From an uncultured Anaerolineales bacterium (lineage in GTDB: Bacteria > Chloroflexota > Anaerolineae > Anaerolineales > UBA11858), in contig CAYFMI010000002.1 of NCBI GenBank assembly GCA_964344175.1, positions 6,350-70,349 on the forward strand: DNA of 64,000 bases, in the 5' to 3' direction. Shown here piece after piece: positions 1 through 64,000 of the stretch (position 1 is the stretch's first letter; the number at the start of each line of letters is the position of its first letter). The position numbers and the translations under genes are program-made. Below the pieces are notes generated by a model, which was not told the DNA's origin, did not search any database, and saw only the letters and a list, made by a program, of their open reading frames with translations.

Positions 1-1
1 G

Positions 2-850
2 ATTGAACTCTGGCAGCAATGTAAAGATAGCGGCACTGAACAATCGACGACTTTAGAAATTCCCCGTCAGGGCATATTCATTCAGGGCATCGCCCTGCCC
101 CTGGATGACGCCCTGCCCGGCCACATCTTGATGCTCTTTCAAGATCTGACCCGCGTCCGGCGTTTAGAGACCGTGCGCCGCGACTTCATCAGCAATATCT
201 CACATGAGCTGCGTACCCCCCTGGCTTCGCTAAAAGCCCTCGCAGAAACGCTGCGCAGTGGCGCGCTAGAAGATCCGCCCGCGGCAGAGCGCTTTTTAGA
301 GTTGATGGAAACCGAAGTGGATGCCCTTTCGCAAATGGTCGCCGAATTGCTGGAACTTTCGCGCATCGAATCGGGGCAGGTGCCTCTGGAGCGAGAATCC
401 ATCCATCCACAAGATCTACTTACGCTGGCCAGCGATCGTCTTAAAATGCAGGCGGAACGCGCCGGGGTTAGGTTGATTCTGAAATGCGCGGGCGATTTAC
501 CGCCCCTTCAGGTGGACGCCCCACGTCTCGGACAGGTCTTGGTAAATTTACTGCACAATGCCATTAAGTTCACCCCTGCGGGTGGTGAAATCTGGCTAAC
601 CGCAAAACAGGATGACGAGATGGCTCGCTTTACCGTGCGCGATTCGGGCATAGGCATCCCTGCCGATGACCTGCCGCGCATCTTCGAGCGTTTCTACAAA
701 ACCGACCGTGCCCGCTCCGGCGGAGGCACCGGCCTGGGGTTAGCCATTGCCAAACATTTGGTTGAGGCGCACGGGGGAGAGATTCGGGTAGAAAGTACCG
801 AAGGACAGGGGAGTACATTTTCCTTCACAATTCCGGTCGCCCCGGCATGA
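2..850 (+). CDS. Sensor histidine kinase, PhoR-like; 5' end lies outside the window
   Basis: The frame is open from base 2; the listed ORF 128..850 is only the part after an internal start. H-box [14 protein letters not shown]-box [10 protein letters not shown]1 RDSGIGI, G2 GGTGLGLAI. Lies 3.5 kb from pstSCAB-phoU. Confidence 0.85.
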
Positions 851-924
851 TCTTGCCACTTGAGTGCCAGCCAATAAACCCATTAAAAAAGCCCAGAAAC
901 ACAATGTCCTATTCGCCGTGCGCT

Positions 925-2073
925 TCAAGGGTTTTGACCGCCAAAGAATCCCTGATCTTGCAAAACACCCTCAAAAGCCTGACACGCATCGGCAACCGCT
1001 TTCTCGCGCCAGGCCATTTCTGTGGGGGAAAACAACGCACTGAACTCGATTTTAGCGTGTTGCGCGGCGGCATCATTGATAGCTCCGCACCAGTGGAATT
1101 GATTCTCCCGAATAATCGCCTGCATACTGCGCACTCCTGCCAGCAGAGAATTGCCTAATGTGCCAAACTCGAAAGCCGCAGCATAGAGACTCTTTTCCGG
1201 AAACTCACTTTGCACGAACTGATACACCCAATCCATCATATCCCCCTGGATGCTATAAAATTCATTCGGGGTTGCCGCGACCACCTCGGGGTAGTCAAAT
1301 GCCCGCGCCAACGCTTCGGAAGGGCGCGGCTCCAACGGCGAGTTGACCAAACTCATCTGATAACGCGGCCCATAGCCCGTGTGCATATCTAAATGCACAA
1401 TCCGGGCATATTTTGCAATCGCATCCCGGCACAACCCCATTATCACCCCGGTCTCTTCTTCAACTTGCTGCCCTCCAAAATATACACCTTGCGGAAATTC
1501 GTACTGCCCGTTCAACATCCCGGCGCGCAACGTGGCTTCGCCCGGAGAGAGCAGCATGCGCATCAGTTGAGAGGTAAATTTCAAGGTCGAGAGTAACCCA
1601 ACCCGGAGTGGATCTTGCGGGTTGAGAAAGGCATTCAAGGATCTGTAATTCGGGTTGGCTGCCGGAGAGAAGGTTTTCCCATCCCCGATGAAGTTGCGGT
1701 TCAGATCTACGTTATTGGGGTTGACGCGGCGATTGTGCTGCATCCCCCACGGATTGATAGCATGAACAAGCAGCAAGCCGGTATCTTGCGGGTTGAGCCG
1801 GGACAGATACTCCTCGATGAAGAGTTGCATCATCGCCGAGCCAACAATGCCCTCTGCGCCGTGCTCACCGGTGGTGAGCATAAACAACTTTTCAGGCTGC
1901 TCCAGCGCCTCAGAGCGCAGCCAGTCGATGGTCAGGTCGGGGTGTTTAGTCAGGGCGTGGCAACTTAATTCGGCGTTCGGCCAACGCTCTTGCACACGGG
2001 CAAGCTGACCGCGAAAACGTTGGCGTGATGTGATGTAGTTTTTGGGAAACAAGGCAAGAAGCTCTGATTTCAT
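925..2073 (-). CDS. M14-type zinc carboxypeptidase-like protein (DUF2817 / succinylglutamate desuccinylase-aspartoacylase superfamily)
   Basis: 382-aa ORF. Motifs GEHGAEG, NPWGM, NVDLNRNF and HLDMHTGYG fit the M14-like fold. AAGGAAAG lies 6 nt upstream of the ATG at 2073. Confidence 0.65.
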   Translation of the reverse strand: MKSELLALFPKNYITSRQRFRGQLARVQERWPNAELSCHALTKHPDLTIDWLRSEALEQPEKLFMLTTGEHGAEGIVGSAMMQLFIEEYLSRLNPQDTGLLLVHAINPWGMQHNRRVNPNNVDLNRNFIGDGKTFSPAANPNYRSLNAFLNPQDPLRVGLLSTLKFTSQLMRMLLSPGEATLRAGMLNGQYEFPQGVYFGGQQVEEETGVIMGLCRDAIAKYARIVHLDMHTGYGPRYQMSLVNSPLEPRPSEALARAFDYPEVVAATPNEFYSIQGDMMDWVYQFVQSEFPEKSLYAAAFEFGTLGNSLLAGVRSMQAIIRENQFHWCGAINDAAAQHAKIEFSALFSPTEMAWREKAVADACQAFEGVLQDQGFFGGQNP

Positions 2074-2187
2074 ACTTTGCTTTCCTTGCTACGAATTCAT
2101 GGGCTGCTATCGATTTCAGAATCTAACCGAAAATTTGCCTTCAGACTGCGGTTCCTGGCAGGAACCGCAGTCCTGTATAGCGCTGTG

Positions 2188-2529
2188 TTAGGCTCGTTTC
2201 ACAAATCCAAAATAGACCAACCCCACGATCATCGGGACAAAGAGCAGCGCTTTGCCGATAGTAAGCAAGTCGAAGTCATTAAAGTTAAAAATCCCGACTA
2301 CCGGAATAGCGATGACCAACAGCCCTAGAATGGCTAGGATGATCGAAACTTTTTTCCCTTTTATCCCCCGTAACACCAGCCAGGCGGGCAACAACATCAA
2401 TAGCGGCAATATGACCGCGACCGGAAGAAAGTCGTTATTTTGGATATCAACAACAGCCTGATACACAATCCCACCCGCGATGACTAAAATATATAACCAT
2501 ACATAAACTTGTAACGCCTTTTTCCACAT
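2188..2529 (-). CDS. Small integral membrane protein, unknown function
   Basis: ORF 2188..2574. Start moved to the ATG at 2529, which is preceded by AAAGGAGAA. The product is almost entirely hydrophobic (3-4 TM segments). Confidence 0.5.
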   Translation of the reverse strand: MWKKALQVYVWLYILVIAGGIVYQAVVDIQNNDFLPVAVILPLLMLLPAWLVLRGIKGKKVSIILAILGLLVIAIPVVGIFNFNDFDLLTIGKALLFVPMIVGLVYFGFVKRA

Positions 2530-2595
2530 ACAATTCTCCTTTTTGTTGTTAGCCAGAACTTCTACTACATTCACATAAAAATCTGCTTACGTCCG

Positions 2596-4050
2596 CTAAA
2601 ACGGCCCGTAACCAATTGCCACGCCAAGCCCGAGGAAGGCCACCGTCACCAGGATCACCACACCCCACAACGGCAGTGTCCATTTGAGCCATTTGGGGTA
2701 GCTGACTACGGTCAGGCCAAGAATAATCAACAAAAGCGGGTTGGTGGGGTAAACCAGATTAGAGAAACCATCGCCGAAGCAGTAGGCCGTAACCGTGACC
2801 TGCCGCGTCACGCCGACCAGATCGGCCAGCGGCAGCAAGATGGGCATCATTAAAAAGGCTTTTGCCGAACCCGAGGCAACAAAGAACTCGATCAGCAACG
2901 CTAAGAAGTAAATCATCACTGCTGAGACAAAGGGGCTGGCCTGCGAAAACGGCCGCGCCGCGCTGTGCAGGATGGTATCCATGATGCCGCCTTCCACGAC
3001 GATATGCTTGATGCTGACCGCCATCAAGATCAGGATAATCCCTGGGGCAATACCCGAAACACCCTCCCACAAAGCTTTGAACACATCCCTCTTCGGGCCA
3101 CCGGCCAACATACCGGCGCCGAGGCCCCCGATCAAGAAGAAAATCCCCACCAGAGGCAAAGCATAATCCGAAACTGTCGGGATAAATGGGCCACCGATCA
3201 GCACAAAAAGAATCAACACAACAAATACCGAAAACCAGGCCATCGCCCGTCCCAAATGCGGGCTGGATTGCGCGAGTACAGCCAGATCTAGATCAGCATA
3301 TTTAGCGCGTTCGGCTTTGCCTTCTTCATGTACCAGTGAATCTTCAGGGTTGCGTTCAACTCGTTTGGCGTAGCGCACCAGGAAGACGGCAAAGACGGCA
3401 TAGATCACAATGAAAATTGGTACGCGGAACCAGGCCCCGGAGAACAACGGCAGCCCGGCGATTTTTTGGGCAATGCCAATGGTAAAGGGGTTGGTAATCG
3501 CCGCCGAAAAGCCCATATTGGTCGCCAGCACGCTCATGCCCAGACCGACGAGGGCGTCCCAACCGAGATAATAAGAGAGTGCCAGCATCAGGGGCACCAG
3601 GGGGACAATTTCTTCAAGAATGCCAAAGAAAGCCCCCAGCGCCATGAAGAAGAATGATATCACCAGTAAGAGCAGGTATTTTTTGCCGCCAAAGGCGCCC
3701 ACAATTCTGGCAATGCCCGCCTTAAGCAGACCGACATGATCGAGCACTGCGAAAGAGCCGCCCACCATCAAGATGAAGAGAATGATAACGATCACAATCA
3801 GGCCGTCTGGCCCGCCCAGCACTTCTAGCGGGGCAGTGAGCCAGCGCCAGATGGGGTAACTGGGCTTTTCGACAAACTCAAAGGAATCGGCGTCGATCAG
3901 TTCACGGCCATCAACCTGTGGAATGCGTTCGTAATTTCCCGCCGGGAGAACCAGGGTAAGCGCCCCCGCAATCATCATGATCGCAAACAGAATAATGACC
4001 GACTGAACAAAGGCTTTGGCGCTGATTTGCGCTCCGGCTTTGGCTTCCAT
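2596..4050 (-). CDS. YfcC/DcuC-superfamily polytopic transporter
   Basis: ORF 2596..4119. Start placed at ATG 4050 (AAGGAGAG SD). Many hydrophobic segments. N-terminal LTLVLPAGNYERI and central NPFTIGIAQ resemble YfcC-family proteins. Family call is from memory, not from a search. Confidence 0.6.
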   Translation of the reverse strand: MEAKAGAQISAKAFVQSVIILFAIMMIAGALTLVLPAGNYERIPQVDGRELIDADSFEFVEKPSYPIWRWLTAPLEVLGGPDGLIVIVIILFILMVGGSFAVLDHVGLLKAGIARIVGAFGGKKYLLLLVISFFFMALGAFFGILEEIVPLVPLMLALSYYLGWDALVGLGMSVLATNMGFSAAITNPFTIGIAQKIAGLPLFSGAWFRVPIFIVIYAVFAVFLVRYAKRVERNPEDSLVHEEGKAERAKYADLDLAVLAQSSPHLGRAMAWFSVFVVLILFVLIGGPFIPTVSDYALPLVGIFFLIGGLGAGMLAGGPKRDVFKALWEGVSGIAPGIILILMAVSIKHIVVEGGIMDTILHSAARPFSQASPFVSAVMIYFLALLIEFFVASGSAKAFLMMPILLPLADLVGVTRQVTVTAYCFGDGFSNLVYPTNPLLLIILGLTVVSYPKWLKWTLPLWGVVILVTVAFLGLGVAIGYGPF

Positions 4051-4288
4051 GATGCTCTCCTTTACGTAATTCTGCTCACTGCTAAGTTTAGCATGTTTTG
4101 GGAATGACAAAACTCCCAATCGTCAGCCGCGCCAGGGCTTTCTTAAAGTCGAAACGAAAAGCGCTTTTACCGCTGAGAGCGCAAAGAACGCAGAGAAAAA
4201 TTTAAAAAACTCAGCGAACCCGGCGTTCTCTGCGGTAAATTTCTGGTATAGCACAAATTTAAGAAAGCCGTGTCAGCCGCGCATCCAT

Positions 4289-4348
4289 GTTAACAGCTGT
4301 TAACCTATCCTTGACACGCTATTAAAGTGACCATGCTATTCTGTTAAC
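4289..4348 (+). promoter_or_regulatory. Candidate Pho-box-like operator plus promoter upstream of pstS
   Basis: Three exact TGTTAAC copies start at 4289, 4299 and 4342. The first two are 10 bp apart and the third is 43 bp further on. They bracket TTGACA (4311..4316), a 17-nt spacer and TGCTAT (4334..4339). The block ends 70 nt before the pstS ATG. Confidence 0.4.
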
Positions 4349-4417
4349 CATCACGCGCTACACTATGCGCGTCCGTATAAAAATTCATTTTCTTAACCCT
4401 CAAGGAGAAAAGAAAAA

Positions 4418-5470
4418 ATGCAATCTCGATTTATCAAACTGCTGTCGCAGCTTGTTTTGACAACCGCCCTTTTAGCTGCTTGCGGCGCACAAGAACCTGT
4501 CGCCCCGCCGCAGACGGAAGCCACCGCAGAACCCCAAACCGTAGCAACCGAGGAAGCTACGATGGAAGAAGAAGCCCCTGCGGAAGAACCCATGCACGAA
4601 GGCATAATGCTTCCTGCTGTGGATCCTCTCGCTGTGAGCGGCGACGTGATCTCTGCTGGCAGTTCCACCGTCTTCCCGCTAGCCGAAGTGATGGCCGCCC
4701 GCTTCCAGGACGAAGGCTTTGCCGGTCAGGTCACCATCGATTCCATCGGCTCCGGCGGCGGCTTCGAGCGTTTCTGCGAGACCGGTGAGACCGATGTCTC
4801 CAATGCTTCCCGCCCCATCAAAGACGGCGAAGTCGAAGCCTGCGCCGCCATTGGCCGCACCCCCATCGAGTTCCGCGTCGGCACCGATGCCCTCGCCGTG
4901 ACCGTCAGTCAGGAGAATGACTTCCTCTCCAACGTCACCCTTGAAGAACTGGCCGCCATCTTCTCCACCGCCGATACCTGGGCCGATGTCAACCCCGACT
5001 GGCCTGCCGAGCCGATTGTGCGCTACATCCCCGGCACCGACAGCGGAACCTTCGACTACTTCGTCGAAGAAGTCTTCGATGAAGACGAAGAACCTATCCT
5101 TAGCGCTGCCAACCTCAATCTCTCAGAAGATGACAACGTGCTCGTTCAGGGGATCCTGGGCAGCCCCTACGCCATCGGTTTCTTCGGCTACGCCTACTAC
5201 GCCGAAAACGCCGACACGCTCACCGTGCTCTCCATCGAAGGTATCGAACCCTCCGCCGAGAACGTGGACAACAACGCCTACCCCCTGGCTCGCCCGCTGT
5301 TCATCTACTCCGATGCCGCCATCATGCAGAGTAAACCTCAGGTTGCCGCTTATATCAACTTCTTCCTGACTTATGTCAACGAAGAAATCGTCGATGTCGG
5401 CTACTTCCCCGCCAGCGCCGAAGCCCTAGAAGCTTCCATGCAAAACTGGCTCGATGGTATGGAACAGTAA
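4418..5470 (+). CDS. pstS: Phosphate ABC transporter substrate-binding lipoprotein PstS
   Basis: Lipobox LLAACG followed by an acidic Ala/Glu/Pro linker. Motifs GSSTVFPL, GSGGGF, NASRP and GTDSGTFDYF. AAGGAGAA SD. First gene of the pstSCAB order. Confidence 0.93.
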   Translation: MQSRFIKLLSQLVLTTALLAACGAQEPVAPPQTEATAEPQTVATEEATMEEEAPAEEPMHEGIMLPAVDPLAVSGDVISAGSSTVFPLAEVMAARFQDEGFAGQVTIDSIGSGGGFERFCETGETDVSNASRPIKDGEVEACAAIGRTPIEFRVGTDALAVTVSQENDFLSNVTLEELAAIFSTADTWADVNPDWPAEPIVRYIPGTDSGTFDYFVEEVFDEDEEPILSAANLNLSEDDNVLVQGILGSPYAIGFFGYAYYAENADTLTVLSIEGIEPSAENVDNNAYPLARPLFIYSDAAIMQSKPQVAAYINFFLTYVNEEIVDVGYFPASAEALEASMQNWLDGMEQ

Positions 5471-5488
5471 GAAAATACTAGAAAAGAA

Positions 5489-5522
5489 GACCCTAAAGGT
5501 TTTTCAAAAAACCTTTAGGGTC
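5489..5522 (+). terminator. Perfect 16-bp hairpin after pstS (attenuator/terminator-like)
   Basis: GACCCTAAAGGTTTTT / AAAAACCTTTAGGGTC, 19 nt after the pstS stop and 19 nt before pstC. Confidence 0.55.
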
Positions 5523-5540
5523 TATTGTCGTTAAGGACAG

Positions 5541-6506
5541 ATGATGACCCAACAGACAGAAGCTGTACCCCCAACAACTCCCCTTTCACATAGGAGTAGC
5601 TATCACCGCTCCTCCAGCTTGCGTAAACGTCGTAATCCCGGCGAGAGCATTATCCAGGCCCTGCTCTTTTTAGCCGGGGCAATTTCGATACTAACCACTA
5701 TCGGGATCGTTTATGAATTGGGTAAGGAATCGCTCCATTTCCTGCAGCAGGTCTCAATGCTCGAATTTTTCACACAAACCAAATGGAATCCCCAACTGGG
5801 CAACTTTGGCATTTGGCCTCTGTTGAATGCCACAATGATGACTTCCACAACGGCCATGCTGGTAGCTCTGCCCCTTGGTCTGAGTATTGCCATTTACTTG
5901 AGCGAATACGCCACCCCCAAAACCCGCGCCGCCTTAAAACCCATTCTCGAAGTATTAGCAGGCATCCCTACCGTAGTCTATGGTTATTTTGCGCTCACCT
6001 TTGTGACCCCGTTGCTGCGGAACATCTTTGGCAATGATGTCGTTGAAATTTACAACACCGCCTCCGCCGGTATTGTCATCGGCATTCTAATTATCCCCCT
6101 GGTCAGCTCGATGAGTGAAGATGCTCTCAGCGCGGTACCGCGCGCCCTGCGCGAAGCTTCTTATGGGCTGGGCGCAACCAAACTTGAAACCGCCGTCAAG
6201 GTGGTGCTGCCCGCGGCTCTCTCCGGTATCGTCGCGGCTTTTATTGTCGCCATCTCGCGCGCTATCGGCGAGACGATGATCGTTGCAGTCGCTGCGGGGG
6301 CGGGGCCAAACTTCACCTTCAACCCCTTCCAACCCGCCGAAACCATGACCGGTCACATCGTGCGCATCAGCGGGGGCGACCTGAGCTACAACTCGATCGA
6401 CTACAACTCCATTTTCGCCATCGGTCTATTTTTATTCTTTATCACCCTTTCGCTGAACATCGTCAGTCAGCGTGTGGTGCGCCGCTTTCGGGAGGTCTAC
6501 GAATGA
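5541..6506 (+). CDS. pstC: Phosphate ABC transporter permease PstC
   Basis: Six hydrophobic segments and EAA-type loop [16 protein letters not shown]. Position after pstS. ATGA overlap with the next gene. Confidence 0.92.
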
Positions 6507-7729
6507 ACGAGTTCAAGGCCAACCTCGCTGCCCGTCATCGTGCCGGGCGCATTTGGCGCGCGATCTTTCGAGTTTCCACGCTCATTGGTATCCTGGCGCT
6601 CATTACACTATTGCTTAACATCGCCAACTCCGCTTTTGGTTATGTCGCCATCGAGAACGAAATCAACCCCGAAGATCTGGCAATTAACGGCATTCCGATC
6701 GAGCAGCTTCATCCGGTAGATCTAGTCTGGATTTTGGAGCAGAATGTTTCGGCGGGGCTTTTTCGTCGGCTGGAGAGTGAATTGCCCTGGGAGGCACGCT
6801 CCCGCGATGAAATATATCATTTGGTGGTAGAACGCGTCGTCAACCCGCAGGTAGTTCAAACCTGGAGTTTGAGTGGATCGTTGTTTAACCAGGCTGAGGT
6901 TCAATCTGAAGCCGTCGAAAAATATCCCACCGCAACCGTCGAATTCAAATCCTGGCTCACGCCCAGTTTTCTCACCACACCCCAATCGCCGGAACCGGAA
7001 CGTGCCGGTGTGCGCACAGCTTTCCTGGGGTCGCTATGGACAATTGCTATCACCATCTTATTTGCCTTCCCACTCGGCGTCGGGGCAGCGATTTATCTCG
7101 AAGAATATGCGACAGATAATCCCTTCAACCGCTTGATTCAGACCAATATTAACAATCTCGCCGGTGTGCCATCGATTATTTACGGGATGCTGGGGTTGGC
7201 GATTTTTGTCCGAGGCATGGAATCCTTCACCAGTGGCGCCATCTTTGGGCTGGTCGAGGATGTCACCACCGCCAACGGGCGCACCATCATCTCGGCAGGG
7301 ATGACCCTCGGGCTGCTCATCCTGCCGCTCATCATTATCAACGCGCAAGAGGCCATCAAGGCCGTACCCAGCTCACTGCGACAGGCCAGCTATGGCATGG
7401 GCGCTACCCGCTGGCAAACCGTCTGGCATCATGTGCTGCCCAACGCGATATCTGGCATTCTGACAGGCACAATTCTGGCGATCTCACGCGCCATTGGTGA
7501 GACGGCCCCGCTGGTCGTGGTCGGCGCATCTACCTTTATTACCTTCGACCCGGACGGGCCATTCTCAAAGTTCACTACTTTGCCGATCCAAATTTACCAG
7601 TGGACAGCGCGCCCCCAGGCCGAATTCCGCAATATTGCCGCGGCAGCCATCCTTGTGCTGCTGGCACTATTGCTCTCGATGAATGCGGCGGCAGTGGTAC
7701 TACGAAATCGGTACAGTCGAAAACTATGA
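6503..7729 (+). CDS. pstA: Phosphate ABC transporter permease PstA (long form with an extracytoplasmic insert after TM1)
   Basis: Loop [15 protein letters not shown]. 408 aa, with about 130 non-hydrophobic residues between the first and second TM segments. Start overlaps the pstC stop. Confidence 0.9.
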
Positions 7730-7829
7730 GTTTTAAATGGAACGCGGATAACGCGGATTAAACGGATTTTCACAGATCAAAACAAAAAAAGTAACTGCTC
7801 AGGCAAAATCTCCGTAGAGAAAATATCGA

Positions 7830-7876
7830 AAAAAGGGTATGCGTAGGGGGCTGCGCCCCCTACGCATACCCTTTTT
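7830..7876. terminator. Long palindromic hairpin with flanking A5/T5 runs inside the pstA-pstB spacer
   Basis: AAAAAGGGTATGCGTAGGGGGC-TG-CGCCCCCTACGCATACCCTTTTT, a stem of about 20 bp. It would read as stem plus U-tract on either strand. Confidence 0.6.
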
Positions 7877-7926
7877 CGGCCTCTTCCGGTTCGAGGCTGA
7901 ATAGTTACCCAAAAAGAGAATTAATT

Positions 7927-8700
7927 ATGACAAACAACAACTACGCGATCGAAGCCCGTGATCTTCGCATTTTCTACGGAGATTTCCTGGCTGTCAAAGA
8001 TGTCAACCTAAAAATCGAGTTACATAAAATCACGGCCATTATCGGCCCATCGGGATGCGGCAAAAGCACCATGCTGCGGGCCTTCAACCGTATGAACGAG
8101 TTAGTGCCCACCGCCCGCGCCGAGGGGCAGGTACTCTATCATGGTGAGAATATCTACGCTCCCGATGTGGATCCCGTTGAAGTGCGCCGCCGCATTGGGA
8201 TGGTTTTTCAAAAGCCGAATCCCTTCCCGAAGAGCATTTATGAAAACATTGCCTGGGGCGCACGCATCAACGGCTATCAGGGCAATATGGATGAACTTGT
8301 CGAGCAATCGTTGCGCGGCGCAGCCATTTGGGAAGAGGTCAAAGATAAACTTGACCAGAGCGGGCTTTCGCTTTCGGGCGGTCAGCAGCAGCGTTTGTGC
8401 ATTGCCCGCACGATCGCCATCAAACCCGACATTATCCTGATGGATGAACCGGCCTCGGCATTGGATCCCATTGCTACCTTAAAGATCGAAGAACTGATGC
8501 GCGAACTTTCCAGGCGTTACACCATCATTGTTGTCACCCATAACATGCAGCAAGCTGCTCGCGTTTCGGACTATACGGCCTTCTTTAATCTCGGCGAGGG
8601 CCGTGCAGGGATACTAGAAGAATATGGCGAAACCCACAAGATTTTCACCAACCCCAGCAAACAAACCACCGAAGACTATATCACCGGCCGTTTTGGCTAA
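7927..8700 (+). CDS. pstB: Phosphate ABC transporter ATP-binding protein PstB
   Basis: Walker [10 protein letters not shown], signature [13 protein letters not shown], Walker B ILMDEP. 257 aa. Confidence 0.95.
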
Positions 8701-8718
8701 TCATAGAGGTAACTACTC

Positions 8719-9423
8719 ATGAGCAACCTATCGCCACGCGAGACCTTAGATCGACAACTCGAACAACTGCACACGCAACTCTTGATGCTGGGCAGCATGG
8801 TCGAACAAGCCGCCCTCGACTCGGTCACAGCCCTCAAACACCGTGACTATGCCTCTGCCCAACGCACCTACGACAACGATCAACAAGTCAATGAAAAGCG
8901 CTTTAAAATTGAGAGTGACTGCATTGCCCTGATTGCCACCCAGCAGCCAATGGCGCGCGATTTGCGAATTTTGGCATCAATTTTAGACGTCGCCACCGAG
9001 TTAGAACGCATGGGCGATTACGCCAAAGGCATCGCCCGCATCTGTTTGTTGATGAAAGATCAGCCCACCATGAAACCGGCCATCGACTTACCGCGCATGG
9101 CCGAAATCACCACCGATATGCTGCACCGCGCCCTGAAGGCTTTTGTGGCTGCCGATGCAGAGCAGGCGCTGGCAATTCCTAAGGAAGACAGACAAGTTGA
9201 TGACCTGTATAATCACATCAATCGTGTGTTGCTCACCCAGATGATCGCTGACCCCGCCACAATTGACCAAGCCAATTATCTGACCTGGGCGGCACATAAC
9301 CTGGAACGCATGGCCGATCGCGTCACCAATATCTGTGAGCGGGCGCTCTATATCGCCACCGGCGAAATGCGAGAATTAGATTCATTGGATGATGAAACAA
9401 ATGACAATCACCCCTCAGCGTAA
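8719..9423 (+). CDS. phoU: Phosphate signalling/transport regulator PhoU
   Basis: 234 aa with a duplicated helical PhoU repeat (E..VN/E..VD segments). Canonical position after pstB. Confidence 0.88.
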   Translation: MSNLSPRETLDRQLEQLHTQLLMLGSMVEQAALDSVTALKHRDYASAQRTYDNDQQVNEKRFKIESDCIALIATQQPMARDLRILASILDVATELERMGDYAKGIARICLLMKDQPTMKPAIDLPRMAEITTDMLHRALKAFVAADAEQALAIPKEDRQVDDLYNHINRVLLTQMIADPATIDQANYLTWAAHNLERMADRVTNICERALYIATGEMRELDSLDDETNDNHPSA

Positions 9424-9826
9424 GGTCTTATTTCTCTGCACCGGAAATTCCTGCCGCTCGCAAATGGCAGAGGCCATTGTCAATCATCGGCTTGGCGACC
9501 AATGGCAAGCTTTTAGCGCGGGCACAAAGCCTTCGGGCTATGTCCACCCCCGGGCTTTGCAAGCGCTTAAAGAGATAGGCATCCTCCACCAGGGTCTGTC
9601 GAAACACACCGATCAACTGCGAGGCATTGTTTTCGATTTCGTCATCACCGTGTGCGACTCAGCAGCAGAAGATTGCCCGCTCTGGCTGGGTAAAGGTCAA
9701 AAAATTCATATAGGATTTGATGATCCCGCAGAAGCGACCGGATCGGATAAGGAGATCATCACCGTCTTCCGTAGAGTGCGCGATGAAATCGCAGAACAAA
9801 TTCCCGAGGTTCTCCGTAATCTATAA
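9389..9826 (+). CDS. arsC: Arsenate reductase, thioredoxin-coupled LMW-PTP type
   Basis: P-loop CTGNSCRSQMAE (CX5R[S/T]) and downstream Cys pair VITVCDSAAEDCP. The possible ATG starts (9389, 9392, 9401) all lie inside the phoU 3' end. Confidence 0.85.
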   Translation: MMKQMTITPQRKVLFLCTGNSCRSQMAEAIVNHRLGDQWQAFSAGTKPSGYVHPRALQALKEIGILHQGLSKHTDQLRGIVFDFVITVCDSAAEDCPLWLGKGQKIHIGFDDPAEATGSDKEIITVFRRVRDEIAEQIPEVLRNL

Positions 9827-9872
9827 GAACACGGCTGCTTTTTCGCAACTCAGGCTATAAGCACCTTTTAAT

Positions 9873-10313
9873 TCAGGTCTGAGGAATAGCTCTTTTCGCC
9901 AGTTGATCCACGCGTTCATTTTCCCGCTGACCGGCATGACCGCGCACCCAATGCCAGGTAATTTCATGCTCTTGAATGGCATCATCGAGCGCTTTCCATA
10001 AATCTTGGTTTTTGACCGGTTTCCGGGCCGCCGTCTTCCACCCTTTGCGCTTCCAGGTCGTAATCCATGCGGTAATACCCTTCTGCAGGTATTCAGAATC
10101 GGTAAAAAAATCGATCTGGCAGGGCTGTTTGAGGGTGCGCAAGGCTTCGATAGCTGCGGTCAATTCCATGCGGTTGTTGGTGGTGTCGGCAGCTCCACCG
10201 CTGAGTTCTTTTTCATGTCTGCCAGAACGCAGCAACACCCCCCAACCGCCCGGGCCGGGGTTGCCATAACAGGCGCCATCGGTATAGATCGTTACGTGAG
10301 GGAGTTCTGTCAT
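9873..10313 (-). CDS. rnhA: Ribonuclease HI
   Basis: Motifs [28 protein letters not shown] and [20 protein letters not shown]. Start set to ATG 10313 ([13 protein letters not shown]) rather than the TTG at 10340. Confidence 0.92.
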
Positions 10314-10336
10314 TGGCCCTGTTCGCGTGGCTGCGA

Positions 10337-11809
10337 TCAACCCTCAATCTCGGCTTTCAGTTCAGCGGCGGTGTTATCGAGCTCTTCAAGCAGCGCGGGG
10401 ATCTGATCTAAACTCCCCTGCAAGATAGCTTCGAAAGCATCTTCAACCGCCCGGCGCACTGCCCCCCACGAGGCCATATTCGGTTCGGTCTGCCCGGAGT
10501 TCATCAATTCTAGGCCTGCCGCCCATTGCGGATTTTCCGCCACATACGTTTTGAGCAAATCTTCGGCGCTCCGCCGGACGGGGTAATAATCTCCTGCGCG
10601 CACCCATTGGGCCTGGACTTCGGGCGAGGCGAAATATTTCAAGAACAACCAGGCCGCCAATTTTTGCTCAGGGGATTTCTCGGCGATAGCAACATACTGG
10701 CTGGCCGTGTTGACTGCATTTTGACCCTCCCGACCGGGGAAAGGGATCACTGTCCACGCATCGCTGGATCCTGCTTCTTCGAAGGCTGCCGCCTGATGAG
10801 GGAGTCCGGCGGAGGAACTCATCACAAAGAGCGCCTGGCGCGTGGCAAACTCAGGGTTTGGGTATCCCTCAGTGGGAAAGGCGCAGCCTTCATCCCACAG
10901 CGTCTTCCAGAATTGGGCCACATCGTTCACTGCTGCCGAGGTGAAATCGTAGGCGGTGCCGTCTTCGGCCAGGCCATCCTCACCAAAGGCATAGATCCAG
11001 GGCATGATATACGAAGCACCGGGATAGAGCACCAACCCGCCGGTGCCATCGTTATCGGGGTTCGCATCATCAGAATTTGCTTGAAAGGCGCGGCAGGCTT
11101 GCGCCCGCAATTCTTGCGCTGTTTGAGGCGGCTGCTCGAAGCCCAATTCCTTTGCCCAGGCTGTATTGTAAAACAACACATACACCGATTGGCTGATGGG
11201 CAACCCGAGTCGCGGCCCATCGTTTGTTAAGGCCCCGACCAGCGCTTGCTCATAAAAATCGGCCATCTCGGCTTCGTTGAAACCCACTTGAGGATCGTCA
11301 ACATAAATATTGATATCAGCAATCGCCCCTACGGAATACCAGGATGAAAGCGCGTTGGCATACCCCAAGACAGCATCGGGGAACTCGCCAGATTGAATAG
11401 CGAGATAGAATTCATCTTCAATGGTCGGGTAAAAGCCCATATCGATGGCTTCAACGGTGATGCCCCACTCGTTCGCCGCATTGAATTCATCAACAATGGC
11501 ATGCATCGCATCTCCGCGCGCCCCACTCCCCCAAATATGCCAAAAGGTCACCGTCACATCTGAAAGATCTGGCACAGCAGAGGCTTGCACCTGCACAGCG
11601 GCTTCGACCTCAGGTTCTGGCGTCTGTGTTTCGAGCAGTGATGTGGGGGCAGCCTGGACAGTAACCAGCTCTGTCTCAACAAGCGGGGCAGCCATTGGGG
11701 GTATTTGGTTTTCCGCCGTATCTGCAGGCTCAGACCCACAGGCGGCCAGAGCCAGGGATAACGTCACAACCGAAGCAATGAAGAGAGAAAGGTATCGTTT
11801 ATTGTTCAT
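10337..11809 (-). CDS. ABC transporter extracellular solute-binding lipoprotein (family 1, CUT1-like), paralog B
   Basis: Start at ATG 11809 ([10 protein letters not shown]...LALAACGS lipobox). Long Glu/Ala/Pro/Val linker. Alignable along its whole length with 11994..13376. Confidence 0.85.
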
Positions 11810-11912
11810 GGTCTTATTACTTCTCGACTCGGTACGCACTTGTAGATATTTTCGGGAAACGCTTCAACGAATTGCATATGCCCCTATGTTAACACTTTCG
11901 CGTGAACAACGC

Positions 11913-11925
11913 TTTTAGTGTATCA
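11913..11925 (-). promoter_or_regulatory. Shared 13-mer TGATACACTAAAA (extended -10-like) upstream of binding-protein paralog B
   Basis: Identical 13-mer also at 13535..13547, upstream of paralog A. It reads TG-n-TACACT on the coding (minus) strand. Confidence 0.3.
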
Positions 11926-11937
11926 CAAAGCCCTCAA

Positions 11938-11972
11938 AAAAAGGGCTGCTGCTTCTCAGCAACAGCCCTTTA
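11938..11972 (-). terminator. Intrinsic terminator after binding-protein paralog A
   Basis: On the minus strand: GGGCTGTTGC-loop-GCAGCAGCCC followed by TTTTTTT. Lies 22 nt after the stop at 11994. Confidence 0.7.
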
Positions 11973-11993
11973 GCAATCAAACGATCTTGCTTA

Positions 11994-13376
11994 TCAGTCA
12001 ATTTCGGCCACAAGTTCAGCTGCGGCAGTGTTCAACTCCTCAAGATAAGTGGCAATTTCATCCGGGGAACCCTGGATGATGGCGTCGAAGGAATCTTGCA
12101 CGGCGCGGCGCACAGAACCCCAGGATGCCATAGTCGGCTCAGAGTGACCATCGGCCAGCAATTCCAAACCGGTCTGCCACTGCGGGTTAGCAGCGCTGTA
12201 CTCTGCAACCAACGGTTCGGTACTCATGCGCACGGGGTAGTAAGCGCTGGCGTTGATCCAGGTAGCTTGTGCTTCGGGGGCGGTGAAGGATTTGATGAAG
12301 AGCCAGGTAGCCAGGTTCTCCACCGGGTTGGTATTGACCATGGCCACAAACTGACCGAAAGCGTTGACAGCCTGTGTTCCATCGGGGCCAACGAAGGGGA
12401 TAAAGACCCACTCATCAGTGGCGCCGGCCTCTTCAAAGGCGGCGACCTGGTAGGGAATACCCACTGAGGAACTCATGGTGAAGAGCGCCTTGCGAGTTGC
12501 GAACTCGGGGTTGGGGTAGCTCTCGGTTGGGAAGGCACAGCCCTCATCCCAAAGTTCCTTCAGGAAGACGGCCACATCTTGCATGCCCTGCGAGGCGAGG
12601 TCATAGCCAGAGCCGTCATCGGCCACACCGTCATCGCCAAAGGCATACAACCAGGAGAAGACGTTGGACGCACCCGCATACAGCACCAAACCGCCGGTGC
12701 CATCGTTATCGGGATCATCATCGGCAGCGTTGGCCGCAGCAGCCGCGCAGGCCTGCTCTTTGAATTCGGCAGCGGTCGTGGGGGCGTTCTCGAAACCCAG
12801 TTCTTGCGCCCAGGTCTGGTTATAAAACATCACATTGGCCGACTGGCTAAGCGGCAAAGCAATGCGGGCGCCTTCGGCATTCACACCACCATTGAAAGCG
12901 CCGGGGTAAAAATCGGCAATTTCATCGGCGGCAAAGCCTACGGCGGCGTCATCAACATAGGGTTGCAGGTCTGTAATTGTGTCAACCGCATACCAGCCCG
13001 CCAGGGCGTTAGCGTAACCCACTATGGCGTTAGGAACATCACCCGACTGAATGGCGGCGTTCATGGCATCTTCGGCGTCACGGTAGTGTCCCTGATCGAC
13101 CGCTTCGACAGTAATGCCCCATTCGTTGGTGGCATTGAATTCATCGATGATGGCGGTCATGCCCTCGCCGGGATCACCAGTGCCCCAAACATGCCAGAAG
13201 GTAACGGTTGTGCCAGCCAGGTCTTCCAGCATGACACCCATTACTTCTTCGGCGGCTGCTGGTTCTTCAACAGCGGGGGCTTCTTCTGCTTCGGGGGCTG
13301 CGGGTTTACAAGCCGCCAGCGCTACTGCGAGCAAAAGAACAAACAGCACTAAGATGGATAGGTTTTTACGGGTCAT
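11994..13376 (-). CDS. ABC transporter extracellular solute-binding lipoprotein (family 1, CUT1-like), paralog A
   Basis: ORF 11994..13520. Start set to ATG 13376 (MTRKNLSILV...LAACKP lipobox), preceded by AAAGGAGAG. Shares blocks [33 protein letters not shown] and YPNPEFATR with paralog B. Confidence 0.88.
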   Translation of the reverse strand: MTRKNLSILVLFVLLLAVALAACKPAAPEAEEAPAVEEPAAAEEVMGVMLEDLAGTTVTFWHVWGTGDPGEGMTAIIDEFNATNEWGITVEAVDQGHYRDAEDAMNAAIQSGDVPNAIVGYANALAGWYAVDTITDLQPYVDDAAVGFAADEIADFYPGAFNGGVNAEGARIALPLSQSANVMFYNQTWAQELGFENAPTTAAEFKEQACAAAAANAADDDPDNDGTGGLVLYAGASNVFSWLYAFGDDGVADDGSGYDLASQGMQDVAVFLKELWDEGCAFPTESYPNPEFATRKALFTMSSSVGIPYQVAAFEEAGATDEWVFIPFVGPDGTQAVNAFGQFVAMVNTNPVENLATWLFIKSFTAPEAQATWINASAYYPVRMSTEPLVAEYSAANPQWQTGLELLADGHSEPTMASWGSVRRAVQDSFDAIIQGSPDEIATYLEELNTAAAELVAEID

Positions 13377-13534
13377 TCTTCTCTCCTTTTTAGAGATATA
13401 AGAGGATGAATCGACTCTCCCGGGGAGATTTCCCCCCGAGCTTCTGCCAGGCGAAAAGCGGCACCCCACAAAGAGGTCGTTCGCTTCTGGCACGGCAGGG
13501 AATAGAACCGGTAAATACAAAGGCTTCCATCAAG

Positions 13535-13547
13535 TTTTAGTGTATCA
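13535..13547 (-). promoter_or_regulatory. Shared 13-mer TGATACACTAAAA (extended -10-like) upstream of binding-protein paralog A
   Basis: Identical to 11913..11925. About 160 nt upstream of the ATG at 13376. Confidence 0.3.
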
Positions 13548-13608
13548 TAACTTTCTGAACACTTTTCTTAAAATCCATAGAGTCTCTGGGAATCCCCGTG
13601 GTGGGTAT

Positions 13609-13672
13609 CCGCATTGGGGGGTATGGGGCGTGCTCCGCACGCCCCATACCCCCAGGCAGTTCCCAAAGAGCC
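13609..13672. repeat. Dispersed repeat copy 1: 17-bp perfect hairpin plus adjacent 18-mer
   Basis: CCGCATT-GGGGGTATGGGGCGTGC-TCC-GCACGCCCCATACCCCC-A-GGCAGTTCCCAAAGAGCC. The 18-mer occurs as an exact reverse complement at 57129..57146, and the left arm recurs at 57157..57187. Confidence 0.7.
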
Positions 13673-13694
13673 AATCTATGAATAGGGTTACAAA

Positions 13695-14585
13695 CTATCC
13701 TTTCAGGCCGCTGCGCGCGATACTTTCGGTGAATTGTTTCTGAGTAATGAAATATAACACCAAAATTGGAATGATCGTAATTGTTGCGCCCGCCATCATC
13801 AAATGCAAAGATTGCCCAGCCTCCTCGACAAAGTTGTAAAGACCCACAGCAATCGGACGCCATTCCGGGGAATTAGTGACCAGCATCGGCCAGGCCAGGG
13901 CATTCCATGAACCAATAAAGGACAGCACCACAATCACCATCACCGGCGCCTTAGAAAGGGGCAGCACCACTTTAGCCAGGAAGCGCAAGTGCCCGGCGCC
14001 GTCGATGCGGGCGGCATCAAACAACTCATCTGGAATTTGGGCAAAGAACTGGCGCAACAAGAAAATTGAAAAGATACTCCCCATAAAGGGAACTGTTAAC
14101 GCAGGCCAGTTGTTGATCCACTTGATTGGGCCTATGCGCCCCAACCAGGTAACGGTTAAGAAATTAGGAATTATATTGACCATCGCCGGGATCATAATCG
14201 TGCTCAACAACAGGCCAAAAATAGCCTCACGTCCAGGAAACTTGATACGCGCGAAAGCATAGGCTGCCAACACGCTGAAGGTCAATTCTCCCGCCAGGGT
14301 TATGATGGTGATCACAACGCTGTTGACGAAATACTCCGAGAAGGCGGCTTCCTTCCAGGCGTTGGCATAGTTGATAAAGCGCAGCTCGGAGGGCATCCAA
14401 CGTATGCCTTGCGCTTCTCCCAGAGTCATGAAGGATGTCAAGAGCATCCATATAAATGGCGTAATTGAAATCACAACGCCCAGGAAGAGAAACGCGTAGA
14501 TCGAAATATTTTTCACCGCCCTGCGAGACATATTCCAAAAATGGTGCTGTTTTTCTGCCGGTGGGTGTTCGATTGTATTAGCCAT
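13695..14585 (-). CDS. Carbohydrate-type ABC transporter permease (MalG-like)
   Basis: 296 aa, six TM segments, EAA loop [22 protein letters not shown]. 8-nt overlap with the upstream permease. Confidence 0.9.
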
Positions 14586-16251
14586 AAAACACTCGCGAAC
14601 CTTGAATTTTGTTGTTGATATACGTCAGACTGAGGATCACCGCGAAGAGCACAAAAGCCAACGCCGAGGCATAACCATAGCGCAGTTTCTCAAAGAATTC
14701 ACTGAAGATCACCACACTAAAGGTATCGGTTGTGCCCAACGCTGAACCTTGCCGCATTACCCAAATATGGTTAAAGGCCTTGAACGTGCCGATAATTGCC
14801 AACAGGGATAAGAAATACGTTGTTGGGGAAAGCAGCGGCAAGGTGATATGGCGGAACACTTCCCAACGCCCGGCCCCATCAATTTCAGCGGCCTCAATGA
14901 GTTCCGTTGAGATATTCCCCAACCCGGCCAGGTAGATGACCGTATCGTAGCCCACATAGGTCCAAATCGAATAGATCATGATGACCACCAGCGCCAGACT
15001 CGGCCCGGCAGCCCAGTCCGGCAGGCTGAGGTTTAAATTCTCTGCCAGCATCGTAAAGATGCCGCGCGGTTCTCGAATCCACTGCTGGGGTTCGATCCCC
15101 AGGGTAATCAAAAGCTGATTGATCGGCGCTTGATAGCGATTTGAGAAAAGCTGTCGGAAGATCGCCGCACTGGCTACGGTTGGGGTGACATAGGGCAAAA
15201 AATACAACATGCGGAATAATTCAGACCCCCATAATTTTTGGAAAAGCAAGATTGCCAAAAACAGCGAGAAGGTCAACTGAAACGGCACTGTGCCCAGCGA
15301 ATAGAATACCGTCACCTTCAATCCGTTCCAAATATCTTTATCGCCAGCCGTAATCAAAACAGGCAACTCACCTATCAATAGCCAGGCGCCTACCAGCATG
15401 GTCATGGCGCCTAGCACATGCATAACAAAAGCCCCATTACTTGCTTGCTCAAGGCCGCGCTGCCAAACTTTCCAGCCTCCGTAGAGCAAAATCACACCCG
15501 AAGCCACCGTTATTACTTGCGGCCAAATTCCAGGATCCTGGCCGGTTTCCAGCGCCTGGGCATAGGCATTGCTCACCAGGCCAAATGTGCTCCAAAAAAG
15601 CCCACCGCCCACAAATAACCCTAACGCCGCGCCAAAGAACTGCACCAGATACCCCACATGGCGCGGGTTGAGGAACATGCGCCAATACCCGTAAGCAATC
15701 AACGTCACTAGCAGCGCAATCGCCAAATAGAGAAATATCTGCCAGGCAGCATAAGCTTGCTGGGCGTGAAAAGCCTCGCCAAGCAGGCTCACGAATAGCT
15801 GGCGAGTTTTTGTTACACCAATAATCTTATCGGCAATATCCAACACTTCGGGGAGTACGCGGAAGGCCCAATTAATCAACGCGAGAAACGTCACCGCCAT
15901 TAAGATGCCAGGGAACACCAACCACCAGGGATGGTCATCGAACTCTTGAATTTGGCGGTATGCTTTCTGAATGCTTAAAACAGCCCACGCCAATAAACCC
16001 AGGGCCAGCAAAAAAAACGAGATATAGGCTAAATTTTCTAACGCACGAATATAATTTTCGGCCCCGATAAAATCACCCCGCTTTAGTCGCCATTTGTGCA
16101 TGCTCACAAACAGGGCAAACCCAACCGGGAAAATCCCAAACGTAAAGACGAGAATCGTTGCCGGCGCAATCATCAAATATGCGGTAATATACTCCCGCCA
16201 CTCGCGGATTCGACGGCTTGATAAGAAACGTTCTTCCACGTTGACCTCCAC
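14578..16251 (-). CDS. Carbohydrate-type ABC transporter permease (MalF-like) with a large hydrophobic insertion
   Basis: 557 aa, EAA loop [23 protein letters not shown]. Canonical TM1 ([18 protein letters not shown]) and TM2 ([13 protein letters not shown]) are separated by about 230 aa containing six further hydrophobic segments. Confidence 0.88.
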
Positions 16252-16308
16252 AACCTTTGCTCGCTGTTGGGAGCGCCATTATATCACGCCTATAAAGGAA
16301 AATTCCCC

Positions 16309-17598
16309 ATGCCGAACATCATCTCCAGACTGCGTTCTGATCTGCAAGAAAACCGTCTCTCGGGGTTCGATCTGGGGGATGGATTTATCTACCCAAAATA
16401 CGGCGATCAATCGATTCTCAACATCCCCGCCTCGATATGCCACTGGCTGGGCGCGCCCGGCCTCGGGGCTGGCGCGTTACGCCCAGAGATTCTCACCCCC
16501 CCCGGCGACGGCATCCGCAACGTTATCGTGATCCTCATGGATGCACTGGCCCTTCACCGCTTCGAGCGCTGGCTGGATGAAAAGCGCACTCCGGTATGGA
16601 ATACCCTGCTGCAATCGGGCACATTGGCGCCACTCACATCCATCAGCCCCAGCACCACCAGCGCAGCCACAACCTCCCTGTGGACAGGCGTCAGCGCCGC
16701 CCAACATGGGATTGTCGGTTACGAACTCTGGCTCAAAGAATATGGCATCGTCACCAATATGATCTTGCACACCCCCATTAGCTTTCGCACGGGGGTTGGC
16801 GATCTCGCCAAAGCGGGCTTCAAAGCGCCCGAATATTTGCAAATGCCCACATTGGGCGAACATCTCAAAGCGCACGGCGTCCAATCGCATGCCTTTTTAC
16901 ATCATAGTATTGCAAACTCCGGGCTTTCGACCCTGCAAATGCGCGCCGTCGATGTGGCCCCTTTTAGCACCCCGGCAGATCTCTGGGTAACGATGCGCGA
17001 ACTACTCGAAGAAAAATCTTCGCAAGGTCAACGCACCTACAATTGGGCTTATTGGGGCGTCGTGGACGGTTTTTCGCACCACTATCACCCCGAAGACGAG
17101 CGTGTCGCCGCCGAGTTCGAGCAATTCAGCCGGGCCTTCGAGCGTTCTTTCGTCAATCGTCTTAATGCCGCAGCGCGTAAAGAAACCCTGGTCATCCTGA
17201 CCGCCGATCACGGCCAAATCCGCACCGTTGACCAGGATCGCTACCACCTGAAAAGCCACCCCGATTTAGATGCCATGCTGCACATCCATCCAACCGGCGA
17301 GAACCGCCTTTTTTACCTCTATGCCCGCCCCGGCCAAAGTTCGGCCATTCGCCAATATTTTGAGGCTGCCTGGCCGGGAGAATTCGCCATCTTCACACCC
17401 GAACAAGCCCTGGATGGCGGTTTATTCGGGCCGGGGCCGCAGCATCCCCGCTTACGCGACCGCCTGGGTGATTTGATCGTCGCGCCGCGTGGCAACGCCT
17501 ATTTGTGGTGGGCCAATAAACCCAACCCCCTGGTTGGGCGGCATGGCGGTTTGCATCCGGAGGAAATGCTGGTTCCTTTCCTGACGGCGCGTTTGTAG
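16309..17598 (+). CDS. Alkaline phosphatase superfamily protein (nucleotide pyrophosphatase/phosphodiesterase-like)
   Basis: Motifs VIVILMDALA, SISPSTTSAATTSLWTG (Thr/Ser nucleophile region), LTADHGQ and HGGLHPEEMLVPF. Start set to ATG 16309 (AAAGGA SD). Confidence 0.75.
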   Translation: MPNIISRLRSDLQENRLSGFDLGDGFIYPKYGDQSILNIPASICHWLGAPGLGAGALRPEILTPPGDGIRNVIVILMDALALHRFERWLDEKRTPVWNTLLQSGTLAPLTSISPSTTSAATTSLWTGVSAAQHGIVGYELWLKEYGIVTNMILHTPISFRTGVGDLAKAGFKAPEYLQMPTLGEHLKAHGVQSHAFLHHSIANSGLSTLQMRAVDVAPFSTPADLWVTMRELLEEKSSQGQRTYNWAYWGVVDGFSHHYHPEDERVAAEFEQFSRAFERSFVNRLNAAARKETLVILTADHGQIRTVDQDRYHLKSHPDLDAMLHIHPTGENRLFYLYARPGQSSAIRQYFEAAWPGEFAIFTPEQALDGGLFGPGPQHPRLRDRLGDLIVAPRGNAYLWWANKPNPLVGRHGGLHPEEMLVPFLTARL

Positions 17599-17603
17599 TA
17601 TTT

Positions 17604-17658
17604 CGAAAAATAGGGGTGTGCATGGCTGCTATGCAGCCATGCACACCCCTATTTTTCG
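17604..17658. terminator. 26-bp perfect palindromic hairpin with A5/T5 flanks
   Basis: CGAAAAATAGGGGTGTGCATGGCTGC-TAT-GCAGCCATGCACACCCCTATTTTTCG, between the stop at 17598 and the start at 17685. Confidence 0.7.
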
Positions 17659-17684
17659 AGTATCTTTTTCCAGGAGTACACTAG

Positions 17685-18080
17685 ATGATAAAAACGATCC
17701 TGCAAGAAACTGAAACTATTGCTGTTGTGGGCTTCTCATCCAACCCCGATAAAGCTGGCTATTATGTCCCGGCATATTTGCAGTCCCACGGATACCGCGT
17801 GATTCCGGTGAACCCAAAACTCGAAGATGCGCTGGGGGAGAAGGCCTACTCCGAACTCAGCGCCATTCCCAACCCGGTCGACCTGGTGCTGATCTTCCGC
17901 CGCAGTAAAGCCGTGCTGCCCTTTGTAGAACAGGCCATTCAAATTGGCGCAAAAACAGTCTGGATGCAATTGGGCATCCTCAACGAAGAAGCCGCCCAAA
18001 TCGCTCAGGCGGCTGGATTGCAAGTGGTCATGAATCGCTGTATGAAGGTCGATCACCAGCGCTTCGAGACAGGTCGTTAA
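17685..18080 (+). CDS. CoA-binding domain protein (YccU-like)
   Basis: 131 aa. [33 protein letters not shown] is typical of the CoA-binding Rossmann domain. AGGAG SD. Confidence 0.8.
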
Positions 18081-19858
18081 CCGCGCTCCCGCGCGCCCGT
18101 TTGCACCCCCCATAAACTCGCATAAATCCCAGGGATAGACACCAGTTCATTATGAGTGCCCTGCTCGACCAATTGGCCGCGCTCCAGCACAAAGATGCGG
18201 TCAGCATTACGCACGGTGGAAAGGCGGTGGGCGATGATGATGGTGGTACGCCCTATGGCAATGCGTTCCAGTGAGCGCTGAATCAGGGCTTCGGTTTCAT
18301 TATCCACCGAGGAAGTGGCTTCGTCCAGGATCAGCACGGGGGGATCTTTTAGCACGGCGCGTGCTATCGAAATGCGCTGGCGCTGCCCGCCAGAGAGTTT
18401 TTGGCCGCGCTCACCCACAATGGTCTCATACCCTTGCGGAAGCTGCATGATGAAGTCGTGCGCTTCGGCAATCTTGGCAGCCTCGACAATTTGCTCATCG
18501 CGGGCATCGAACGTGCCATAGGCAATGTTCTCGCGCACTGTCCCGTGGAATAAAAAGACATCTTGACTAACAAAACCGATCGCCCGCCGTAGCGATTTTT
18601 TGTTCAGAGAGCGCAAATCATCCCCATCCAGTGTAATAGCCCCAGATTGCACATCGTAAAAGCGTAACAACAATTTGACCAGGGTGCTTTTACCGGCCCC
18701 TGTTGCGCCGACAATCCCCACACTTTCTCCGGCAAAGATGTCAAAAGAAAGCCCATTAATGACCGAATGTTTTTGGGCCGAGTGATATTCGAAGGTCACA
18801 TCGTTGAGGCGGATGGCCCCTTCGACAGTATCCACATCGAGTATGGTATCCCCACTGAGGATAGCCGGGTGCGTATCTAATAGATCCAGCACCCGCTCGG
18901 TAGAGGCCAGCGCCCGCTGGTACAAATCCAGCGTATCCCCCAGCCGGGTCAACGGCCACAACAGGCGCTGGGTAATGAAAATCAGAATACTGTAGGTTCC
19001 CACGGCCAACTGGCCGTTGATCGCCAGGCGACCACCAAAGATCAAGATGGCGATAAAGCCGCTCATAATGACCATACGGATCAGGGGCACAAAGGCCGAA
19101 CTCAGGGCAATGGCGGCACGGTTGGCTTCCCGGTAGCGGTTGCTTTCGGCAGTCAGGTTCACGAGTTCGTGCGTCTCAGCGGTATAGCTTTTGATCGTAG
19201 CAATCCCGCTCAAATTATTCGAAAGCTGTCCATTGAGAATGCCAACCCGCTCGCGGACGACTGCATATTTGGGGGCCAGAGTGCGCTGAAAGCGGATGGA
19301 ACCCCAGATGATAAAGGGCATGGGGAGCAAGGCCATCCAGGCCACACTGGGGGCCGTATAGACAAAGATCCCCCCAATCACCAGCACGGTCGTCATCACC
19401 TGCCAGATATCGTTAACGCCGCTGTTGAAAAAGCGCTCCAGTTGGTTGATGTCGTCGTTAAGAATCGCCATCAGCCCGCCGGTGCTGCGGTCTTCAAAGT
19501 AGGCCATCTCCAAATGTTGGACATGATCGTAGGCATCAACGCGCAGGACATGCTGCAAACTCTGCGCCAGGTTGCGCCAGGCAACCTGGTAGAGGTATTG
19601 AAAGGCCGACTCGAAGGCCCAAATCATCACGGTCAGCCCGGCCAGCGCCAGTAATTGATCGCCAACATCAACAATGCCAAAGCGGGCGATCAGCGAATCG
19701 CTTTGCTGCACGATCACATCAACAGCCGCGCCGATCAGCAGCGGCGGCGCCAGATCGAATATTTTGTTGAGTACCGAGTATAGCGAGGCGACGATAATAT
19801 CGCGCCGCTGATCGCGGGCATAGGCCCACAAACGAGTTAAAGGATGCTGTTTGGTCAT
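18077..19858 (-). CDS. ABC exporter, fused permease/ATPase (MsbA/multidrug type)
   Basis: Six N-terminal TM segments. Walker [10 protein letters not shown], signature [14 protein letters not shown], Walker B LILDEATS. Start uncertain (ATG 19858, or the alternative start at 19885). Confidence 0.9.
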
Positions 19859-19961
19859 AAAGAGATTTAACCATGCCCCTAGCAAAGTTGATAGGGTGCT
19901 TACGAGTTTTGTTATCTACAAGCAGATCTTATAATTCCCCCAACAAATTGAGTTCGGCATT

Positions 19962-21299
19962 TTATCCTCCTCCTGCCATCATCTGGCGCGCCGCCCGGCG
20001 GCCAATTTCTACAGCAAAGTTGGTGCCGCGATCCCAGGGGTAAACCTGGCTCATGCTGGCAAAATACAACCCGGAAATGGGCGTTTCGATGGCGGGGATA
20101 TTGCGCGAATGCTGCACCTCGGGGACAGGCTGCGCGTAGGTTGTGCGATGCAGCCAGCTCTTGATGACCCAATCGGGGCGGAAATTGGGGTTGAATCGCC
20201 GCAAAGTGGGGAGGTACTGCTCAAGAAGTTCGGCTTCACTCATCTCGAAAAAGGGGTGATCGCTTTCGAGATAATCGCCGCAATAGACAATGTGCTCGCC
20301 GCCGAAATGCTCTGGGGAGACATAGTTGGTGTGTTCAACGAACGCCAGGAAGGGATACCCGGCATCTTTGGGCAGGTTGAACCAGTAATAGCCCTCCTCT
20401 GAAAGCTGATGCCTGAGCGAGAGCGTTAGCACGATGGCTCCCATGGATTTTAAATTCAATAAACCGCGCAGATAGGCTTGGGGGAGTTCGGGGGCCAGCT
20501 TTGCCATCAGCGCCGGGGAAGTCGTGACGAGAACTTGATCGTAGGCTGGTTGAGCGTTGATGGTTGAAGGTTGTGTGTCACCGGTCGGCGGTCGTTGGTC
20601 GACGGTTAGTTGAATATGACCACGCTGGCCCATTCGACGAATTTGACGTACCGACGTGTGAAGATGTATCTCCACCCCCATGCCGCGCAGGATTTCAGCA
20701 AAGTCATCACAAAACGCCTGAAAGCCGCCCTGGTATGTGCCTAGCCGGGTCGTGCGGGCATGCAGGCGCGCCCAAAACCAGGCCATCGGGACGTCTTTGT
20801 AATAAGGGCCAAACTTGCCAATCAGCAGCGGCTGCCACATCTTCTCGTAGACGCGCTTTCCGGCCCATTTCCTCATCCAAGCGTGGGCGGTGACTTTCTC
20901 TAAGGCGCGCCAGTTCTTGGTCAGGCGTAGGTAGAGGCCCACCAGACCAAAGCGGAGTTTACCCAGCCCCCAGCCCAAACCGGGGAAGAGCAGCGCCTGG
21001 AGAATTGAATCGAAGGGATACCACGTTTCATTGTGCAGCATCACCGTATAAGGGCGCGGGAACAGCACTTTAGCACTCAGGCCCAGTTCGTCGATCAAAC
21101 CGAGCATATGGGCATCGGAGGCGAACCAATGATGATAGAAGTTCTCTACCGACCAGTCCCAGTGAGGCTCTTTGAAACCCGAGGCCAGGCCGCCCACCTG
21201 ATGTGCGGCTTCATATATCGTCACGCGATGCCCGGCGCGAGCAAGATCGTAGGCGGCGGACATGCCCGCTATCCCCGCGCCGATGATGGCAATATTCAT
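19962..21299 (-). CDS. NAD(P)/FAD-dependent oxidoreductase (amine oxidase / protoporphyrinogen-phytoene desaturase-like fold)
   Basis: N-terminal dinucleotide motif MNIAIIGAGIAGMSAAYDL and C-terminal YPWDRGTNFAVEIGRRAA. Start at ATG 21299 with GAGGGA SD. Substrate not inferable. Confidence 0.7.
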   Translation of the reverse strand: MNIAIIGAGIAGMSAAYDLARAGHRVTIYEAAHQVGGLASGFKEPHWDWSVENFYHHWFASDAHMLGLIDELGLSAKVLFPRPYTVMLHNETWYPFDSILQALLFPGLGWGLGKLRFGLVGLYLRLTKNWRALEKVTAHAWMRKWAGKRVYEKMWQPLLIGKFGPYYKDVPMAWFWARLHARTTRLGTYQGGFQAFCDDFAEILRGMGVEIHLHTSVRQIRRMGQRGHIQLTVDQRPPTGDTQPSTINAQPAYDQVLVTTSPALMAKLAPELPQAYLRGLLNLKSMGAIVLTLSLRHQLSEEGYYWFNLPKDAGYPFLAFVEHTNYVSPEHFGGEHIVYCGDYLESDHPFFEMSEAELLEQYLPTLRRFNPNFRPDWVIKSWLHRTTYAQPVPEVQHSRNIPAIETPISGLYFASMSQVYPWDRGTNFAVEIGRRAARQMMAGGG

Positions 21300-21354
21300 A
21301 GTCTCATCCCTCATAATTAGCACTCAGATATAAGTTTCCGGAAAAAAGGCTGTC

Positions 21355-24300
21355 TCAGGGCTGTATTGCAAAAACCGCCACCACCGGATCATGATCCGAC
21401 TTGCGCAAGGGTGATTCATCGCCCGGTATGGGGAGGGCATAATCGGCGTTAAGATGCAGAATCTCCACACGGCGTAACATATCCATCAACCCCGGTGTCA
21501 CCAGAATATGATCGAGCACCTGCGACTGACCCTGGTAGATGTAGGTGTAGCGCTCCTCGGCAGAAATCGCCTCAAAAACGTGTGCCAGCCCGGCCTCCCG
21601 CAAGGTGTCAATTGGCAAGGCGTCGTAATACGAGTTCAAATCGCCCATCACTGCCAGCAAGCCATCTGCATCTTCAGCCAGAATTCCCTCCATCACGGCG
21701 ACATTCCAGGCCGCCTGCGCATTGCGGCGCGGTTCGGTGGCTTCTTCGCCGCCGCTCATCGAGGTGAAGTGGTTGTTCAACACAGAGAACGTAACTGTGC
21801 CCTGACTTGTGACAACCGCGACCTGTACCTGCAACGGCGGGCGGCTGGTAATGCCCTCGGGCGCCGGGAACTGCGCCTGATGCAGAATTTCAGCCTGATC
21901 GCCGCGCACCAAATAACCCACATCAATATAGCGGCTGTCGGTGCCCTCGATCAACACGGCCTGGTAATCGTACCCGGCCAGGGCTTCGTGCGCAGCAACA
22001 TCTTCGAGGATCTCGATATTCTCAACTTCTTGCAGCCCCACCACGGTCGGTGCGCCGGCAGCGAGAATGGTGTTTGCCACTTTGGCAACATGGATGCGGT
22101 ACTCAGCAATCGCCGGCATCGAGGGGCTGGAAGGATGCGGGTCTTTGAAGTCAAACAGGTTTTCGACATTCCAGCTCATCAGGCTAAACTCATCCTCGGC
22201 CAGCGGCTCCAGCGTGGGCAATGTTCCCTCCGTGGCAAGGATAAACGGTTGTGTGACCGGCTCCACTTTGTATTGCCCAAAGGTATACGCCAACGGGCCA
22301 ATCAAGTTACTGACCTGATCGCCGCTATTAACCGCATACGCCAGGGTCGAACGGTCGTCATGAGCCGTGGTGCTGCCATCGTCTACCACAATGGCAATCC
22401 CATTGTCGGCGCCCTGCCACAAACGCGTTGCGCCATGCTCGGCTCGCACCAGCACATACTCGCCATAACGGTTGGTCGGAGCTACCGCCACCGCTGGGCC
22501 GCTGACCTGCACAAACATGCCCTCCAGCGCTTCATAATAGGCTTCGGCGGCGGCCTGCTCCACCGGCGGGTCTAGCTCAACGGGGATGGGTAATGAATTA
22601 GCGCTGCTCAACACAACAATATCGTCCGGGCTTTCGACTTGTAATTGCGTTTGCTGATAGGCCTCGCGCACCACCCCGCTCACTTGCGCCCAGTCGCCCG
22701 GCAGAACATCCACGGTCATCTCGCCGGTATGGATGTACAAGCCATCCGACGTCAGGGGATCATAGTCCTCTTCCAGGGCCTGGATCCAAAAACCTTCCAA
22801 TTCGGGGAACACGCCGGTCACCACACCGGTGGTGGTCGCCCGATCGAAGATATACGGCGAACGCGTCCCATCCCCCTGGATCGCCCAAACCGGCACGATC
22901 TCGCCCAGAAATATCAAGTGCGCCTGGCTTTCGGCAGGCTCCGGCCCATCGGCGGCGCTGACCTGTGCCTTCTCCAGACGGATGAACTCTTCGGTGGTGA
23001 CGATCTTGGCCTGATAGCTGACAGTTGCCGATTCACCCAGCCCCTCTAACGCTGGGATCATCCACACAACTGCGTCATCCTGACGGATGCCCTCGTCGGA
23101 GATACTCTCCAGCGAAAAATCGAAACGCGGTAAGGGCGCGGTAATTTGCACATCGTGAACGGCAGCCGGGGTGTAGTTGGTGACCGTCAACTGCACATCG
23201 AAGGTTGCACCCGCCTCAATTGTGTTGGGTGCATCTACGTCAATTTGCAGCACAGGCGGGTAAACTTTTGCCAGGTCGGCCTGCAGGCGCGGGTAAACGC
23301 GCTGGGTCTGATCGGTGACCTCAACAATCCCGGTGATCTGGTACGTCTCGCCGCTCTCGATGGCTTCGACGCTGATCTCGGTGAGCTTATCAACATAGAC
23401 ACTTGCCAGATAGCCGTATTCGTCTACCAGATCGATTTCGTAGCTGTACGTAAACTCCTCCACGCGGGCTACTGTTCCCTCAGCCCGGATCAGCCTTCCG
23501 GGGAGATTCTGCAAATCGGTGGCCGCATCTTCAACGCTGACCTGCAAAGGAGGCCACGCTGTCAACTCGGAGCCGCGCCCCACAACTTCTACGCCTTCGG
23601 GGGCAGGGGCCAGCTCCATTGCCCCGCGATAAACCAGCAACAGGCCGCGCACGCGCACGCGGTCGCCCAACTGCACGTTGACGTCACCTTCACCATCATC
23701 AATCCATACCTGTAAACCGCCGGTTTCATCTTCCATGTAGAACTTTGTATTACCGCTGCCCGCATAGAGGCCGCCGGTTTGCATGGTGACAATCCCTTCG
23801 ACGATGATCTCTTCATTCGCCAGCGAACGTGCCGTACCAATCGGGATCGTCCCACCGGCCACAGCCGTGCGCGCTGCGCCGCCCATCGCCAGCAAAGCGC
23901 CGTCTTGCGCAGCGACCGCATAATTGGCCGTCGTAACCGTAAGATACGTCCAGGGCGCTTTGAGCGCAATTTCGACGCTGGCGGATGCGCCTGCATCGAG
24001 CGTGTTGACCCTCCATAAAACGACCTGATGGCTCGCGGCGAGGGTACTCATATCGAAGTAGGACGCTTGTTCGGCAAGCTCAACATCGGCAGGTAGCGTG
24101 AGGATCTCAAATTCGCTGGGAACCGGCACCTGCACCACCAGGCCTTCTGCGGCAAGAGCGCCTTCGTTGCTGACGGTCAGGGTGTAGCTAAACGTCTCGC
24201 CGGGGTTGACGGTTTCGGGAAAATCGAGACGGAGGGTGAGATCACCCGACCAGGCGGCGTTCTGAGGCCCAGGCGCATCACTGAGGGTAAAGGTTCCACC

Positions 24301-24819
24301 GGTGCGCAGCAGAGCAAGGCCATTTTCCATTGCCGGCGCGGCCTCGGTGAGGCGGTAGGCTTCTGGGCCATTGCCCCAGGCCAGCGAATCCAGCACAGTG
24401 CCATCGGCGGCACGCAGCTGCAAGCCGCCGCGCTGCGGCACAAAGGGCAGCTCGATCAGGGCATCTACGGGAACGCTATACTCTTTATCGGCACGCCCCA
24501 ATAAATAGGTGCCTCCTGGAGCTATTAAGGCATGGTCCGCCCAGCGATAGGCTAATTCTTCGTCGGCGTCATCGGAAAGTTGATACCACAACGCCGCTCC
24601 CTTAAGATCGAATGGCGCTTCCAAAGAAGGGTTGGTCAACTCGATAAATTCGTAATTATTGTCTCCTGGCATTCCGGCCAAGACCTCGCCGATCAACACC
24701 GGTGAGGTGAGGGCAATGTTACTTTCTGTTGATGTTACAGCAGGTGCGACCTCGCCCGAATTGCAGGCGGTTAACAGCAATACGACAAAAAGGATTCCGA
24801 TAACAGTTAGTTTTCGCAT
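21355..24819 (-). CDS. ExeM/NucH-type extracellular nuclease lipoprotein (lamin-tail domain + repeat domains + endonuclease/exonuclease/phosphatase domain)
   Basis: Lipobox LLLTACNS. LTD-like IGEVLAGMPGDNNYEFIELTNPS. DUF11/CARDB-like TLTVSNEG repeats. C-terminal EEP motifs SWNVENLFD, GLQEVEN, NNHFTS, GDLNS and SDHDPVVAVF. Confidence 0.8.
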   Translation of the reverse strand: MRKLTVIGILFVVLLLTACNSGEVAPAVTSTESNIALTSPVLIGEVLAGMPGDNNYEFIELTNPSLEAPFDLKGAALWYQLSDDADEELAYRWADHALIAPGGTYLLGRADKEYSVPVDALIELPFVPQRGGLQLRAADGTVLDSLAWGNGPEAYRLTEAAPAMENGLALLRTGGTFTLSDAPGPQNAAWSGDLTLRLDFPETVNPGETFSYTLTVSNEGALAAEGLVVQVPVPSEFEILTLPADVELAEQASYFDMSTLAASHQVVLWRVNTLDAGASASVEIALKAPWTYLTVTTANYAVAAQDGALLAMGGAARTAVAGGTIPIGTARSLANEEIIVEGIVTMQTGGLYAGSGNTKFYMEDETGGLQVWIDDGEGDVNVQLGDRVRVRGLLLVYRGAMELAPAPEGVEVVGRGSELTAWPPLQVSVEDAATDLQNLPGRLIRAEGTVARVEEFTYSYEIDLVDEYGYLASVYVDKLTEISVEAIESGETYQITGIVEVTDQTQRVYPRLQADLAKVYPPVLQIDVDAPNTIEAGATFDVQLTVTNYTPAAVHDVQITAPLPRFDFSLESISDEGIRQDDAVVWMIPALEGLGESATVSYQAKIVTTEEFIRLEKAQVSAADGPEPAESQAHLIFLGEIVPVWAIQGDGTRSPYIFDRATTTGVVTGVFPELEGFWIQALEEDYDPLTSDGLYIHTGEMTVDVLPGDWAQVSGVVREAYQQTQLQVESPDDIVVLSSANSLPIPVELDPPVEQAAAEAYYEALEGMFVQVSGPAVAVAPTNRYGEYVLVRAEHGATRLWQGADNGIAIVVDDGSTTAHDDRSTLAYAVNSGDQVSNLIGPLAYTFGQYKVEPVTQPFILATEGTLPTLEPLAEDEFSLMSWNVENLFDFKDPHPSSPSMPAIAEYRIHVAKVANTILAAGAPTVVGLQEVENIEILEDVAAHEALAGYDYQAVLIEGTDSRYIDVGYLVRGDQAEILHQAQFPAPEGITSRPPLQVQVAVVTSQGTVTFSVLNNHFTSMSGGEEATEPRRNAQAAWNVAVMEGILAEDADGLLAVMGDLNSYYDALPIDTLREAGLAHVFEAISAEERYTYIYQGQSQVLDHILVTPGLMDMLRRVEILHLNADYALPIPGDESPLRKSDHDPVVAVFAIQP

Positions 24820-24824
24820 CGAAT

Positions 24825-25823
24825 TTACTCCTCCAGGTTGAACTCATCGCCCCATTTGATCCCTTCGCGCGCCATGTAATAGCCGCCCAATAGCGTAATC
24901 GGCAGCCATAGGGCAATATGCAACACCAGGGTATACCCTGCGGCGATGGCGCCATCTACGCCGTAGGCTTTGAGCACGGCGATGCCGGGGGCGTCAAATG
25001 TCCCCACATAACCCGGCGCAGATGGGATGGTCGTCGCCAGATTGACAATGCCGTTCATCAGCATCAGGGCAAAGAAACTGACTTGAAAATCGAAAGCGTG
25101 CATGACAAACCAGTATTTGCCGGTCTCTAAGAGCCAGATCACCAGCGAAGTGACAAATACCATCAAGGCTTCACGGGGAGAGCGCAAAGACTCCAGGCCG
25201 CCCAAGAAACGCACCGACACCGAGAGAGCTTTCGCTCGCCAGCGCTCCGGGACGAGACGTTGAATCAATATACGCGTCAGCTTTTCGGTGGGTGTTGGGA
25301 ACATAGCCGCCAACAAAAAGAGCAGCAACACGCCCAAAAAAGCGGCTGCCCCCCACAAGGCTAGACTCTGAATGTCCCCCACAAACCCAGAATCAAATGT
25401 CAGACGGGCTAACTCCGGCAAATTCAAAAAGACAAACGACAGCATGACCACGCCATCGAAGACGCGCTCGACAATAATGGTCGCCAGCGAAGCCGAAACC
25501 GGCACTCCGGCGCGCCGTTTGAGTACCACCGCTCGCAAAATTTCTCCGGCGCGGGCCGGGTAAATGTTGTTGCCCATATAGCCAATTGCCACAATTGGGA
25601 ACATGGTGCGCGTGGACACGGCCTTAACCGGGCGCAGTAAATAATGCCAACGCCAGGCCCGCGCCCATACGCCAACAAAATACACCGCCACCCCAGGGAG
25701 CAGCCAGAAATAGCGCGCTCCGATCAGAATTTGCCACATATCAGCGAAATGTAATCCGCGTAACGCCAGGTACAAGAATAGAGCGCTGATAAACACGCCC
25801 AACCAGAATTGCCACCGTTTCAT
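24825..25823 (-). CDS. Flippase-like (LPG-synthase TM domain / UPF0104) membrane protein
   Basis: Polytopic. Features WRWHYLL, GNNIYPARAGE and a C-terminal YGVDGAIAAGYTLVLH-like segment. Start uncertain (ATG 25823 preferred, ORF extends to 25922). Stop is 5 nt from the nuclease start. Confidence 0.6.
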   Translation of the reverse strand: MKRWQFWLGVFISALFLYLALRGLHFADMWQILIGARYFWLLPGVAVYFVGVWARAWRWHYLLRPVKAVSTRTMFPIVAIGYMGNNIYPARAGEILRAVVLKRRAGVPVSASLATIIVERVFDGVVMLSFVFLNLPELARLTFDSGFVGDIQSLALWGAAAFLGVLLLFLLAAMFPTPTEKLTRILIQRLVPERWRAKALSVSVRFLGGLESLRSPREALMVFVTSLVIWLLETGKYWFVMHAFDFQVSFFALMLMNGIVNLATTIPSAPGYVGTFDAPGIAVLKAYGVDGAIAAGYTLVLHIALWLPITLLGGYYMAREGIKWGDEFNLEE

Positions 25824-26043
25824 GGGGTGGATTTTACCACCGTCGGGGAAATCACCTTGCGCGCAAATTGATTCAAGATCCGCTTTCGCGATTCGGATAA
25901 ATTTCATCCAGAATATTGTCATATCGCTTCAATGATGCCTGACACTGGACTACTGGATGAAGTACTGGCATACTTTTTATACGCTGCGACCTTGTCAAGG
26001 AAAAACCAGCGAGATACGAGAGCAAATTATTGGAGGCAGAGAA

Positions 26044-26268
26044 ATGGCGGTAAAAACCTGGGAAGTCGAGAAAGTTCATCATTGCCACCATGTTGGCAAA
26101 GAAGTCGGTTTAGAAGCTGAGGTCGTCTACCCAGCTGAGTGGTTGCCCGATCAACCGCCGCGCATCATCGGCCACCGTTGCAGTGAGGGCGTTTCGTGCA
26201 ATTTGGATGGGCGCGCAAGCTGTATGTGGGCCGGAACAAACCCAACCTACGACCCGTTTCGCGAGTAA
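26044..26268 (+). CDS. Small Cys/His-rich hypothetical protein (74 aa)
   Basis: GGAGG lies 8 nt before ATG 26044. Sequence HHCHH ... HRCSEGVSCNLDGRASC suggests metal binding. Followed by a strong hairpin. Confidence 0.45.
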   Translation: MAVKTWEVEKVHHCHHVGKEVGLEAEVVYPAEWLPDQPPRIIGHRCSEGVSCNLDGRASCMWAGTNPTYDPFRE

Positions 26269-26289
26269 TTGAATTCCAACTCCAATCAT

Positions 26290-26337
26290 CCAAAAAGGGA
26301 TGCAGGTGCGGCGCGCCGCACCTGCATCCCTTTTTGG
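26290..26337. terminator. Perfect 48-nt palindrome with A5/T5 runs
   Basis: CCAAAAAGGGATGCAGGTGCGGCG|CGCCGCACCTGCATCCCTTTTTGG. Confidence 0.7.
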
Positions 26338-26342
26338 ATTTA

Positions 26343-26351
26343 TGCTATACT
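26343..26351 (+). promoter_or_regulatory. Extended -10-like element TGCTATACT
   Basis: TG-n-TATACT lies 6 nt upstream of the GTG at 26358. It has the same geometry as TGCTAAAAT at 35983. Confidence 0.3.
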
Positions 26352-26357
26352 TATCGT

Positions 26358-26606
26358 GTGAATAATGACCAGCACATCTGGAAAACGTGGGCAAATAGCC
26401 TCCACCGCTGGGGGTTAGACCATGTGGTCGTAACCATTCTAGAAGCAACCGCGCCACTCCACTGGCTGGGTGCGCAGGTCATTCATGTTGGGCAGCCGTT
26501 GTTCAGTCAGGTTGCGCCGGAAAATCACGTTCTTGCATTAACAAAAATTCTCGAAAATCCTGACAAATCTCAGGCATTTATGGCCTTTCTACGGCAAAAC
26601 GCGTAA
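26358..26606 (+). CDS. Hypothetical small protein (82 aa, GTG start), possible first gene of the 26.3-34.3 kb operon
   Basis: This is the 3' part of ORF 26196..26606. The upstream part runs through the palindrome and is not credible. No motif recognised. Confidence 0.3.
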   Translation: MNNDQHIWKTWANSLHRWGLDHVVVTILEATAPLHWLGAQVIHVGQPLFSQVAPENHVLALTKILENPDKSQAFMAFLRQNA

Positions 26607-26641
26607 CTCCTAGATTCTGCAATTACCGGAGGTAGCTTACA

Positions 26642-27424
26642 GTGACCTTTGCTGGTCTCATCGGCCTGGTTTTCATTCTGGCTTTTTTTGGACTAATCAT
26701 CCTCTTCAGCGTTGCCCGCCGTGACGGGGCAGGTGCAAAGCTGCGCCCCATCGCAGCGTTCATAAAATTACGGCGCGCCATTGGCCTGGCTGTTGAAGCA
26801 GGGTCGCGGCTGCACATCAGCATTGGGCGCGGCAACCTTACGGGGACCGAAAGCGCGGCTGCATTTGCCGGTTTAAGCGCCCTGAAAGGCATGATCCACT
26901 CGGCCTCCTCGGGCGACAATCCCCCCGTCGCCACCACCGGCGACGCGTCCCTCTCTATCCTTACCCGCGACACCATCAGCGGCACTTACCGCGAAATTGG
27001 CATTAGCGAACAGTATCACCCCAATAGCGGTCAGCTAACCGGCATGACGCCCTTCTCATATGCTGCGGGGACATTGCCGCTCGTTGAAGATCCCAAAACA
27101 ACGACACATATTTTATTGGGGCATTTTGGCAACGAAGTCGCGCTAATAAGCGATGCCGGTCAGCGCAGCGGCGACCTTACCCTGGCGGGAACCGACAACC
27201 TGCCCGCCCAAGCCATCCTGTATGCCACCGCTCAAGAGCCGCTGATTGGCGAAGAAGTTTACGCCAGCGGGGCCTATATTCAGGAAAACGCCATGCACAT
27301 TGCCAGCCTACGCGCTCAAGATGTCATCCGTTGGCTGTTGGCAGCCATTATTCTCGGAGGAATTGCGCTAAAATTCGCCGGATTAGATAACCTCTTCAAT
27401 AGCCTGTTGGAGGGGCTGCTGTGA
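26642..27424 (+). CDS. Membrane protein with N- and C-terminal TM segments, unknown function
   Basis: GTG start with GGAGG 9 nt upstream. N-terminal TM FAGLIGLVFILAFFGLIILF, a domain of about 200 aa, then C-terminal TM WLLAAIILGGIAL. Confidence 0.65.
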   Translation: MTFAGLIGLVFILAFFGLIILFSVARRDGAGAKLRPIAAFIKLRRAIGLAVEAGSRLHISIGRGNLTGTESAAAFAGLSALKGMIHSASSGDNPPVATTGDASLSILTRDTISGTYREIGISEQYHPNSGQLTGMTPFSYAAGTLPLVEDPKTTTHILLGHFGNEVALISDAGQRSGDLTLAGTDNLPAQAILYATAQEPLIGEEVYASGAYIQENAMHIASLRAQDVIRWLLAAIILGGIALKFAGLDNLFNSLLEGLL

Positions 27425-28086
27425 ATCTCAAGTTGAAATCGCCTGTCTCCACGGCCATGGCTATCGGCGTTGGGTTGGTCGTTCTGCTGGGCTATTTCTT
27501 CGGCAGCGATGCCGCCGGCAGCCTAACTCCGTTGGGCATACTGCGCAACTATTTCTTACAAGGGGCCATCATCTGGGCCGCGGTGGCATTGATCGTTGGC
27601 ATTGCTAATCTGGCATCGGTTCACTTAAACTACATTCGCCAAAACACAGGCGGGGGGTATAGCTTCATTCTACTGCTCGCTCTCATTGTCACCATCGGTG
27701 TGGGCCTTTACGACATCTTGCAAACGCATTTCAATCAGGAACTTAACTTCCAGCGTATGCGCTGGGTTTTCGACTACATCCAACTGCCCATCGAAACCAG
27801 CCTGATGGCCGTCCTGGCCATCAGCCTGACCTATGCCGCCGCCCGCCTGCTGGCCCGCAGGCTTAATTTGCTCTCGGTGGTCTTTGTGGGCGTAGTGCTG
27901 TTATTGTTGGTTGGCGCAGCTCCACAAATTGCCGCCCAGGCTCCCCTGCTGGCCGACATCCGCAATTGGATCTTGCAAGTTCCCACCCTGGCCGGGGCAC
28001 GCGGCATTTTGCTGGGCGTTGCGCTGGGGACTATCGCCACCGGCATTCGTATTCTGACCGGCAGCGACCGGCCGTATGGGGGTTAG
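27421..28086 (+). CDS. Polytopic membrane protein, unknown function
   Basis: GTGA start/stop overlap with the preceding gene. About six hydrophobic segments. Confidence 0.65.
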   Translation: MNLKLKSPVSTAMAIGVGLVVLLGYFFGSDAAGSLTPLGILRNYFLQGAIIWAAVALIVGIANLASVHLNYIRQNTGGGYSFILLLALIVTIGVGLYDILQTHFNQELNFQRMRWVFDYIQLPIETSLMAVLAISLTYAAARLLARRLNLLSVVFVGVVLLLLVGAAPQIAAQAPLLADIRNWILQVPTLAGARGILLGVALGTIATGIRILTGSDRPYGG

Positions 28087-28089
28087 CCA

Positions 28090-30213
28090 ATGAGCGAAAT
28101 CCGTTGCCCCATGTGCGGGAAAGATAATCCCAAAACTTTAGACCACTGCCAACACTGTCAGGCTCGTCTGACTCCGTTGATTATGTCGCCGGAGGATGAT
28201 AACGGTCTGCCCGACTGGATGCAGGATACCGGCGATGAGGCTGCGCATCAAGAACCCCAGACATCTCCTGAAGAATCAGATCCCGCAGATTGGCTGAACC
28301 AACTCAGAGGGGAGGAGGCTGCTGACCCCTTTGAGGCCATTCCCCCCGAGGATGAGCCAGCCCCTGGCCCCGAACCCGAGGACGATTGGCTGGGGCGACT
28401 CAGCGCCCTTAGCAGTGAGGTTAGCGCGCCCGATGAGGAGGGTGATGCGCCCGAAGATACCTGGCTGGATGGCGAAATCCCAGAGTGGATGAAACTTGAA
28501 GAGCAGGACGAACCCTTTAGCGAGGAACCCGCTGCAACCGCAGAAGATGCTCTGCCCGACTGGCTTGCCGAACCCGCTGCCTCGCCGGAAGAATCGCCCC
28601 CCCCGGCGGAAGAAGGTTTACCTGACTGGTTCCTTGACACCGCCGATGCGGCCCCCTCGGAGGCTGCCCCCTCCCCCGAGGCTCCGGCTCTCAGCCCCGA
28701 GGGCGATAGCGAACTGCCTGCCTGGATGTCTGAAACTCCTGACGCCGAAGATGACGGCATCCCCGATTGGATATCCGGCGTCGAGGATGATGATGTTGAA
28801 ATCCCCATCATCTTGCCGGATCCTCAGCCAGAGATCCCCGACTGGAGCGCCAACCTGGAAGACGACGCCCCAGCAAGCAGCCCTTCAGACGAAGAACCCG
28901 ATTGGCTAGAAAAACTGGGGGCCGGAGAACCCGGTGATTTCACCCCCCAGGGCGAGGAACTCCCAGCGGCCTTACTGGATGACGATGCGTTTAAGCTTGA
29001 CGAATTAACCGACCTTTTCGCCCGCGATACCGAGGATGCCCCGCCCGAACCTGGAGAAATCGACGACAGCCTGGCTCCTGCGGAACTGCCCGGCTGGTTG
29101 GAGGCCATGCGCCCGGTCGAAAGCACATCCGAAGATCAAACCAGCCCGGCAGATCAAGGGCCAACCATCCAAACTGGGCCTCTGGCAGGGTTAAGCGGCG
29201 TACTCATGGCCGAGCCAGAAATCGCCCGCCTGAAAAAAGCGCCCACCTTCTCATCAAAACTCAATGTCTCAGCCACCCAGCAGCAGCATGTCAAACTATT
29301 GCGCGATTTGATCGCGTCGGAAGGCGTGCCCCTTCAAAGAACAGAGCCAATTCTCGTGTCTTCACAAGGATTGTTAAGGTGGATTATTGCCTTCTTATTG
29401 ATCTTGGCAGTGGGATTAGCCGTTATTACAGAAGGGCAGTTTGTCCCCTTGCCTGCGTTAGAATCGGTTCCTCCGCAGGTGATGGGGGCCAGTCAATTAA
29501 TCGAAACTTTGGCCCCGCAAGATCCCGTCTTATTAGCTTTCGACTATGAACCCGGAACCGCAGGCGAGATGAGCGCCGCTGCGGCTGCGGTTGTCGATCA
29601 TATCATGCTCAAGGGTGCTTATCTTACGCTGGTATCCACCTCCCCTACCGGTCCAGCGTTGGCCGAGAATTTCTTCCGCACAACCCAATGGGCGCATAAC
29701 TACACCAGCGGAATCCAATATATTAATTTAGGCTATATCCCCGGCGGCGCATCGGGGCTATTGGGTTTCGCGCAGATTCCACAGCGCATTACGCCCCTGG
29801 CTTTCGACGGCCTGGAAGCCTGGAAAACGATGCCCCTCAGCCGCATATCCACGCTCTCTGACTTCGAGATGGTTGTTATCATCACCGATAACCCAGATAT
29901 TGCCCGCACCTGGATCGAGCAAGTGCAGCCCGCCTTGCCCAGCACCCCAATGATCGCCGTTGCCAGCGCCCAAGCCGAGCCTATCCTGCGCCCTTATAGC
30001 GGCGGCCAAGATCCGCAACTGGATGGCCTGGTGGGGGGGATTACCGGCGGTGCAGCCTATGAACAAGTGACCGGCAAAACACATTTAGCCCGTCAATATT
30101 GGGACGCTCTCAACTATGGGCTGCTGACCGCCGCAGCCGCAATCCTGATCGGCGGATTGGTTAACCTGGTTTCTATTTTCCTTACAAAATCAGGCAAAGG
30201 GGAGGCCTCATGA
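28090..30213 (+). CDS. Zn-ribbon protein with an acidic PDW-repeat region, a TM segment, an ~230-aa domain and a terminal TM segment
   Basis: N-terminal CPMCGKDNPKTLDHCQHCQARL. Twelve [LIE]P[DEAG]W[LMFIS]-type motifs lie between aa 40 and 337 in a Glu/Asp/Pro-rich region. TM segments at about aa 428-446 and aa 680-700. Confidence 0.8.
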   Translation: MSEIRCPMCGKDNPKTLDHCQHCQARLTPLIMSPEDDNGLPDWMQDTGDEAAHQEPQTSPEESDPADWLNQLRGEEAADPFEAIPPEDEPAPGPEPEDDWLGRLSALSSEVSAPDEEGDAPEDTWLDGEIPEWMKLEEQDEPFSEEPAATAEDALPDWLAEPAASPEESPPPAEEGLPDWFLDTADAAPSEAAPSPEAPALSPEGDSELPAWMSETPDAEDDGIPDWISGVEDDDVEIPIILPDPQPEIPDWSANLEDDAPASSPSDEEPDWLEKLGAGEPGDFTPQGEELPAALLDDDAFKLDELTDLFARDTEDAPPEPGEIDDSLAPAELPGWLEAMRPVESTSEDQTSPADQGPTIQTGPLAGLSGVLMAEPEIARLKKAPTFSSKLNVSATQQQHVKLLRDLIASEGVPLQRTEPILVSSQGLLRWIIAFLLILAVGLAVITEGQFVPLPALESVPPQVMGASQLIETLAPQDPVLLAFDYEPGTAGEMSAAAAAVVDHIMLKGAYLTLVSTSPTGPALAENFFRTTQWAHNYTSGIQYINLGYIPGGASGLLGFAQIPQRITPLAFDGLEAWKTMPLSRISTLSDFEMVVIITDNPDIARTWIEQVQPALPSTPMIAVASAQAEPILRPYSGGQDPQLDGLVGGITGGAAYEQVTGKTHLARQYWDALNYGLLTAAAAILIGGLVNLVSIFLTKSGKGEAS

Positions 30214-30887
30214 ATATCGACGCGTTGACTCTGGCCGACCTGAGCGGAACTCTGCTGGGATTTGTGTTAACTTTGTTTATTCTCAGTTATGTGATGGGCG
30301 ATAATGCCCTCTTCCGGCTGGCGACGCACATATTCGTCGGGGTGGCGGCTGGTTATGCAACCATCGTCACCCTGTACAATGTCATTTTGCCGCATATGGT
30401 TTTCCCTATTTTAGACGGCGGAAAAAGCGACACGTTCCTGGCGGTTAGTTTCCTTATTCCCAGTCTGTTAATTTTAGCCAAGTTATCGCCCCGCTTGAGC
30501 AAGCTGGGCAACCCTGCCGTGGCGATCTTGGTAGGCATTGGCGCAGCGGCAGCCATCGGCGGTGCGGTAACCGGAACATTGTTCCCGCAAACATCCGCCG
30601 CGATTGGCATATTCGAAACCAACAATTTTGTAGATGGTGTCGTGATAGTCATCGGCACACTGAGTACACTACTATTTTTCCAATTTTCAACCCCCAAAGA
30701 CACCCAACGCGCCAGGCTGATGCCGCAAGTGATGCGCGTCTTGCGCTGGGTGGGCAAAGTTTTTGTTGCGATTACTTTTGGGGCGCTATTTACCGGCGTG
30801 TACATTGCCGCGCTGACAGCGTTGATCGAGCGCTTCACCTACCTGTGGAATATCTTCAAAGAGCTGGTTCTTCCGGCCCTGATGTAA
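30210..30887 (+). CDS. Polytopic membrane protein, unknown function
   Basis: ATGA overlap with the preceding gene. 225 aa with 6-7 hydrophobic segments. Confidence 0.65.
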   Translation: MNIDALTLADLSGTLLGFVLTLFILSYVMGDNALFRLATHIFVGVAAGYATIVTLYNVILPHMVFPILDGGKSDTFLAVSFLIPSLLILAKLSPRLSKLGNPAVAILVGIGAAAAIGGAVTGTLFPQTSAAIGIFETNNFVDGVVIVIGTLSTLLFFQFSTPKDTQRARLMPQVMRVLRWVGKVFVAITFGALFTGVYIAALTALIERFTYLWNIFKELVLPALM

Positions 30888-30894
30888 TAACTCT

Positions 30895-32649
30895 ATGATG
30901 TCTTCTATCGTTGTCACCGATACAATTCTCACGATCGATGTGGGCACCATCAACACCCGCGCCGCTTTGTTCGATGTGGTTGGCGCGCAGTATCGCTTCA
31001 TTGCTTCCAGCACTGCGCCCACGACCATCGCCCCGCCCTTTAATGATGTCCGCGAAGGTGTGGTGCGCGCCGTCAGTGAGTTGCAGACCCTCACCGGGCG
31101 AGTGCTTGTGGGCACCGATGGCACCTTGCTCATCCCCAGCCATCCCGATGGCTCTGGGGTAGACGCTGTTGCCGCGACGCTTTCAGCCGGGCCAGACATC
31201 AGAGTTGTTGCGGTTGGGCTGCTTGAAGATATCTCGCTAGAAAGCGCCCGCAATTTAGCCACTACCACCTATGCAGCCGTCACCGAGACACTCAGCATCA
31301 ATGATCGCCACAAACAAGATGCCCGCATCGACACCATTTTGCGCGCCCGCCCCGACCTCATCATCATTGCCGGTGGCATCGATAACGGGGCAACCCAATC
31401 TGTTTTCAACCTGCTTGAAGCAGTAGGGCTGGCTTGCTTTTTGATGCCGCGCTCCCAGCGGCCACAGATCCTCTTCGCCGGAAACAGCCAGATTCGCGAA
31501 ACGATTAAAGAGACTATCGCTCCGATCACCGATGTGCACATCGCGCCCAATGTGCGTCCCGTTATCCACAGCGAAGAACTGGCCCCGGCTCAGGTTCAAC
31601 TCGCCAAGATCTTTAAAAATATTCGCGCCCAACAAATGTTTGGGGTCTCCGACCTCGACCAATGGAGCGAAGGCCGCCTCATGCCCTCATCGACAGGGTT
31701 TGGGCGTATAACACGTTTCCTCAGCCAGATTTACGATCCATCCAAAGGCGTATTGGGCGTCGATGTGGGTGCATCATCCACAACGATTGCTTGCGCGCTG
31801 CAAGGACAATTGGCTTTACGCGTTTTTCCGCAACTCGGCCTGGGAACAAAACTCAACAATCTCACTCACTATATCCCCCTGGAATTGATCACCCGCTGGC
31901 TCTCCGAAGAAATTCCTGACGCAACGGTTCGAGACTATTTGCAAAACAAAGCGGTCTATCCGGCAAGCTTACCGATCACGCCCGAAGAACTGGACATCGA
32001 GCAAGCCATCACCCGCCAAATTTTGCGCACGGCCGTACACAGTACTATCTCGGCGCTGCCCTTCGAACTGAGAAGCGCCGGGGATGCGTTCCTGCCCTGG
32101 CTGGAGCCGATCCTGGCATCGGGCGGGGCGCTTAGCCTGGCTCCCACCCCTGGGCAAAGCCTGTTGATGCTGCTGGACGGGTTGCAGCCGGTCGGTGTTA
32201 CAACCATTGTCTTAGACCAAAATAACCTCCTGGCTCCGCTGGGCGCTGCAGCGGAAATCAACCCGTTAATGGTCGTGCAAACGCTCGAATCACACGCCTT
32301 TCTCAATCTAGGAACAATCATTGCTCCGGTAGGCAGATCGCGGCAGGGATCGACTGTTTTACGCGTACGGGCGACCTTTGAAGATGGTAGCGATACGAAG
32401 TTCGATGTGAAGTACGGTTCCATCGAGATCATACCGCTCCCGGCGGGGCAGTCTGCACAATTACATTTGCAGCCGTTGCACCGCTTCGATATCGGCATGG
32501 GCGCCCCTGGCCGCAGTGGGCGCGTGCGCGTGGTAGGCGGCGCGTTGGGCATCATCATCGATGCGCGCGGCCGCCCCCTTAACTTGCCTCAGGACCCCGG
32601 CCGACGCCGCGAAATCATCAAACGCTGGCTTTGGGCACTGGGCAATTAA
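30895..32649 (+). CDS. Actin-fold (ASKHA) ATPase-like protein, GlmL(MutL)/EutA-like
   Basis: Motifs ILTIDVGTINTRAALFD (phosphate-1-like), IIIAGGIDNGATQ, a second lobe VLGVDVGASSTTIACA, and ILASGGALSLAP. 584 aa. Confidence 0.6.
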   Translation: MMSSIVVTDTILTIDVGTINTRAALFDVVGAQYRFIASSTAPTTIAPPFNDVREGVVRAVSELQTLTGRVLVGTDGTLLIPSHPDGSGVDAVAATLSAGPDIRVVAVGLLEDISLESARNLATTTYAAVTETLSINDRHKQDARIDTILRARPDLIIIAGGIDNGATQSVFNLLEAVGLACFLMPRSQRPQILFAGNSQIRETIKETIAPITDVHIAPNVRPVIHSEELAPAQVQLAKIFKNIRAQQMFGVSDLDQWSEGRLMPSSTGFGRITRFLSQIYDPSKGVLGVDVGASSTTIACALQGQLALRVFPQLGLGTKLNNLTHYIPLELITRWLSEEIPDATVRDYLQNKAVYPASLPITPEELDIEQAITRQILRTAVHSTISALPFELRSAGDAFLPWLEPILASGGALSLAPTPGQSLLMLLDGLQPVGVTTIVLDQNNLLAPLGAAAEINPLMVVQTLESHAFLNLGTIIAPVGRSRQGSTVLRVRATFEDGSDTKFDVKYGSIEIIPLPAGQSAQLHLQPLHRFDIGMGAPGRSGRVRVVGGALGIIIDARGRPLNLPQDPGRRREIIKRWLWALGN

Positions 32650-32684
32650 CTGGCATTGAACTTGCATCTAAGAAGAAGATAACC

Positions 32685-33743
32685 ATGTTAGCGCCTGTCA
32701 TCCAAATCAACTCGATCACCAAGATTCGCCGCCACCGCGAACTTCCCATCCCCGGAAACGTTATCGTCCGGCAAGGGCAGAAAGTTGAAGCGCGCGACAT
32801 TATCGCTGAGACCATCTTAGCCCCTGAACACATCTTGCTCAATATCGCTCGCAGCCTGAATGTTTCGACCGAACGGGCCGATGATCTCATCCAACACACC
32901 GCTGGCGAAGCTGTCAACCAAGACGACCTCATCGCCGGGCCGGTGGGCCTCACCCAACGAGTAGTACGGGCGCCGCGCCCCGGGAAAATTGTCGTCGCCG
33001 GCGACGGCCTGGTACTCATGGAAGTCAGCAGTACACCCCATGAAATCCGCGCCGGAATGCCGGGAACGATCACCGATTTGATCCCCGATCGCGGCGCAGT
33101 CATTCAATGCACCGGCGCGCTGGTGCAGGGCGTCTGGGGAAACGGCCTCACCGAATTTGGCGTGATGCAATCGAAAATCAAATCCCCCGACGATCAACTC
33201 GTCAGTGAAGATCTGGATGTCAGCCTGCGCGGCGCAATCATCCTGGGCGGGCACTGCGCTGATGCGCATGTTTTCCAGAAAGCTGCCGAGATTCCCTTGC
33301 GGGGCCTGATTCTGGCTAGTATGTCTTCCGCGCTCATTCCCAGAGCGCTTAAGGCTCACTTCCCTGTACTTGTTTTAGAGGGATTTGGCTACCACCCTTT
33401 GAACGCAATAGGCTATAATGTACTCACAACCAACAACGGCAGGGAAATTTCGCTCAATGCGGAACCGTTCGACCATTACAAGGGGATTCGCCCCGAGGTC
33501 GTCATCCCGCTAGATGTAGCCCGAGAGCCAGAGGACATTAGCCTCTCGGTAGAAGACTTCGCACCCGGCCAAAAAGTCCGCATTGTACGCAACCCGCACG
33601 CTGGCGCGACGGGCACAATTGTAGCCCTATCGCAAGGACCCATGCGCTTTCCAAATGGCATCCGGGCACGTGGCGCAGAGATTGAAATGGCCGAGGACCA
33701 GCAAATACCTATCCCCCTGGTCAACCTGGAGCGAGTAGTCTAG
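32685..33743 (+). CDS. Hypothetical soluble protein with barrel-sandwich-like N-terminus and KOW/SH3-like C-terminus
   Basis: Start set to ATG 32685. Motifs GNVIVRQGQKVEARDIIAE and GQKVRIVRNPHAGATGTIVAL. No TM segment. Confidence 0.55.
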   Translation: MLAPVIQINSITKIRRHRELPIPGNVIVRQGQKVEARDIIAETILAPEHILLNIARSLNVSTERADDLIQHTAGEAVNQDDLIAGPVGLTQRVVRAPRPGKIVVAGDGLVLMEVSSTPHEIRAGMPGTITDLIPDRGAVIQCTGALVQGVWGNGLTEFGVMQSKIKSPDDQLVSEDLDVSLRGAIILGGHCADAHVFQKAAEIPLRGLILASMSSALIPRALKAHFPVLVLEGFGYHPLNAIGYNVLTTNNGREISLNAEPFDHYKGIRPEVVIPLDVAREPEDISLSVEDFAPGQKVRIVRNPHAGATGTIVALSQGPMRFPNGIRARGAEIEMAEDQQIPIPLVNLERVV

Positions 33744-33793
33744 GCAATTGTAGTTCTGCTATTTATGCGGATATTGTATGAGGAGATAGCAAC

Positions 33794-34333
33794 ATGACAA
33801 TGATGGATGATTTTGATTTTGATGATATCGAAATGGAAGAAGGCCCTCCCCCCGAGGAAGCTAGCAATCGCACTTTTTTGTTGGTGGCCGGTATTCTCGG
33901 AGCGATTCTAATCTTGTCATTGATCCTCATGGCGGTCTATGCTATGGTTGTCGTTCCCCAACGGCGTGCCGCGCAAAACACGCAGGTAGCCTTAGCCAGC
34001 GGCCTGACAGCCGAAGCCCAGTCGTGGACAGCTACCCCGACCATCACCCGCACTCCCTTGCCAATGACGGCCACGCCCAGCCCCACACTGGTTCTCGCCC
34101 CTACCGACACGCCTGCCGCGGGTCTGGCGCAAGACCGCAACGATCAGCTTACGGCTACAATGGCAGCCTTGTTCACCCAGCAGGCGGCTAACCTGCTCAC
34201 CGTAACCCCGCTGGCCACCGAGTTACCCAGCACGGGCTTCGCCGATGATATCGGGTTACCGGGCATGCTCTCATTGGCTGGTGCGTTAATACTCATTATT
34301 TTCTTTGCCAGGCGCTTGCGAACGGCGCGCTAG
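33794..34333 (+). CDS. Small Thr/Pro-rich protein with C-terminal LPXTG sorting signal
   Basis: GAGGAG SD. LPSTG (nt 34223..34237), then hydrophobic MLSLAGALILIIFFA, then RRLRTAR. The N-terminus is strongly acidic and precedes a single TM segment. Confidence 0.7.
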   Translation: MTMMDDFDFDDIEMEEGPPPEEASNRTFLLVAGILGAILILSLILMAVYAMVVVPQRRAAQNTQVALASGLTAEAQSWTATPTITRTPLPMTATPSPTLVLAPTDTPAAGLAQDRNDQLTATMAALFTQQAANLLTVTPLATELPSTGFADDIGLPGMLSLAGALILIIFFARRLRTAR

Positions 34334-34354
34334 GTAATTCCCCCACACACCAAG

Positions 34355-34386
34355 AAAAAAGGTCTGAGTGACACTCAGACCTTTTT
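34355..34386. terminator. Bidirectional intrinsic terminator between convergent genes
   Basis: AAAAAA-GGTCTGAGTG-A-CACTCAGACC-TTTTT, between the stops at 34333 (+) and 34391 (-). Confidence 0.8.
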
Positions 34387-34390
34387 GTTT

Positions 34391-35851
34391 TTAGGTCACG
34401 CTGGCAGCGACTTCTTCACCATATTGCAGCAAGGCCGCTACCATTGCTTCACTGCGCCCTTCAGCATATACCCGTAGCACCGGTTCTGTCCCCGACGGAC
34501 GAATCAGCAGCCAGGAATCATCACTCATTATATACTTTACGCCATCAATCGTCAGCACTTCGCCGACATCTTCACCGCCAATCGCATCGGGCGCTTCATT
34601 CATCAAGTGCAAGGTCATCTTTTCTTTGGCAACCGGGCGGTTGAGGCGCAAATCTCTCCGTTCATAAAATGCCGGGCCAAATTCTTTTAACAGATCATCC
34701 ACCAGTTCGTGCAACGGCGTCCCCAGGGCAGCCACCATTTCGACCAGCAGCAGCCCCATGAGGGTGCCATCCCCTTCGGGGATATTGCCGCGGAACGAAA
34801 TCCCACCCGATTCTTCCCCGCCAATCAACACATCTTCTTTGAGCATATAATCGGCAATATGATTGAAGCCAACCGGGGTCTCGTAAACGGGGAGGTCGTA
34901 ACGTTCGGCCAGGCGGTCGATCATGCGCGTGGTCGAGACCGTACGCACCACCGGGCCACGCCAACCGCGCGCCTCCACCAAGTAGCGCATTGCCAACGCC
35001 ATAATTTTATGCGGATCAACAAAGTTGCTGCGCCCATCCATGGCGCCAATCCGGTCGGCGTCACCATCGGTAGCCAGACCTAAATCGCCCAGCCCATTGC
35101 TGATCGCGCCCGCCAAAGCCCCCAGATTGCGGCCAATTGGCTCCGGGTGTGTCCCGCCAAAACCGGGATTCATTTCGCCGCGAATTTCATACACTTCGCA
35201 GCCGGTTCCTTTGAGAATCCCCTTGATGACTTCGCGCCCCGAACCGTGCATCGAATCGACGGCCACGCGTGGAGGGCGCTCGGCGATCTTATCGAAATCG
35301 ATCAACGTGCGGAGATGATCGTAATAGGCAGGAATCGGGTTAAAGCGCTCGATCAAGCCCACTCGCCGCGCCTGATCCCAATCCATCATATTCGGGCCGC
35401 GGCCGCGTTCCTCATTATCGTTGAGATAGACTTCTACCCGCCGCGCCTGCTCCGGCAGCGCTGATCCTCCATAGGCGGCTTTCAGCTTGATACCGTTATA
35501 GCGCGGCGCATTGTGCGAAGCGGTAATCACTGCTCCTGCTATGGCCCCTAAATGACGCACAGCATACGAGATGGCTGGCGTTGGGGCATCGGATTGCGAG
35601 AGGAATACCGTATAGCCGTTAGCGGCTAAAACGCGCGCCACATCGGCGGCGTACCGGTCCGAGAGAAAGCGAGTATCGAACCCCACGACAACCTTACGCG
35701 GGTCCACACTGCGTCCCGATGACGTTACCGTTTGCCAATCGCCCGAATTGATGGCATCGGCAATGGCCTGAGTCACCAGCCGCAAATTATGAAAAGTAAA
35801 GGTATCCGAAATAACGGCCCGCCACCCGTCGGTTCCAAAATGAATGGGCAT
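34391..35851 (-). CDS. Phosphoglucomutase/phosphomannomutase (alpha-D-phosphohexomutase family)
   Basis: Active-site TASHNAPRYNGIK, metal loop GLATDGDADR, sugar loop GGEESGG. Confidence 0.9.
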   Translation of the reverse strand: MPIHFGTDGWRAVISDTFTFHNLRLVTQAIADAINSGDWQTVTSSGRSVDPRKVVVGFDTRFLSDRYAADVARVLAANGYTVFLSQSDAPTPAISYAVRHLGAIAGAVITASHNAPRYNGIKLKAAYGGSALPEQARRVEVYLNDNEERGRGPNMMDWDQARRVGLIERFNPIPAYYDHLRTLIDFDKIAERPPRVAVDSMHGSGREVIKGILKGTGCEVYEIRGEMNPGFGGTHPEPIGRNLGALAGAISNGLGDLGLATDGDADRIGAMDGRSNFVDPHKIMALAMRYLVEARGWRGPVVRTVSTTRMIDRLAERYDLPVYETPVGFNHIADYMLKEDVLIGGEESGGISFRGNIPEGDGTLMGLLLVEMVAALGTPLHELVDDLLKEFGPAFYERRDLRLNRPVAKEKMTLHLMNEAPDAIGGEDVGEVLTIDGVKYIMSDDSWLLIRPSGTEPVLRVYAEGRSEAMVAALLQYGEEVAASVT

Positions 35852-35982
35852 GAGTCTTGCTCCTTTAAGTTTATACGAACGGAAACGAGCCTGATTCTAT
35901 CACTGATTTCGCCAATATTCAGGCTCATTGAGAACTCGAAAAAATTACCGCCGCGATTCACGAAGCCTTACGATATATGCTG

Positions 35983-35991
35983 TGCTAAAAT
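35983..35991 (+). promoter_or_regulatory. Extended -10-like element TGCTAAAAT, 6 nt upstream of the ATG at 35998
   Basis: TG-n-TAAAAT. No SD between it and the start codon, which is compatible with a leaderless or near-leaderless transcript. Confidence 0.3.
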
Positions 35992-35997
35992 GGGATT

Positions 35998-37662
35998 ATG
36001 TTGCCAGAAATTGAAAATCGAGTTGCGTTATTAAAACGTGTGCTCATCTTCAACGAGTTGGAAGATGAAGAATTAGCTAGCGTAGCCGAACGGCTGAAAA
36101 CAGAGCACTTTCCCGCCGGGGAGGTTATCTTTCAACAAGAAGATCTTGCAGACCGCATGTATATTCTCAACCGAGGAGAAGTGTATGTCGCCCGCGATGT
36201 AGATGGAGGTTCTGAAACGACCCTGACAGTTCTCAGCAAGGGCGACTCATTCGGCACCGATGCACTCTATAAAAAACGGCCGCGTTTGGCTACGGTTGGC
36301 GCCCACCGAGACAGCCACCTTTTCTATCTCGATACAGCAGATTTCCAATGGCTGCGGGACTCTTTCCCCCAAATTGATCCTTATTTACTGGCATTCAGCA
36401 AAACACACGACGCCGTTCGCCGCCTGAATTTATCCTGGCTTGGCGAGGGCGAAACCATCAGCCTGATTGCCCGGCGGCACCCCATCCGCATGATTGGCGA
36501 AATTCTGATCACTGCGCTGGTTGTCTTCTTCGTGCTGACACTTGTTTTGGGGGCTAATACCCTGCTGTCTCCAGAAAGAACCATCACCTTCATCGCTCTC
36601 GGCTTATGCGGATTTGTAACCCTCATTGGCTTTGTCATTGGCATTTGGTCATTTCTAGATTGGCGCAACGACTACTTTTTCATCACCAATGCCCGCGTGG
36701 TTTGGCGCGAACGCATTTTGCTGCGTTCTGCCAGCCGTCAGGAGATCCCTTTGCGCACCATCCAATCGCTGGATATCCAAACATCCAGCGTGGTGGCGCG
36801 CATGATCCACGTTGGCGATCTCATCATCAAAACTTTCAATAGCCAGATGATGCTCACAGATGTTTACTATCCCGAGCGTATGAAGAGCATGATTAATGGC
36901 TTTTTACGGAAGGTCGCTGCGATCAAACGCAAAGAAGAACTCGCCGCCATTCGGCAGACAATCCGAGGACGTCTAGGCTACCCAACAGAACACATCCAAT
37001 CCGAAATTCCTGAGGATATTCCCTCCGCCGAGACCAAGCGCCCGGTGCGTTTTTCGCTTTTTAAAACCCGCCTGGTCGATGACAACAACACCATCACCTA
37101 TCGCAAACACTGGCTCATCTTCCTCGGGAAAGCCTGGCTGCCATCGTCATTATTGCTGCTCATTACTCTGCTCTCGCCGCTGACTTTGCCGCACATCATC
37201 CAGGGAAATGCGGTCATCCGTATTTCGGCCACCCTGTTGTTTTTGAGCATCTTCTTTTGGTGGCTATATCAATACGAAGATTGGCGCAATGACATTTACC
37301 GCATAACCAAAGACCGCATCATCGACCGTGAAAAAAGCCCCCTCGGGGCCGAATCGTTCCGCTCTGCACCCATCCGCAGCATTCAAAGCGTCGGGCACGA
37401 AATCCCAAGCACTATTGGGCTGATCGTAAATGTTGGCAACGTCCGCATCAATGTAGGCGACGAAACCCTTTCTTTCGACGGCGTCCATAACCCGGCTCTG
37501 GTTCATCAGGATATTTCGAGACGCATGGAGACATTCCAGGCGCAACTCGAAGAAAATCGCCGCAAAGATGAGCACAATCGCATGGCAACCTGGCTCGAAA
37601 TCTACCACGAAGAAACCGGCAGCGATGGCTCTCTTCCAGATCACATTCCTGATTTTTATTAA
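35998..37662 (+). CDS. Cyclic-nucleotide-binding domain protein fused to a YdbT-like membrane module (two bPH/DUF304-type repeats)
   Basis: N-terminal cNMP-binding-like segment (FNELEDEEL...GEVIFQQEDLADRMYILNRGEV...GDSFG). It is followed by two TM hairpins, each followed by a WRNDYFFITN / WRNDIYRITKDRI segment. Confidence 0.7.
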   Translation: MLPEIENRVALLKRVLIFNELEDEELASVAERLKTEHFPAGEVIFQQEDLADRMYILNRGEVYVARDVDGGSETTLTVLSKGDSFGTDALYKKRPRLATVGAHRDSHLFYLDTADFQWLRDSFPQIDPYLLAFSKTHDAVRRLNLSWLGEGETISLIARRHPIRMIGEILITALVVFFVLTLVLGANTLLSPERTITFIALGLCGFVTLIGFVIGIWSFLDWRNDYFFITNARVVWRERILLRSASRQEIPLRTIQSLDIQTSSVVARMIHVGDLIIKTFNSQMMLTDVYYPERMKSMINGFLRKVAAIKRKEELAAIRQTIRGRLGYPTEHIQSEIPEDIPSAETKRPVRFSLFKTRLVDDNNTITYRKHWLIFLGKAWLPSSLLLLITLLSPLTLPHIIQGNAVIRISATLLFLSIFFWWLYQYEDWRNDIYRITKDRIIDREKSPLGAESFRSAPIRSIQSVGHEIPSTIGLIVNVGNVRINVGDETLSFDGVHNPALVHQDISRRMETFQAQLEENRRKDEHNRMATWLEIYHEETGSDGSLPDHIPDFY

Positions 37663-37682
37663 TTTCGAGTAGAATAATCCCT

Positions 37683-38195
37683 ATGGCAATTCGAAAAATC
37701 GTACACGCGCCTCACCCGGTATTGCGAGGCAAAGCCCAGTCGGTAACGCAATTGGATAAAGAACTCCAGACCTTGATTGACGACATGGTGGAGACAATGC
37801 GGCAAGCGCCCGGGGTGGGGCTGGCCGCTCCGCAGGTTAACGTGCCCCTGAAGTTTTTCGTCGCCGAATTCGGCGACGAGAACGATGAAGCTGCGCCTCC
37901 GCAGCTTTACGCCATCATCAACCCCAGGGTCACAAAAACATCCAAAGAAACCGATATCGGCATTGAGGGCTGTCTTTCAATCCCTGGGATTGTCGGTGAG
38001 GTGCTGCGTCCCTATGCCGTCACCGTAGAGGGGATCGACCGCACCGGCGCGCCCCTCAAAATAGATGCCGAGGGATGGCTGGCGCGTATTTTCCAACACG
38101 AAATCGACCACCTCCACGGCGTGCTTTTCACAGACCATGCCCTGCGAGTGTGGGATGCCGAAGATGACCTAGAAACCACCAGCATGGCCGACTAA
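37683..38195 (+). CDS. def: Peptide deformylase
   Basis: Motifs GVGLAAPQV, EGCLSIPG and QHEIDHLHG. Confidence 0.95.
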   Translation: MAIRKIVHAPHPVLRGKAQSVTQLDKELQTLIDDMVETMRQAPGVGLAAPQVNVPLKFFVAEFGDENDEAAPPQLYAIINPRVTKTSKETDIGIEGCLSIPGIVGEVLRPYAVTVEGIDRTGAPLKIDAEGWLARIFQHEIDHLHGVLFTDHALRVWDAEDDLETTSMAD

Positions 38196-38204
38196 CAACA
38201 CGAT

Positions 38205-38242
38205 CCCGAAAAAGGGGTGCGGGGCCGCGCCCCTTTTTCGGG
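38205..38242. terminator. Palindromic hairpin with A5/T5 runs between def and recF
   Basis: CCCGAAAAAGGGGTGCGG-GG-CCGCGCCCCTTTTTCGGG, with one G-U pair. Confidence 0.6.
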
Positions 38243-38252
38243 CAAACGCCCC

Positions 38253-39455
38253 ATGTATCTCACCCACCTTTCACTGACCAATTTTCGCAATTTCTCGCGC
38301 CTAGATATGGCGATGCCGCGCGGGGTTATGCTCTTGGTAGGCGACAATGCCCAGGGAAAAACCAGCATTCTGGAGGCAATCTATTATCTCTCTACGTTTA
38401 CCTCCTTCCAGGCTGGTCAGCAGCGAGAACTGATCAATTTTATTGCGGCGCGCCAAGATGTCGCCGTTGGACGCATTATTGCCGAATACGTACGGGGAGA
38501 TCGCACGCACCGCCTAGAAGTCCGCATCATTCAGGAGCCCAATGGCGTCAACGGCTCACGCTTTCGCCGAGAAGTACTGCTCGACAATACAAAACAAAAA
38601 CTCGGTGAGGCCATCGGGCATTTCAACGCCGTACTCTTCTTGCCGCGCATGATGAGCACTATCGACGGTGCTCCCTCTGAACGCCGTCATTACCTTAATC
38701 TGGCGCTGGCGCAAACCAATCCCCATTACACGGCCAATCTTTCTGCTTACGAAAAGGCGCTTTCTCAACGCAACGCCTTGCTCAAACTACTGGCAGAGCG
38801 CGGTGGAGATCCCGATCAACTACACTATTGGGACGAAGAAATTGTCAGATCAGGGGCCTATATTATCAAGGCGCGCATCGCCGCGCTCAAAGAAATTGAG
38901 GATTTGGCCGCATTGGTTCATCATGAACTCACCCGCGGCACAGAACGCCTGCGCCTGATCTATCGCCCGTCTTTTGATCCTTATATCCCCCCTACCAATC
39001 AAATGGCCCTTCCTATGGGCACATCGATCGATCGCTCCGGCTTCTCGAAAGAAGATATCCAAAGCGCTTACCAGGACGCCCTGATCGCCGCCCGCAGCAC
39101 AGAAATTGGGCGGGGGATGACCACGCTGGGCCCCCATCGCGATGATGTCCAATTCCTTGCCAACGGCATGGATTTGGGCATCTATGGTTCGCGCGGGCAA
39201 GTGCGCACCACGCTATTAGCATTAAAAATTGCCGAAATCTCTTGGATGCAGGCCAAAACCGGGCATTGGCCGGTGCTGTTACTCGATGAAGTACTGGCCG
39301 AACTCGACCCGCAACGGCGCGCCGATCTTCTCCAGCAGACGACAAAAATCGAGCAAGCCCTGCTGACCACCACCGACCTCGATCTATTCAGTCCCGACTT
39401 TGCGCAAAGCGCCGCCATCTGGCGGGTTGCTGAGGGCCGCCTGACAACGTCGTAA
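38253..39455 (+). CDS. recF: DNA replication and repair protein RecF
   Basis: Start set to ATG 38253 (MYLTHLSLTNFRNF). Walker A GDNAQGKTSILEAI, GPHRDD, Walker B LLLDEVLAELD. Confidence 0.93.
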   Translation: MYLTHLSLTNFRNFSRLDMAMPRGVMLLVGDNAQGKTSILEAIYYLSTFTSFQAGQQRELINFIAARQDVAVGRIIAEYVRGDRTHRLEVRIIQEPNGVNGSRFRREVLLDNTKQKLGEAIGHFNAVLFLPRMMSTIDGAPSERRHYLNLALAQTNPHYTANLSAYEKALSQRNALLKLLAERGGDPDQLHYWDEEIVRSGAYIIKARIAALKEIEDLAALVHHELTRGTERLRLIYRPSFDPYIPPTNQMALPMGTSIDRSGFSKEDIQSAYQDALIAARSTEIGRGMTTLGPHRDDVQFLANGMDLGIYGSRGQVRTTLLALKIAEISWMQAKTGHWPVLLLDEVLAELDPQRRADLLQQTTKIEQALLTTTDLDLFSPDFAQSAAIWRVAEGRLTTS

Positions 39456-39516
39456 CAAAGACACCCACATCACGAAATCAGCGTTTTGCGCAAGTCCCCA
39501 CCTTATGAGGTGATCC

Positions 39517-39909
39517 ATGCAAGAAACTGATTCATATTCTCCACGATATTCCAAATTTCACGATCTAATCGCCGGGCTTGTCGCTGCTACGATCTATGCA
39601 GTGGGCATGTGGCTTTCGTTGGAATTGCGCTCACCCGGTGAGATCCCCCCAAAGATTGCCCCCATTCTTTCACTGCTCTCCACACCAGGCTTGCTGCTGA
39701 ACTATGCCTTGCGCCCTCCCACCTCATCTCAGTATCAAATTTCCTATGTGCTTGGCAGCCTGGTATTCTGGTTTGTTGCCGGTTACTTTTCCTTGAAAAT
39801 TACGAAACGAGTTTGGGCCGCGCTGCTCTTATGGTTTGGATTCGCCATATTTGTCATGATGATTGGCTTTGGCGTGATTCTCTTTGCCATGCGCGAGATG
39901 AGCCCCTAG
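39517..39909 (+). CDS. Small membrane protein, unknown function
   Basis: 130 aa with four hydrophobic segments. GAGGTGA SD-like sequence upstream. Confidence 0.5.
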   Translation: MQETDSYSPRYSKFHDLIAGLVAATIYAVGMWLSLELRSPGEIPPKIAPILSLLSTPGLLLNYALRPPTSSQYQISYVLGSLVFWFVAGYFSLKITKRVWAALLLWFGFAIFVMMIGFGVILFAMREMSP

Positions 39910-40081
39910 CAACCTTAGTTTTGCAAAAATTTGTAGGTAATCGCGCGCAGAGCGAAGCGAGATACTAACGTAACTGCATTCGTACAACCATCTTTATTTT
40001 GATGAATTGCATCTACGCATCTTGAGCATCTCATGCTTATTCTATTCCGTATCACCATATAACCAACCACTCTCGCATATT

Positions 40082-41245
40082 TCACGTTGCGCGATTTACA
40101 TACAGCCTTGGGACACGCGTGTTAATATTGGTGAGAATCTCATAGGGAATCGTCCCGGCCCATTCGGCCAGGTCTTCGGCAGCGATGGCTGCCCCCTCCA
40201 TCTCCCCGATGAGCAGTACTTCGTCGTCATTGAAAGCGCTGTCCTGGCCGATGTTAACAACAATCTGATCCATAGAGATACGCCCAACGACGGGGTAGCG
40301 CTGCCCGCGAATGAGCACCTGCGCCTTATGCGACATGGCGCGAAAATAGCCATCGCCATAACCCACCGGGACGGTCACCGCCCGGATAGGGGACTCCGTT
40401 TGCCAGGTGGAGCCATAGCCCACCGGGTGGCCGGGCCGAATAACCTTGAAATAGACCACCCGTGATTTCCAACTCAGTACCGGGCGTACCGCTATGCTAC
40501 GTTTAGTGGCTGGGTCAGGGTAAACGCCGTACAGCAACAGGCCAGGCCGGACAATATCGTAGTGTGCTTCAGGAAGTTGCAGGATGCCGCCCGAATTTGC
40601 CATGTGGCGCAGGCGCGGCGGCGCCAGGCTGCGTTGCTCGTAGAAATGCAGCACTTCTTCAAAGCGTTCGATTTGCAGGCGAGCATGAGTCAGATCGACG
40701 GCATCGGAGTTAGCAAAGTGTGTGAAGATGCCCTCGACATCGATGTGTTTGCAGTGCAAAGCGGCTTCAAGCAGACCCTCAGCGTTGTAATAATGTACGC
40801 CGATGCGCTCCATGCCAGTATCGATCTTAAGATGAACTTTGGCGGTCATGCCAAGTTGTTCAGCGACTTCATTAACATGCCAGAGTTTTTCAATGGAAGA
40901 TGCTGTGATCGTCAGATTGTGGTGCAAAAAATAGGGTACTTGATTGCCAAAAATCCCCCCCATCACCAGGATTGGTGTAGTAATGCCGTGTTCGCGCAGC
41001 AGAATGCCCTCTTCAAGTACGGCCACGCCAAAATAGGGTGCCTTCAATGTCTCGATATGATGGGCTACTTCCACCAGCCCGTGTCCGTAGGCATTAGCCT
41101 TGAGGATCGGCATCACTTGCGCCGGGGCAACATGAGCGCTAATGGCGCGGTAATTCGCCGTCAGGCGTTGTAAGTCTACCTGGACAAGCGTAGGGCGAAC
41201 GACTTCATTGGTAGATATGGTAGGCAGGTTAATAATTGCAGCCAT
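40082..41245 (-). CDS. alr: Alanine racemase
   Basis: PLP-lysine motif VMPILKANAYGHG and C-terminal YGDGY-type region. Start set to ATG 41245 because a terminator hairpin occupies 41267..41298. Confidence 0.92.
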   Translation of the reverse strand: MAAIINLPTISTNEVVRPTLVQVDLQRLTANYRAISAHVAPAQVMPILKANAYGHGLVEVAHHIETLKAPYFGVAVLEEGILLREHGITTPILVMGGIFGNQVPYFLHHNLTITASSIEKLWHVNEVAEQLGMTAKVHLKIDTGMERIGVHYYNAEGLLEAALHCKHIDVEGIFTHFANSDAVDLTHARLQIERFEEVLHFYEQRSLAPPRLRHMANSGGILQLPEAHYDIVRPGLLLYGVYPDPATKRSIAVRPVLSWKSRVVYFKVIRPGHPVGYGSTWQTESPIRAVTVPVGYGDGYFRAMSHKAQVLIRGQRYPVVGRISMDQIVVNIGQDSAFNDDEVLLIGEMEGAAIAAEDLAEWAGTIPYEILTNINTRVPRLYVNRAT

Positions 41246-41266
41246 ACGCCCAATATTAACACAAAA

Positions 41267-41298
41267 AAGCCCCAAAGAAGGCAGGCTCTTCGGGGCTT
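41267..41298 (-). terminator. Intrinsic terminator after the LysW-like gene
   Basis: On the minus strand: AAGCCCCGAAGA-loop-TCTTTGGGGCTT (one mismatch) followed by TTTTTTGT. Confidence 0.55.
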
Positions 41299-41329
41299 GT
41301 GTATTCAGTTGTTAGTTTGATGGTTAGAG

Positions 41330-41566
41330 TTAGTAGTCGCTTTCGTAATCGTATTCTTCACTGTCGTAGTAGTCGGTGTCTCCATCGTCGGAGTCATCGA
41401 AATCGACATCTTCAGGATCGTAGACGAAATCTAATTCTACCGGGTCAAGCCAAATGATTTCCAGGTCGGTTTTGCAGACCCCGCATTTGATGATCTCGCC
41501 CATCTTGACACCGGGTGTGATTTTTACAGAAGCACTGCAAGAAGGACATTCAGCCAATATATCCAT
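41330..41566 (-). CDS. LysW-like Zn-ribbon protein with an extended Asp/Glu/Tyr-rich tail
   Basis: CPSCSASVKITPGVKMGEIIKCGVCKTDLEIIWLDPVELD parallels the LysW/ArgW core (CPxC...GE..xCxxC...LE...LDP). A 38-residue acidic tail follows, ending YESDY instead of EDWGE. Confidence 0.6.
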   Translation of the reverse strand: MDILAECPSCSASVKITPGVKMGEIIKCGVCKTDLEIIWLDPVELDFVYDPEDVDFDDSDDGDTDYYDSEEYDYESDY

Positions 41567-41767
41567 ACTTCACTCCATTTCACATGCCATAATAGATAAT
41601 CTCAGGCATATCATTGGAAGAAGTTTAGCATTCAGGCGTCGCAAAGAAATACGAAAAATGTAGCAAAGCCGTGCAAATAATGATGTTTTCGTATGATATT
41701 TCAAATACTAACGCTCCGCAAGCGAGATCTGCAGACACGCCTTTGTATTCAATCAATTGCTGAGGCC

Positions 41768-42676
41768 CTATGGCAGTTCCCAATAGACAACTTCCGAAAT
41801 GCGTATTTGAAAACCGGGAGTATTGATAGCTTTGATGAAAGCGCCAAATTTGCCATTGGCGCGCCGGGCATCGCTGGTTTCTTGTACCAGGTAACCGTTG
41901 ACATATAGCCCCAGGCGCTCTCCTTCGGCTCTAAAACCGATCCGGTTGGTGACGTATGGGCCAACCTGAATATGCTCACTTTGAGTCCAATCTTCGATAA
42001 CGGTAAACTCATCCCCATCCCAATAGCGCAGCCCAAAAGAGCCATCACAGCTGATGCCAAAAAGGTAGCCCGCGTCAGGGTCAGGTGCGCGCACAACCAT
42101 ACCGTAGCGGTCGGCGCCCAGGCAGGCTTCGCCGGTGGTGATAACATATTCTAGATAGAAATTGGTCAGATCCGGCCAGGAGAGGCTCCAGATCTCGAAG
42201 ATGTCGGTACTCTTGGCGGTGAGTACTAAAATCCCCTCCTCGGTTTGAATGCTGGCAACCGGCTCATCGAAGAGATACCAGTCGGTTTCGCCGGTGAAAT
42301 CGGCTTGCCAATCGGGGATGCCGATTTCGCCGCGCGGATCACCGGGAACCAGGGTAGGGGTGGGCGGTAACGTGATCGTGAAGGTTTGCGAGGGGGTGAG
42401 GCTAATTGTGGGAGTGAGCGTGTCTCCTGTGGATGAGGGGGCAGGGAGCGTAGCGGTCGGTGCGCGAGTGAGTTCGGCAGGGGCGGAGGTTGATGTGACA
42501 GTACTGGCATTCGGTTTTGTCAGTTGGGCGATGATCGTTTCCGCAGCCTGGGTGTAGGCGGCATTAGGCAGTGCAGTGGTGGGTTCAACAAGGTCTGTCT
42601 CAGATCTACAGGCTGTAAAAAGCGAGGTCAAGAAGAAAATAATCCCGAATTGTAAGAACTGTTGTTTGGATTTCAT
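41768..42676 (-). CDS. Secreted lipoprotein with Thr/Pro-rich linker and a probable concanavalin-A/LamG-like (DUF1080-like) domain
   Basis: Lipobox LFTACRS, a linker of about 90 aa rich in T/P/A/S, and a C-terminal beta-rich domain (DRYGMVVRAPD..GYLFGISCDGSFGLRYWDG). The fold assignment is tentative. Confidence 0.55.
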   Translation of the reverse strand: MKSKQQFLQFGIIFFLTSLFTACRSETDLVEPTTALPNAAYTQAAETIIAQLTKPNASTVTSTSAPAELTRAPTATLPAPSSTGDTLTPTISLTPSQTFTITLPPTPTLVPGDPRGEIGIPDWQADFTGETDWYLFDEPVASIQTEEGILVLTAKSTDIFEIWSLSWPDLTNFYLEYVITTGEACLGADRYGMVVRAPDPDAGYLFGISCDGSFGLRYWDGDEFTVIEDWTQSEHIQVGPYVTNRIGFRAEGERLGLYVNGYLVQETSDARRANGKFGAFIKAINTPGFQIRISEVVYWELP

Positions 42677-42708
42677 AACGATCTCCTCGCATTAGCTATT
42701 GTAGAGTG

Positions 42709-43398
42709 TCAACTATCAAAACGGCTGAAGTAATAGCCAATTCCGGCTTCGGTGAGGATATAGCGCGGCGCGCGCGGGTTGGGTTCGACCTTTGAGCGCA
42801 GGCGCTGTACCAGTCCGCGTACCAACTCGCGGTTTCCTTCTCCGCTGTAGCCCCACACCCGCTCGACAATCATATTGGTAGGGATGATCTGCCCGACATG
42901 GGTCATCAACATATAGAGCAGGCGGAATTCCAACTGCGTCAAATGCTTAAGTTCGCCATCCCCTACTTGCACAGTGCGGTCAGCCGGGTTGAGTACTAAA
43001 TCGGCTTGTGTGAGGGTCGGCAGGCTGAAGAAAGGCATTCCTGCGCTGCGCCGTAGTATGGCCCGGATCTGTGCCAGTAGAAAACGCACACTGTACGGTT
43101 TTCGAGTTACTAAATCCGCACCGGCTTCGATCAGCTCAACCTGAAAATCATCGGACACCCTATCAACAATGACCAGGATGGGTACTGCGGTGTGGGCACG
43201 CATCTGTTTGACATGTTTGATCGCCGAGGATTGCTCATCGGGAAGGGCAATCAGTATCAGGTCAGCAGGCTGTTTCGGCCAGGCTTCGATGGCCTGATCG
43301 AGATTGCGAATCGAGCGCACCATGAAGCCGGCTTGCTGAAGCAAGACGGTTAATACGGCGGCTTCATCGGCATGGGGTGAGAAAAATAGCGCTTGCAT
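42709..43398 (-). CDS. OmpR/PhoB-family response regulator with atypical receiver (phospho-acceptor Asp apparently replaced)
   Basis: The winged-helix C-terminus (LTQLEFRLLYMLM...RLRSKVEPNPRAPRYILTEAGIGYYF) is canonical. The receiver has ADLILIALPDE where D-L-[IV]-L-L-D-L is expected. The KP of the conserved Lys is retained (VTRKPY). Confidence 0.8.
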   Translation of the reverse strand: MQALFFSPHADEAAVLTVLLQQAGFMVRSIRNLDQAIEAWPKQPADLILIALPDEQSSAIKHVKQMRAHTAVPILVIVDRVSDDFQVELIEAGADLVTRKPYSVRFLLAQIRAILRRSAGMPFFSLPTLTQADLVLNPADRTVQVGDGELKHLTQLEFRLLYMLMTHVGQIIPTNMIVERVWGYSGEGNRELVRGLVQRLRSKVEPNPRAPRYILTEAGIGYYFSRFDS

Positions 43399-43410
43399 AA
43401 AAGCAGAACC

Positions 43411-46400
43411 TCACTCAGAAATCTCGAAGATCGCCCCGGCGCTGGTGCCCTGCACTTCGGGGAAGTAGAACTGCCAGGCATGGGCCGGAAGGACGCGGTA
43501 GGCGCCCGGCTGGTTGAGTACCAGGATGTAAGTTAGTTCGTAGGTTCCAGCGGGCAGGTAGTTCACTGCCCAGGCAATATGGTCATCGTAAATTTGGGGG
43601 TTGTTGAAATACCACCAGCCCCACCCGGAGCCGAAGGGGTCGTCGATAGCGTAGTCGGGCAGTCCTTGCTGGCTGGTTTTCAGGTTGGCGTTATAGATCT
43701 CTGCTCCAGCGGGGATGTAGTCTTCGACGGCCAGATAGTAGATTTCGGTTTCCAGCGTAAGGGTCAGGCGCACTTCCAGGGTGTTGCCTGCTGCAGCGCT
43801 GAGGATGGATTCGGCCTGCTCGTCGCCTAGCACGGTATAGGCTCGTGCCACGCTGATGCCGGCATCCAGCGGCTCAACAGCCTCAACCGGGCGGAGTACA
43901 TTCAGGTGGGCAGTGTAATACAACCGCCCCGGCCCATCTTCCCGCTGAATAGTGAGAGCATTGGGGTAGTCGGGGTAGAGATGGGCAACAGCCTGGGATG
44001 TGTTGACGGCGCTGAGTCGGGCGTCGCCCCCGGCCTGCCCTTCTGCCAGCACCGTGCCGTTGATCTCTGCCGAAAAGCCGAAGTCCCCGGCCAACTCGCC
44101 GGTGCCTTTCATGGCTTCGGTTAGCGCCATCAGCGTCCAGGCGGTTTCGTAAGTCGAGGCCCAGGCGCCGCGCGCATCGCGGTGAGTCATCAGGTAGCGC
44201 ACGGCTTCGGGCAGGGTGGCCGAGGCCGGGTCTTCTTGCGCCAGGGCGAAGATCACTACCGCGCTGTTGAAGACAGCCGTTTCCATGTTGCGGGTCGAGC
44301 TGCGGCCTTCCCAATGGGTTCCGGTTGCCGTGCGGATGGCGGTGGATTCCAGATCGGAGATCAGATTGGCAATGCGCTCATCGCCGGGGCGCAGCGTTTC
44401 GAGGCTTAATGCCAGTAGCGCCTGCGCCCAGGGGCTGAGCTGGTCGCGTACTTCATATAAACGCTCAATATTAGAAAGCAACGCGCCGCCTCCAAGTATC
44501 GGCTTGCCGACGATGCCACCCACCGCGCCGCGTGGCTTGAGGGCTTGCGACTGGGCAAAATAGACGAAGGCCATGCGGTCGAGCAGCCACTCATCGGTCA
44601 CCATTTCAAGCGCTGGTGTAGCCGCCGAGAGATAACCCATAGCCTCTTCGATCACCGATGCTTTGACAAAGACCCCGGCATCTTCGGCGCGGCTGAGACC
44701 ATAGAGCACATAGGCGGTCATGTAGGTGTCGCTTTCATTCCCCGACCACCAGCCCCAGCCCCCATCGGAGTTTTGGGTGCTGACCAGGCGCGTCAGGCCG
44801 TCTTCGAGGGTGCGTTCCAGGCGGGCTTGTAAGTCGGGCGCATCCAGCCCCAGGCTTTGAATGGCGCGGTACGCCTCCAGGTTGGGCAAGAAGCGCGAGA
44901 CGGTTTGCTCGGTGCATTCGAAGGGGTAATGTTCGAGTACTTCTAAACCGGTGGTCATGGCGGCGGCCAGCGAGGGAGATAATTCAATCTCCAAGCCTCC
45001 CGCGCCAGGGTCGTAGGCGCGCGGCAGGCTGACCAATTCCAGGCGTTGGCCGCCATCATCGAGGATGCCCGCCGTGCCAAAAGTCTGCGGGGCATTGTAG
45101 CGCACCACCGGCAGATCACCCCAAACCGGTTTGGTAATATCCTCATAGAGTACGTCCCCCTGATCGTTCTGTCCGGAGGCCGAGAAAATCATGGCGACTT
45201 GCTCCACCTCCTCGACCGTGCCCCACCACATTACCTGGGTGTGTCCGCCTGCCGGAATAGCCACCTGCTGCAAGCTGCCGTTGGGATCATCCAGCGTGAA
45301 GCCCGCCGCTTGCAGGGCAATATCTACCTGTAAATCGACGGCGCTGTTGTTGTGTACAATTGCCGCAATGCGAAGATGGTCGTCAACCACCACGAAGCGC
45401 GGCGTCACCGGGCGCACCAGCAACTCTTTGCTGGTGACAATGTGGGTTTCGGCCTGGCCCACAAGCATGGTTTGGGTCAGGCCGCGCACATCAAAATGCC
45501 AGGTGGTCAGGCTGTCGGGCAGGGCAAAGGTGGCCTGGGCCTGTCCATTAGCGTCGGTGACGATTTCGGCGTTCCAATAGGCCGTGTCGGGAAAGTCTTC
45601 GCGCACGAAGGGGGGCAGGAAATCCCCGCCGCCTCCGCCGCCCATCCCGCCGGGGGAGTAGACCTGCCGCTGAACATGCCGCGTCAACCCCATGCTGGTG
45701 CTGACGCCCAGCGGTTGCTCGCGATAATAAAAGTCAAAAATCTCGCGCGAGTTGGGATCAGCCAGCGCCAGGGCGGCCAGATCGGCAACGGCCAGCGAGA
45801 ACTCGCCCACAACCGGCTGCCCGTCGGCATCGGTGACGCGCAGGTCGAAGGTCACCTCCTGGCGCGGCTCGAGATGCGCCGGGCAGGTCATCGAATCTTC
45901 GCAGCTGACCACTTCCCCGGCGTGCATGGCAAGGACTTCGAGATTGAGTTCGAAGGCCGCCGGTGAGACCGGCAGGTCAACATACCCCTGGCGGAAATCG
46001 AGCCAGCCGGAGTCGTTCTCTCCGATCAACGATACCGAGACGAAGACATTGGGGGCGTCCTCCTCACCAAGCGGAATCGATACAGTAACCCCGGCTTCAT
46101 CCAGGTCGAGGCGGTAGTAGCGCGAAACGAAACTGCGCTCAACGGTCACCAGGGCTTGCGTGCCGCTGCCAAAGGGGTTGGGGATGAAAATCTCGGCGGT
46201 GTCACCGGGCAGGTAGTCTTCGCGGTCGGCGGTGATTTGCAAACGCTGGTTGGGCATATTCGGCCACACCGCCTGCCCCTGCCCGCCAACCCACACGAGC
46301 ACCTGCGTAAGCGCGCCCTCATCCCCGCTCACTTCCAACTGGTAGGTTCCCGAATCGGGCGGGATGAAAGCCAAACGCGCCACGCCATCGGAACCGGTGC

Positions 46401-49392
46401 GGAAATTGACATTAGAAATTTCTTCGTACTGGGGCGTGAAGCTGGGGAATCCGTAAGGATGGTTCGACTCTTCTCGCAGCCAGGTCACTTTTTGGAAGAT
46501 GGCGGTCAGCTCTCGGTCCGGGGTGGGGTGCTGTTCCCAATCGACGGTCAGCGCCTCGAAGTTGATCTCCTCTCCGGCGCGCCCCATCCAGGTATCGGGG
46601 CGCACGCCAATGTAGTATTCCGCCGGGTGGACGGTGATCTCGGCCCGGGCGCTGATGGGATAGCCGCTCTCATCGGTGATGGTTGCTTCCAGGGTGTAGT
46701 TCTGAATGTACTCTTCGGGCGGAATCTCAAAGTCCAGGGCCAGCTTCCCCTCGGCGTCGGTTTGGCCCTCTCCCGAATCAACATGCTCTCCAAAGTAACT
46801 CCCGTAACTCATCCAAGAGGGGTAAAGCCAGCTATTGCTGCTGGGGCCAACGCGGTAGCCGGGCAGGTAAAAGTAGGCGCGGCGTTTATACAGTTCCCAA
46901 TTAAGAGGCAGGTCGCCGGCGGGCGCGTCGAAGAAATAGCGCGCTTCCACCTGGGCGTTGAGTTCGGCGTCGGCCAGCATATCGTCTTCTTCGTTGGACA
47001 TGCCGACCTGCATATTGATTTCGGGCTTGCGGTATTCGGCGACATCGAAACTGAGATACCCGTATCCGGTGCTGATCTGATAGGTTCCCGGCTGAGCATC
47101 CTCCGAAAGGGGGTATTCGCCGTGCAACGTGCCAAAGGAAGAAACCGGGTAGTCTTTCTCGAGAATGGCATTGTTGTTATGGTCGTACATGGTGATCGGC
47201 AAGCTTTCAAGGTAAGCCGGGGAGTAACGACCGTTGTAGGCCTGATGCACCAGCACGCGGAAATAGACCGTCTGCCCGGGGCGGTAGATGGGGCGGTCGG
47301 TGTAGGTGTAGGTGTCCACTTCGGGCGCGCTGGAATAATCGGTACTCAGACCAAAATCGTAGCCTTCGATGCCCATATTCCAGTTCGAGAGACTGAGGGC
47401 AAAATCGGGGTCGCCGGGCTGGCCGATCATGGCGAAATACGAAGAGTAGAGGCTCTTTTGCGCCGGAATAGCCGATTGAAAAATGCCATCGGCATCGGTC
47501 TGGCCGCTGACCAGCAGCGCCCCGCTGCGGTCGTAAATGCCCACTGTTGCCCCGCTGACCGGCGCATTGGTGCGCAGATCAAGCGCCCAGACAAAAGCCC
47601 ACGTTGAGCTGAGCTTGAGGGTCAGGTGCGTGTTGCTCGATACCAGCACAAATGGGCCAGGCGGATAATTGACTTCCGCTGTGTCCAGGCTCAGGTAGTA
47701 CAATCCCGGTTCCAGGCCCGTACCGTCCGGCTGAATGGGCAATTGGGCGGCATACATCTGGTCTCCGGGGAGGTCGAGCGTGTGACGCCAAACTTGGGCG
47801 TTGGCGGGCTGGTATTCTTGGAAATAATCGTACGAACCATCCTGCAAAAAAGTGATGAAATCGGCATAGGGCAGGCTGCCTAGCGAAAGATCTACGCTGT
47901 CAATGTTGGTGGCCTGCACGCCCAGGCGGGTATCTTGCGGGGTGAGGAACAGCGACGTGGCATACTGGGTGAAGATCAATTCGCTGCTCAGGGCGCGGGT
48001 GCTGAATTCGAGCTGATATTCGGAAGCGAGCTGCCCGCCCCAGGGGTCGCTAAACCCTGGCTGGAGGGTGAAGACATACTCGGTGAGCGGCTTAAAATCG
48101 CCGTACAGGTTGAACTCGTCATTATCCCCGCCGACCCAGTAACTCAGGTTGCTGACCTCGGGGCTGATGGAAACATAGTCCAGCAGATCCTCGTCATCCA
48201 GCAAGGGAGCGCTGAAGTACAGCGTCACCCCGGCGTAGATGGTGGTATCGCCGCCCTGCGCCGGGTCGCTGGCGCGGATGGCGAGTTCCGGCACGGTGTG
48301 TACTTGCGACGTATAGGTTTGGCCCAAAGGCGTGCCGCCGCGCGCCTGCGCGCCAAAGGGTATCTCGGCGCGGTAGGTTGTATCGCGGGCTAATAAACTG
48401 CTGGGCGTGAAAATGGCAACGCTGTCGCCCTCCTGCCACTCAAACGTCCCCGGCACAAACTCGCCATTCGCGCTCATCAACGTGAAGTGCCCCTCCACAC
48501 TGATGGTGTCCATGGGTTGATTAAAGGTCAGGGTGAAGGCTGCATCCAGGGGAATATCGCCGCCGGTCTCATCGGGCGTCATCGAGACCAGGCGCGGAGA
48601 GGCGGTGATGAAATGCCAGCGCTCTTGCCCAAAAATTGGGCTGCCCATTGTGCTGACCAGATCGCTGGATACCGTGACAGTATAACTAGCGCCGCCAAAC
48701 AGAGCCGTATCAGGGTAAAAGATATAGGTGCTGGTGTTAACCCACTCACCATGCCCATCCACCAGCGGATCGATTTCCAAAGCATCCGGCAGGCCAGCCG
48801 GATCGGCGCCCAGGGCTACAACGGGTTGATTAAAACTCACTACGATGGCTGAAGCCGGATTGACATCGTATGCAGCCGGTTCGGGCAATTTTTGGGTGAC
48901 TTCCAAATAGGGGGCGGTCTGATAGGGCAGGCTGACCGCCTCCGTCATGCTCAGGCCGTTGGCTGCCTGGATAGTAGCGGCAATTTCCACCGTCCAATCG
49001 AGGTCGGGCAGCCAATCCATCCCCGGAGAGACGACCAGGGTTGTTTCATCCAGCCATTCGAAATCCACCGAATGGGTCAGAGCCTGGTCGTTGCTGGTCA
49101 GAAATTGAACCTGGATCGCCTCTTCAGCGCTATCAGCGACAATGGCCTGATTGAAATAAAAGGTCAGCGGCTGATCGAGCGCCAGACGGCTGCCGGGAGG
49201 TGGATCTACCTCTACCAGGGCCGGAGGCAGGGGCTGCGGCGTGGGGGTGATCGTCGGCGTGGGGATAGGTGTGTCCCCGGGAACAACCGACTGAATGGCC
49301 GCCGGCAATCCGCAGGCCAGTGAGAACAATAGCAACAGCGCCACCAGAATTGTGGTGGGCATCTTGGTGCGAGGCAGGTTGGTCGTTTTCAT
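43411..49392 (-). CDS. Bacterial alpha-2-macroglobulin family lipoprotein with an intact thioester motif
   Basis: ORF 43411..49488. Start set to ATG 49392 (AGGAGAG SD; MKTTNLPRT...LFSLACG lipobox). N-terminal Ig-like repeats and MG-domain-like blocks (PGQTVYFRVLV, PGTYQI). Thioester CTEQ at nt 44905..44916 in ...YPFECTEQTVSRFLPN.... Confidence 0.88.
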   Translation of the reverse strand: MKTTNLPRTKMPTTILVALLLLFSLACGLPAAIQSVVPGDTPIPTPTITPTPQPLPPALVEVDPPPGSRLALDQPLTFYFNQAIVADSAEEAIQVQFLTSNDQALTHSVDFEWLDETTLVVSPGMDWLPDLDWTVEIAATIQAANGLSMTEAVSLPYQTAPYLEVTQKLPEPAAYDVNPASAIVVSFNQPVVALGADPAGLPDALEIDPLVDGHGEWVNTSTYIFYPDTALFGGASYTVTVSSDLVSTMGSPIFGQERWHFITASPRLVSMTPDETGGDIPLDAAFTLTFNQPMDTISVEGHFTLMSANGEFVPGTFEWQEGDSVAIFTPSSLLARDTTYRAEIPFGAQARGGTPLGQTYTSQVHTVPELAIRASDPAQGGDTTIYAGVTLYFSAPLLDDEDLLDYVSISPEVSNLSYWVGGDNDEFNLYGDFKPLTEYVFTLQPGFSDPWGGQLASEYQLEFSTRALSSELIFTQYATSLFLTPQDTRLGVQATNIDSVDLSLGSLPYADFITFLQDGSYDYFQEYQPANAQVWRHTLDLPGDQMYAAQLPIQPDGTGLEPGLYYLSLDTAEVNYPPGPFVLVSSNTHLTLKLSSTWAFVWALDLRTNAPVSGATVGIYDRSGALLVSGQTDADGIFQSAIPAQKSLYSSYFAMIGQPGDPDFALSLSNWNMGIEGYDFGLSTDYSSAPEVDTYTYTDRPIYRPGQTVYFRVLVHQAYNGRYSPAYLESLPITMYDHNNNAILEKDYPVSSFGTLHGEYPLSEDAQPGTYQISTGYGYLSFDVAEYRKPEINMQVGMSNEEDDMLADAELNAQVEARYFFDAPAGDLPLNWELYKRRAYFYLPGYRVGPSSNSWLYPSWMSYGSYFGEHVDSGEGQTDAEGKLALDFEIPPEEYIQNYTLEATITDESGYPISARAEITVHPAEYYIGVRPDTWMGRAGEEINFEALTVDWEQHPTPDRELTAIFQKVTWLREESNHPYGFPSFTPQYEEISNVNFRTGSDGVARLAFIPPDSGTYQLEVSGDEGALTQVLVWVGGQGQAVWPNMPNQRLQITADREDYLPGDTAEIFIPNPFGSGTQALVTVERSFVSRYYRLDLDEAGVTVSIPLGEEDAPNVFVSVSLIGENDSGWLDFRQGYVDLPVSPAAFELNLEVLAMHAGEVVSCEDSMTCPAHLEPRQEVTFDLRVTDADGQPVVGEFSLAVADLAALALADPNSREIFDFYYREQPLGVSTSMGLTRHVQRQVYSPGGMGGGGGGDFLPPFVREDFPDTAYWNAEIVTDANGQAQATFALPDSLTTWHFDVRGLTQTMLVGQAETHIVTSKELLVRPVTPRFVVVDDHLRIAAIVHNNSAVDLQVDIALQAAGFTLDDPNGSLQQVAIPAGGHTQVMWWGTVEEVEQVAMIFSASGQNDQGDVLYEDITKPVWGDLPVVRYNAPQTFGTAGILDDGGQRLELVSLPRAYDPGAGGLEIELSPSLAAAMTTGLEVLEHYPFECTEQTVSRFLPNLEAYRAIQSLGLDAPDLQARLERTLEDGLTRLVSTQNSDGGWGWWSGNESDTYMTAYVLYGLSRAEDAGVFVKASVIEEAMGYLSAATPALEMVTDEWLLDRMAFVYFAQSQALKPRGAVGGIVGKPILGGGALLSNIERLYEVRDQLSPWAQALLALSLETLRPGDERIANLISDLESTAIRTATGTHWEGRSSTRNMETAVFNSAVVIFALAQEDPASATLPEAVRYLMTHRDARGAWASTYETAWTLMALTEAMKGTGELAGDFGFSAEINGTVLAEGQAGGDARLSAVNTSQAVAHLYPDYPNALTIQREDGPGRLYYTAHLNVLRPVEAVEPLDAGISVARAYTVLGDEQAESILSAAAGNTLEVRLTLTLETEIYYLAVEDYIPAGAEIYNANLKTSQQGLPDYAIDDPFGSGWGWWYFNNPQIYDDHIAWAVNYLPAGTYELTYILVLNQPGAYRVLPAHAWQFYFPEVQGTSAGAIFEISE

Positions 49393-49541
49393 GGGATTCT
49401 CTCCTGAGAGAGGCAAATGGATAGATGGCACTACCCAGGTTTCAGCGTGGATACTTCCATTATACCCGTGGATTTTTAATACCCACAAAATAAATGATGT
49501 GTGCTTGCGAGCGAAGCTAGTACTCGGTTAGATAGATTATT

Positions 49542-49610
49542 GCAGGTGCGACGCACTTCTGTTGTTACGAGAAAACCGACAGAAACAGCAAATCAGTGCG
49601 TTGCACCTGC
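49542..49610. repeat. Long-loop hairpin (16-bp stem, 37-nt loop); member of a two-copy family
   Basis: GCAGGTGCGACGCACT ... AGTGCGTTGCACCTGC. The 14-mer AGTGCGTTGCACCT recurs exactly at 57389..57402 as the right arm of a similar hairpin. Confidence 0.6.
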
Positions 49611-49669
49611 ACGAGCGGAGGGGATTGCGAGAAGCCGCGTAGCAGTGACGAAGCAATCACACCAGGCGT

Positions 49670-52060
49670 TTAGGGCGTCAGCGCTTTGGTGAGCAGCCCA
49701 GTGCCGATGGCTTCGGCCAACGTGAGATCTTTGGTTTCAAGCACGACAACGACTGCCAGCGATTTGCCTTCCGCACCGGGCAGGGTTCCCCCCAGGTACC
49801 AGGTCAGGCTCTCGCCCTGCGGGACAAAGGCAATCTGCCAGAATTGGGCTTCTATCTCGACAAAGTTACTGGCCTCGGCCAGGGTGGCGTATTGGTGTGC
49901 CGCGCCCAGGGCGGGGAGTAAAACCCAGCCATCTTCCGGATGCTGATAGGCCTGGGCGATCTTGGGGACGGGCTGCAAGCCGTCGTTGCTCAGGGCGGCG
50001 GTCAGCAGGGCGATGCTGATTGGGCTGGTGGAATCTTCGCTCAATGGAGTATCATCACCGGGCAGGCGCAGGGGCACAAAGTTCAGCCAGGAGGCAGGCA
50101 ATCGCTCCGGAAACAGAATCGCCCCCAGGCCGCGCGCCGAGTAGCGCCCCTGGGTGGCGCGATTGAGCAGCGGGGCGCGTTCATCTTCGATCAGCGTATC
50201 CCAAATTTCATCTAACCGATTGGGGTCATAGGTCGGGTGCGAAGCCAACGCCAGAATTTCGCCGTTTTGAGCATTAAGTACAATAATTGTGCCAGCCTGT
50301 TCACCCAGCAGTTCATCAGCAGCATTCTGCAGGCTGAGATCGAGAGTCAGGCGGATATTGAGACCGGGGGGCGGCGTGCCATAGAGCAGGTGATGCCACC
50401 ACACGGTGAAGGGATCATTGCCCTGTTGGCCGCGCAAATAGGGGTCAAGTGTGGCTTCGAGACCGGCCTGCCCATAGATGGGATGATTGTAACCCAGCAG
50501 GGGGCCGAGCTGGGGAGTGTGCGTGAGGCGGGTATACGCCCCAGGCTGACCATCGGTTTCGACCAGGGGAGTGTTGTTCCGGTCGAGCAGGGCGCCGCGC
50601 GGCACACTCAAGTCGGCGATGGCGCGGCGGGGGTTATCGGTACGCGTGAGCAAAGCCGGGCCGCGGTAGAAACTCCACCAACCGTTGACGAGGGCGGTCG
50701 CGGCGAGAGCAGCGATGAGCAGCATTGAAAGTTGCAGGTTGGCGGTTGCAGGTTGGGCGCCCGCCGTCAGTTGTCGGTCATCGGCTTTCCCGCTGATATG
50801 CAATAAGATGAGTATGGCTAAAAACGATGTCAGCAGCGACGACCCTCCGTAGGACATGAAGGGCAGGGTCACGCCGGTGAGGGGCAGCAGGCGCAGGTTG
50901 CCACCAACAATCAGGATGCTCTGGGCAATCATGTGGGCGGTTAGCCCGGCAGCCAGGTAGCGCCAAAAAGGGTCTGATGCCGCGATGGAAATTCGCAAGC
51001 CGCGCAGCGCCAGCAGAGCAAGCAGCGCCAGCAAGCCCAATGTGCCGACCAGCCCGGTCTCCTCGGCAATGGCGGCGAAGACAAAGTCGGAATGTGCGAT
51101 GGGAACAACGCCGGGACTGCCCATGCCGGGGCCGCGCCCGAAGATGCCCCCATTGGCAATGGCCATGATCGATTGCACGATCTGATAAGAGCGCCCGCTG
51201 GGGTCTAGCCAGGGGTTGAGCCAGGCATCCACGCGCAGACGTACCACGTCGAAGAGCAGGTAACCCGCCACACCCGCCACACTCAGCCCTACGGCGCTGA
51301 TGACCGGAATCCAGCGCCAGCCGGTGGCCAGGAAGATCATTACCGAATAGATGAAGATGAACAGCGAGGCCGTGCCGAGGTCGCGTTGCACCAAAAGTAA
51401 GAGCAACGCGAGGCCGGTCATAATGAGCGTTGGCGTTAGCACGTTGAAAGGTTTGAAGGTTTGAGAGTTGGCCGGTTGAATGTTAATACGTACCAACGTG
51501 CCAACGCGCCAACGATCCGCCAGATACGCGGCGAGATAGACGATCAGCAAAAGTTTAAGGGGTTCTGAGGGTTGCAGATAAACGCCGCAGCAGCCCAGCC
51601 ACAAACGCGGGCCGTAACCCAGGGGGTTGGTGCCGAAGATCAGAGTCAGGGCGGTGAGCAGCAGGCCACTGGTCAGCCAGATGTATTTGTAGCGCCGTAG
51701 GGTGTCGAGCAGAGCTTGCAGGCGCAGGCCGAAAATGAGCGCGCCGAGGGCGACCCCCAGCCAAATGGTCTGACGCAGACCGTAGGTAGAAGTCAACCGC
51801 CAGATGGTCAGCAGGCCCCATCCGCTCAATAGGGCAATGATGGGCAGCAACAGGGGATCGCTGTTGGGTAGGTAGCGGGATGCCCCGCGCAGGGCCAGGG
51901 CGAAGCCGACCAGCCAGACGGCGTATCCGAGCCAATGCCCGAAACGATAGTCTGCATCCCAGGAGCGGGCGCGGGCTGCCGGAGAGAGAGTCAATGCCAG
52001 GGCGTAGAACGCCATAAACAGGGCTGCCAGCACAAAAAGGCGACGTTGAGTTTTGCGCAT
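49670..52060 (-). CDS. SEDS (FtsW/RodA-type) glycosyltransferase fused to a class-B-PBP-like domain lacking the catalytic motifs
   Basis: aa 1-~440 are SEDS-like: QPSEPLKLLL, SDFVFAAIAEETGLVG, LPLTGVTLPFMSYGGSSLL. The C-terminal ~330 aa have PBP dimerisation/transpeptidase hallmarks (AGTIIVLNAQNGEILALASHPTYDPN, LLNRATQGRY). No SxxK, SxN or K[TS]G is visible. Confidence 0.8.
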   Translation of the reverse strand: MRKTQRRLFVLAALFMAFYALALTLSPAARARSWDADYRFGHWLGYAVWLVGFALALRGASRYLPNSDPLLLPIIALLSGWGLLTIWRLTSTYGLRQTIWLGVALGALIFGLRLQALLDTLRRYKYIWLTSGLLLTALTLIFGTNPLGYGPRLWLGCCGVYLQPSEPLKLLLIVYLAAYLADRWRVGTLVRINIQPANSQTFKPFNVLTPTLIMTGLALLLLLVQRDLGTASLFIFIYSVMIFLATGWRWIPVISAVGLSVAGVAGYLLFDVVRLRVDAWLNPWLDPSGRSYQIVQSIMAIANGGIFGRGPGMGSPGVVPIAHSDFVFAAIAEETGLVGTLGLLALLALLALRGLRISIAASDPFWRYLAAGLTAHMIAQSILIVGGNLRLLPLTGVTLPFMSYGGSSLLTSFLAILILLHISGKADDRQLTAGAQPATANLQLSMLLIAALAATALVNGWWSFYRGPALLTRTDNPRRAIADLSVPRGALLDRNNTPLVETDGQPGAYTRLTHTPQLGPLLGYNHPIYGQAGLEATLDPYLRGQQGNDPFTVWWHHLLYGTPPPGLNIRLTLDLSLQNAADELLGEQAGTIIVLNAQNGEILALASHPTYDPNRLDEIWDTLIEDERAPLLNRATQGRYSARGLGAILFPERLPASWLNFVPLRLPGDDTPLSEDSTSPISIALLTAALSNDGLQPVPKIAQAYQHPEDGWVLLPALGAAHQYATLAEASNFVEIEAQFWQIAFVPQGESLTWYLGGTLPGAEGKSLAVVVVLETKDLTLAEAIGTGLLTKALTP

Positions 52061-52138
52061 GGGTGTATTGTAGTGGCGATTCGGTGTTTCGGCAATTAGG
52101 GAATCAGGAATCGGGGTTGTTAAATGGTATATTTTAAA

Positions 52139-52186
52139 CTGCCATCTGTCTTCGACTTCGCTGCACTCCGCTCAGACAGATGGCAG
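52139..52186. terminator. 13-bp perfect hairpin with 22-nt loop downstream of the MFS gene
   Basis: CTGCCATCTGTCT-(22 nt)-AGACAGATGGCAG. A function as terminator is not established because the U-tract is weak. Confidence 0.4.
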
Positions 52187-52239
52187 CTTGGTTTGTGATC
52201 TTTGTGAGGCGCAGCCGAGAGATGAGGCAGCAACTTGAG

Positions 52240-53586
52240 TTAACGACCTGTTTCGCGCGCCTTTTGCTCGTTGACAAAGAAGAGTAAGATCATCCCAGTG
52301 AGCAGGAAGACAATCACCGGCAGAATAGCCACACGCTGACCAAGCTGCTCGGCAAAGGGCGCTCCCCCAGGGATATGGCGAAACCACAAAAAGGCAATCT
52401 GATCGCCCATCTTCTCAAAGTATAAGGCGGCTTCGGCGGCGACAATGCCGTAGATGGTTGGCCCAATGAAGGAGGATGTGCGCCCGGCCACGGCAAAGAA
52501 GCCGTAGAATTCGGCGCTGCGCCCCGGTGGAGCTAATATGCCCACCATGGCCCGGCTGACCGACTGCACCGCCGAAAGCGCCAACCCGGCGATCCCGCCG
52601 ATAATGTAGAAGCCGGTGATGCTTTCATTAATGAACAGTCCTAGCACGCCGGCGATCATCAGCCCGAGGAAAACCGTTAACGACATTTTTCCGCTAACGC
52701 GGTCGGCCAGCCAGCCGGAGACAAATGCACCAATCACGCTGGTGAACTGCACAATGATCATGAAGATAATGATCTGCTGCTGGTCGAGGCCAAACATCAC
52801 CGCCCCAAAGATGGCGGCGAAGTTAAGCGTCATCAAAATGCCGTCGTTATAAATTAAAAAGGCGATAATGTACTTGATGAACTCGCGGTACTCGCGCACC
52901 GTGCCGACCGTGTGACGCAGGCGTTTGAAGGCGACGCTGAATACGTTCTCTCCGGCGGGCAGCGGATTTGGCTCGGCACGCTCACGCAGCCATAGGAACA
53001 ACGGGGCGGCAAAGATGGCAAAATAAACCGCCGTGATGACCAACGAGAGCCGCACAATGAATGTGCCTTCGTTAAGCATCACCAATGCCAGCACAATGAA
53101 TAGACAGACAATGCCCCCCAGCAGGCCAATGGCCCAGCCATAGCCCGAGACGCGCCCCATTTCATCTTGCTCGGCAATTTCGGGTAAGAGCGAGTTATAA
53201 AAAACCTGTCCGCTGCGGTAGCCGATCTCGGCGATGATAAAGAAGAGCATGCCGATAAAAATATCGCCCTTTTCAACAAAGAAAAGCAACGCCGTTGCCA
53301 CAACGGCCACGCCGGTATAGAAGAGCAAGAAACGCTTTTTGTTGGCAGCATAGTCGGCAATCACGCCCAAGACCGGGGAGGTGATGGCGACAACCAGCAT
53401 GGCGATGCCCACCGAGATGCCCCACAACCGCGAGCCTTCTGCGCCGCCAACGACATGGCCTTTGAAATAAGCGGCATAGATTGCCAGGATGACTACGGCT
53501 GCATAAGCTGAGTTGCCAATATCGTAGGAATACCAGGCCCAGCGTTCTTTTTTTGTGGGGGGTGATTTTGTGGCGGTTGCTTGCAT
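52240..53586 (-). CDS. MFS transporter (UMF1 / Atg22-like family)
   Basis: Start set to ATG 53586 (AAGGAG SD). N-terminal WAWYSYDIGNSAYA is typical of UMF1. About 12 TM segments. Confidence 0.75.
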   Translation of the reverse strand: MQATATKSPPTKKERWAWYSYDIGNSAYAAVVILAIYAAYFKGHVVGGAEGSRLWGISVGIAMLVVAITSPVLGVIADYAANKKRFLLFYTGVAVVATALLFFVEKGDIFIGMLFFIIAEIGYRSGQVFYNSLLPEIAEQDEMGRVSGYGWAIGLLGGIVCLFIVLALVMLNEGTFIVRLSLVITAVYFAIFAAPLFLWLRERAEPNPLPAGENVFSVAFKRLRHTVGTVREYREFIKYIIAFLIYNDGILMTLNFAAIFGAVMFGLDQQQIIIFMIIVQFTSVIGAFVSGWLADRVSGKMSLTVFLGLMIAGVLGLFINESITGFYIIGGIAGLALSAVQSVSRAMVGILAPPGRSAEFYGFFAVAGRTSSFIGPTIYGIVAAEAALYFEKMGDQIAFLWFRHIPGGAPFAEQLGQRVAILPVIVFLLTGMILLFFVNEQKARETGR

Positions 53587-53738
53587 GGAAGAACTCCTTT
53601 GCCCTTGTTGTGACGTATAGCCTATAACCCCGGTTAGCTTCAAAAGCCACGCGAAAACTTAACCCAAAGACGCGAGGACGTAGGGAGAACACAATAATTC
53701 TCTACGACTCCGCGTCTGTGCAACTTTGTGTTTTAGTT

Positions 53739-54617
53739 CTATGAATACGTTACTTGCCCCTCTTGTACCACCATCTTGCGGCGGCGGTAGGCCCAGCACA
53801 TGTACGATACTGAGACAAAGTAGCTGGCCGGTAAGCGGTGCAGCCCTTTGATCTTCGTATCCAGCACGGTGGTGGCTCCGCCAAAGCCCATCGGCCCGAT
53901 GCCCATCTCGTTAGCCTGGGCGGTGATTTGCTTTTCGAGCGCGGCAATCTCCGGGTCGGGGTTGGCTTCGTCTATTTGACCGAGCAGGGCTTCTTTGGAG
54001 GCCAGGTACGAAGAGCCGCGATCCCCGCCAATGGACACGCCTAAGGACCCCGGCGCGCAGCCCTTTCCTTGCGCCTGATATACGGCATCCAGCACCACTT
54101 TGCGTACGCCCTCCAAATCGCGTCCGGCGCCGAGTTTGTTGTCCGGCAGCTTGTACTGCGCGCCGACATTTTCGCAGCCGCCGCCTTTGAGCATCAGTTC
54201 GATTGCCAGGGGTTGATCTTCATCGATTTCTTCAAAATGGATGGTAGGGTAGTGCTCGTCGCCGGAGTTGTCGCCGGTATTTTTTCCGCTGACTGCGTTG
54301 ACCGAGTTGGGGCGCAGGTACGCCTTTTGGGTGGCCTCTACCACCGCGGCCTGGATCTGCGCCCGGAGTTTACGCGTACTCCAGCCCTCGGGATAATGCA
54401 CGTAGAAGAGAGGCGTGCCGGTATCCTGGCAAATGGGCGTGGAATTGGCGCGGGCCATTTCTACGTTTTTGAGGATTGTATCGAACGCCCCTGCCGCTGC
54501 TGAACCGGGTTCTTCTTGCTCGAATGAAGCGCGCAACTTTTCTTCCACATCGGGGGGCAGGTTGGTTGCTGTCAGCCGCACTAATTCGAGAATGTCTTGG
54601 GTAAGATCAGGTTGCAT
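53739..54617 (-). CDS. Fe-S type hydro-lyase (class I fumarate hydratase / tartrate dehydratase), alpha subunit
   Basis: Start set to ATG 54617 (GGAGG SD). Motifs ICQDTGTPLFYV and KGGGCENV. Confidence 0.85.
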   Translation of the reverse strand: MQPDLTQDILELVRLTATNLPPDVEEKLRASFEQEEPGSAAAGAFDTILKNVEMARANSTPICQDTGTPLFYVHYPEGWSTRKLRAQIQAAVVEATQKAYLRPNSVNAVSGKNTGDNSGDEHYPTIHFEEIDEDQPLAIELMLKGGGCENVGAQYKLPDNKLGAGRDLEGVRKVVLDAVYQAQGKGCAPGSLGVSIGGDRGSSYLASKEALLGQIDEANPDPEIAALEKQITAQANEMGIGPMGFGGATTVLDTKIKGLHRLPASYFVSVSYMCWAYRRRKMVVQEGQVTYS

Positions 54618-54763
54618 GTTGAACCTCCGAAAATCAGGGGATAGCAGGTAGTATGGTATGGTATGGAATGAACCAATCCTATCATACCCTAAATTCGAGC
54701 CTGAAACGAGAGCCGATCCCCCCACTTCCGGCAGCCTTTTTCAACGCAATTTCCGAAATCTAC

Positions 54764-56956
54764 CTAATGTGCTAAGGGTGTTGCTTTTCCCAGCGCCTCG
54801 ACCAGGGCATCCACACTGACCGGTTTGCTGACATAATCATCCATGCCCGATGAGAGGTACTTTTCTCGGTCGCCTTCCAGGGCGTGGGCGGTCATGGCAA
54901 TAATATGGGGTTGCTGCTCTTGAGGCCAGCGTTCACGGATTTTTCGCATGGCCTGCTCGCCATCCATCTCGGGCATTTGGATATCCATCAGAATCACGTC
55001 GTAAGCCTGACTTTCGAGAGCCTTTAAAGCCTCGACACCGTTGCCGGCTACATCGGCCCGGTAGCCCAGGCGTTCGAGGAGCTTGAGCGCCACTTTTTGG
55101 TTAATCCTGTTATCTTCGGCCAATAAAATCCGCAGGGGGTGCTGTTCGCCCAGGGCAGCGCTGATACCCGCCGGTTTTTTGATCTCTTTTCGGGGGGCGG
55201 GTACAGCCGTAATGATGTCCGTCAGTACTTCGAACAGGTTGGATGTTCGTATTGGTTTGTTCAAAAACGCGGCAATTTTCACATCATCTGAGCGCGCTCT
55301 TTCGCGGATGATCGAGGAGAGAATAATCAGGGGGAAGGAGCTTTCAGGGTCGAGGGCGCGGATTTTCTTCGCCAGGGTAAAGCCATCCATCCCGGGCATT
55401 TGCATATCGAGAATAGCTATATCGAACTCGTCGCCACGTTCAAGCAGCGCCAGGGCCTCAGCTCCCGATTCCACCACGCTGGGTTCCATCTTCCACGATG
55501 TGGTTTGTTTGAGCAGAATTTTCCGGTTGGTGGCATTATCATCAACAATCAAGATCCTCTTCCCCAAAAGTTGAGGTTGGGCTGCTTCAAAATCGAGGGG
55601 TTTGGCATCTGTTTTCACATCCACCAAAATTGTAAAATGGAAAGTCGAGCCTTCACCCTCCACGCTCTCAACCCACATCGTCCCGCCCATGTTTTCGACC
55701 AGTTGCCTGCTAATTGCCAGGCCCAGCCCTGTGCCGCCATATTTGCGAGTTGTCGATGTATCCACCTGTGTAAAACTCTCGAAGAGTTTTTCAATTTTTT
55801 CCTCCGGGATGCCGATGCCAGTATCTCGGACGCTGAAACGCAGCTCATGCTTGTTATGCTCCACCAACCGGCTTGAGATCGTGATGATAATCTCGCCGTG
55901 TTCGGTGAATTTTATGGCATTATTCAAAAGGTTGACCAGAATCTGGCGCAGGCGCGTAACATCCCCAATCACGACAAAAGGCGTTCCCTCCTCGATAAAA
56001 TAGGCCAGGTCTAATAATTTTGCGGCAGCCTTTTCAGCCAGCAGGTCAAGTGTATCTTCTACACAGTTCCGCAAGCGGAAAGGTTGTTCCTCCAATTCCA
56101 TCTTTCCGGCTTCGATTTTTGAGAAATCTAGAATGTCATTAATGACCGAGAGGAGCGTGTCGCTGCCGCTGCGGATGGTCTCGATAAAATCTTGCTGCTC
56201 AGTGTTGAGGGGGGTGTCGAGCATCAGGCTGGTCATCCCATAGATAGCGTTCAACGGCGTGCGAATCTCATGGCTCATATTGGCAAGAAAATCCGCCTTT
56301 GCTTGGGCCGCCGCTTCTGCTTTCACTGTTGCACGCTCCAAAATCTGGATGGTTTTGGCTTTTTCGAGGATGAACAAGATGCCGAACACAAACAGCAGCG
56401 CGATGGCTACAATCTTTGTGACACTATCGTGGATCATTAACGCGCCGCCAAACAGCGGGCTTGGGAGTAGAGCCTCCGAAAGGGTGAAGAAAACGAATAG
56501 GACCATTTCGGAAATTATGGCAACGGTCCAGATCACCGCCCAGCGAGTACTCAAAAGCAATACGGCCAAAACGGGTAAATGTGTATTCCACCATAATGAT
56601 GCGGAATGGATGCCGCCAAGATAAACCGCAGAATAAGCCACCAGCACGGCGTAGATCAGCAATAAGAAATTGGCAGCGATGTTGACGTTTTTCGTTTTCC
56701 GAAACCAGAAAAAACAAGCAACAGCCAGCAAACCGGTCACGAAGGTCCCCAGCCCAATTTGCGGAATCCCCAGGTAAAAATAGATTGTAGCGAAAACGGG
56801 AACGAATAGAACCAGCGACAGGATCGCCAGGTTCAGGCGCTTGATCTGGTAAAGCTCCAGCGAATCATCATCGGGTGGTAAACCGGAGCAAACCAGGTCG
56901 TTTGCAAATGTCTTTAGCGCGCTGTGGAGTTTTGTGATGATCGTCATTATCAACAA
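54764..56956 (-). CDS. Hybrid sensor histidine kinase with membrane N-terminus and two receiver domains
   Basis: About six N-terminal TM segments. H-box MSHEIRTPLNAI, HATPase motifs NNAIKFT, DTGIGI and GGTGLGLAI. Receivers: ILIVDDN...DIAILDMQMPGMDG and ILLAEDN...DVILMDIQMPEMDG. Confidence 0.92.
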   Translation of the reverse strand: MLIMTIITKLHSALKTFANDLVCSGLPPDDDSLELYQIKRLNLAILSLVLFVPVFATIYFYLGIPQIGLGTFVTGLLAVACFFWFRKTKNVNIAANFLLLIYAVLVAYSAVYLGGIHSASLWWNTHLPVLAVLLLSTRWAVIWTVAIISEMVLFVFFTLSEALLPSPLFGGALMIHDSVTKIVAIALLFVFGILFILEKAKTIQILERATVKAEAAAQAKADFLANMSHEIRTPLNAIYGMTSLMLDTPLNTEQQDFIETIRSGSDTLLSVINDILDFSKIEAGKMELEEQPFRLRNCVEDTLDLLAEKAAAKLLDLAYFIEEGTPFVVIGDVTRLRQILVNLLNNAIKFTEHGEIIITISSRLVEHNKHELRFSVRDTGIGIPEEKIEKLFESFTQVDTSTTRKYGGTGLGLAISRQLVENMGGTMWVESVEGEGSTFHFTILVDVKTDAKPLDFEAAQPQLLGKRILIVDDNATNRKILLKQTTSWKMEPSVVESGAEALALLERGDEFDIAILDMQMPGMDGFTLAKKIRALDPESSFPLIILSSIIRERARSDDVKIAAFLNKPIRTSNLFEVLTDIITAVPAPRKEIKKPAGISAALGEQHPLRILLAEDNRINQKVALKLLERLGYRADVAGNGVEALKALESQAYDVILMDIQMPEMDGEQAMRKIRERWPQEQQPHIIAMTAHALEGDREKYLSSGMDDYVSKPVSVDALVEALGKATPLAH

Positions 56957-57128
56957 GGCTCCTATTCTGTTCTCATGGCATACACAGCCTATGGATGGGG
57001 TCCCCCCGGCAGGAGAGTTGTACCCCTTTTTCGTTTTGGTCGGTGAAGTGCGTAAGCCCTAATCTATCTGGGTTTGTCACTTTAAATAGTTTACCATGTG
57101 GAATGGTGTTCGATCTAGTTTTTCGACT

Positions 57129-57187
57129 GGCTCTTTGGGAACTGCCATGAGAAACCCCGCATTTGGGGTAGGGGGCGTGCTCCGCAC
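57129..57187. repeat. Dispersed repeat copy 2 (related to 13609..13672)
   Basis: GGCTCTTTGGGAACTGCC is the exact reverse complement of 13655..13672. It is followed by CCGCATTTGGGGTAGGGGGCGTGCTCCGCAC, which is nearly identical to 13609..13640. The right hairpin arm is missing here. Confidence 0.65.
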
Positions 57188-57339
57188 AGACAGATTGTGG
57201 GGTGATATGCTGTCTTTGCCTCACAAAACGATGGTGTCGAAACCAATCATGCCAGCAAAGCAAGTCTCGATACGGCCTAACGGTCTACCCGACCCATATT
57301 TGTTGAATACGCGCGTGCGCGGGCAGTCAGGTTTTTCTT

Positions 57340-57401
57340 GGTGCAACGCGCTTGTTTTTGCTCTTTTTGTGCCGCGCGCAATGTGCGAAGTGCGTTGCAC
57401 C
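57340..57401. repeat. Long-loop hairpin, second member of the 49542..49610 family
   Basis: GGTGCAACGCGCTT ... AAGTGCGTTGCACC, a stem of about 14 bp including a G-U pair. Lies immediately downstream of the stop at 57416. Confidence 0.55.
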
Positions 57402-57415
57402 TACTTTCTGGCTTT

Positions 57416-58417
57416 TTAGAGCGCCAACACAATGCGCCCCTTCACCGCCGCCTGCTCGATCAATTCATGTGCCTGGGCAGCATCTTCCAACTTCATGCGT
57501 CGCTCAATGGCCGGTTTGATTTTGCCCGCTGACAGCAAAATAAAGAGCGCGGCTAAATCTTCTTTGAACCAATCGGGGTGTTTTGCACGCATCCCGCCAA
57601 TCGAGTAAAAAGCGGTCTTGCGGCCATTAGGCAGGATATTCCACATAGCGACTTTCACGTAATCCATCGGCACGCTGCCGCCCTTGCCCATCGCGTCATC
57701 GTAGAAGCCGTAAGGAACCAGAATGCCGCCCACCCGCAACGACTTGAACGAACGTTTGAAATTGTCGCCGCCGATAAAGTCAAAAGCCGCATCTACGCCG
57801 CCGATGGCTTGCATTTTGGCGAGGAAGTCTTCGCTGGCGTAGTCGATGTGTGTTGCGCCCAATCCTTCGACAAGTTCGCGTTTGGAGGCTGAAGCCGTAC
57901 CGTACATCTCCAGGTCGAGCAGCGAGCCGAGTTGCAGCAAAGCTGTGCCGACTGCCCCGCCCGCGCCGTGGACGAGGATCCGCTGGCCGGGCTGCACTTT
58001 GGCGAGGCGGTGCAGCAGTTGATAGGCGGTGACGTAGGAAAGCACCATGCTGACCGCTTCGGCGGGATCCAGCCCCGGGGGAACTGCGACCAAGCCCGAG
58101 GTGGGTCGCAATAGGTATTGACTGTACGCGCCCCAGACGGTCAAATCGGCAACCATCTGCCCGATTTCAAATCCTTCTACACTTTCTCCAATTTCATCCA
58201 CCACGCCGACCATGTCGTAGCCGGGCGAGAGGGGCGGGGTTTCCTTGAAGCCATAGTAGATGCCCTTGCGGATCAGGGTATCGGTGAAGGTAGCGCTGGC
58301 GGCCAGAACTTTGACGCGCACTTCGCCCGCCCCCGGTTTGGGCAGGGTATTTTCGGTGACGACCTGCAAAACTTCAGGGCCGCCGAATTCGTTTAAGATT
58401 ACTTTTTTGTAGCTCAT
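57416..58417 (-). CDS. Medium-chain dehydrogenase/reductase, quinone oxidoreductase-like (VAT-1-like)
   Basis: GroES-like N-terminus (GEVRVKVLAASATFTD) and Rossmann motif VHGAGGAVGTALLQL. 333 aa. Confidence 0.85.
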   Translation of the reverse strand: MSYKKVILNEFGGPEVLQVVTENTLPKPGAGEVRVKVLAASATFTDTLIRKGIYYGFKETPPLSPGYDMVGVVDEIGESVEGFEIGQMVADLTVWGAYSQYLLRPTSGLVAVPPGLDPAEAVSMVLSYVTAYQLLHRLAKVQPGQRILVHGAGGAVGTALLQLGSLLDLEMYGTASASKRELVEGLGATHIDYASEDFLAKMQAIGGVDAAFDFIGGDNFKRSFKSLRVGGILVPYGFYDDAMGKGGSVPMDYVKVAMWNILPNGRKTAFYSIGGMRAKHPDWFKEDLAALFILLSAGKIKPAIERRMKLEDAAQAHELIEQAAVKGRIVLAL

Positions 58418-58419
58418 CG

Positions 58420-59097
58420 TTATATTCTCCTATTCTCAATTTCCCAGGCATGATCCAGGGTGTGCCAGGCCACCCGGCGGGTGAAAAAGCGCGGCGTCCA
58501 GATAGCCCCGCCGCGCGGGCCTTTTTCGGGCAGGCCGTTCTCAACGGCGTTGGTTAGGGCGTCTAAAACCGCGCCCCTGATACCCTTCATCTGTTCACCC
58601 AAACTCAGTTCTTTGTTGAGGCGATATTTCCAGGCCACGCGGGGCAGGTAGCTGCGGTCGCCGTCGATGACGTGCTGCCGGATGCGTTCTAAATCCCGGC
58701 CCCCACCGCGCGGGCCTTTGCGCAGTTCCACCCCGGCGGCATCTTCAGCGGCTTTGTCGAAGGCAGCCCAGCAGGCCTTCAGGATGGCGCGCAGCCTTGT
58801 GAGTTCGTCCGGCATGATGGAAATTGCGTCATTCTTCGGGAAGGCGGAGGGCGCGCCGAAGTCGGTGGTGGCGTCCCCGGGGAGCCGCTCAACGATTTCG
58901 AATGGTTCTACGCTGTCAGGCGCAGCGAAAGATAACCCTGCGGTGTTCATCACCGCGGCGTAGCGCGCCCCATAGTCAAGCAGATTTTGCAGGGCGGCGT
59001 CTTCGCTTTTTCCCCAGCGCGCCCAGCCCGGCCAATCGAGGGCCACCGCAAAGGTTTTGCGTTTGCCGGTTTCGAGGTAAATTTGAAGTGGTTTCAT
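58420..59097 (-). CDS. Hypothetical protein, possibly DinB-like helical-bundle C-terminal domain
   Basis: Start set to ATG 59097 (AAGGA SD). C-terminal VAWHTLDHAWEIENR resembles DinB-superfamily His motifs. Stop is 2 nt from the next gene's start. Confidence 0.4.
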   Translation of the reverse strand: MKPLQIYLETGKRKTFAVALDWPGWARWGKSEDAALQNLLDYGARYAAVMNTAGLSFAAPDSVEPFEIVERLPGDATTDFGAPSAFPKNDAISIMPDELTRLRAILKACWAAFDKAAEDAAGVELRKGPRGGGRDLERIRQHVIDGDRSYLPRVAWKYRLNKELSLGEQMKGIRGAVLDALTNAVENGLPEKGPRGGAIWTPRFFTRRVAWHTLDHAWEIENRRI

Positions 59098-59126
59098 CAA
59101 TGGTTGCATCCTTAATTTTGTGATAT

Positions 59127-59168
59127 TTGATTGCAAATTGCATCCAATTCATAGTATAATGCAATCAA
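59127..59168 (+). promoter_or_regulatory. Promoter with flanking inverted repeat (probable autoregulatory operator) for dinJ-yafQ
   Basis: TTGCAA (59131..59136), an 18-nt spacer, then TATAAT (59155..59160). The 9-bp inverted repeat TTGATTGCA (59127..59135) / TGCAATCAA (59160..59168) brackets it. Confidence 0.55.
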
Positions 59169-59199
59169 TTGATATTATATATTTCTCAGGAGCATAGTT

Positions 59200-59460
59200 A
59201 TGTCGAATATCACCGTACAGGCCCGCATCCCCCCTGAACTGAAAGAAGAGGCCGAATCTGTTTTGTCTTCTATCGGTATGACCACGGCGGAAGCCATTCG
59301 AGTTTTCTTGAAACAGGTTGTCAACAGCGGCGGTCTACCATTTCAACCGACTGCTAAAGTTCCTAACGCCGAAACCCTGGCTGCCATGATGGAGTTGGAA
59401 CAAGGCGGGGGGCAGGTGTTCCAATCAACAGACGAGTTGTTCACCGATTGGAAAGCGTAA
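59200..59460 (+). CDS. dinJ: Type II antitoxin, RelB/DinJ family
   Basis: 86 aa. ITVQARIPPELKEEAESVLSSIGMTTAEAIRVFLKQVV is a typical DinJ ribbon-helix-helix N-terminus. AGGAG SD. Confidence 0.88.
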   Translation: MSNITVQARIPPELKEEAESVLSSIGMTTAEAIRVFLKQVVNSGGLPFQPTAKVPNAETLAAMMELEQGGGQVFQSTDELFTDWKA

Positions 59461-59463
59461 CCC

Positions 59464-59736
59464 GTGTCGCGATCAATCCGGCAATCCACCAGGTTTCGGC
59501 GCGACGTGAAACGCTTACAACGGCAAAGAAAAGACTTGAGCAAGTTGGAATATGTGGTCGCGGTACTGGTTTCTGCAGAGCCTCTGGACGAGCAATATCG
59601 GGATCATGTTCTCGTAGGAAATTGGCGAGGGTTTCGAGAATGTCATATCCAACCCGATTGGTTGCTTATCTACCGTGTCGAGGGGAATGAATTGCAACTG
59701 GCGAGAACTGGCAGTCATTCCGAATTATTTGGATGA
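59464..59736 (+). CDS. yafQ: Type II toxin, YafQ-family mRNA interferase
   Basis: GTG start 3 nt after the dinJ stop. Motifs FRRDVKRL, GNWRGFRECHIQPDWLLIY and LARTGSHSELF. Confidence 0.88.
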   Translation: MSRSIRQSTRFRRDVKRLQRQRKDLSKLEYVVAVLVSAEPLDEQYRDHVLVGNWRGFRECHIQPDWLLIYRVEGNELQLARTGSHSELFG

Positions 59737-60783
59737 TATTGATCCAACCTGCGAATAAAATGCCTGCCATTCTGCCCGGTAACTGGCTTTTTCTTCTTCG
59801 CTAAGGAAGCTGGCCTCCAACGTATTGCGATTCAGCTGCCACAACTCATCCCACGAGAAACCCTGGCGCGCCAGCAGCAGATATTCGCTGGTCAGGTCGG
59901 TGGAGAACATAGGCGGGTCATCGCTGTTGACGGTGCAGTAAACTCCAGCATCCACCAGGGCGCGGATTTGGTGCGGTTGGCCGAAAGGCGTGACTTTGAG
60001 CCGGTAGTTGCTATACGGGTTCACTTCGAGGGGGATTTGAGTTTCCGCTAAGTGTTCGAGCAATTGGGGGTCTTCGACAGCGCGCACGCCATGCCCGATG
60101 CGTTCAGCCTTCAAGTTGTTGAGCGCGCCCCAAACGCTTGCTGCGCCCACAGTTTCGCCGGCGTGCGCCACCACGCGGATTCCCTGGCGGCGGGCTTCGT
60201 CATAAACATCAGTAAACAACTCCGGGGGGAAGCCGACTTCTGGGCCGCCCAACCCCAAACCCAGGAAAATACCCTGTTCGTGGCCCGCCAGCACAAAATC
60301 CAGCACTTTATGACGCGTGTGCGGCTCGTGCCGGGCCACATCGGGGATGAAGCGCAGCTTGATACCATGTTTCTCTTCACCGCGCTTGGCTCCTTCGGAT
60401 AGCGCGGCGAGGATCTCATCCCACGGAAATTTATCTACCATATAGGTGGCGCTCAAAAAGGCTTCGCAGTAGCGCACATTTTGCTGCGCCTGATTAGCGA
60501 GAAAGCGATCGACCATAAAGGCAAAATCATCCGGCGTTTGCATGCACTCGGTAGCTTGTAAATAGATTTCGATAAAGTGATCGAAGTCTCGGAATTCATA
60601 CATGGCCTGCCATTCTTCCAATGTCGCGGCGGGGAGTTTAACCTTATTGCGCTGCGCCAGTTCCCAAACGGTGGCTGCGTCGGTGGCCCCTTCCAGGTGG
60701 ACGTGTATTTCAACCTTGGGCATCTCCCAAAGGCGTCGCTCCAATTCGGCAGAGATGGGTGTGTTTTCGTAGATATTGCTCAT
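59725..60783 (-). CDS. add: Adenosine deaminase
   Basis: Motifs KVEIHVHLEGA, HAGE and TVNSDDPPMF. 352 aa. The 3' end overlaps the yafQ 3' end by 12 nt (convergent). Confidence 0.92.
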   Translation of the reverse strand: MSNIYENTPISAELERRLWEMPKVEIHVHLEGATDAATVWELAQRNKVKLPAATLEEWQAMYEFRDFDHFIEIYLQATECMQTPDDFAFMVDRFLANQAQQNVRYCEAFLSATYMVDKFPWDEILAALSEGAKRGEEKHGIKLRFIPDVARHEPHTRHKVLDFVLAGHEQGIFLGLGLGGPEVGFPPELFTDVYDEARRQGIRVVAHAGETVGAASVWGALNNLKAERIGHGVRAVEDPQLLEHLAETQIPLEVNPYSNYRLKVTPFGQPHQIRALVDAGVYCTVNSDDPPMFSTDLTSEYLLLARQGFSWDELWQLNRNTLEASFLSEEEKASYRAEWQAFYSQVGSISSK

Positions 60784-60802
60784 TAAAACTCCAGAACCTT
60801 GG

Positions 60803-61882
60803 CTATGTCAATTTACGCATCACCCATTCAAGGGGACCGCGTTTGTAGCGTTGCCGCCAAAAATGAGCAAACACGACCGAAAGGAATGAAAAAATGATGC
60901 CCGTGGCAGCGGCGAAGGATAAACTTTGGTTTTCCAGCCGCCCGATTGTTTCGAGAAAGCCCATCCCGATCACGACGTGCGCCACGTAGAGGGTCAGCGC
61001 CAATTGCCCGGTGTGGACGAGCGGCGGGATCCATTTAGCGTCGGGGCGGCGCAGGGTGATCTCGAGGCAGAGCAAGATGACAACAAGAGCGGTCGCCGTC
61101 CCAGCGATGATGTAGAGGGGCATCGGCGGCATCGGGGCTGTGTCCAGAAGCAGTTCGAGTTCCCCTTTCCAAAATAAAGCTGAAAAGGCTTCGGTGATGG
61201 CAGCCACAGAAAAACTGATGATGAGCAATTTCCTGCGAAAATCGGCATTGAGCAAGTTCTGCCGCCCCAGCCACATGCCGACGAGCATAAACGCCAGCCA
61301 GGGGATGACGGGATGAAATCCGTTGAAGAAGATATGGCGCAGCATGCCCTGCCAAGTCCAGAAATCGGCGTAGGTGAGTGTCGTCCAATCCCAGGCGCCT
61401 TCATAATCGAAAAACGCTGTCAAAACCAGAAAGGCGATGGGCAATAAGGCGGAGATCGTTAGAAGTTGGCGGTCGCTGGCTGTCAGGAGCAGGGCAGCGA
61501 TGGCAATGTAGACGCCATAAAAATGCAGGATGTCGGCGGGCCAGATGGGGATATACGCCAAGCCGACGATGAAAAGGAAGAGCGCCCGCTTCAGCAGTGT
61601 GATGCGGTTCGCGCGGATTTTGGCTTGGTCGCCGCTTTCTCGCCCTTTTCTGGAGAGTAGCGACAAGCCCACCCCCGCCAACACGACGAAGGTCGCGGCA
61701 GCCCGACCATCGAGCAGCCCCATCAGCCACTCCAGCCAGGCGGAGCCAGTTCCCTTGGCGTTCATCACGACCTTGAAGTTGACCAATACCATCCCAAAGA
61801 TCGCCAGCGAACGAGCCAAGTCGAAACCGACGATGCGGGTTTTCTTTTGCACTATGGCGCTTTCTTCTTTTTTGATTTGCAT
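60803..61882 (-). CDS. DUF418/DUF1624-type membrane protein (YeiB-like)
   Basis: RIVGFDLARSLAIFGMVLVNF at the N-terminus, polytopic, and C-terminal RGPLEWVMRKLT typical of DUF418. Confidence 0.75.
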   Translation of the reverse strand: MQIKKEESAIVQKKTRIVGFDLARSLAIFGMVLVNFKVVMNAKGTGSAWLEWLMGLLDGRAAATFVVLAGVGLSLLSRKGRESGDQAKIRANRITLLKRALFLFIVGLAYIPIWPADILHFYGVYIAIAALLLTASDRQLLTISALLPIAFLVLTAFFDYEGAWDWTTLTYADFWTWQGMLRHIFFNGFHPVIPWLAFMLVGMWLGRQNLLNADFRRKLLIISFSVAAITEAFSALFWKGELELLLDTAPMPPMPLYIIAGTATALVVILLCLEITLRRPDAKWIPPLVHTGQLALTLYVAHVVIGMGFLETIGRLENQSLSFAAATGIIFSFLSVVFAHFWRQRYKRGPLEWVMRKLT

Positions 61883-61895
61883 GATTTCTCCGTTT

Positions 61896-63047
61896 TTAGA
61901 TCAACACGTCTTCCACACCCCGTCGGGGGCTGCGAAGCACATCCACGGTGGGGATGCCGATGCGGAAGGGCATCAGCGCCTGCCATGCGGAATCGCCGAT
62001 CAGGTTTTGGAGGGCGTCGCCAAATTCAGGGGCTAAACCCTGGCTTTCTTCCCGATCCGCTCTCTCGGAGGCGTAGTTGACGGGGTGCATGGCATATCCG
62101 TTTTGGGCTGCCCACAAATTCATACGCTGGTAGAGTTGCCCGCCCTTGATACGTTGAGCGTTATCTTTGTTGTTGGGGACAGCCAAAATGCCAAAAGCGG
62201 GTGTCGCATCGAGCGCGGCACGGGTGGCATCAAGCCAGAATTGGTCGTTCTGCTCCTGCGAGAGGGGCGGCATCATCTTTGTGATCGCGCGCATGACGGC
62301 GGGCATGGCTTGGGCGTCGATGGTCACGCCGTCAGCGCGCTGCTGGAGTTCGTCCCAATCGTGGCGGAACCACGCGGCGCTGTCGCGTGACTGCTCTTCG
62401 TCCTGCGTGATGGCGACAGCAGCGTCATAGGTCAGGTCGGCGATTTTCTTACGCTCAATATCGGAGGTGAGCCAGAAGACGCGCACATCGGCGTCGGTGT
62501 TGAGATAGTCGAGTTCGGTCAACACATCTTCAGAGAGCGGTGTCGTTTCGTAAGCGCCTCGGTTGGTACGTCTTTCGGGGATGGCATGATAGAGCTTGGG
62601 AATGGCGCTGTCAGACGGTATCAGCTCAACGTGGGCAATCTGCTCCTTAGACGGGAGCAGGCTCAAAACAGGGGCGTATCCGCTGGCGGGGGCGGCGATG
62701 AGCAAATTCTCCAGCGCGCATCCCAATCCGATATGCATCTCACGCAAAAATGGATCAATCGCCCCGATATTGCGCGTTGTGTCGGCGAAAAGGTCAATGG
62801 ATGTTTCGGTGACACCAAAGAGCCAGGGCTGGGTGTTGTGCGGATTGGCGGCGAGGATGGCGGCGTGGACGAGAGCCAGCGATCCGCTCGCGGTTTCGGC
62901 TTGCCACTGCTCCCAGGCTTGGTAGGCATCCCCAGCGCCTGTGGCGAAAACGCCCTGATCGATGGCGCGCCAGACTGTACCGCCTGCGAGGGCAATGAAG
63001 GTGGCACCGCTCAGGCGGAGAAAGTCACGACGAGTTATTTTTTTCAT
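61896..63047 (-). CDS. Tat-signal nitroreductase-family (Acg-like) FMN oxidoreductase
   Basis: ORF 61896..63188. Start set to ATG 63047 (MKKITRRDFLRLSGATFIALAGG, twin-arginine signal). PHNTQPWLF is typical of the nitroreductase fold. Confidence 0.75.
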   Translation of the reverse strand: MKKITRRDFLRLSGATFIALAGGTVWRAIDQGVFATGAGDAYQAWEQWQAETASGSLALVHAAILAANPHNTQPWLFGVTETSIDLFADTTRNIGAIDPFLREMHIGLGCALENLLIAAPASGYAPVLSLLPSKEQIAHVELIPSDSAIPKLYHAIPERRTNRGAYETTPLSEDVLTELDYLNTDADVRVFWLTSDIERKKIADLTYDAAVAITQDEEQSRDSAAWFRHDWDELQQRADGVTIDAQAMPAVMRAITKMMPPLSQEQNDQFWLDATRAALDATPAFGILAVPNNKDNAQRIKGGQLYQRMNLWAAQNGYAMHPVNYASERADREESQGLAPEFGDALQNLIGDSAWQALMPFRIGIPTVDVLRSPRRGVEDVLI

Positions 63048-63700
63048 GCGATCCACTCCCGATAACGGATGAAGTAATTCCAGCCCAAAATCGTCAGCCC
63101 CGCCAGCATGAAGAAGTAGCGCAGCAGATCGAAGACAGGATGGGGGAAGGTGTAGACCAGCACGCCGATGGGCAGGTAGCCAAACCACAAACTGAATTTG
63201 AGAAATTTTTCCAGGAGGGTGTCGCCATGCAGGACAAAGGCGAAAAGGAAAAAGCCCAAATAGCTGCTGTGGAATTTGAGCTGGCTCCAGATCATGCGGT
63301 TTTGCAGATCATCCAAAGCGATTGGGAGGCCGTTGAGCGCGGTGGTGAGTTGAGTCAGCAGGTCGTGATTTTCATGCAGGTCAAGATAAGCAGTGATCAA
63401 CAGCGCGCCCAAGGCGGCCGCGACCAGCCAGACGGTGTCTTCGTTCCACAGGTCAATCGCCAGGAAGATGAAGGCGGCGGTGTAGAACATGAGGAAGAGA
63501 TTGTCGAAGGTCAGGATGACGCGCAAGGGCGTTTCCGCAGCGATGATATTGCGGGTGTAGCTTTCAATATCAGAAACAATTTCAAAATTCTGGGCGGTGA
63601 CGCCGCCGCTGAAAAGGGATGTCGTCAACATCCCCGCCAGCATGAGCGCGGCGGCGAAGGCGGGGAAGGCGATGTACTTGTAAACTTGTGATTTGATCAT
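63044..63700 (-). CDS. Polytopic membrane protein, unknown function
   Basis: Start set to ATG 63700, preceded by AAGGAG. The listed start at 63721 would place the SD inside the coding sequence. The stop overlaps the nitroreductase start (ATGA). Confidence 0.6.
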   Translation of the reverse strand: MIKSQVYKYIAFPAFAAALMLAGMLTTSLFSGGVTAQNFEIVSDIESYTRNIIAAETPLRVILTFDNLFLMFYTAAFIFLAIDLWNEDTVWLVAAALGALLITAYLDLHENHDLLTQLTTALNGLPIALDDLQNRMIWSQLKFHSSYLGFFLFAFVLHGDTLLEKFLKFSLWFGYLPIGVLVYTFPHPVFDLLRYFFMLAGLTILGWNYFIRYREWIA

Positions 63701-63710
63701 GATTTTCTCC

Positions 63711-64000
63711 TTAGATATCAAAAGATAACCAGCTTTTCCACCCGCTCCTTGTCACATCTCCTTGGACAAGGAAAACGGGGTATTTGTGGGCGATTTTTTG
63801 CATATCCGCCAGTGTGGCGGTTCCATCCACGCCAAAAAAGAGGCGGGCGGATTCTTCGGCACTGTGCGTGAAAGCGCGTTTCTGGATGTAGGCGAACAGG
63901 ATCGGCGCTTTTTCTTCGTTCGGGAGTTCTCGCACTTGAACAACCTGCCGCGCGCCTGAATGAATGACGATTTTTCCATCAGCAGCACGGACGTTCCTGA
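63711..64000 (-). CDS. Partial CDS (5' end outside window), possibly a DUF385/deazaflavin-dependent nitroreductase-like C-terminus
   Basis: The minus-strand frame of ORF 63711..63935 stays open to the window edge (...RNVRAADGKIVIHSGARQVVQVRELPNEEKAPILFAYIQKR...KYPVFLVQ). The family call is tentative. Confidence 0.4.
   Translation of the reverse strand, partial: RNVRAADGKIVIHSGARQVVQVRELPNEEKAPILFAYIQKRAFTHSAEESARLFFGVDGTATLADMQKIAHKYPVFLVQGDVTRSGWKSWLSFDI

Follow-up and report, generated by a model that had tools for sequence, protein, structure and literature searches.

The described systems closest to the locus reported here are built around ATPases of the ASKHA (actin/Hsp70) fold or around proteins that strap a membrane to an outer structure. 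Members of the GlmL/MutL family (PF13941, TIGR01319) are tied to the reactivation of B12 enzymes and not to envelope machines, a background that counts against the envelope role favoured below. In the PilM-PilN, FtsA-FtsN and MreB-RodZ systems the gene for a cytoplasmic ASKHA protein lies beside that of a membrane protein made up of a cytoplasmic tail at the N-terminus, a transmembrane (TM) segment and an outside domain, and docking uses a single peptide. Hsp70/DnaK and Hsp110 combine a nucleotide-binding domain, a beta-rich domain and a C-terminal helix, and TonB, the GltJ/GltG proteins of Myxococcus gliding and LPXTG substrates share a cytoplasmic tail, one TM segment, a Pro/Thr-rich spacer and a distal anchor. 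Sediments, digesters and activated sludge count the class Anaerolineae (Chloroflexota) among their most abundant filamentous bacteria, yet the cell biology of these organisms is almost unknown. Here we describe an operon of this class whose products recall each of these systems in part; none of them was placed in a characterised system by Pfam, NCBIfam, PADLOC, PDB sequence and profile searches, Foldseek or a literature search, in line with the view taken by an earlier sequence-only reading of this DNA that the combination is not a known one.

The operon comprises eight open reading frames, here called g1 to g8, at positions 26358-34333 of the + strand of the window, by which is meant the whole 64-kb stretch of DNA analysed. 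The coordinates of all eight frames given by the sequence-only reading were reproduced, as were the 4-nt start/stop overlaps that it had described, GTGA at 27421 (g2/g3) and ATGA at 30210 (g4/g5), and the remaining intergenic gaps of 3-50 nt. Related loci were gathered from 80 Anaerolineae species genomes, one locus from each of 80 different assemblies, and from two metagenome contigs, and the species-genome collection contains at least 571 stretches that code for a relative; the named source organisms fall into two orders, Anaerolineales and Aggregatilineales. All eight genes are present in identical order in 61 of the 64 related loci of sufficient length, and the order is retained in relatives whose ATPase identity is as low as 32-37%. 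The g2/g3 overlap of 4 nt recurs in 67/68 loci, and the g4/g5 and g1/g2 distances have a median of -4 each across relatives. One seeming exception to this synteny, locus L062, which appears to lack g1-g5, was rejected as such, an assembly run of N lying directly 5' of its g6. Because the flank upstream of the operon differs between loci, it is the block itself that is conserved as a unit. The co-localisation of homologues is thus strict, no sign of fortuitous linkage was seen, and the block is shown to be a single operon conserved in the class Anaerolineae; its earlier description as an uncharacterised conserved membrane/ATPase operon, the guess of Chloroflexota and the suggestion of a hetero-oligomeric membrane complex all stand. 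Only two of the eight products receive a family assignment, g2 (DUF6754) and g6 (Pfam MutL/GlmL), the other six having none, and a literature search on DUF6754, PF13941, TIGR01319 and GlmL together with ASKHA found nothing relevant. Among the explanations considered below we tentatively favour an ATPase-coupled membrane-to-wall complex that matches no described cellular machine.

With respect to the boundaries of the transcription unit, the palindrome at 26290-26337 had been cited, together with the terminator downstream, in support of a single unit. It is indeed perfect over 48 nt and is flanked by runs of A and T, but it is better read as a terminator-like hairpin of the small unrelated upstream frame at 26044-26268, because it is located past the stop of that frame (26268); it marks the 5' limit of the operon from outside and is not an element of it. 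The true conserved upstream signal is, from sequence comparison, TGCTATACT, a 9-mer of the extended -10 promoter type at 26343-26351 on the + strand, 6 nt 5' of the g1 start codon. Of 67 loci, 63 carry the exact 9-mer before g1, in most cases with 6-7 nt between it and the start codon, and in 1.5 Mb searched on both strands it occurs 67 times, at the operon site in all cases except 3, while the sequence 5' of the box is not conserved between loci. Such a short distance between the -10 box and the start codon of g1 implies that the transcript is probably leaderless. An Rfam search of the window gave 0 matches, and neither a riboswitch nor another RNA element was found. At the other end, the bidirectional terminator noted earlier at 34355-34386 was recovered as an intrinsic-terminator-like hairpin at 34356-34386 (A-run, stem and T-run), which separates g8 from a convergent PGM/PMM gene.

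The ATPase, g6, was correctly recognised from the letters alone as an actin-fold protein of GlmL type. Its residues 1-466 (30895-32292, + strand) form an ASKHA nucleotide-binding domain that matches the Pfam MutL/GlmL family PF13941 at 2.4e-64 (218 bits against a gathering score of 27) over profile positions 1-448 of 450, with conserved phosphate-1 (D15/G17/T21) and phosphate-2 (D290/G292/T297) residues and G410. The protein is longer than GlmL/MutL, with 584 aa, and beyond residue 466, where the Pfam profile stops, it carries a family-specific beta-rich domain and a terminal helix (residues 470-581; 32302-32637, + strand), in which D556, R558 and P561 are invariant (IDARGRPL), as is W578 in the conserved basic/Trp helix RRRExxKKWLWTLG. 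Its AF2 model (pLDDT 93.4) likewise comprises the ASKHA domain, the extra beta domain and the C-terminal helix, and the nearest folds returned by Foldseek are the hydantoinase/acetone carboxylase beta subunit, Hsp70/Hsp110, FtsA and PilM. As these TM-scores are low (0.3-0.47), the likeness to FtsA and PilM is one of general fold only.

It could be argued that g6 acts as its GlmL/MutL and EutA/DdrA-type relatives do, as an ATP-driven chaperone or reactivase whose client would be a membrane enzyme or channel made of g2-g5, to be assembled, repaired or gated by it, in which case the wall would receive no force and g8 would be a mere substrate or accessory. PF13941 is the only family to which g6 belongs, its best NCBIfam matches are GlmL and a GlmL-related ornithine-degradation protein, and the succession of a nucleotide-binding and a beta domain recalls Hsp70, full-length DnaK and Hsp110 being among the top Foldseek matches. 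However, g6 reaches only 87 bits against the cut-off of 475 of the GlmL equivalog NF040745 and is not a GlmL equivalog; the families of the glutamate mutase S/E subunits and of B12-binding proteins are absent by Pfam from the neighbourhoods of L001, L002, L087 and L088 and from the flanks in the window, g6 being set instead among genes for membrane proteins; and neither g2-g5 nor g7 showed a recognisable catalytic or cofactor motif. The similarity to Hsp70 and Hsp110, for its part, amounts to TM-scores of about 0.25, with no Hsp70 Pfam match and no J-protein or GrpE partner in the cluster. We regard this explanation as unlikely.

In the favoured membrane-to-wall complex, the partner of the ATPase would be g4. 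It had been described as a Zn-ribbon protein with 12 PDW-type repeats and two TM segments, and exactly 12 Trp residues were counted in residues 1-425, each in the context (L/I/P)P(D/E/x)W(L/M/I/F), with 6 of the 12 being exact PDW. Residues 1-29 (28090-28176, + strand) hold the zinc ribbon CPxCGK...CxxCQA, which has weak Zn-ribbon Pfam matches and is conserved in orthologues with a correctly called start. They are followed by an acidic tail, expected to be disordered, which bears the ΦP(D/E)WΦ motifs (residues 30-420; 28177-29349, + strand); residues 1-425 contain 108 D+E as against 18 K+R. Orthologues have 3-13 copies of the motif, which is conserved while the remaining tail diverges. The possibility that other protein architectures use a PDWL tail was rejected, a search of 5.8 billion proteins with the acidic tail having returned nothing except g4 orthologues. 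The C-terminal part (residues 428-696; 29371-30177, + strand) consists of TM1, a domain of ~225 aa that is predicted from sequence to lie outside the membrane and has no relative in Pfam or PDB, and TM2. The genes g4 and g6 repeat the arrangement of PilM-PilN, FtsA-FtsN and MreB-RodZ, and the best Foldseek matches of g6 include PilM (also in the PilM:PilN1-12 complex) and FtsA, but no product of the operon has sequence homology to PilN/O, FtsN, RodZ or MreC/D, and pilins, secretion ATPases and wall synthases are missing from it. The PilN/PilO families of a type IV pilus alignment complex, like the pilins and the PilB-type ATPase of such a system, are absent from g1-g5, g7 and g8 in Pfam and NCBIfam searches. 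That the Zn-ribbon/PDW tail may recruit the ATPase, as proposed by the sequence-only reading, is a reasonable hypothesis; in place of a single peptide the docking would involve a Zn ribbon and 3-13 Trp-acidic motifs.

A second alternative makes g6 a cytoskeletal protein, which polymerises on the membrane in the manner of FtsA, MreB or ParM while the membrane proteins position wall synthesis or septation. Its nearest folds include FtsA and PilM, its terminal basic/hydrophobic helix is of a type that serves as a membrane-targeting sequence, and the gene set resembles mreBCD plus rodZ in uniting an actin fold with bitopic and small polytopic proteins. On the other hand, no Pfam matches to MreC, MreD, RodZ, FtsA or PilN/O were obtained, the low TM-scores apply here as well, and we know of no polymerising member of the GlmL/MutL family, which makes a cytoskeletal role distinctly unlikely.

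Turning to the remaining membrane proteins, g2 (26642-27424, + strand) matches Pfam PF20539 (DUF6754) at 7e-28, with 97.9 bits against a gathering score of 27, and its orthologues in L001, L002, L085, L087 and L088 are also annotated as DUF6754. It consists of a TM segment (residues 6-24), an alpha/beta-looking domain of ~200 aa and a second TM segment (228-246); the mean K+R counts around the two TMs (0 / 4.0 / 1.4 / 0 over 67 orthologues) predict that the soluble domain is cytoplasmic. Both g3 (27421-28086, + strand, its start overlapping the g2 stop), with a conserved C-terminal G-x-DRPYGG, and g5 (30210-30887, + strand, its start overlapping the g4 stop) are six-TM proteins; per-member scans found no Pfam family for g3, nor did a PDB profile search, and no consistent family for g5. 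The relatedness that had been suspected between the C-terminal ends of g2 and g4 was not borne out, as BLASTP gave nothing significant and hhalign a probability of 12%, confined to a TM stretch and aligning the second TM of g2 with the first of g4; their domains are moreover predicted to be on opposite sides of the membrane (g2 in the cytoplasm, g4 outside, by positive-inside counts), and paralogy of the two was rejected. Pairwise paralogies of g3/g5 and others were likewise rejected, with hhalign probabilities of at most 1.2%. A MotA/ExbB-like stator was considered for g5 and rejected: the sole stator-like signal is a PADLOC ZorA/MotA match (E = 0.034) that was judged to be chance; it was not reproduced in 39 orthologues, and the per-member Pfam scans did not return MotA_ExbB. 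The first gene, g1 (26358-26606, + strand), starts with GTG within a longer mechanical frame and encodes a small protein of 82 aa with conserved Trp residues; an orthologue (29-52% identity) is the first gene of the cluster in each of 67 loci, and no Pfam or NCBIfam match was found.

These membrane proteins could also be read as a transport or secretion core, driven by the ASKHA ATPase, whose exported or imported cargo would be a polymer, a lipid-linked sugar or a protein of the cell surface, for instance g8. Two six-TM and two hairpin membrane proteins adjoin the ATPase, and in 49/64 loci a conserved PGM/PMM sugar-phosphate mutase gene lies convergently downstream; this gene is, however, on the opposite strand and past a terminator, no transporter family emerged for g3 or g5, per-member scans included, and to our knowledge no ASKHA-driven transporter has been described. 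We consider a transport function improbable, the more so than a cytoskeletal one.

For the membrane-to-wall complex, the outward link would be provided by g8 (33794-34333, + strand), whose acidic N-terminal tail (PPPEESxNRTF) is followed by a TM helix, then by a Pro/Thr-rich linker and finally by an LPxTG signal. That it is a small LPXTG-tailed protein was borne out: LPSTG at 34223-34237 (residues 144-148), a hydrophobic segment (153-171) and the tail RRLRTAR make up a tripartite signal, conserved as (L/I/M)PxTG-FADDVGxPG...ARRLRTA in most of 74 orthologues. TIGR01167 (LPXTG_anchor) matches 45/60 orthologues at E <= 1, the best at 7e-5, while the g8 of the window itself scores 10.8 bits, below the cut-off of 15.9. 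The 64-kb window yielded no sortase, the TLxTC motif being absent from each of its ORFs, and charge counts leave the N-terminal topology of g8 ambiguous. We regard g8 as a putative sortase-anchored strap between membrane and wall, which resembles TonB-type straps except that its distal anchor is the LPxTG signal and not a TonB-C domain. GltJ is weakly matched over the TM and Pro-rich part by 60/60 g8 orthologues, and in GltJ a Zn ribbon is also present, which in the operon is carried by g4; the matches are consistent but weak (best 1.8e-5; 15.8 bits against a cut-off of 450) and probably compositional, so that homology to GltJ was rejected, and homologues of ExbB/D, TolQ/R and AglRQS were not found. 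The soluble protein g7 (352 aa; 32685-33743, + strand) has weak Pfam Biotin_lipoyl and KOW matches. Alignment and Foldseek, using an AF2 model of middling quality (pLDDT 72.5), agree with a KOW/SH3-like barrel at its C-terminus, in keeping with the KOW/SH3-like segment noted earlier; the barrel-sandwich signal in the N-terminal region is weak and of low confidence, and the central alpha/beta domain has weak RraA/AF_0055 swivel-like matches. RnfC/NqrA-like subunits and B12-binding domains were considered for g7 and discarded, neither being in the top 50 Foldseek matches, and no DxHxxG motif was seen by eye.

A possible mechanism can be outlined from these predicted features. The integral membrane proteins g2-g5 would form the core, g1, the ATPase g6 and g7 are predicted to be cytoplasmic, and g8 is predicted to be covalently attached to the wall through its LPxTG signal with its N-terminal TM helix still in the membrane. 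In g4, the Zn ribbon and the acidic tail that bears the 3-13 motifs may act as a multivalent tether by which g6, the adaptor g7 or both are gathered at the membrane, much as peptides of PilN, FtsN or RodZ dock PilM, FtsA or MreB, and the terminal basic/Trp helix of g6 could add a contact with a partner or with the membrane. As g6 opens and closes, driven by ATP, this movement would be relayed via the core both to the g8 strap and to the domain of g4 that lies outside. In its fullest form, that of an undescribed class-wide envelope machine in which an Hsp70/FtsA-like ASKHA ATPase on the Trp-acidic motifs of a Zn-ribbon scaffold works via a novel membrane core on a wall-anchored strap, this proposal is possible but doubtful. 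Most probably the complex would have a housekeeping task in the growth of the envelope, in septation or in keeping the thin multicellular filaments of these bacteria mechanically intact. A division machine that replaces FtsZ was rejected, since a literature search gave no support for Anaerolineae without FtsZ, and Litorilinea, a relative of this lineage, divides in the ordinary FtsZ-based manner.

The base composition is native, the GC content of the operon being equal to that of the rest of the window, and a search of PADLOC-DB v2 for anti-phage defence components gave no significant match, which together fit a core, vertically inherited function and led to rejection of a defence island or mobile element. 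That the block might not be a functional unit at all, owing to fortuitous linkage or insertion as such an island, has nothing in its favour save the missing annotation and is already refuted by the synteny, with order, spacing and promoter conserved in at least 80 species, from separate assemblies, down to 32% ATPase identity, so that its probability is close to nil.

The eight-gene order and invariant promoter, over at least 571 genome stretches and two orders, make a core task likely. With this operon the GlmL/MutL branch of the actin/Hsp70 superfamily reaches beyond soluble helpers of B12 enzymes into a membrane-associated context, and the locus offers a ΦPDWΦ short linear motif and a candidate membrane-to-wall strap that are both directly testable. 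If true, the class-wide envelope machine outlined above would be a new way for a monoderm-like filamentous bacterium to couple ATP hydrolysis in the cytoplasm to its wall, and it would serve morphogenesis, septal integrity or surface movement. The operon also occurs in L070, a metagenome-assembled genome that bears the label Anaerolinea thermophila, a species for which a cultured type strain exists, and experiments should therefore be feasible. Downstream, a further conserved neighbour of uncertain membership (35998-37662, + strand) encodes, according to Pfam, a membrane protein with cNMP-binding and bacterial PH domains; it lies on the same strand less than 2.6 kb from g8 in 53/64 loci, directly after g8 in 7, and has its own extended -10 box at 35983.

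The eight-gene membrane/ATPase operon described by the sequence-only reading is confirmed, and considerably strengthened by conserved gene order, spacing and promoter. All eight co-directional ORFs that it had listed (genes g1 to g8, 26358-34333) appear on the + strand in a mechanical ORF list, g1 being a GTG-started portion of 82 aa inside a longer mechanical ORF and g7 starting at the ATG at 32685, in agreement with its orthologues, which begin MLAP and measure 351-352 aa. The 4-nt overlaps between g2 and g3 (GTGA) and between g4 and g5 (ATGA) are present, as are the remaining intergenic gaps of 3-50 nt and the proposed downstream terminator, an A-run/stem/T-run hairpin at 34356-34386. Boxes of Shine-Dalgarno type (GGAGG or GGGG) lie ahead of g2, g3, g4, g5 and g8, the GC content of the block (0.54-0.58) does not differ from that of the remaining window, and an Rfam search of the whole window returned no matches. 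The perfect 48-nt palindrome at 26290-26337 is also present, and its reading as an element of the operon had to be corrected. It lies 3' of the stop codon of a small Cys/His-rich ORF (26044-26268, + strand, 74 aa, no Pfam family) and ends 5 nt upstream of the -10 box of the operon. As relatives of this small ORF occur at only 4 of 82 loci, it is placed outside the operon, and the palindrome, which follows the stop of an unrelated gene, is the terminator of that gene and insulates the operon.

When the DNA 5' of g1 was aligned for eight loci, the sole conserved block was TATGCTATACTT, immediately 5' of the start codon. Of 67 loci, 63 carry ahead of g1 the 9-mer TGCTATACT, a member of the extended -10 class TGnTATAAT, with a spacing from hexamer to ATG or GTG of mostly 6-7 nt; across 1.5 Mb of locus DNA it has 67 copies on both strands, all but three of them at the g1 site. 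The matching extended -10 box of the window occupies 26343-26351 (+ strand), and the GTG start of g1 follows at 26358. Since sigma-70-type transcription starts about 7 nt downstream of the -10 hexamer, the transcript would begin at or next to the g1 start codon, suggesting, from box position and sigma-70 spacing, that the operon transcript is leaderless. At one related locus (L010), tandem GGTCGG(T/C)-type repeats (2426-2500 of that locus) are located upstream of the g1 promoter box.

Conservation of the operon was followed through g6, the ATPase, and g7, a soluble protein, which have 1,615 relatives at E <= 1e-5 and 1,925 at E <= 1e-3, respectively; lengths are nearly invariant among the matches listed (584 aa and 351-352 aa), and all named matches are metagenome-assembled genomes of Anaerolineales, Anaerolineae or Chloroflexota. 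With each species represented by a single genome, scanning gave at least 571 confirmed matches; the best 80 loci were kept, each from a different assembly and all from genomes of Anaerolineae type, one of them (L070) labelled Anaerolinea thermophila. On every contig of sufficient length, tblastn with the window proteins locates all eight genes, co-directional and with their order unchanged, and after ORF extraction the set is complete in 61 of 64 eligible loci. The three incomplete loci are technical exceptions: the apparent absence of g1-g5 at L062 (MAG 'chromosome' CP070785.1) reflects a scaffolding gap, an N run at 9902-10000 directly upstream of g6, and is no biological exception; at L023 one gene detected by tblastn was missed in ORF extraction; and at L079 g8 was undetected. 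Spacing is likewise maintained, the 4-nt overlap of g2 and g3 being kept in 67 of 68 loci, with median distances of -4 for g1/g2 and g4/g5, 3 nt for g3/g4, 7 nt for g5/g6 and about 50 nt for both g6/g7 and g7/g8. An exhaustive g6 search of 1.84 billion cluster representatives yielded 2,140 relatives (643 below 1e-30), the best 150 of which reach down to 32% identity; the full-length ones among these 150 are nearly all about 560-670 aa, and thus carry the C-terminal extension. For four distant members (32-37% identity), the contigs repeat the layout: a small gene, the DUF6754 gene, genes for proteins of about 205, 726-1102 and about 215 aa, the ATPase gene, one for a protein of about 350 aa and a final gene, the homology of every gene being confirmed by tblastn. 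Those distant members that are named belong to Aggregatilineales, Bellilinea or 'Chloroflexota bacterium'. The upstream neighbours vary between loci, so it is the eight-gene block itself that is preserved. These observations point to one vertically inherited operon, single-copy and class-wide, for a membrane complex of several subunits that has parts in the cytoplasm, in the membrane and outside it.

On the cytoplasmic side, residues 11-466 of g6 match the Pfam family MutL/GlmL (PF13941) at 2.4e-64, and PDB sequence and profile searches with this protein found nothing. Its AlphaFold2 model is confident (pLDDT 93.4, pTM 0.92, from a 75-sequence alignment) and predicts a two-lobed domain of the actin/Hsp70-fold superfamily (ASKHA), followed by a domain rich in beta structure (470-557) and a helix at the terminus (568-581). 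Among solved structures, the closest folds are those of hydantoinase/acetone carboxylase beta subunits, Hsp70/Hsp110/DnaK, FtsA and PilM, the latter including PilM bound to a PilN peptide; E-values range from 1e-11 to 1e-7 and TM-scores only from 0.3 to 0.47, so that no close solved structure exists for g6. Conserved positions comprise the nucleotide-binding residues (D15, G17, T21; D290, G292, T297; G410), three positions of the extra domain (D556, R558, P561), and W578 of the terminal RRRExxKKWLWTLG. Some distant relatives of g6 (P0346, P0372, P0377 and P0387, of 658-735 aa, and L088 10001-12010) carry a further C-terminal extension of 80-150 aa, charged and of low complexity, whose acidic-hydrophobic end (e.g. 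DVLSRL, LRNVLS, EELLRS) may be another short linear motif. The model of g7 is of moderate quality (pLDDT 72.5), with a C-terminal KOW/SH3-like barrel (Spt5/NusG KOW matches) and a central alpha/beta domain, which is well predicted and weakly matches swivel-type folds (RraA/AF_0055); the N-terminal part is predicted poorly and shows a weak signal of biotinyl/lipoyl-like type.

Among the remaining products, the 82-aa g1 protein, which has conserved Trp residues, falls in no family. The g2 protein belongs to DUF6754 (E 7e-28), its TM helices 6-24 and 228-246 flanking a domain of about 200 aa; across 67 orthologues there is no Lys/Arg before TM1, a mean of 4.0 after TM1 and none after TM2, and the domain is therefore expected to face the cytoplasm. 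Six TM helices each are predicted for g3 and g5, with conserved polar residues at helix ends. The g4 protein begins with a CPxCGK...CxxCQA zinc ribbon followed by an acidic tail (residues 1-425: D+E = 108, K+R = 18), in which all 12 tryptophans lie within (L/I/P)P(D/E/x)W(L/M/I/F) motifs. Its orthologues keep 3-13 of these motifs while the remainder of the tail has diverged, and a search with the tail returned g4 orthologues and no other proteins. Beyond the tail, TM1 and TM2 enclose a domain of about 225 aa that is predicted to lie outside and for which no Pfam or PDB relative was found, and a basic tail follows TM2. The C-terminal paralogy of g2 and g4 hinted at earlier is rejected. From N- to C-terminus, g8 consists of an acidic tail that closes with the conserved PPPEESxNRTF, one TM helix, a Pro/Thr-rich spacer, (L/I/M)PxTG, FADDVGxPG, a hydrophobic segment and a terminal ARRLRTA; 45 of 60 orthologues match the LPXTG-anchor model at E <= 1. 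The NCBIfam model of GltJ (Myxococcus gliding) is weakly matched by all 60 (alignment A7, best E = 1.8e-5) over its TM and Pro-rich segment, a match that is probably compositional; GltJ also has a Zn ribbon, a feature carried by g4 in this operon.

Taken together, g2-g5 would form a membrane core, with the g4 tail as a multivalent tether for g6 and/or g7, and g6 as an ATP-driven conformational engine whose terminal helix might also touch the membrane or a partner. In turn, g8 could act as a strap, fixed to the wall by sortase while its N-terminal helix stays in the membrane, and the whole assembly would couple ATP hydrolysis in the cytoplasm to the wall. The most economical guess at its role is envelope growth, septation or the integrity of the filament, held tentatively and at somewhat less than even chances. 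By analogy, we think that the operon works by docking an actin-fold protein on a bitopic membrane protein, a theme known from PilM-PilN, FtsA-FtsN and MreB-RodZ, although no operon component is homologous to the membrane partners in those pairs. One rival holds that g6 is a GlmL-like chaperone for a membrane enzyme; the family-level match speaks for it, and against it g6 scores far under the GlmL equivalog cut-off (87 vs 475 bits). Another takes g6 as a polymerising cytoskeletal protein, with FtsA and PilM among its nearest folds. The complex could instead be a transporter, with the polytopic g3 and g5 encoded beside an ATPase, but per-member Pfam scans and PDB profile searches gave no family match for either protein. 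Only the domain-level memberships in PF13941 and DUF6754 hold; tests for membership in GlmL proper, PilMNO, MotA/ExbB-TonB/GltJ-type systems and defence systems were negative, and full-text literature searches on DUF6754, PF13941, TIGR01319 and GlmL with ASKHA found no paper on this cluster. Conserved linkage of the genes and the lack of membership in these systems, the two points on which the sequence-only reading could by its own criteria have failed, support its view that the system is an unrecognised one, and we rate the operon as outside known kinds of system, its function being inferred from architecture alone.

The downstream flank is conserved and the upstream flank is not, as seen from the recurrence of a PGM/PMM-family sugar-phosphate mutase gene (34391-35851, - strand), which in 49 of 64 loci converges on g8 from no more than 600 nt away, with 72-87% identity between loci. 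Beyond it, a membrane protein with cNMP-binding and bacterial PH domains (35983-37662 including its box, + strand) is encoded at most 2.6 kb from g8 on the same strand in 53 of 64 loci, and directly after g8 in seven, including L070. Its own TGTGCTAAAAT box lies 6 nt before the ATG, so that this transcript appears leaderless too, and the protein might serve as a regulator or as a ninth component. GC skew (2-kb bins) is negative at + strand genes (e.g. 26-40 kb) and turns positive at about 42 kb, beyond which almost every long ORF is on the - strand; it thus follows the direction of coding (C > G on the coding strand) and is no replication-origin mark. The largest ORF of the window (2025 aa) is at 43411-49488 on the - strand. 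Upstream of the operon, also on the - strand, are a 1154-aa protein with lamin-tail, DUF11 and endonuclease/exonuclease/phosphatase domains (21355-24819) and a 365-aa LPG_synthase_TM-family membrane protein (24825-25922), the gene for the latter being upstream of the operon in five related loci as well.

Follow-up and report, generated by a model that had tools for sequence, protein, structure and literature searches.

Multivalent arrays of short motifs in disordered regions organise endocytosis, peroxisomal import, RNA silencing and actin nucleation in eukaryotes, and to our knowledge few comparable arrays are documented in bacteria. The peroxisomal import receptor PEX5 combines an array of W-x-x-x-[FY] motifs in a disordered region with a TPR domain and membrane docking. 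Kinesin-1 W-acidic motifs (L/M-x-W-D/E) are read by the TPR domain of KLC, and the DPW, DPF and NPF arrays of eukaryotic endocytosis are read by the AP2 appendage and EH domains. WH2-domain arrays (Spire, Cobl, VopL/VopF) bind several actin monomers. Among bacterial proteins, the C-terminal peptide of FtsZ, [DE]-[IL]-P-x-F-[LM]-[RK], docks on the actin-fold protein FtsA and on ZipA and SepF. Here an array of Trp-centred motifs in an Anaerolineae membrane protein, ZnPDW, was analyzed and compared with these systems.

ZnPDW and its tryptophan motifs

The window, a stretch of 64,000 nucleotides from an uncultured Anaerolineales bacterium, carries the ZnPDW gene at 28090..30213; this and all features described below lie on the + strand. 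The gene has an ATG start and encodes a 707-aa protein in which a zinc ribbon is followed by an acidic disordered region, a transmembrane (TM) helix, an ecto-domain and a second TM helix. The N-terminal C4 zinc ribbon (aa 1-30; 28090..28179), predicted to be cytoplasmic, shows in the translated ORF the two CxxC knuckles C6-P-M-C9 and C20-Q-H-C23, whose cysteines are invariant in alignment A5, and AlphaFold placed beta strands within aa 4-26 in a small beta-ribbon fold (pLDDT 85-95). The ribbon scored below the Pfam cut-offs, with DUF7577 as the best match (18.5 bits vs 28) and Zn_ribbon_3 at 16.5 vs 27.

The disordered region comprises about 350 aa, and residues 36-345 contain 96 D+E vs 7 K+R and 15.5% Pro. 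Over most of aa 32-390 the AlphaFold pLDDT was below 50, in agreement with the disorder that a sequence-only reading of this DNA had proposed; the exceptions were short helices beginning at Trp. A conserved juxtamembrane region, predicted to be cytoplasmic (29176..29316), contains a G-P-L-A-G-L-x-G-V-L box at aa 363-372 and a helix at aa 395-409. TM helix 1 (aa 425-447; 29362..29430) was located from the AlphaFold model, the sequence and a TM scan (428-446), and its orientation would be N-in, since K/R residues precede the helix and none follow it. The ecto-domain (29431..30084), probably extracytoplasmic, was modelled as a Rossmann-like alpha/beta fold with pLDDT >90. Sequence and profile searches of Pfam, NCBIfam and the PDB found no relative of this domain, and in Foldseek the ZnPDW model matched generic Rossmann-like structures alone (best E 3.6e-3, TM-score <=0.36 in either normalisation). 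A C-terminal helix (aa 666-702; 30085..30195) present in the AlphaFold model includes TM helix 2, placed at about aa 673-697 by the TM scan, and is followed by a short basic tail.

Within the acidic disordered region, the array comprises 12 copies of Φ-P-D-W-Φ (28207..29100). The Trp residues lie at aa 43, 68, 100, 125, 133, 158, 180, 212, 227, 252, 272 and 336, within the pentapeptides LPDWM, PADWL, EDDWL, EDTWL, IPEWM, LPDWL, LPDWF, LPAWM, IPDWI, IPDWS, EPDWL and LPGWL, respectively, and the checked translation of aa 36-345 contains no other Trp. Peptides AEDALPDWLAEPAA and APAELPGWLEAMRPVE are examples of the motif in its context. Summarised as [LIE]-P-[DE]-W-[LMFI], the array has L/I/V/M/F directly after Trp in 11 of the 12 copies and combines Pro at -2 with a hydrophobic residue at +1 in 8 of them. 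Composition-preserving shuffles gave means of 1.9 and 0.3, respectively, and neither observed count was reached by chance (0/200,000 each). Spacing is irregular, from 8 to 64 aa, with 4 of the 11 gaps being exactly 25 aa, and TRF detected no DNA tandem repeat in the gene.

These results bear out what the sequence-only reading had described. Its CPxC...CxxC ribbon, Trp list, pentapeptides and nucleotide span were each reproduced from the translation, and its TM segments (about aa 428-446 and a terminal one) coincide with those of the TM scan. Its statement that every Trp of the region sits in one short motif, spaced by 8-64 aa, holds in the sequence, and the shuffles did not reproduce the pattern. 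It had also argued against a folded tandem repeat, and the irregular spacing, the negative TRF result and the pLDDT below 50 over most of the region agree with that view, as the region shows neither the regular period nor the confident fold of such a domain.

The last motif of the array, a L-P-x-W-L-E-A-M-R-P box at aa 333-342 (29086..29115; consensus LxPAELPxWLEAMRP in alignment A1), is positionally conserved. It is the best-conserved array copy in the ZnPDW family, is missing from array-less variants and may be the founder motif of the array.

The ZnPDW operon

Eight genes make up an uncharacterised operon in which the ZnPDW gene has a fixed place. Upstream, a perfect hairpin of 20 bp runs into a T-rich tail (26290..26337) and forms a terminator-like boundary. 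The first gene (26358..26606, GTG start inferred) is small and conserved: its product of about 82 aa is 38% identical (E 7e-25) to that of an 82-aa gene at the equivalent position in locus L002, and genes of 82-89 aa were called at the first position in L001, L002 and L089. It is followed by the gene of a DUF6754 membrane protein (26642..27424; Pfam PF20539, E 7e-28), which has TM helices at its N- and C-terminal ends in the TM scan and whose gene was found in 74 of 83 loci, the contig being cut before the gene in the others. Two polytopic membrane proteins flank ZnPDW, memB (27421..28086) with about 5-6 and memD (30210..30887) with about 6 TM helices in the TM scan; neither matched a family (Pfam and NCBIfam for memB). 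The memD start overlaps the ZnPDW stop codon (ATGA).

Downstream lies the gene of a soluble MutL/GlmL-like protein with an actin (ASKHA) fold (30895..32649), assigned by Pfam PF13941 (E 2.4e-64, 218 bits vs a cut-off of 27). A conserved segment of about 115 aa extends its C-terminus, with a pI of 11.5 in the window and a median of 10.7 over 125 orthologues. Against the NCBIfam equivalog of the glutamate-mutase accessory protein GlmL it scored 87 bits, below the cut-off of 475, and its gene is surrounded by those of membrane proteins, never of mutase subunits, in the 83 loci. The next gene encodes p352 (32685..33743), a soluble protein of 352 aa and the most conserved partner candidate, for which a single-sequence AlphaFold model reached a mean pLDDT of 32. 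Neither the MutL-like protein nor p352 nor ZnPDW had a significant match in single-sequence and profile searches of the PDB.

The last gene, p179 (33794..34333), encodes a putative LPxTG-like membrane-to-wall tether, as judged by its sequence, its orthologues and a TM scan. An acidic N-terminal tail (DDFDFDD...PPPEE-SNRTF) is followed by a TM helix, a Pro/Thr-rich linker, LP-x-[TAS]-G, a hydrophobic segment and an RRLRT tail. The C-terminus, with LPSTG, 18 hydrophobic residues and RRLRTAR, has the layout of an LPXTG sortase substrate, and the pattern LP-x-[TAS]-G-F-x-D...RRLR is kept in 23 orthologues. The N-terminal acidic tail of about 27 aa ahead of the TM helix is atypical for a signal peptide. 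A hairpin of 14 bp that T runs flank on either side (34356..34386) forms a terminator-like end of the operon, common to the convergent phosphoglucomutase gene.

The order DUF6754-memB-ZnPDW-memD-MutL-p352-p179 was found in 74-83 of 83 loci, every gap being explained by contig ends. The surroundings are also alike in distant genomes, with genes for PFOR, DHO dehydrogenase, phosphoglucomutase and a cNMP-binding protein, and a defence or mobile-element reading of the operon was rejected on this constant housekeeping context. No functional annotation or published description of the 8-gene operon was found, and a literature search returned no description for DUF6754, for PDWL/LPDWL or for an Anaerolineae actin-like protein with a zinc ribbon.

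Conservation of the motif and comparison with known arrays

Relatives of ZnPDW were found in at least 407 GTDB species genomes, nearly all of them Anaerolineae. Alignment A5 served as the query of a further genome scan; P0112 alone and the over-diverse alignment A4 were unsuitable as queries. Trp statistics were obtained from 71 complete orthologues, taken as species representatives, and a logo was built from 404 Trp contexts in homologues. The logo reads [ED]-[LIV]-P-[DE]-W-L-x-x-[LM]-R, with P at -2 in 75%, D/E at -1 in 72% and L at +1 in 73% of the contexts; at +4 the leading residues are L (36%), M (14%), E (9%), I (7%) and T (6%), with neither Phe nor Tyr among them. The complete orthologues contain 3-24 Trp (median 12), and locus L142 reaches 30. 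In these 71 proteins P-x-W-Φ fits 72% of the Trp residues of the disordered region, and the Trp count correlates with the length of that region (r = 0.77). Trp density in ZnPDW disordered regions is 2.6 per 100 aa.

Identity to close orthologues was 56-71% at motif positions and 56-67% in the folded C-terminal region, and 32-45% in the spacers. As in arrays of short linear motifs (SLiMs), the motif is kept, flanks and spacers diverge, and copy number and position vary across orthologues. The shuffles and alignments show that the ZnPDW motif exists and is selected, and is not compositional. Conservation of the Trp motif in homologues had been named beforehand as decisive, and the logo together with the motif and spacer identities shows that it is kept. 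The multivalent SLiM array in a disordered region proposed from the sequence alone is thus supported by conservation, spacer drift and disorder; binding of a partner protein to the motif is our inference. Across the family the gaps between motifs have a mode of 24-28 aa and only 3.8% are shorter than 15 aa, a spacing that fits the need of a globular reader domain for independent sites. In locus L138 the array contains a 78-nt repeat in 5.5 copies, and arrays grow as units about 26 aa long duplicate in tandem.

Three members of the family, P0101, P0109 and P0112, have no array. Since some family members function without it, the array is an accessory feature and not the core function. Within 1.6 Mb of flanking DNA the ZnPDW gene alone contained at least three P[DE]W[LIVMF] motifs, and the ZnPDW N-terminal region used as a query matched family members alone. 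A synthetic query of concatenated motifs matched only 3 proteins, one of which, P0137, pointed to a second carrier family. These are soluble proteins of the same class, unrelated to ZnPDW, with the order TPR-disordered region-TPR and no membrane segment, found in 149 species with a median of 21 Trp. They carry the motif logo of ZnPDW in arrays of up to 31 copies, and both families occur on one 3.2-Mb contig (loci L082 and L177). Conserved genes around that of the TPR family have housekeeping functions and gave no pointer to a reader domain. Since a second carrier family has the motif, its reader would not be purely operon-specific, and one reader domain may serve both families.

Like PEX5, ZnPDW has multiple Trp-centred short amphipathic-helix motifs along a long disordered region, suited to multivalent docking at a membrane complex, and the PEX5 combination of an array and a TPR domain on one polypeptide is the architecture of the second Anaerolineae family. 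The systems are not homologous, however: the bacterial motif is Φ-P-D-W-L-x-x-L, and identity with the PEX5-type W-x-x-x-[FY] motif was rejected because Leu or Met, and not an aromatic residue, prevails at +4. No PEX14-like domain was identified in this analysis. The FtsZ peptide shares with the motif the succession of acidic, aliphatic, Pro, any, aromatic, Leu and basic residues, follows a disordered linker and binds an ASKHA-fold ATPase, and the ZnPDW operon encodes an ASKHA-fold protein two genes downstream. On the other hand, the FtsZ peptide is a single C-terminal copy with Phe on a tubulin-fold protein, whereas ZnPDW is a membrane protein with 3-30 internal copies centred on Trp. No ftsZ gene was found in the window or in the approximately 90 loci examined.

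The W-acidic and endocytic arrays resemble that of ZnPDW in placing Trp in an acidic disordered context in multiple copies that provide avidity, but their cores are L/M-x-W-D/E and D-P-W and that of ZnPDW is P-D-W-L, and the AP2 appendage, EH and KLC TPR domains that read them are eukaryotic. The analogy with DPW/NPF arrays drawn by the sequence-only reading stands conceptually, although the D-P-[FW] or N-P-F core is not that of the logo. By analogy, P-D-W-L at a helix start would be closer in style to the PEX5 WxxxF, kinesin W-acidic and FtsZ C-terminal peptides. WH2 arrays are also tandem short helical motifs on a disordered chain, with spacers of about 20-30 aa comparable to the ZnPDW mode, and an actin-fold ATPase gene lies near that of ZnPDW; the ZnPDW motif has no LKKT-type element, and the link is purely analogical. 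We know of no MutL/GlmL-like protein that polymerises. Haloarchaeal CdpC, which ties cytoskeletal FtsZ1 to the membrane, likewise has a Zn ribbon and a long disordered linker, but it is non-homologous, binds the membrane by an amphipathic helix, uses a second Zn ribbon as a binding module and has no Trp array (bioRxiv 10.64898/2026.07.16.738847).

A putative docking array and its co-occurrence with p179

The reading that we favour, and hold to be probable though far from certain, is a multivalent cytoplasmic docking array on a lineage-specific envelope complex. ZnPDW would be the core, N-in bitopic subunit of an Anaerolineae-specific complex encoded by the invariant 8-gene operon, and a disordered, highly acidic tether would keep its Zn ribbon about 400 residues away from the membrane. 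In each motif, Pro-Asp probably caps an amphipathic helix of one to two turns with Trp, Leu and Leu/Met on one face, and each [ED]-Φ-P-D-W-L-x-x-[LM]-(R) would dock one cytoplasmic reader domain independently of the other copies. Many reader copies, or one multivalent high-avidity reader, could then be retained by the tether at the membrane complex. As candidate reader we rank the TPR domain of the second family first, the basic C-terminal domain of the MutL-like ATPase second and p352 third. The motif has the appearance of a bacterial docking signal that had not been described before.

It is less probable, but conceivable, that Φ-P-D-W-L-x-x-L is a class-wide docking code, possibly read by a TPR domain or by the MutL-like ATPase. 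Two scaffolds, one a soluble TPR protein carrying some 20 motifs and the other the membrane subunit of a trans-envelope machine, hitherto undescribed, that p179 ties covalently to the wall, might then build a multivalent, cytoskeleton-like sub-membrane scaffold specific to filamentous Anaerolineae. Such a scaffold would be functionally comparable to PEX5/PEX14 docking or WH2-actin nucleation.

An unlikely alternative dispenses with a dedicated reader: Trp and Leu would act as stickers between spacers, and together with a cationic partner and the TPR arrays they would give rise to a sub-membrane condensate or gel-like layer. The very long arrays of both families (as many as 30 copies per ZnPDW protein and 31 per TPR protein), the disorder of the array regions and the highly variable copy number in ZnPDW fit this proposal, and the identical motif would permit the two families to co-assemble. 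However, 96 acidic vs 7 basic residues in 310 give an extreme net charge that opposes homotypic association, Phe and Tyr are not interchangeable with Trp, and the motif exceeds a generic aromatic sticker in specificity, with P at -2 in 75%, D/E at -1 in 72% and L at +1 in 73% of contexts and enrichment of L/M at +4. More improbable still, W-L-x-x-L mini-helices might dip into the cytoplasmic leaflet and pin the tether or sense curvature or lipids, as the preference of Trp for membrane interfaces, the membrane anchoring of ZnPDW and the modelling of the motifs as short amphipathic helices would allow; yet repulsion would be expected between the strongly acidic flanks and the anionic lipids of bacteria, each helix offers only about three hydrophobic residues, and the soluble TPR protein uses the motif in equal or greater numbers. 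That the array is a neutral entropic spacer with the motif as a relic of a duplicated founder unit is largely refuted and scarcely credible: tandem duplication does generate arrays and some orthologues lack them, but the window gene retains all 12 Trp contexts without a DNA repeat, motif positions are conserved like a folded domain while spacers diverge, the unrelated TPR family keeps the same logo, and Trp, the rarest and costliest residue, stands at 2.6 per 100 aa with 72% in one context.

The docking reading concerns a sharply defined Trp motif, present in 3-30 copies, in two unrelated families and in hundreds of species of an abundant, poorly studied filamentous class, and it opens the question of whether motif scaffolds that work by avidity, familiar from eukaryotes, are in use in bacteria as well. 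The system offers motif peptides as bait for the reader, Trp-to-Ala alleles, and a natural contrast in the presence or absence of the array and p179 from which operon function can be approached.

As to this contrast, array and p179 were both found in 102 loci, the array without p179 in none, and neither in 5. The 5 loci belong to two clades, that of L089/L092 and that of L094/L097, which are not sisters in the MutL tree, and the DNA of L094/L097 and of L089 leaves no physical space for a p179 gene. The array and p179 are present or absent together, a pattern resting on only two independent transitions. We infer that the array couples the cytoplasmic side (MutL-like ATPase and p352) to the membrane-to-wall tether p179; direct binding between the array and p179 is not obvious, since the cytoplasmic tail of p179 is itself acidic. 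The MutL C-terminal extension is kept in the array-less lineages. Residues changed solely in the array-less clades gave a weak signal, with 3 in p352 (A65, G106 and R253) vs 0.8 expected and 2 in MutL vs 1.0.

The Trp motif array of ZnPDW and its conservation

The ORF at 28090..30213 (+) encodes ZnPDW, a membrane protein of 707 aa with two zinc knuckles (C6-P-M-C9 and C20-Q-H-C23). Residues 36-345 include 96 D+E against 7 K+R, 15.5% Pro and exactly twelve Trp (aa 43, 68, 100, 125, 133, 158, 180, 212, 227, 252, 272 and 336), each inside the pentapeptide assigned to it by the sequence-only reading; every item listed in that reading was reproduced, and a hydropathy scan recovered its two TM segments (aa 428-446 and ~673-697). 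Trp was followed by L, I, V, M or F in 11 of the 12 motifs (shuffle mean 1.9; at least 11 in 0 of 200,000 shuffles), and P at -2 was combined with a hydrophobic residue at +1 in 8 of them (shuffle mean 0.3; at least 8 in 0 of 200,000). This pattern far exceeds the expectation from composition. No nucleotide tandem repeat was found in the motif region.

An AlphaFold model of ZnPDW was built with 40 family members. The N-terminal Zn ribbon was confident (pLDDT 85-95), while most of aa 32-390 had pLDDT below 50, in agreement with the earlier proposal of an array of linear motifs in a disordered region. The sole secondary structure modelled in this region consisted of short helices starting at or beside Trp (aa 42-45, 67-73, 101-107, 132-135, 179-182, 271-277 and 335-339). 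Next come a conserved juxtamembrane helix (aa 395-409), TM helix 1 (aa 425-447), an alpha/beta domain (~aa 450-665, pLDDT >90) and a last long C-terminal helix containing the second TM segment. Since K/R residues lie before TM1 and after TM2, and the N-terminus is a Zn ribbon without a signal, the disordered region probably lies in the cytoplasm and the alpha/beta domain on the outer side of the membrane. The alpha/beta domain matched neither Pfam nor NCBIfam models, sequence profiles found no PDB relative of it, and in Foldseek ZnPDW gave nothing beyond Rossmann-like matches of a generic kind (best E 3.6e-3).

The C-terminal half of ZnPDW, used as query, retrieved 152 relatives, all unnamed Chloroflexi/Anaerolineales proteins, whose N-terminal regions bear the same Trp motif. 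The logo from 404 Trp contexts of homologues showed E/D at -4, L/I/V at -3 (58%), P at -2 (75%), D/E at -1 (72%), L at +1 (73%), L/M at +4 (50%) and R at +5 (27%). Scanning one genome per species revealed relatives in 407 genomes, nearly all of which carry the label Anaerolineae, Anaerolineales or Chloroflexota. Among 71 complete orthologues the disordered region spans 179-719 aa with 3-24 Trp (median 12); P-x-W-Φ (Φ, hydrophobic residue) holds 72% of these Trp, and their number correlates with the length of the region (r = 0.77). The window protein, with 12 Trp, is typical of the family; the ZnPDW of locus L142 has 30. Identity to eleven close orthologues was 56-71% at motif positions, 32-45% in spacers and 56-67% in the folded C-terminal region, bearing out the idea that the motif is kept while the spacers drift. 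The finding is real, and its interpretation as a multivalent linear-motif array holds up.

The gap from one Trp to the next is most often 24-28 aa, a broad mode, and falls below 15 aa in only 3.8% of cases. A 78-nt unit tandemly duplicated in locus L138 (8228..8662; 5.5 copies, 84% identity) shows that arrays enlarge as a motif is duplicated together with its spacer; the array in the window is so old that its motifs alone are still recognisable. In L138 the recent duplication gave rise to 'SMDWLSGLTDDTS' units, in which the motif takes a Ser-Met form. Since a few family members (P0101, P0109 and P0112) have the Zn ribbon without the array, the array is an accessory module. In several MAGs (L001, 8556..11251; L113; L115; L125; L131) the gene is present as two overlapping ORFs split within the acidic region, which could reflect genuine pseudogenisation or frameshifts introduced when low-complexity DNA was assembled. 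MAG JAGDMX01 (CTSoil_045) carries two operon copies in one bin (L093 and L122), one with an array-less Zn protein and the other with 3 motifs; either the two systems are paralogues or the bin is mixed.

An invariant operon and its putative wall tether

The ZnPDW gene is a member of an invariant, uncharacterised operon of eight tightly packed, co-directional genes, with a strong hairpin at either end (26290..26337 and 34356..34386). The first gene encodes a small protein of 82 aa and the second a membrane protein with DUF6754 (Pfam E 7e-28); they are followed by genes for the polytopic membrane protein memB, ZnPDW, a second polytopic membrane protein (memD), a soluble MutL/GlmL-like actin-fold protein (30895..32649; PF13941, E 2.4e-64), a soluble 352-aa protein without family match (p352) and a 179-aa protein (p179). 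With 87 bits, the MutL-like protein stayed well short of the 475-bit GlmL equivalog cut-off. Across 83 loci, the order DUF6754-memB-ZnPDW-memD-MutL-p352-p179 was found in essentially all whose contig is long enough. The same housekeeping genes surround the operon in distant genomes, and a mobile-element reading was rejected on this ground; the operon is a vertically inherited core system. Pfam, NCBIfam, PDB sequence, Foldseek and literature searches gave no characterised homologue. The upstream hairpin, a perfect GC-rich 20-bp stem unusually long for a simple terminator, lies between the operon start and a small ORF (25957..26268) encoding a Cys/His-rich protein of 103 aa without Pfam match.

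The p179 protein opens with an acidic, Phe-containing tail (DDFDFDD...PPPEE-SNRTF) and continues with a TM helix and a linker rich in Pro and Thr; after these come a conserved LP-x-[TAS]-G motif, a hydrophobic stretch and an RRLRT tail. This C-terminus is a predicted LPXTG-type sorting signal and, if processed, p179 would bridge membrane and cell wall. Co-occurrence was scored in 111 distinct loci with sufficient downstream sequence: 102 combine at least 3 strict motifs with p179, none has the array without p179, 5 have neither, and in 4 p179 accompanies 3-6 Trp motifs of less canonical form. In array-less loci the gene 3' of p352 begins immediately or is encoded on the other strand, so that p179 is truly absent rather than diverged past detection. 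The five array-less loci form two clades (L089/L092/L113 and L094/L097) that are not sisters in the MutL tree, and L094/L097 is nested among array-rich lineages, indicating at least two independent joint transitions of array and p179. The array thus co-varies with the LPxTG-like tether, which is suggestive of functional coupling, short of proof. This link suggests that the array is part of a sub-module joining the cytoplasmic side of the complex to a tether anchored in the wall.

A second carrier family and candidate readers

An exhaustive HMMER search with the ZnPDW disordered region alone returned 22 proteins, 21 of them from the ZnPDW family. The single other match, the TPR protein P0156, has ten PDWL motifs, and its TPR-like C-terminus is the same as that of P0137, which matched a synthetic-motif query. 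Relatives of the TPR domain were present in the genomes of 149 species, all from the class that carries ZnPDW (loci L162-L241, e.g. L225 5992..9273 and L165 6001..9378). The 62 complete ORFs have a median of 1012 aa, and the family a median of 21 Trp; an N-terminal TPR domain of ~250 aa, ~750 disordered aa and a C-terminal TPR domain are arranged in this order, with Pfam TPR matches at both ends. Their logo is near-identical to that of ZnPDW (D/E at -4; P at -2, 59%; D/E at -1, 61%; L at +1, 59%; L at +4, 34%). These proteins are soluble, without TM segment, have housekeeping gene neighbours and co-occur with ZnPDW in the same genomes, even on one 3.2-Mb contig (L082 and L177). No existing description of the family was found. 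The Trp motif is a class-wide signal in two protein families. No other ORF with at least 3 such motifs was found in 1.6 Mb flanking ZnPDW genes, nor in the other 62 kb of the window. The TPR carriers also bear a second repeat, 'AVAWLESLAAKHGAKPEEL'. An unrelated 202-aa protein, P0136, repeats P-[SP]-W-L-S-[DE]-L-[TA] roughly every 13 aa, lacks acidic spacers and may employ a similar Trp-Leu helix in another way.

The data most likely reflect a classic short-linear-motif array. Each motif would fold into a short amphipathic helix with an N-cap, amid an acidic chain that is otherwise extended. An array has a few to about thirty such sites, at distances large enough to let each bind its own globular reader. 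Motifs dipping into the membrane are less well supported, given their acidic flanks and the soluble TPR carrier of the same motif; the same holds for stickers acting without a reader, which the extreme net charge of the region and the specificity of the motif disfavour. The conservation pattern all but excludes a neutral relic.

For the linear-motif array, we infer a reader shared by both carriers rather than a purely operon-internal contact, since two unrelated cytoplasmic scaffolds carry the same code. One candidate is the TPR domains of the second carrier family; domains of this type recognise peptides, W-acidic motifs in the case of kinesin light chain. Another is the C-terminal extension of the MutL-like protein (aa 470-584), which is conserved, basic, outside the Pfam model and ends in DARGRPLxLPxDPxRRRExxKKWxWxLG. 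Its pI is 11.5 in the window (median 10.7 over 125 orthologues); the extension is kept in array-less clades, and its pI falls to 6.8-8.2 in array-less L094/L097. The third candidate is p352, in which three otherwise conserved positions (A65, G106 and R253) are altered in both array-less clades against 0.8 expected, a faint hint in its favour.

PEX5 WxxxF/Y arrays likewise join a TPR domain to Trp motifs in a disordered region, and the FtsZ C-terminal peptide, whose D-I-P-x-F-L-R style resembles the ZnPDW motif, docks on actin-fold FtsA. Together with W-acidic and DPW-type motifs and WH2 arrays, these are the nearest precedents in mechanism. Because the ZnPDW logo lacks the defining sequence features of all these systems, the array would resemble them in mechanism without membership. 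Haloarchaeal CdpC offers an architectural analogy alone.

Elsewhere in the window, a 796-aa ORF (49670..52060, -) has a full FtsW/RodA/SpoVE domain (E 2.7e-72) and a short transpeptidase-domain match, and may be a SEDS-PBP fusion. Two large envelope proteins were also observed: one of 1154 aa (21355..24819, -) with lamin-tail, DUF11 and endonuclease/exonuclease/phosphatase domains, and a 2025-aa bacterial alpha-2-macroglobulin (43411..49488, -).
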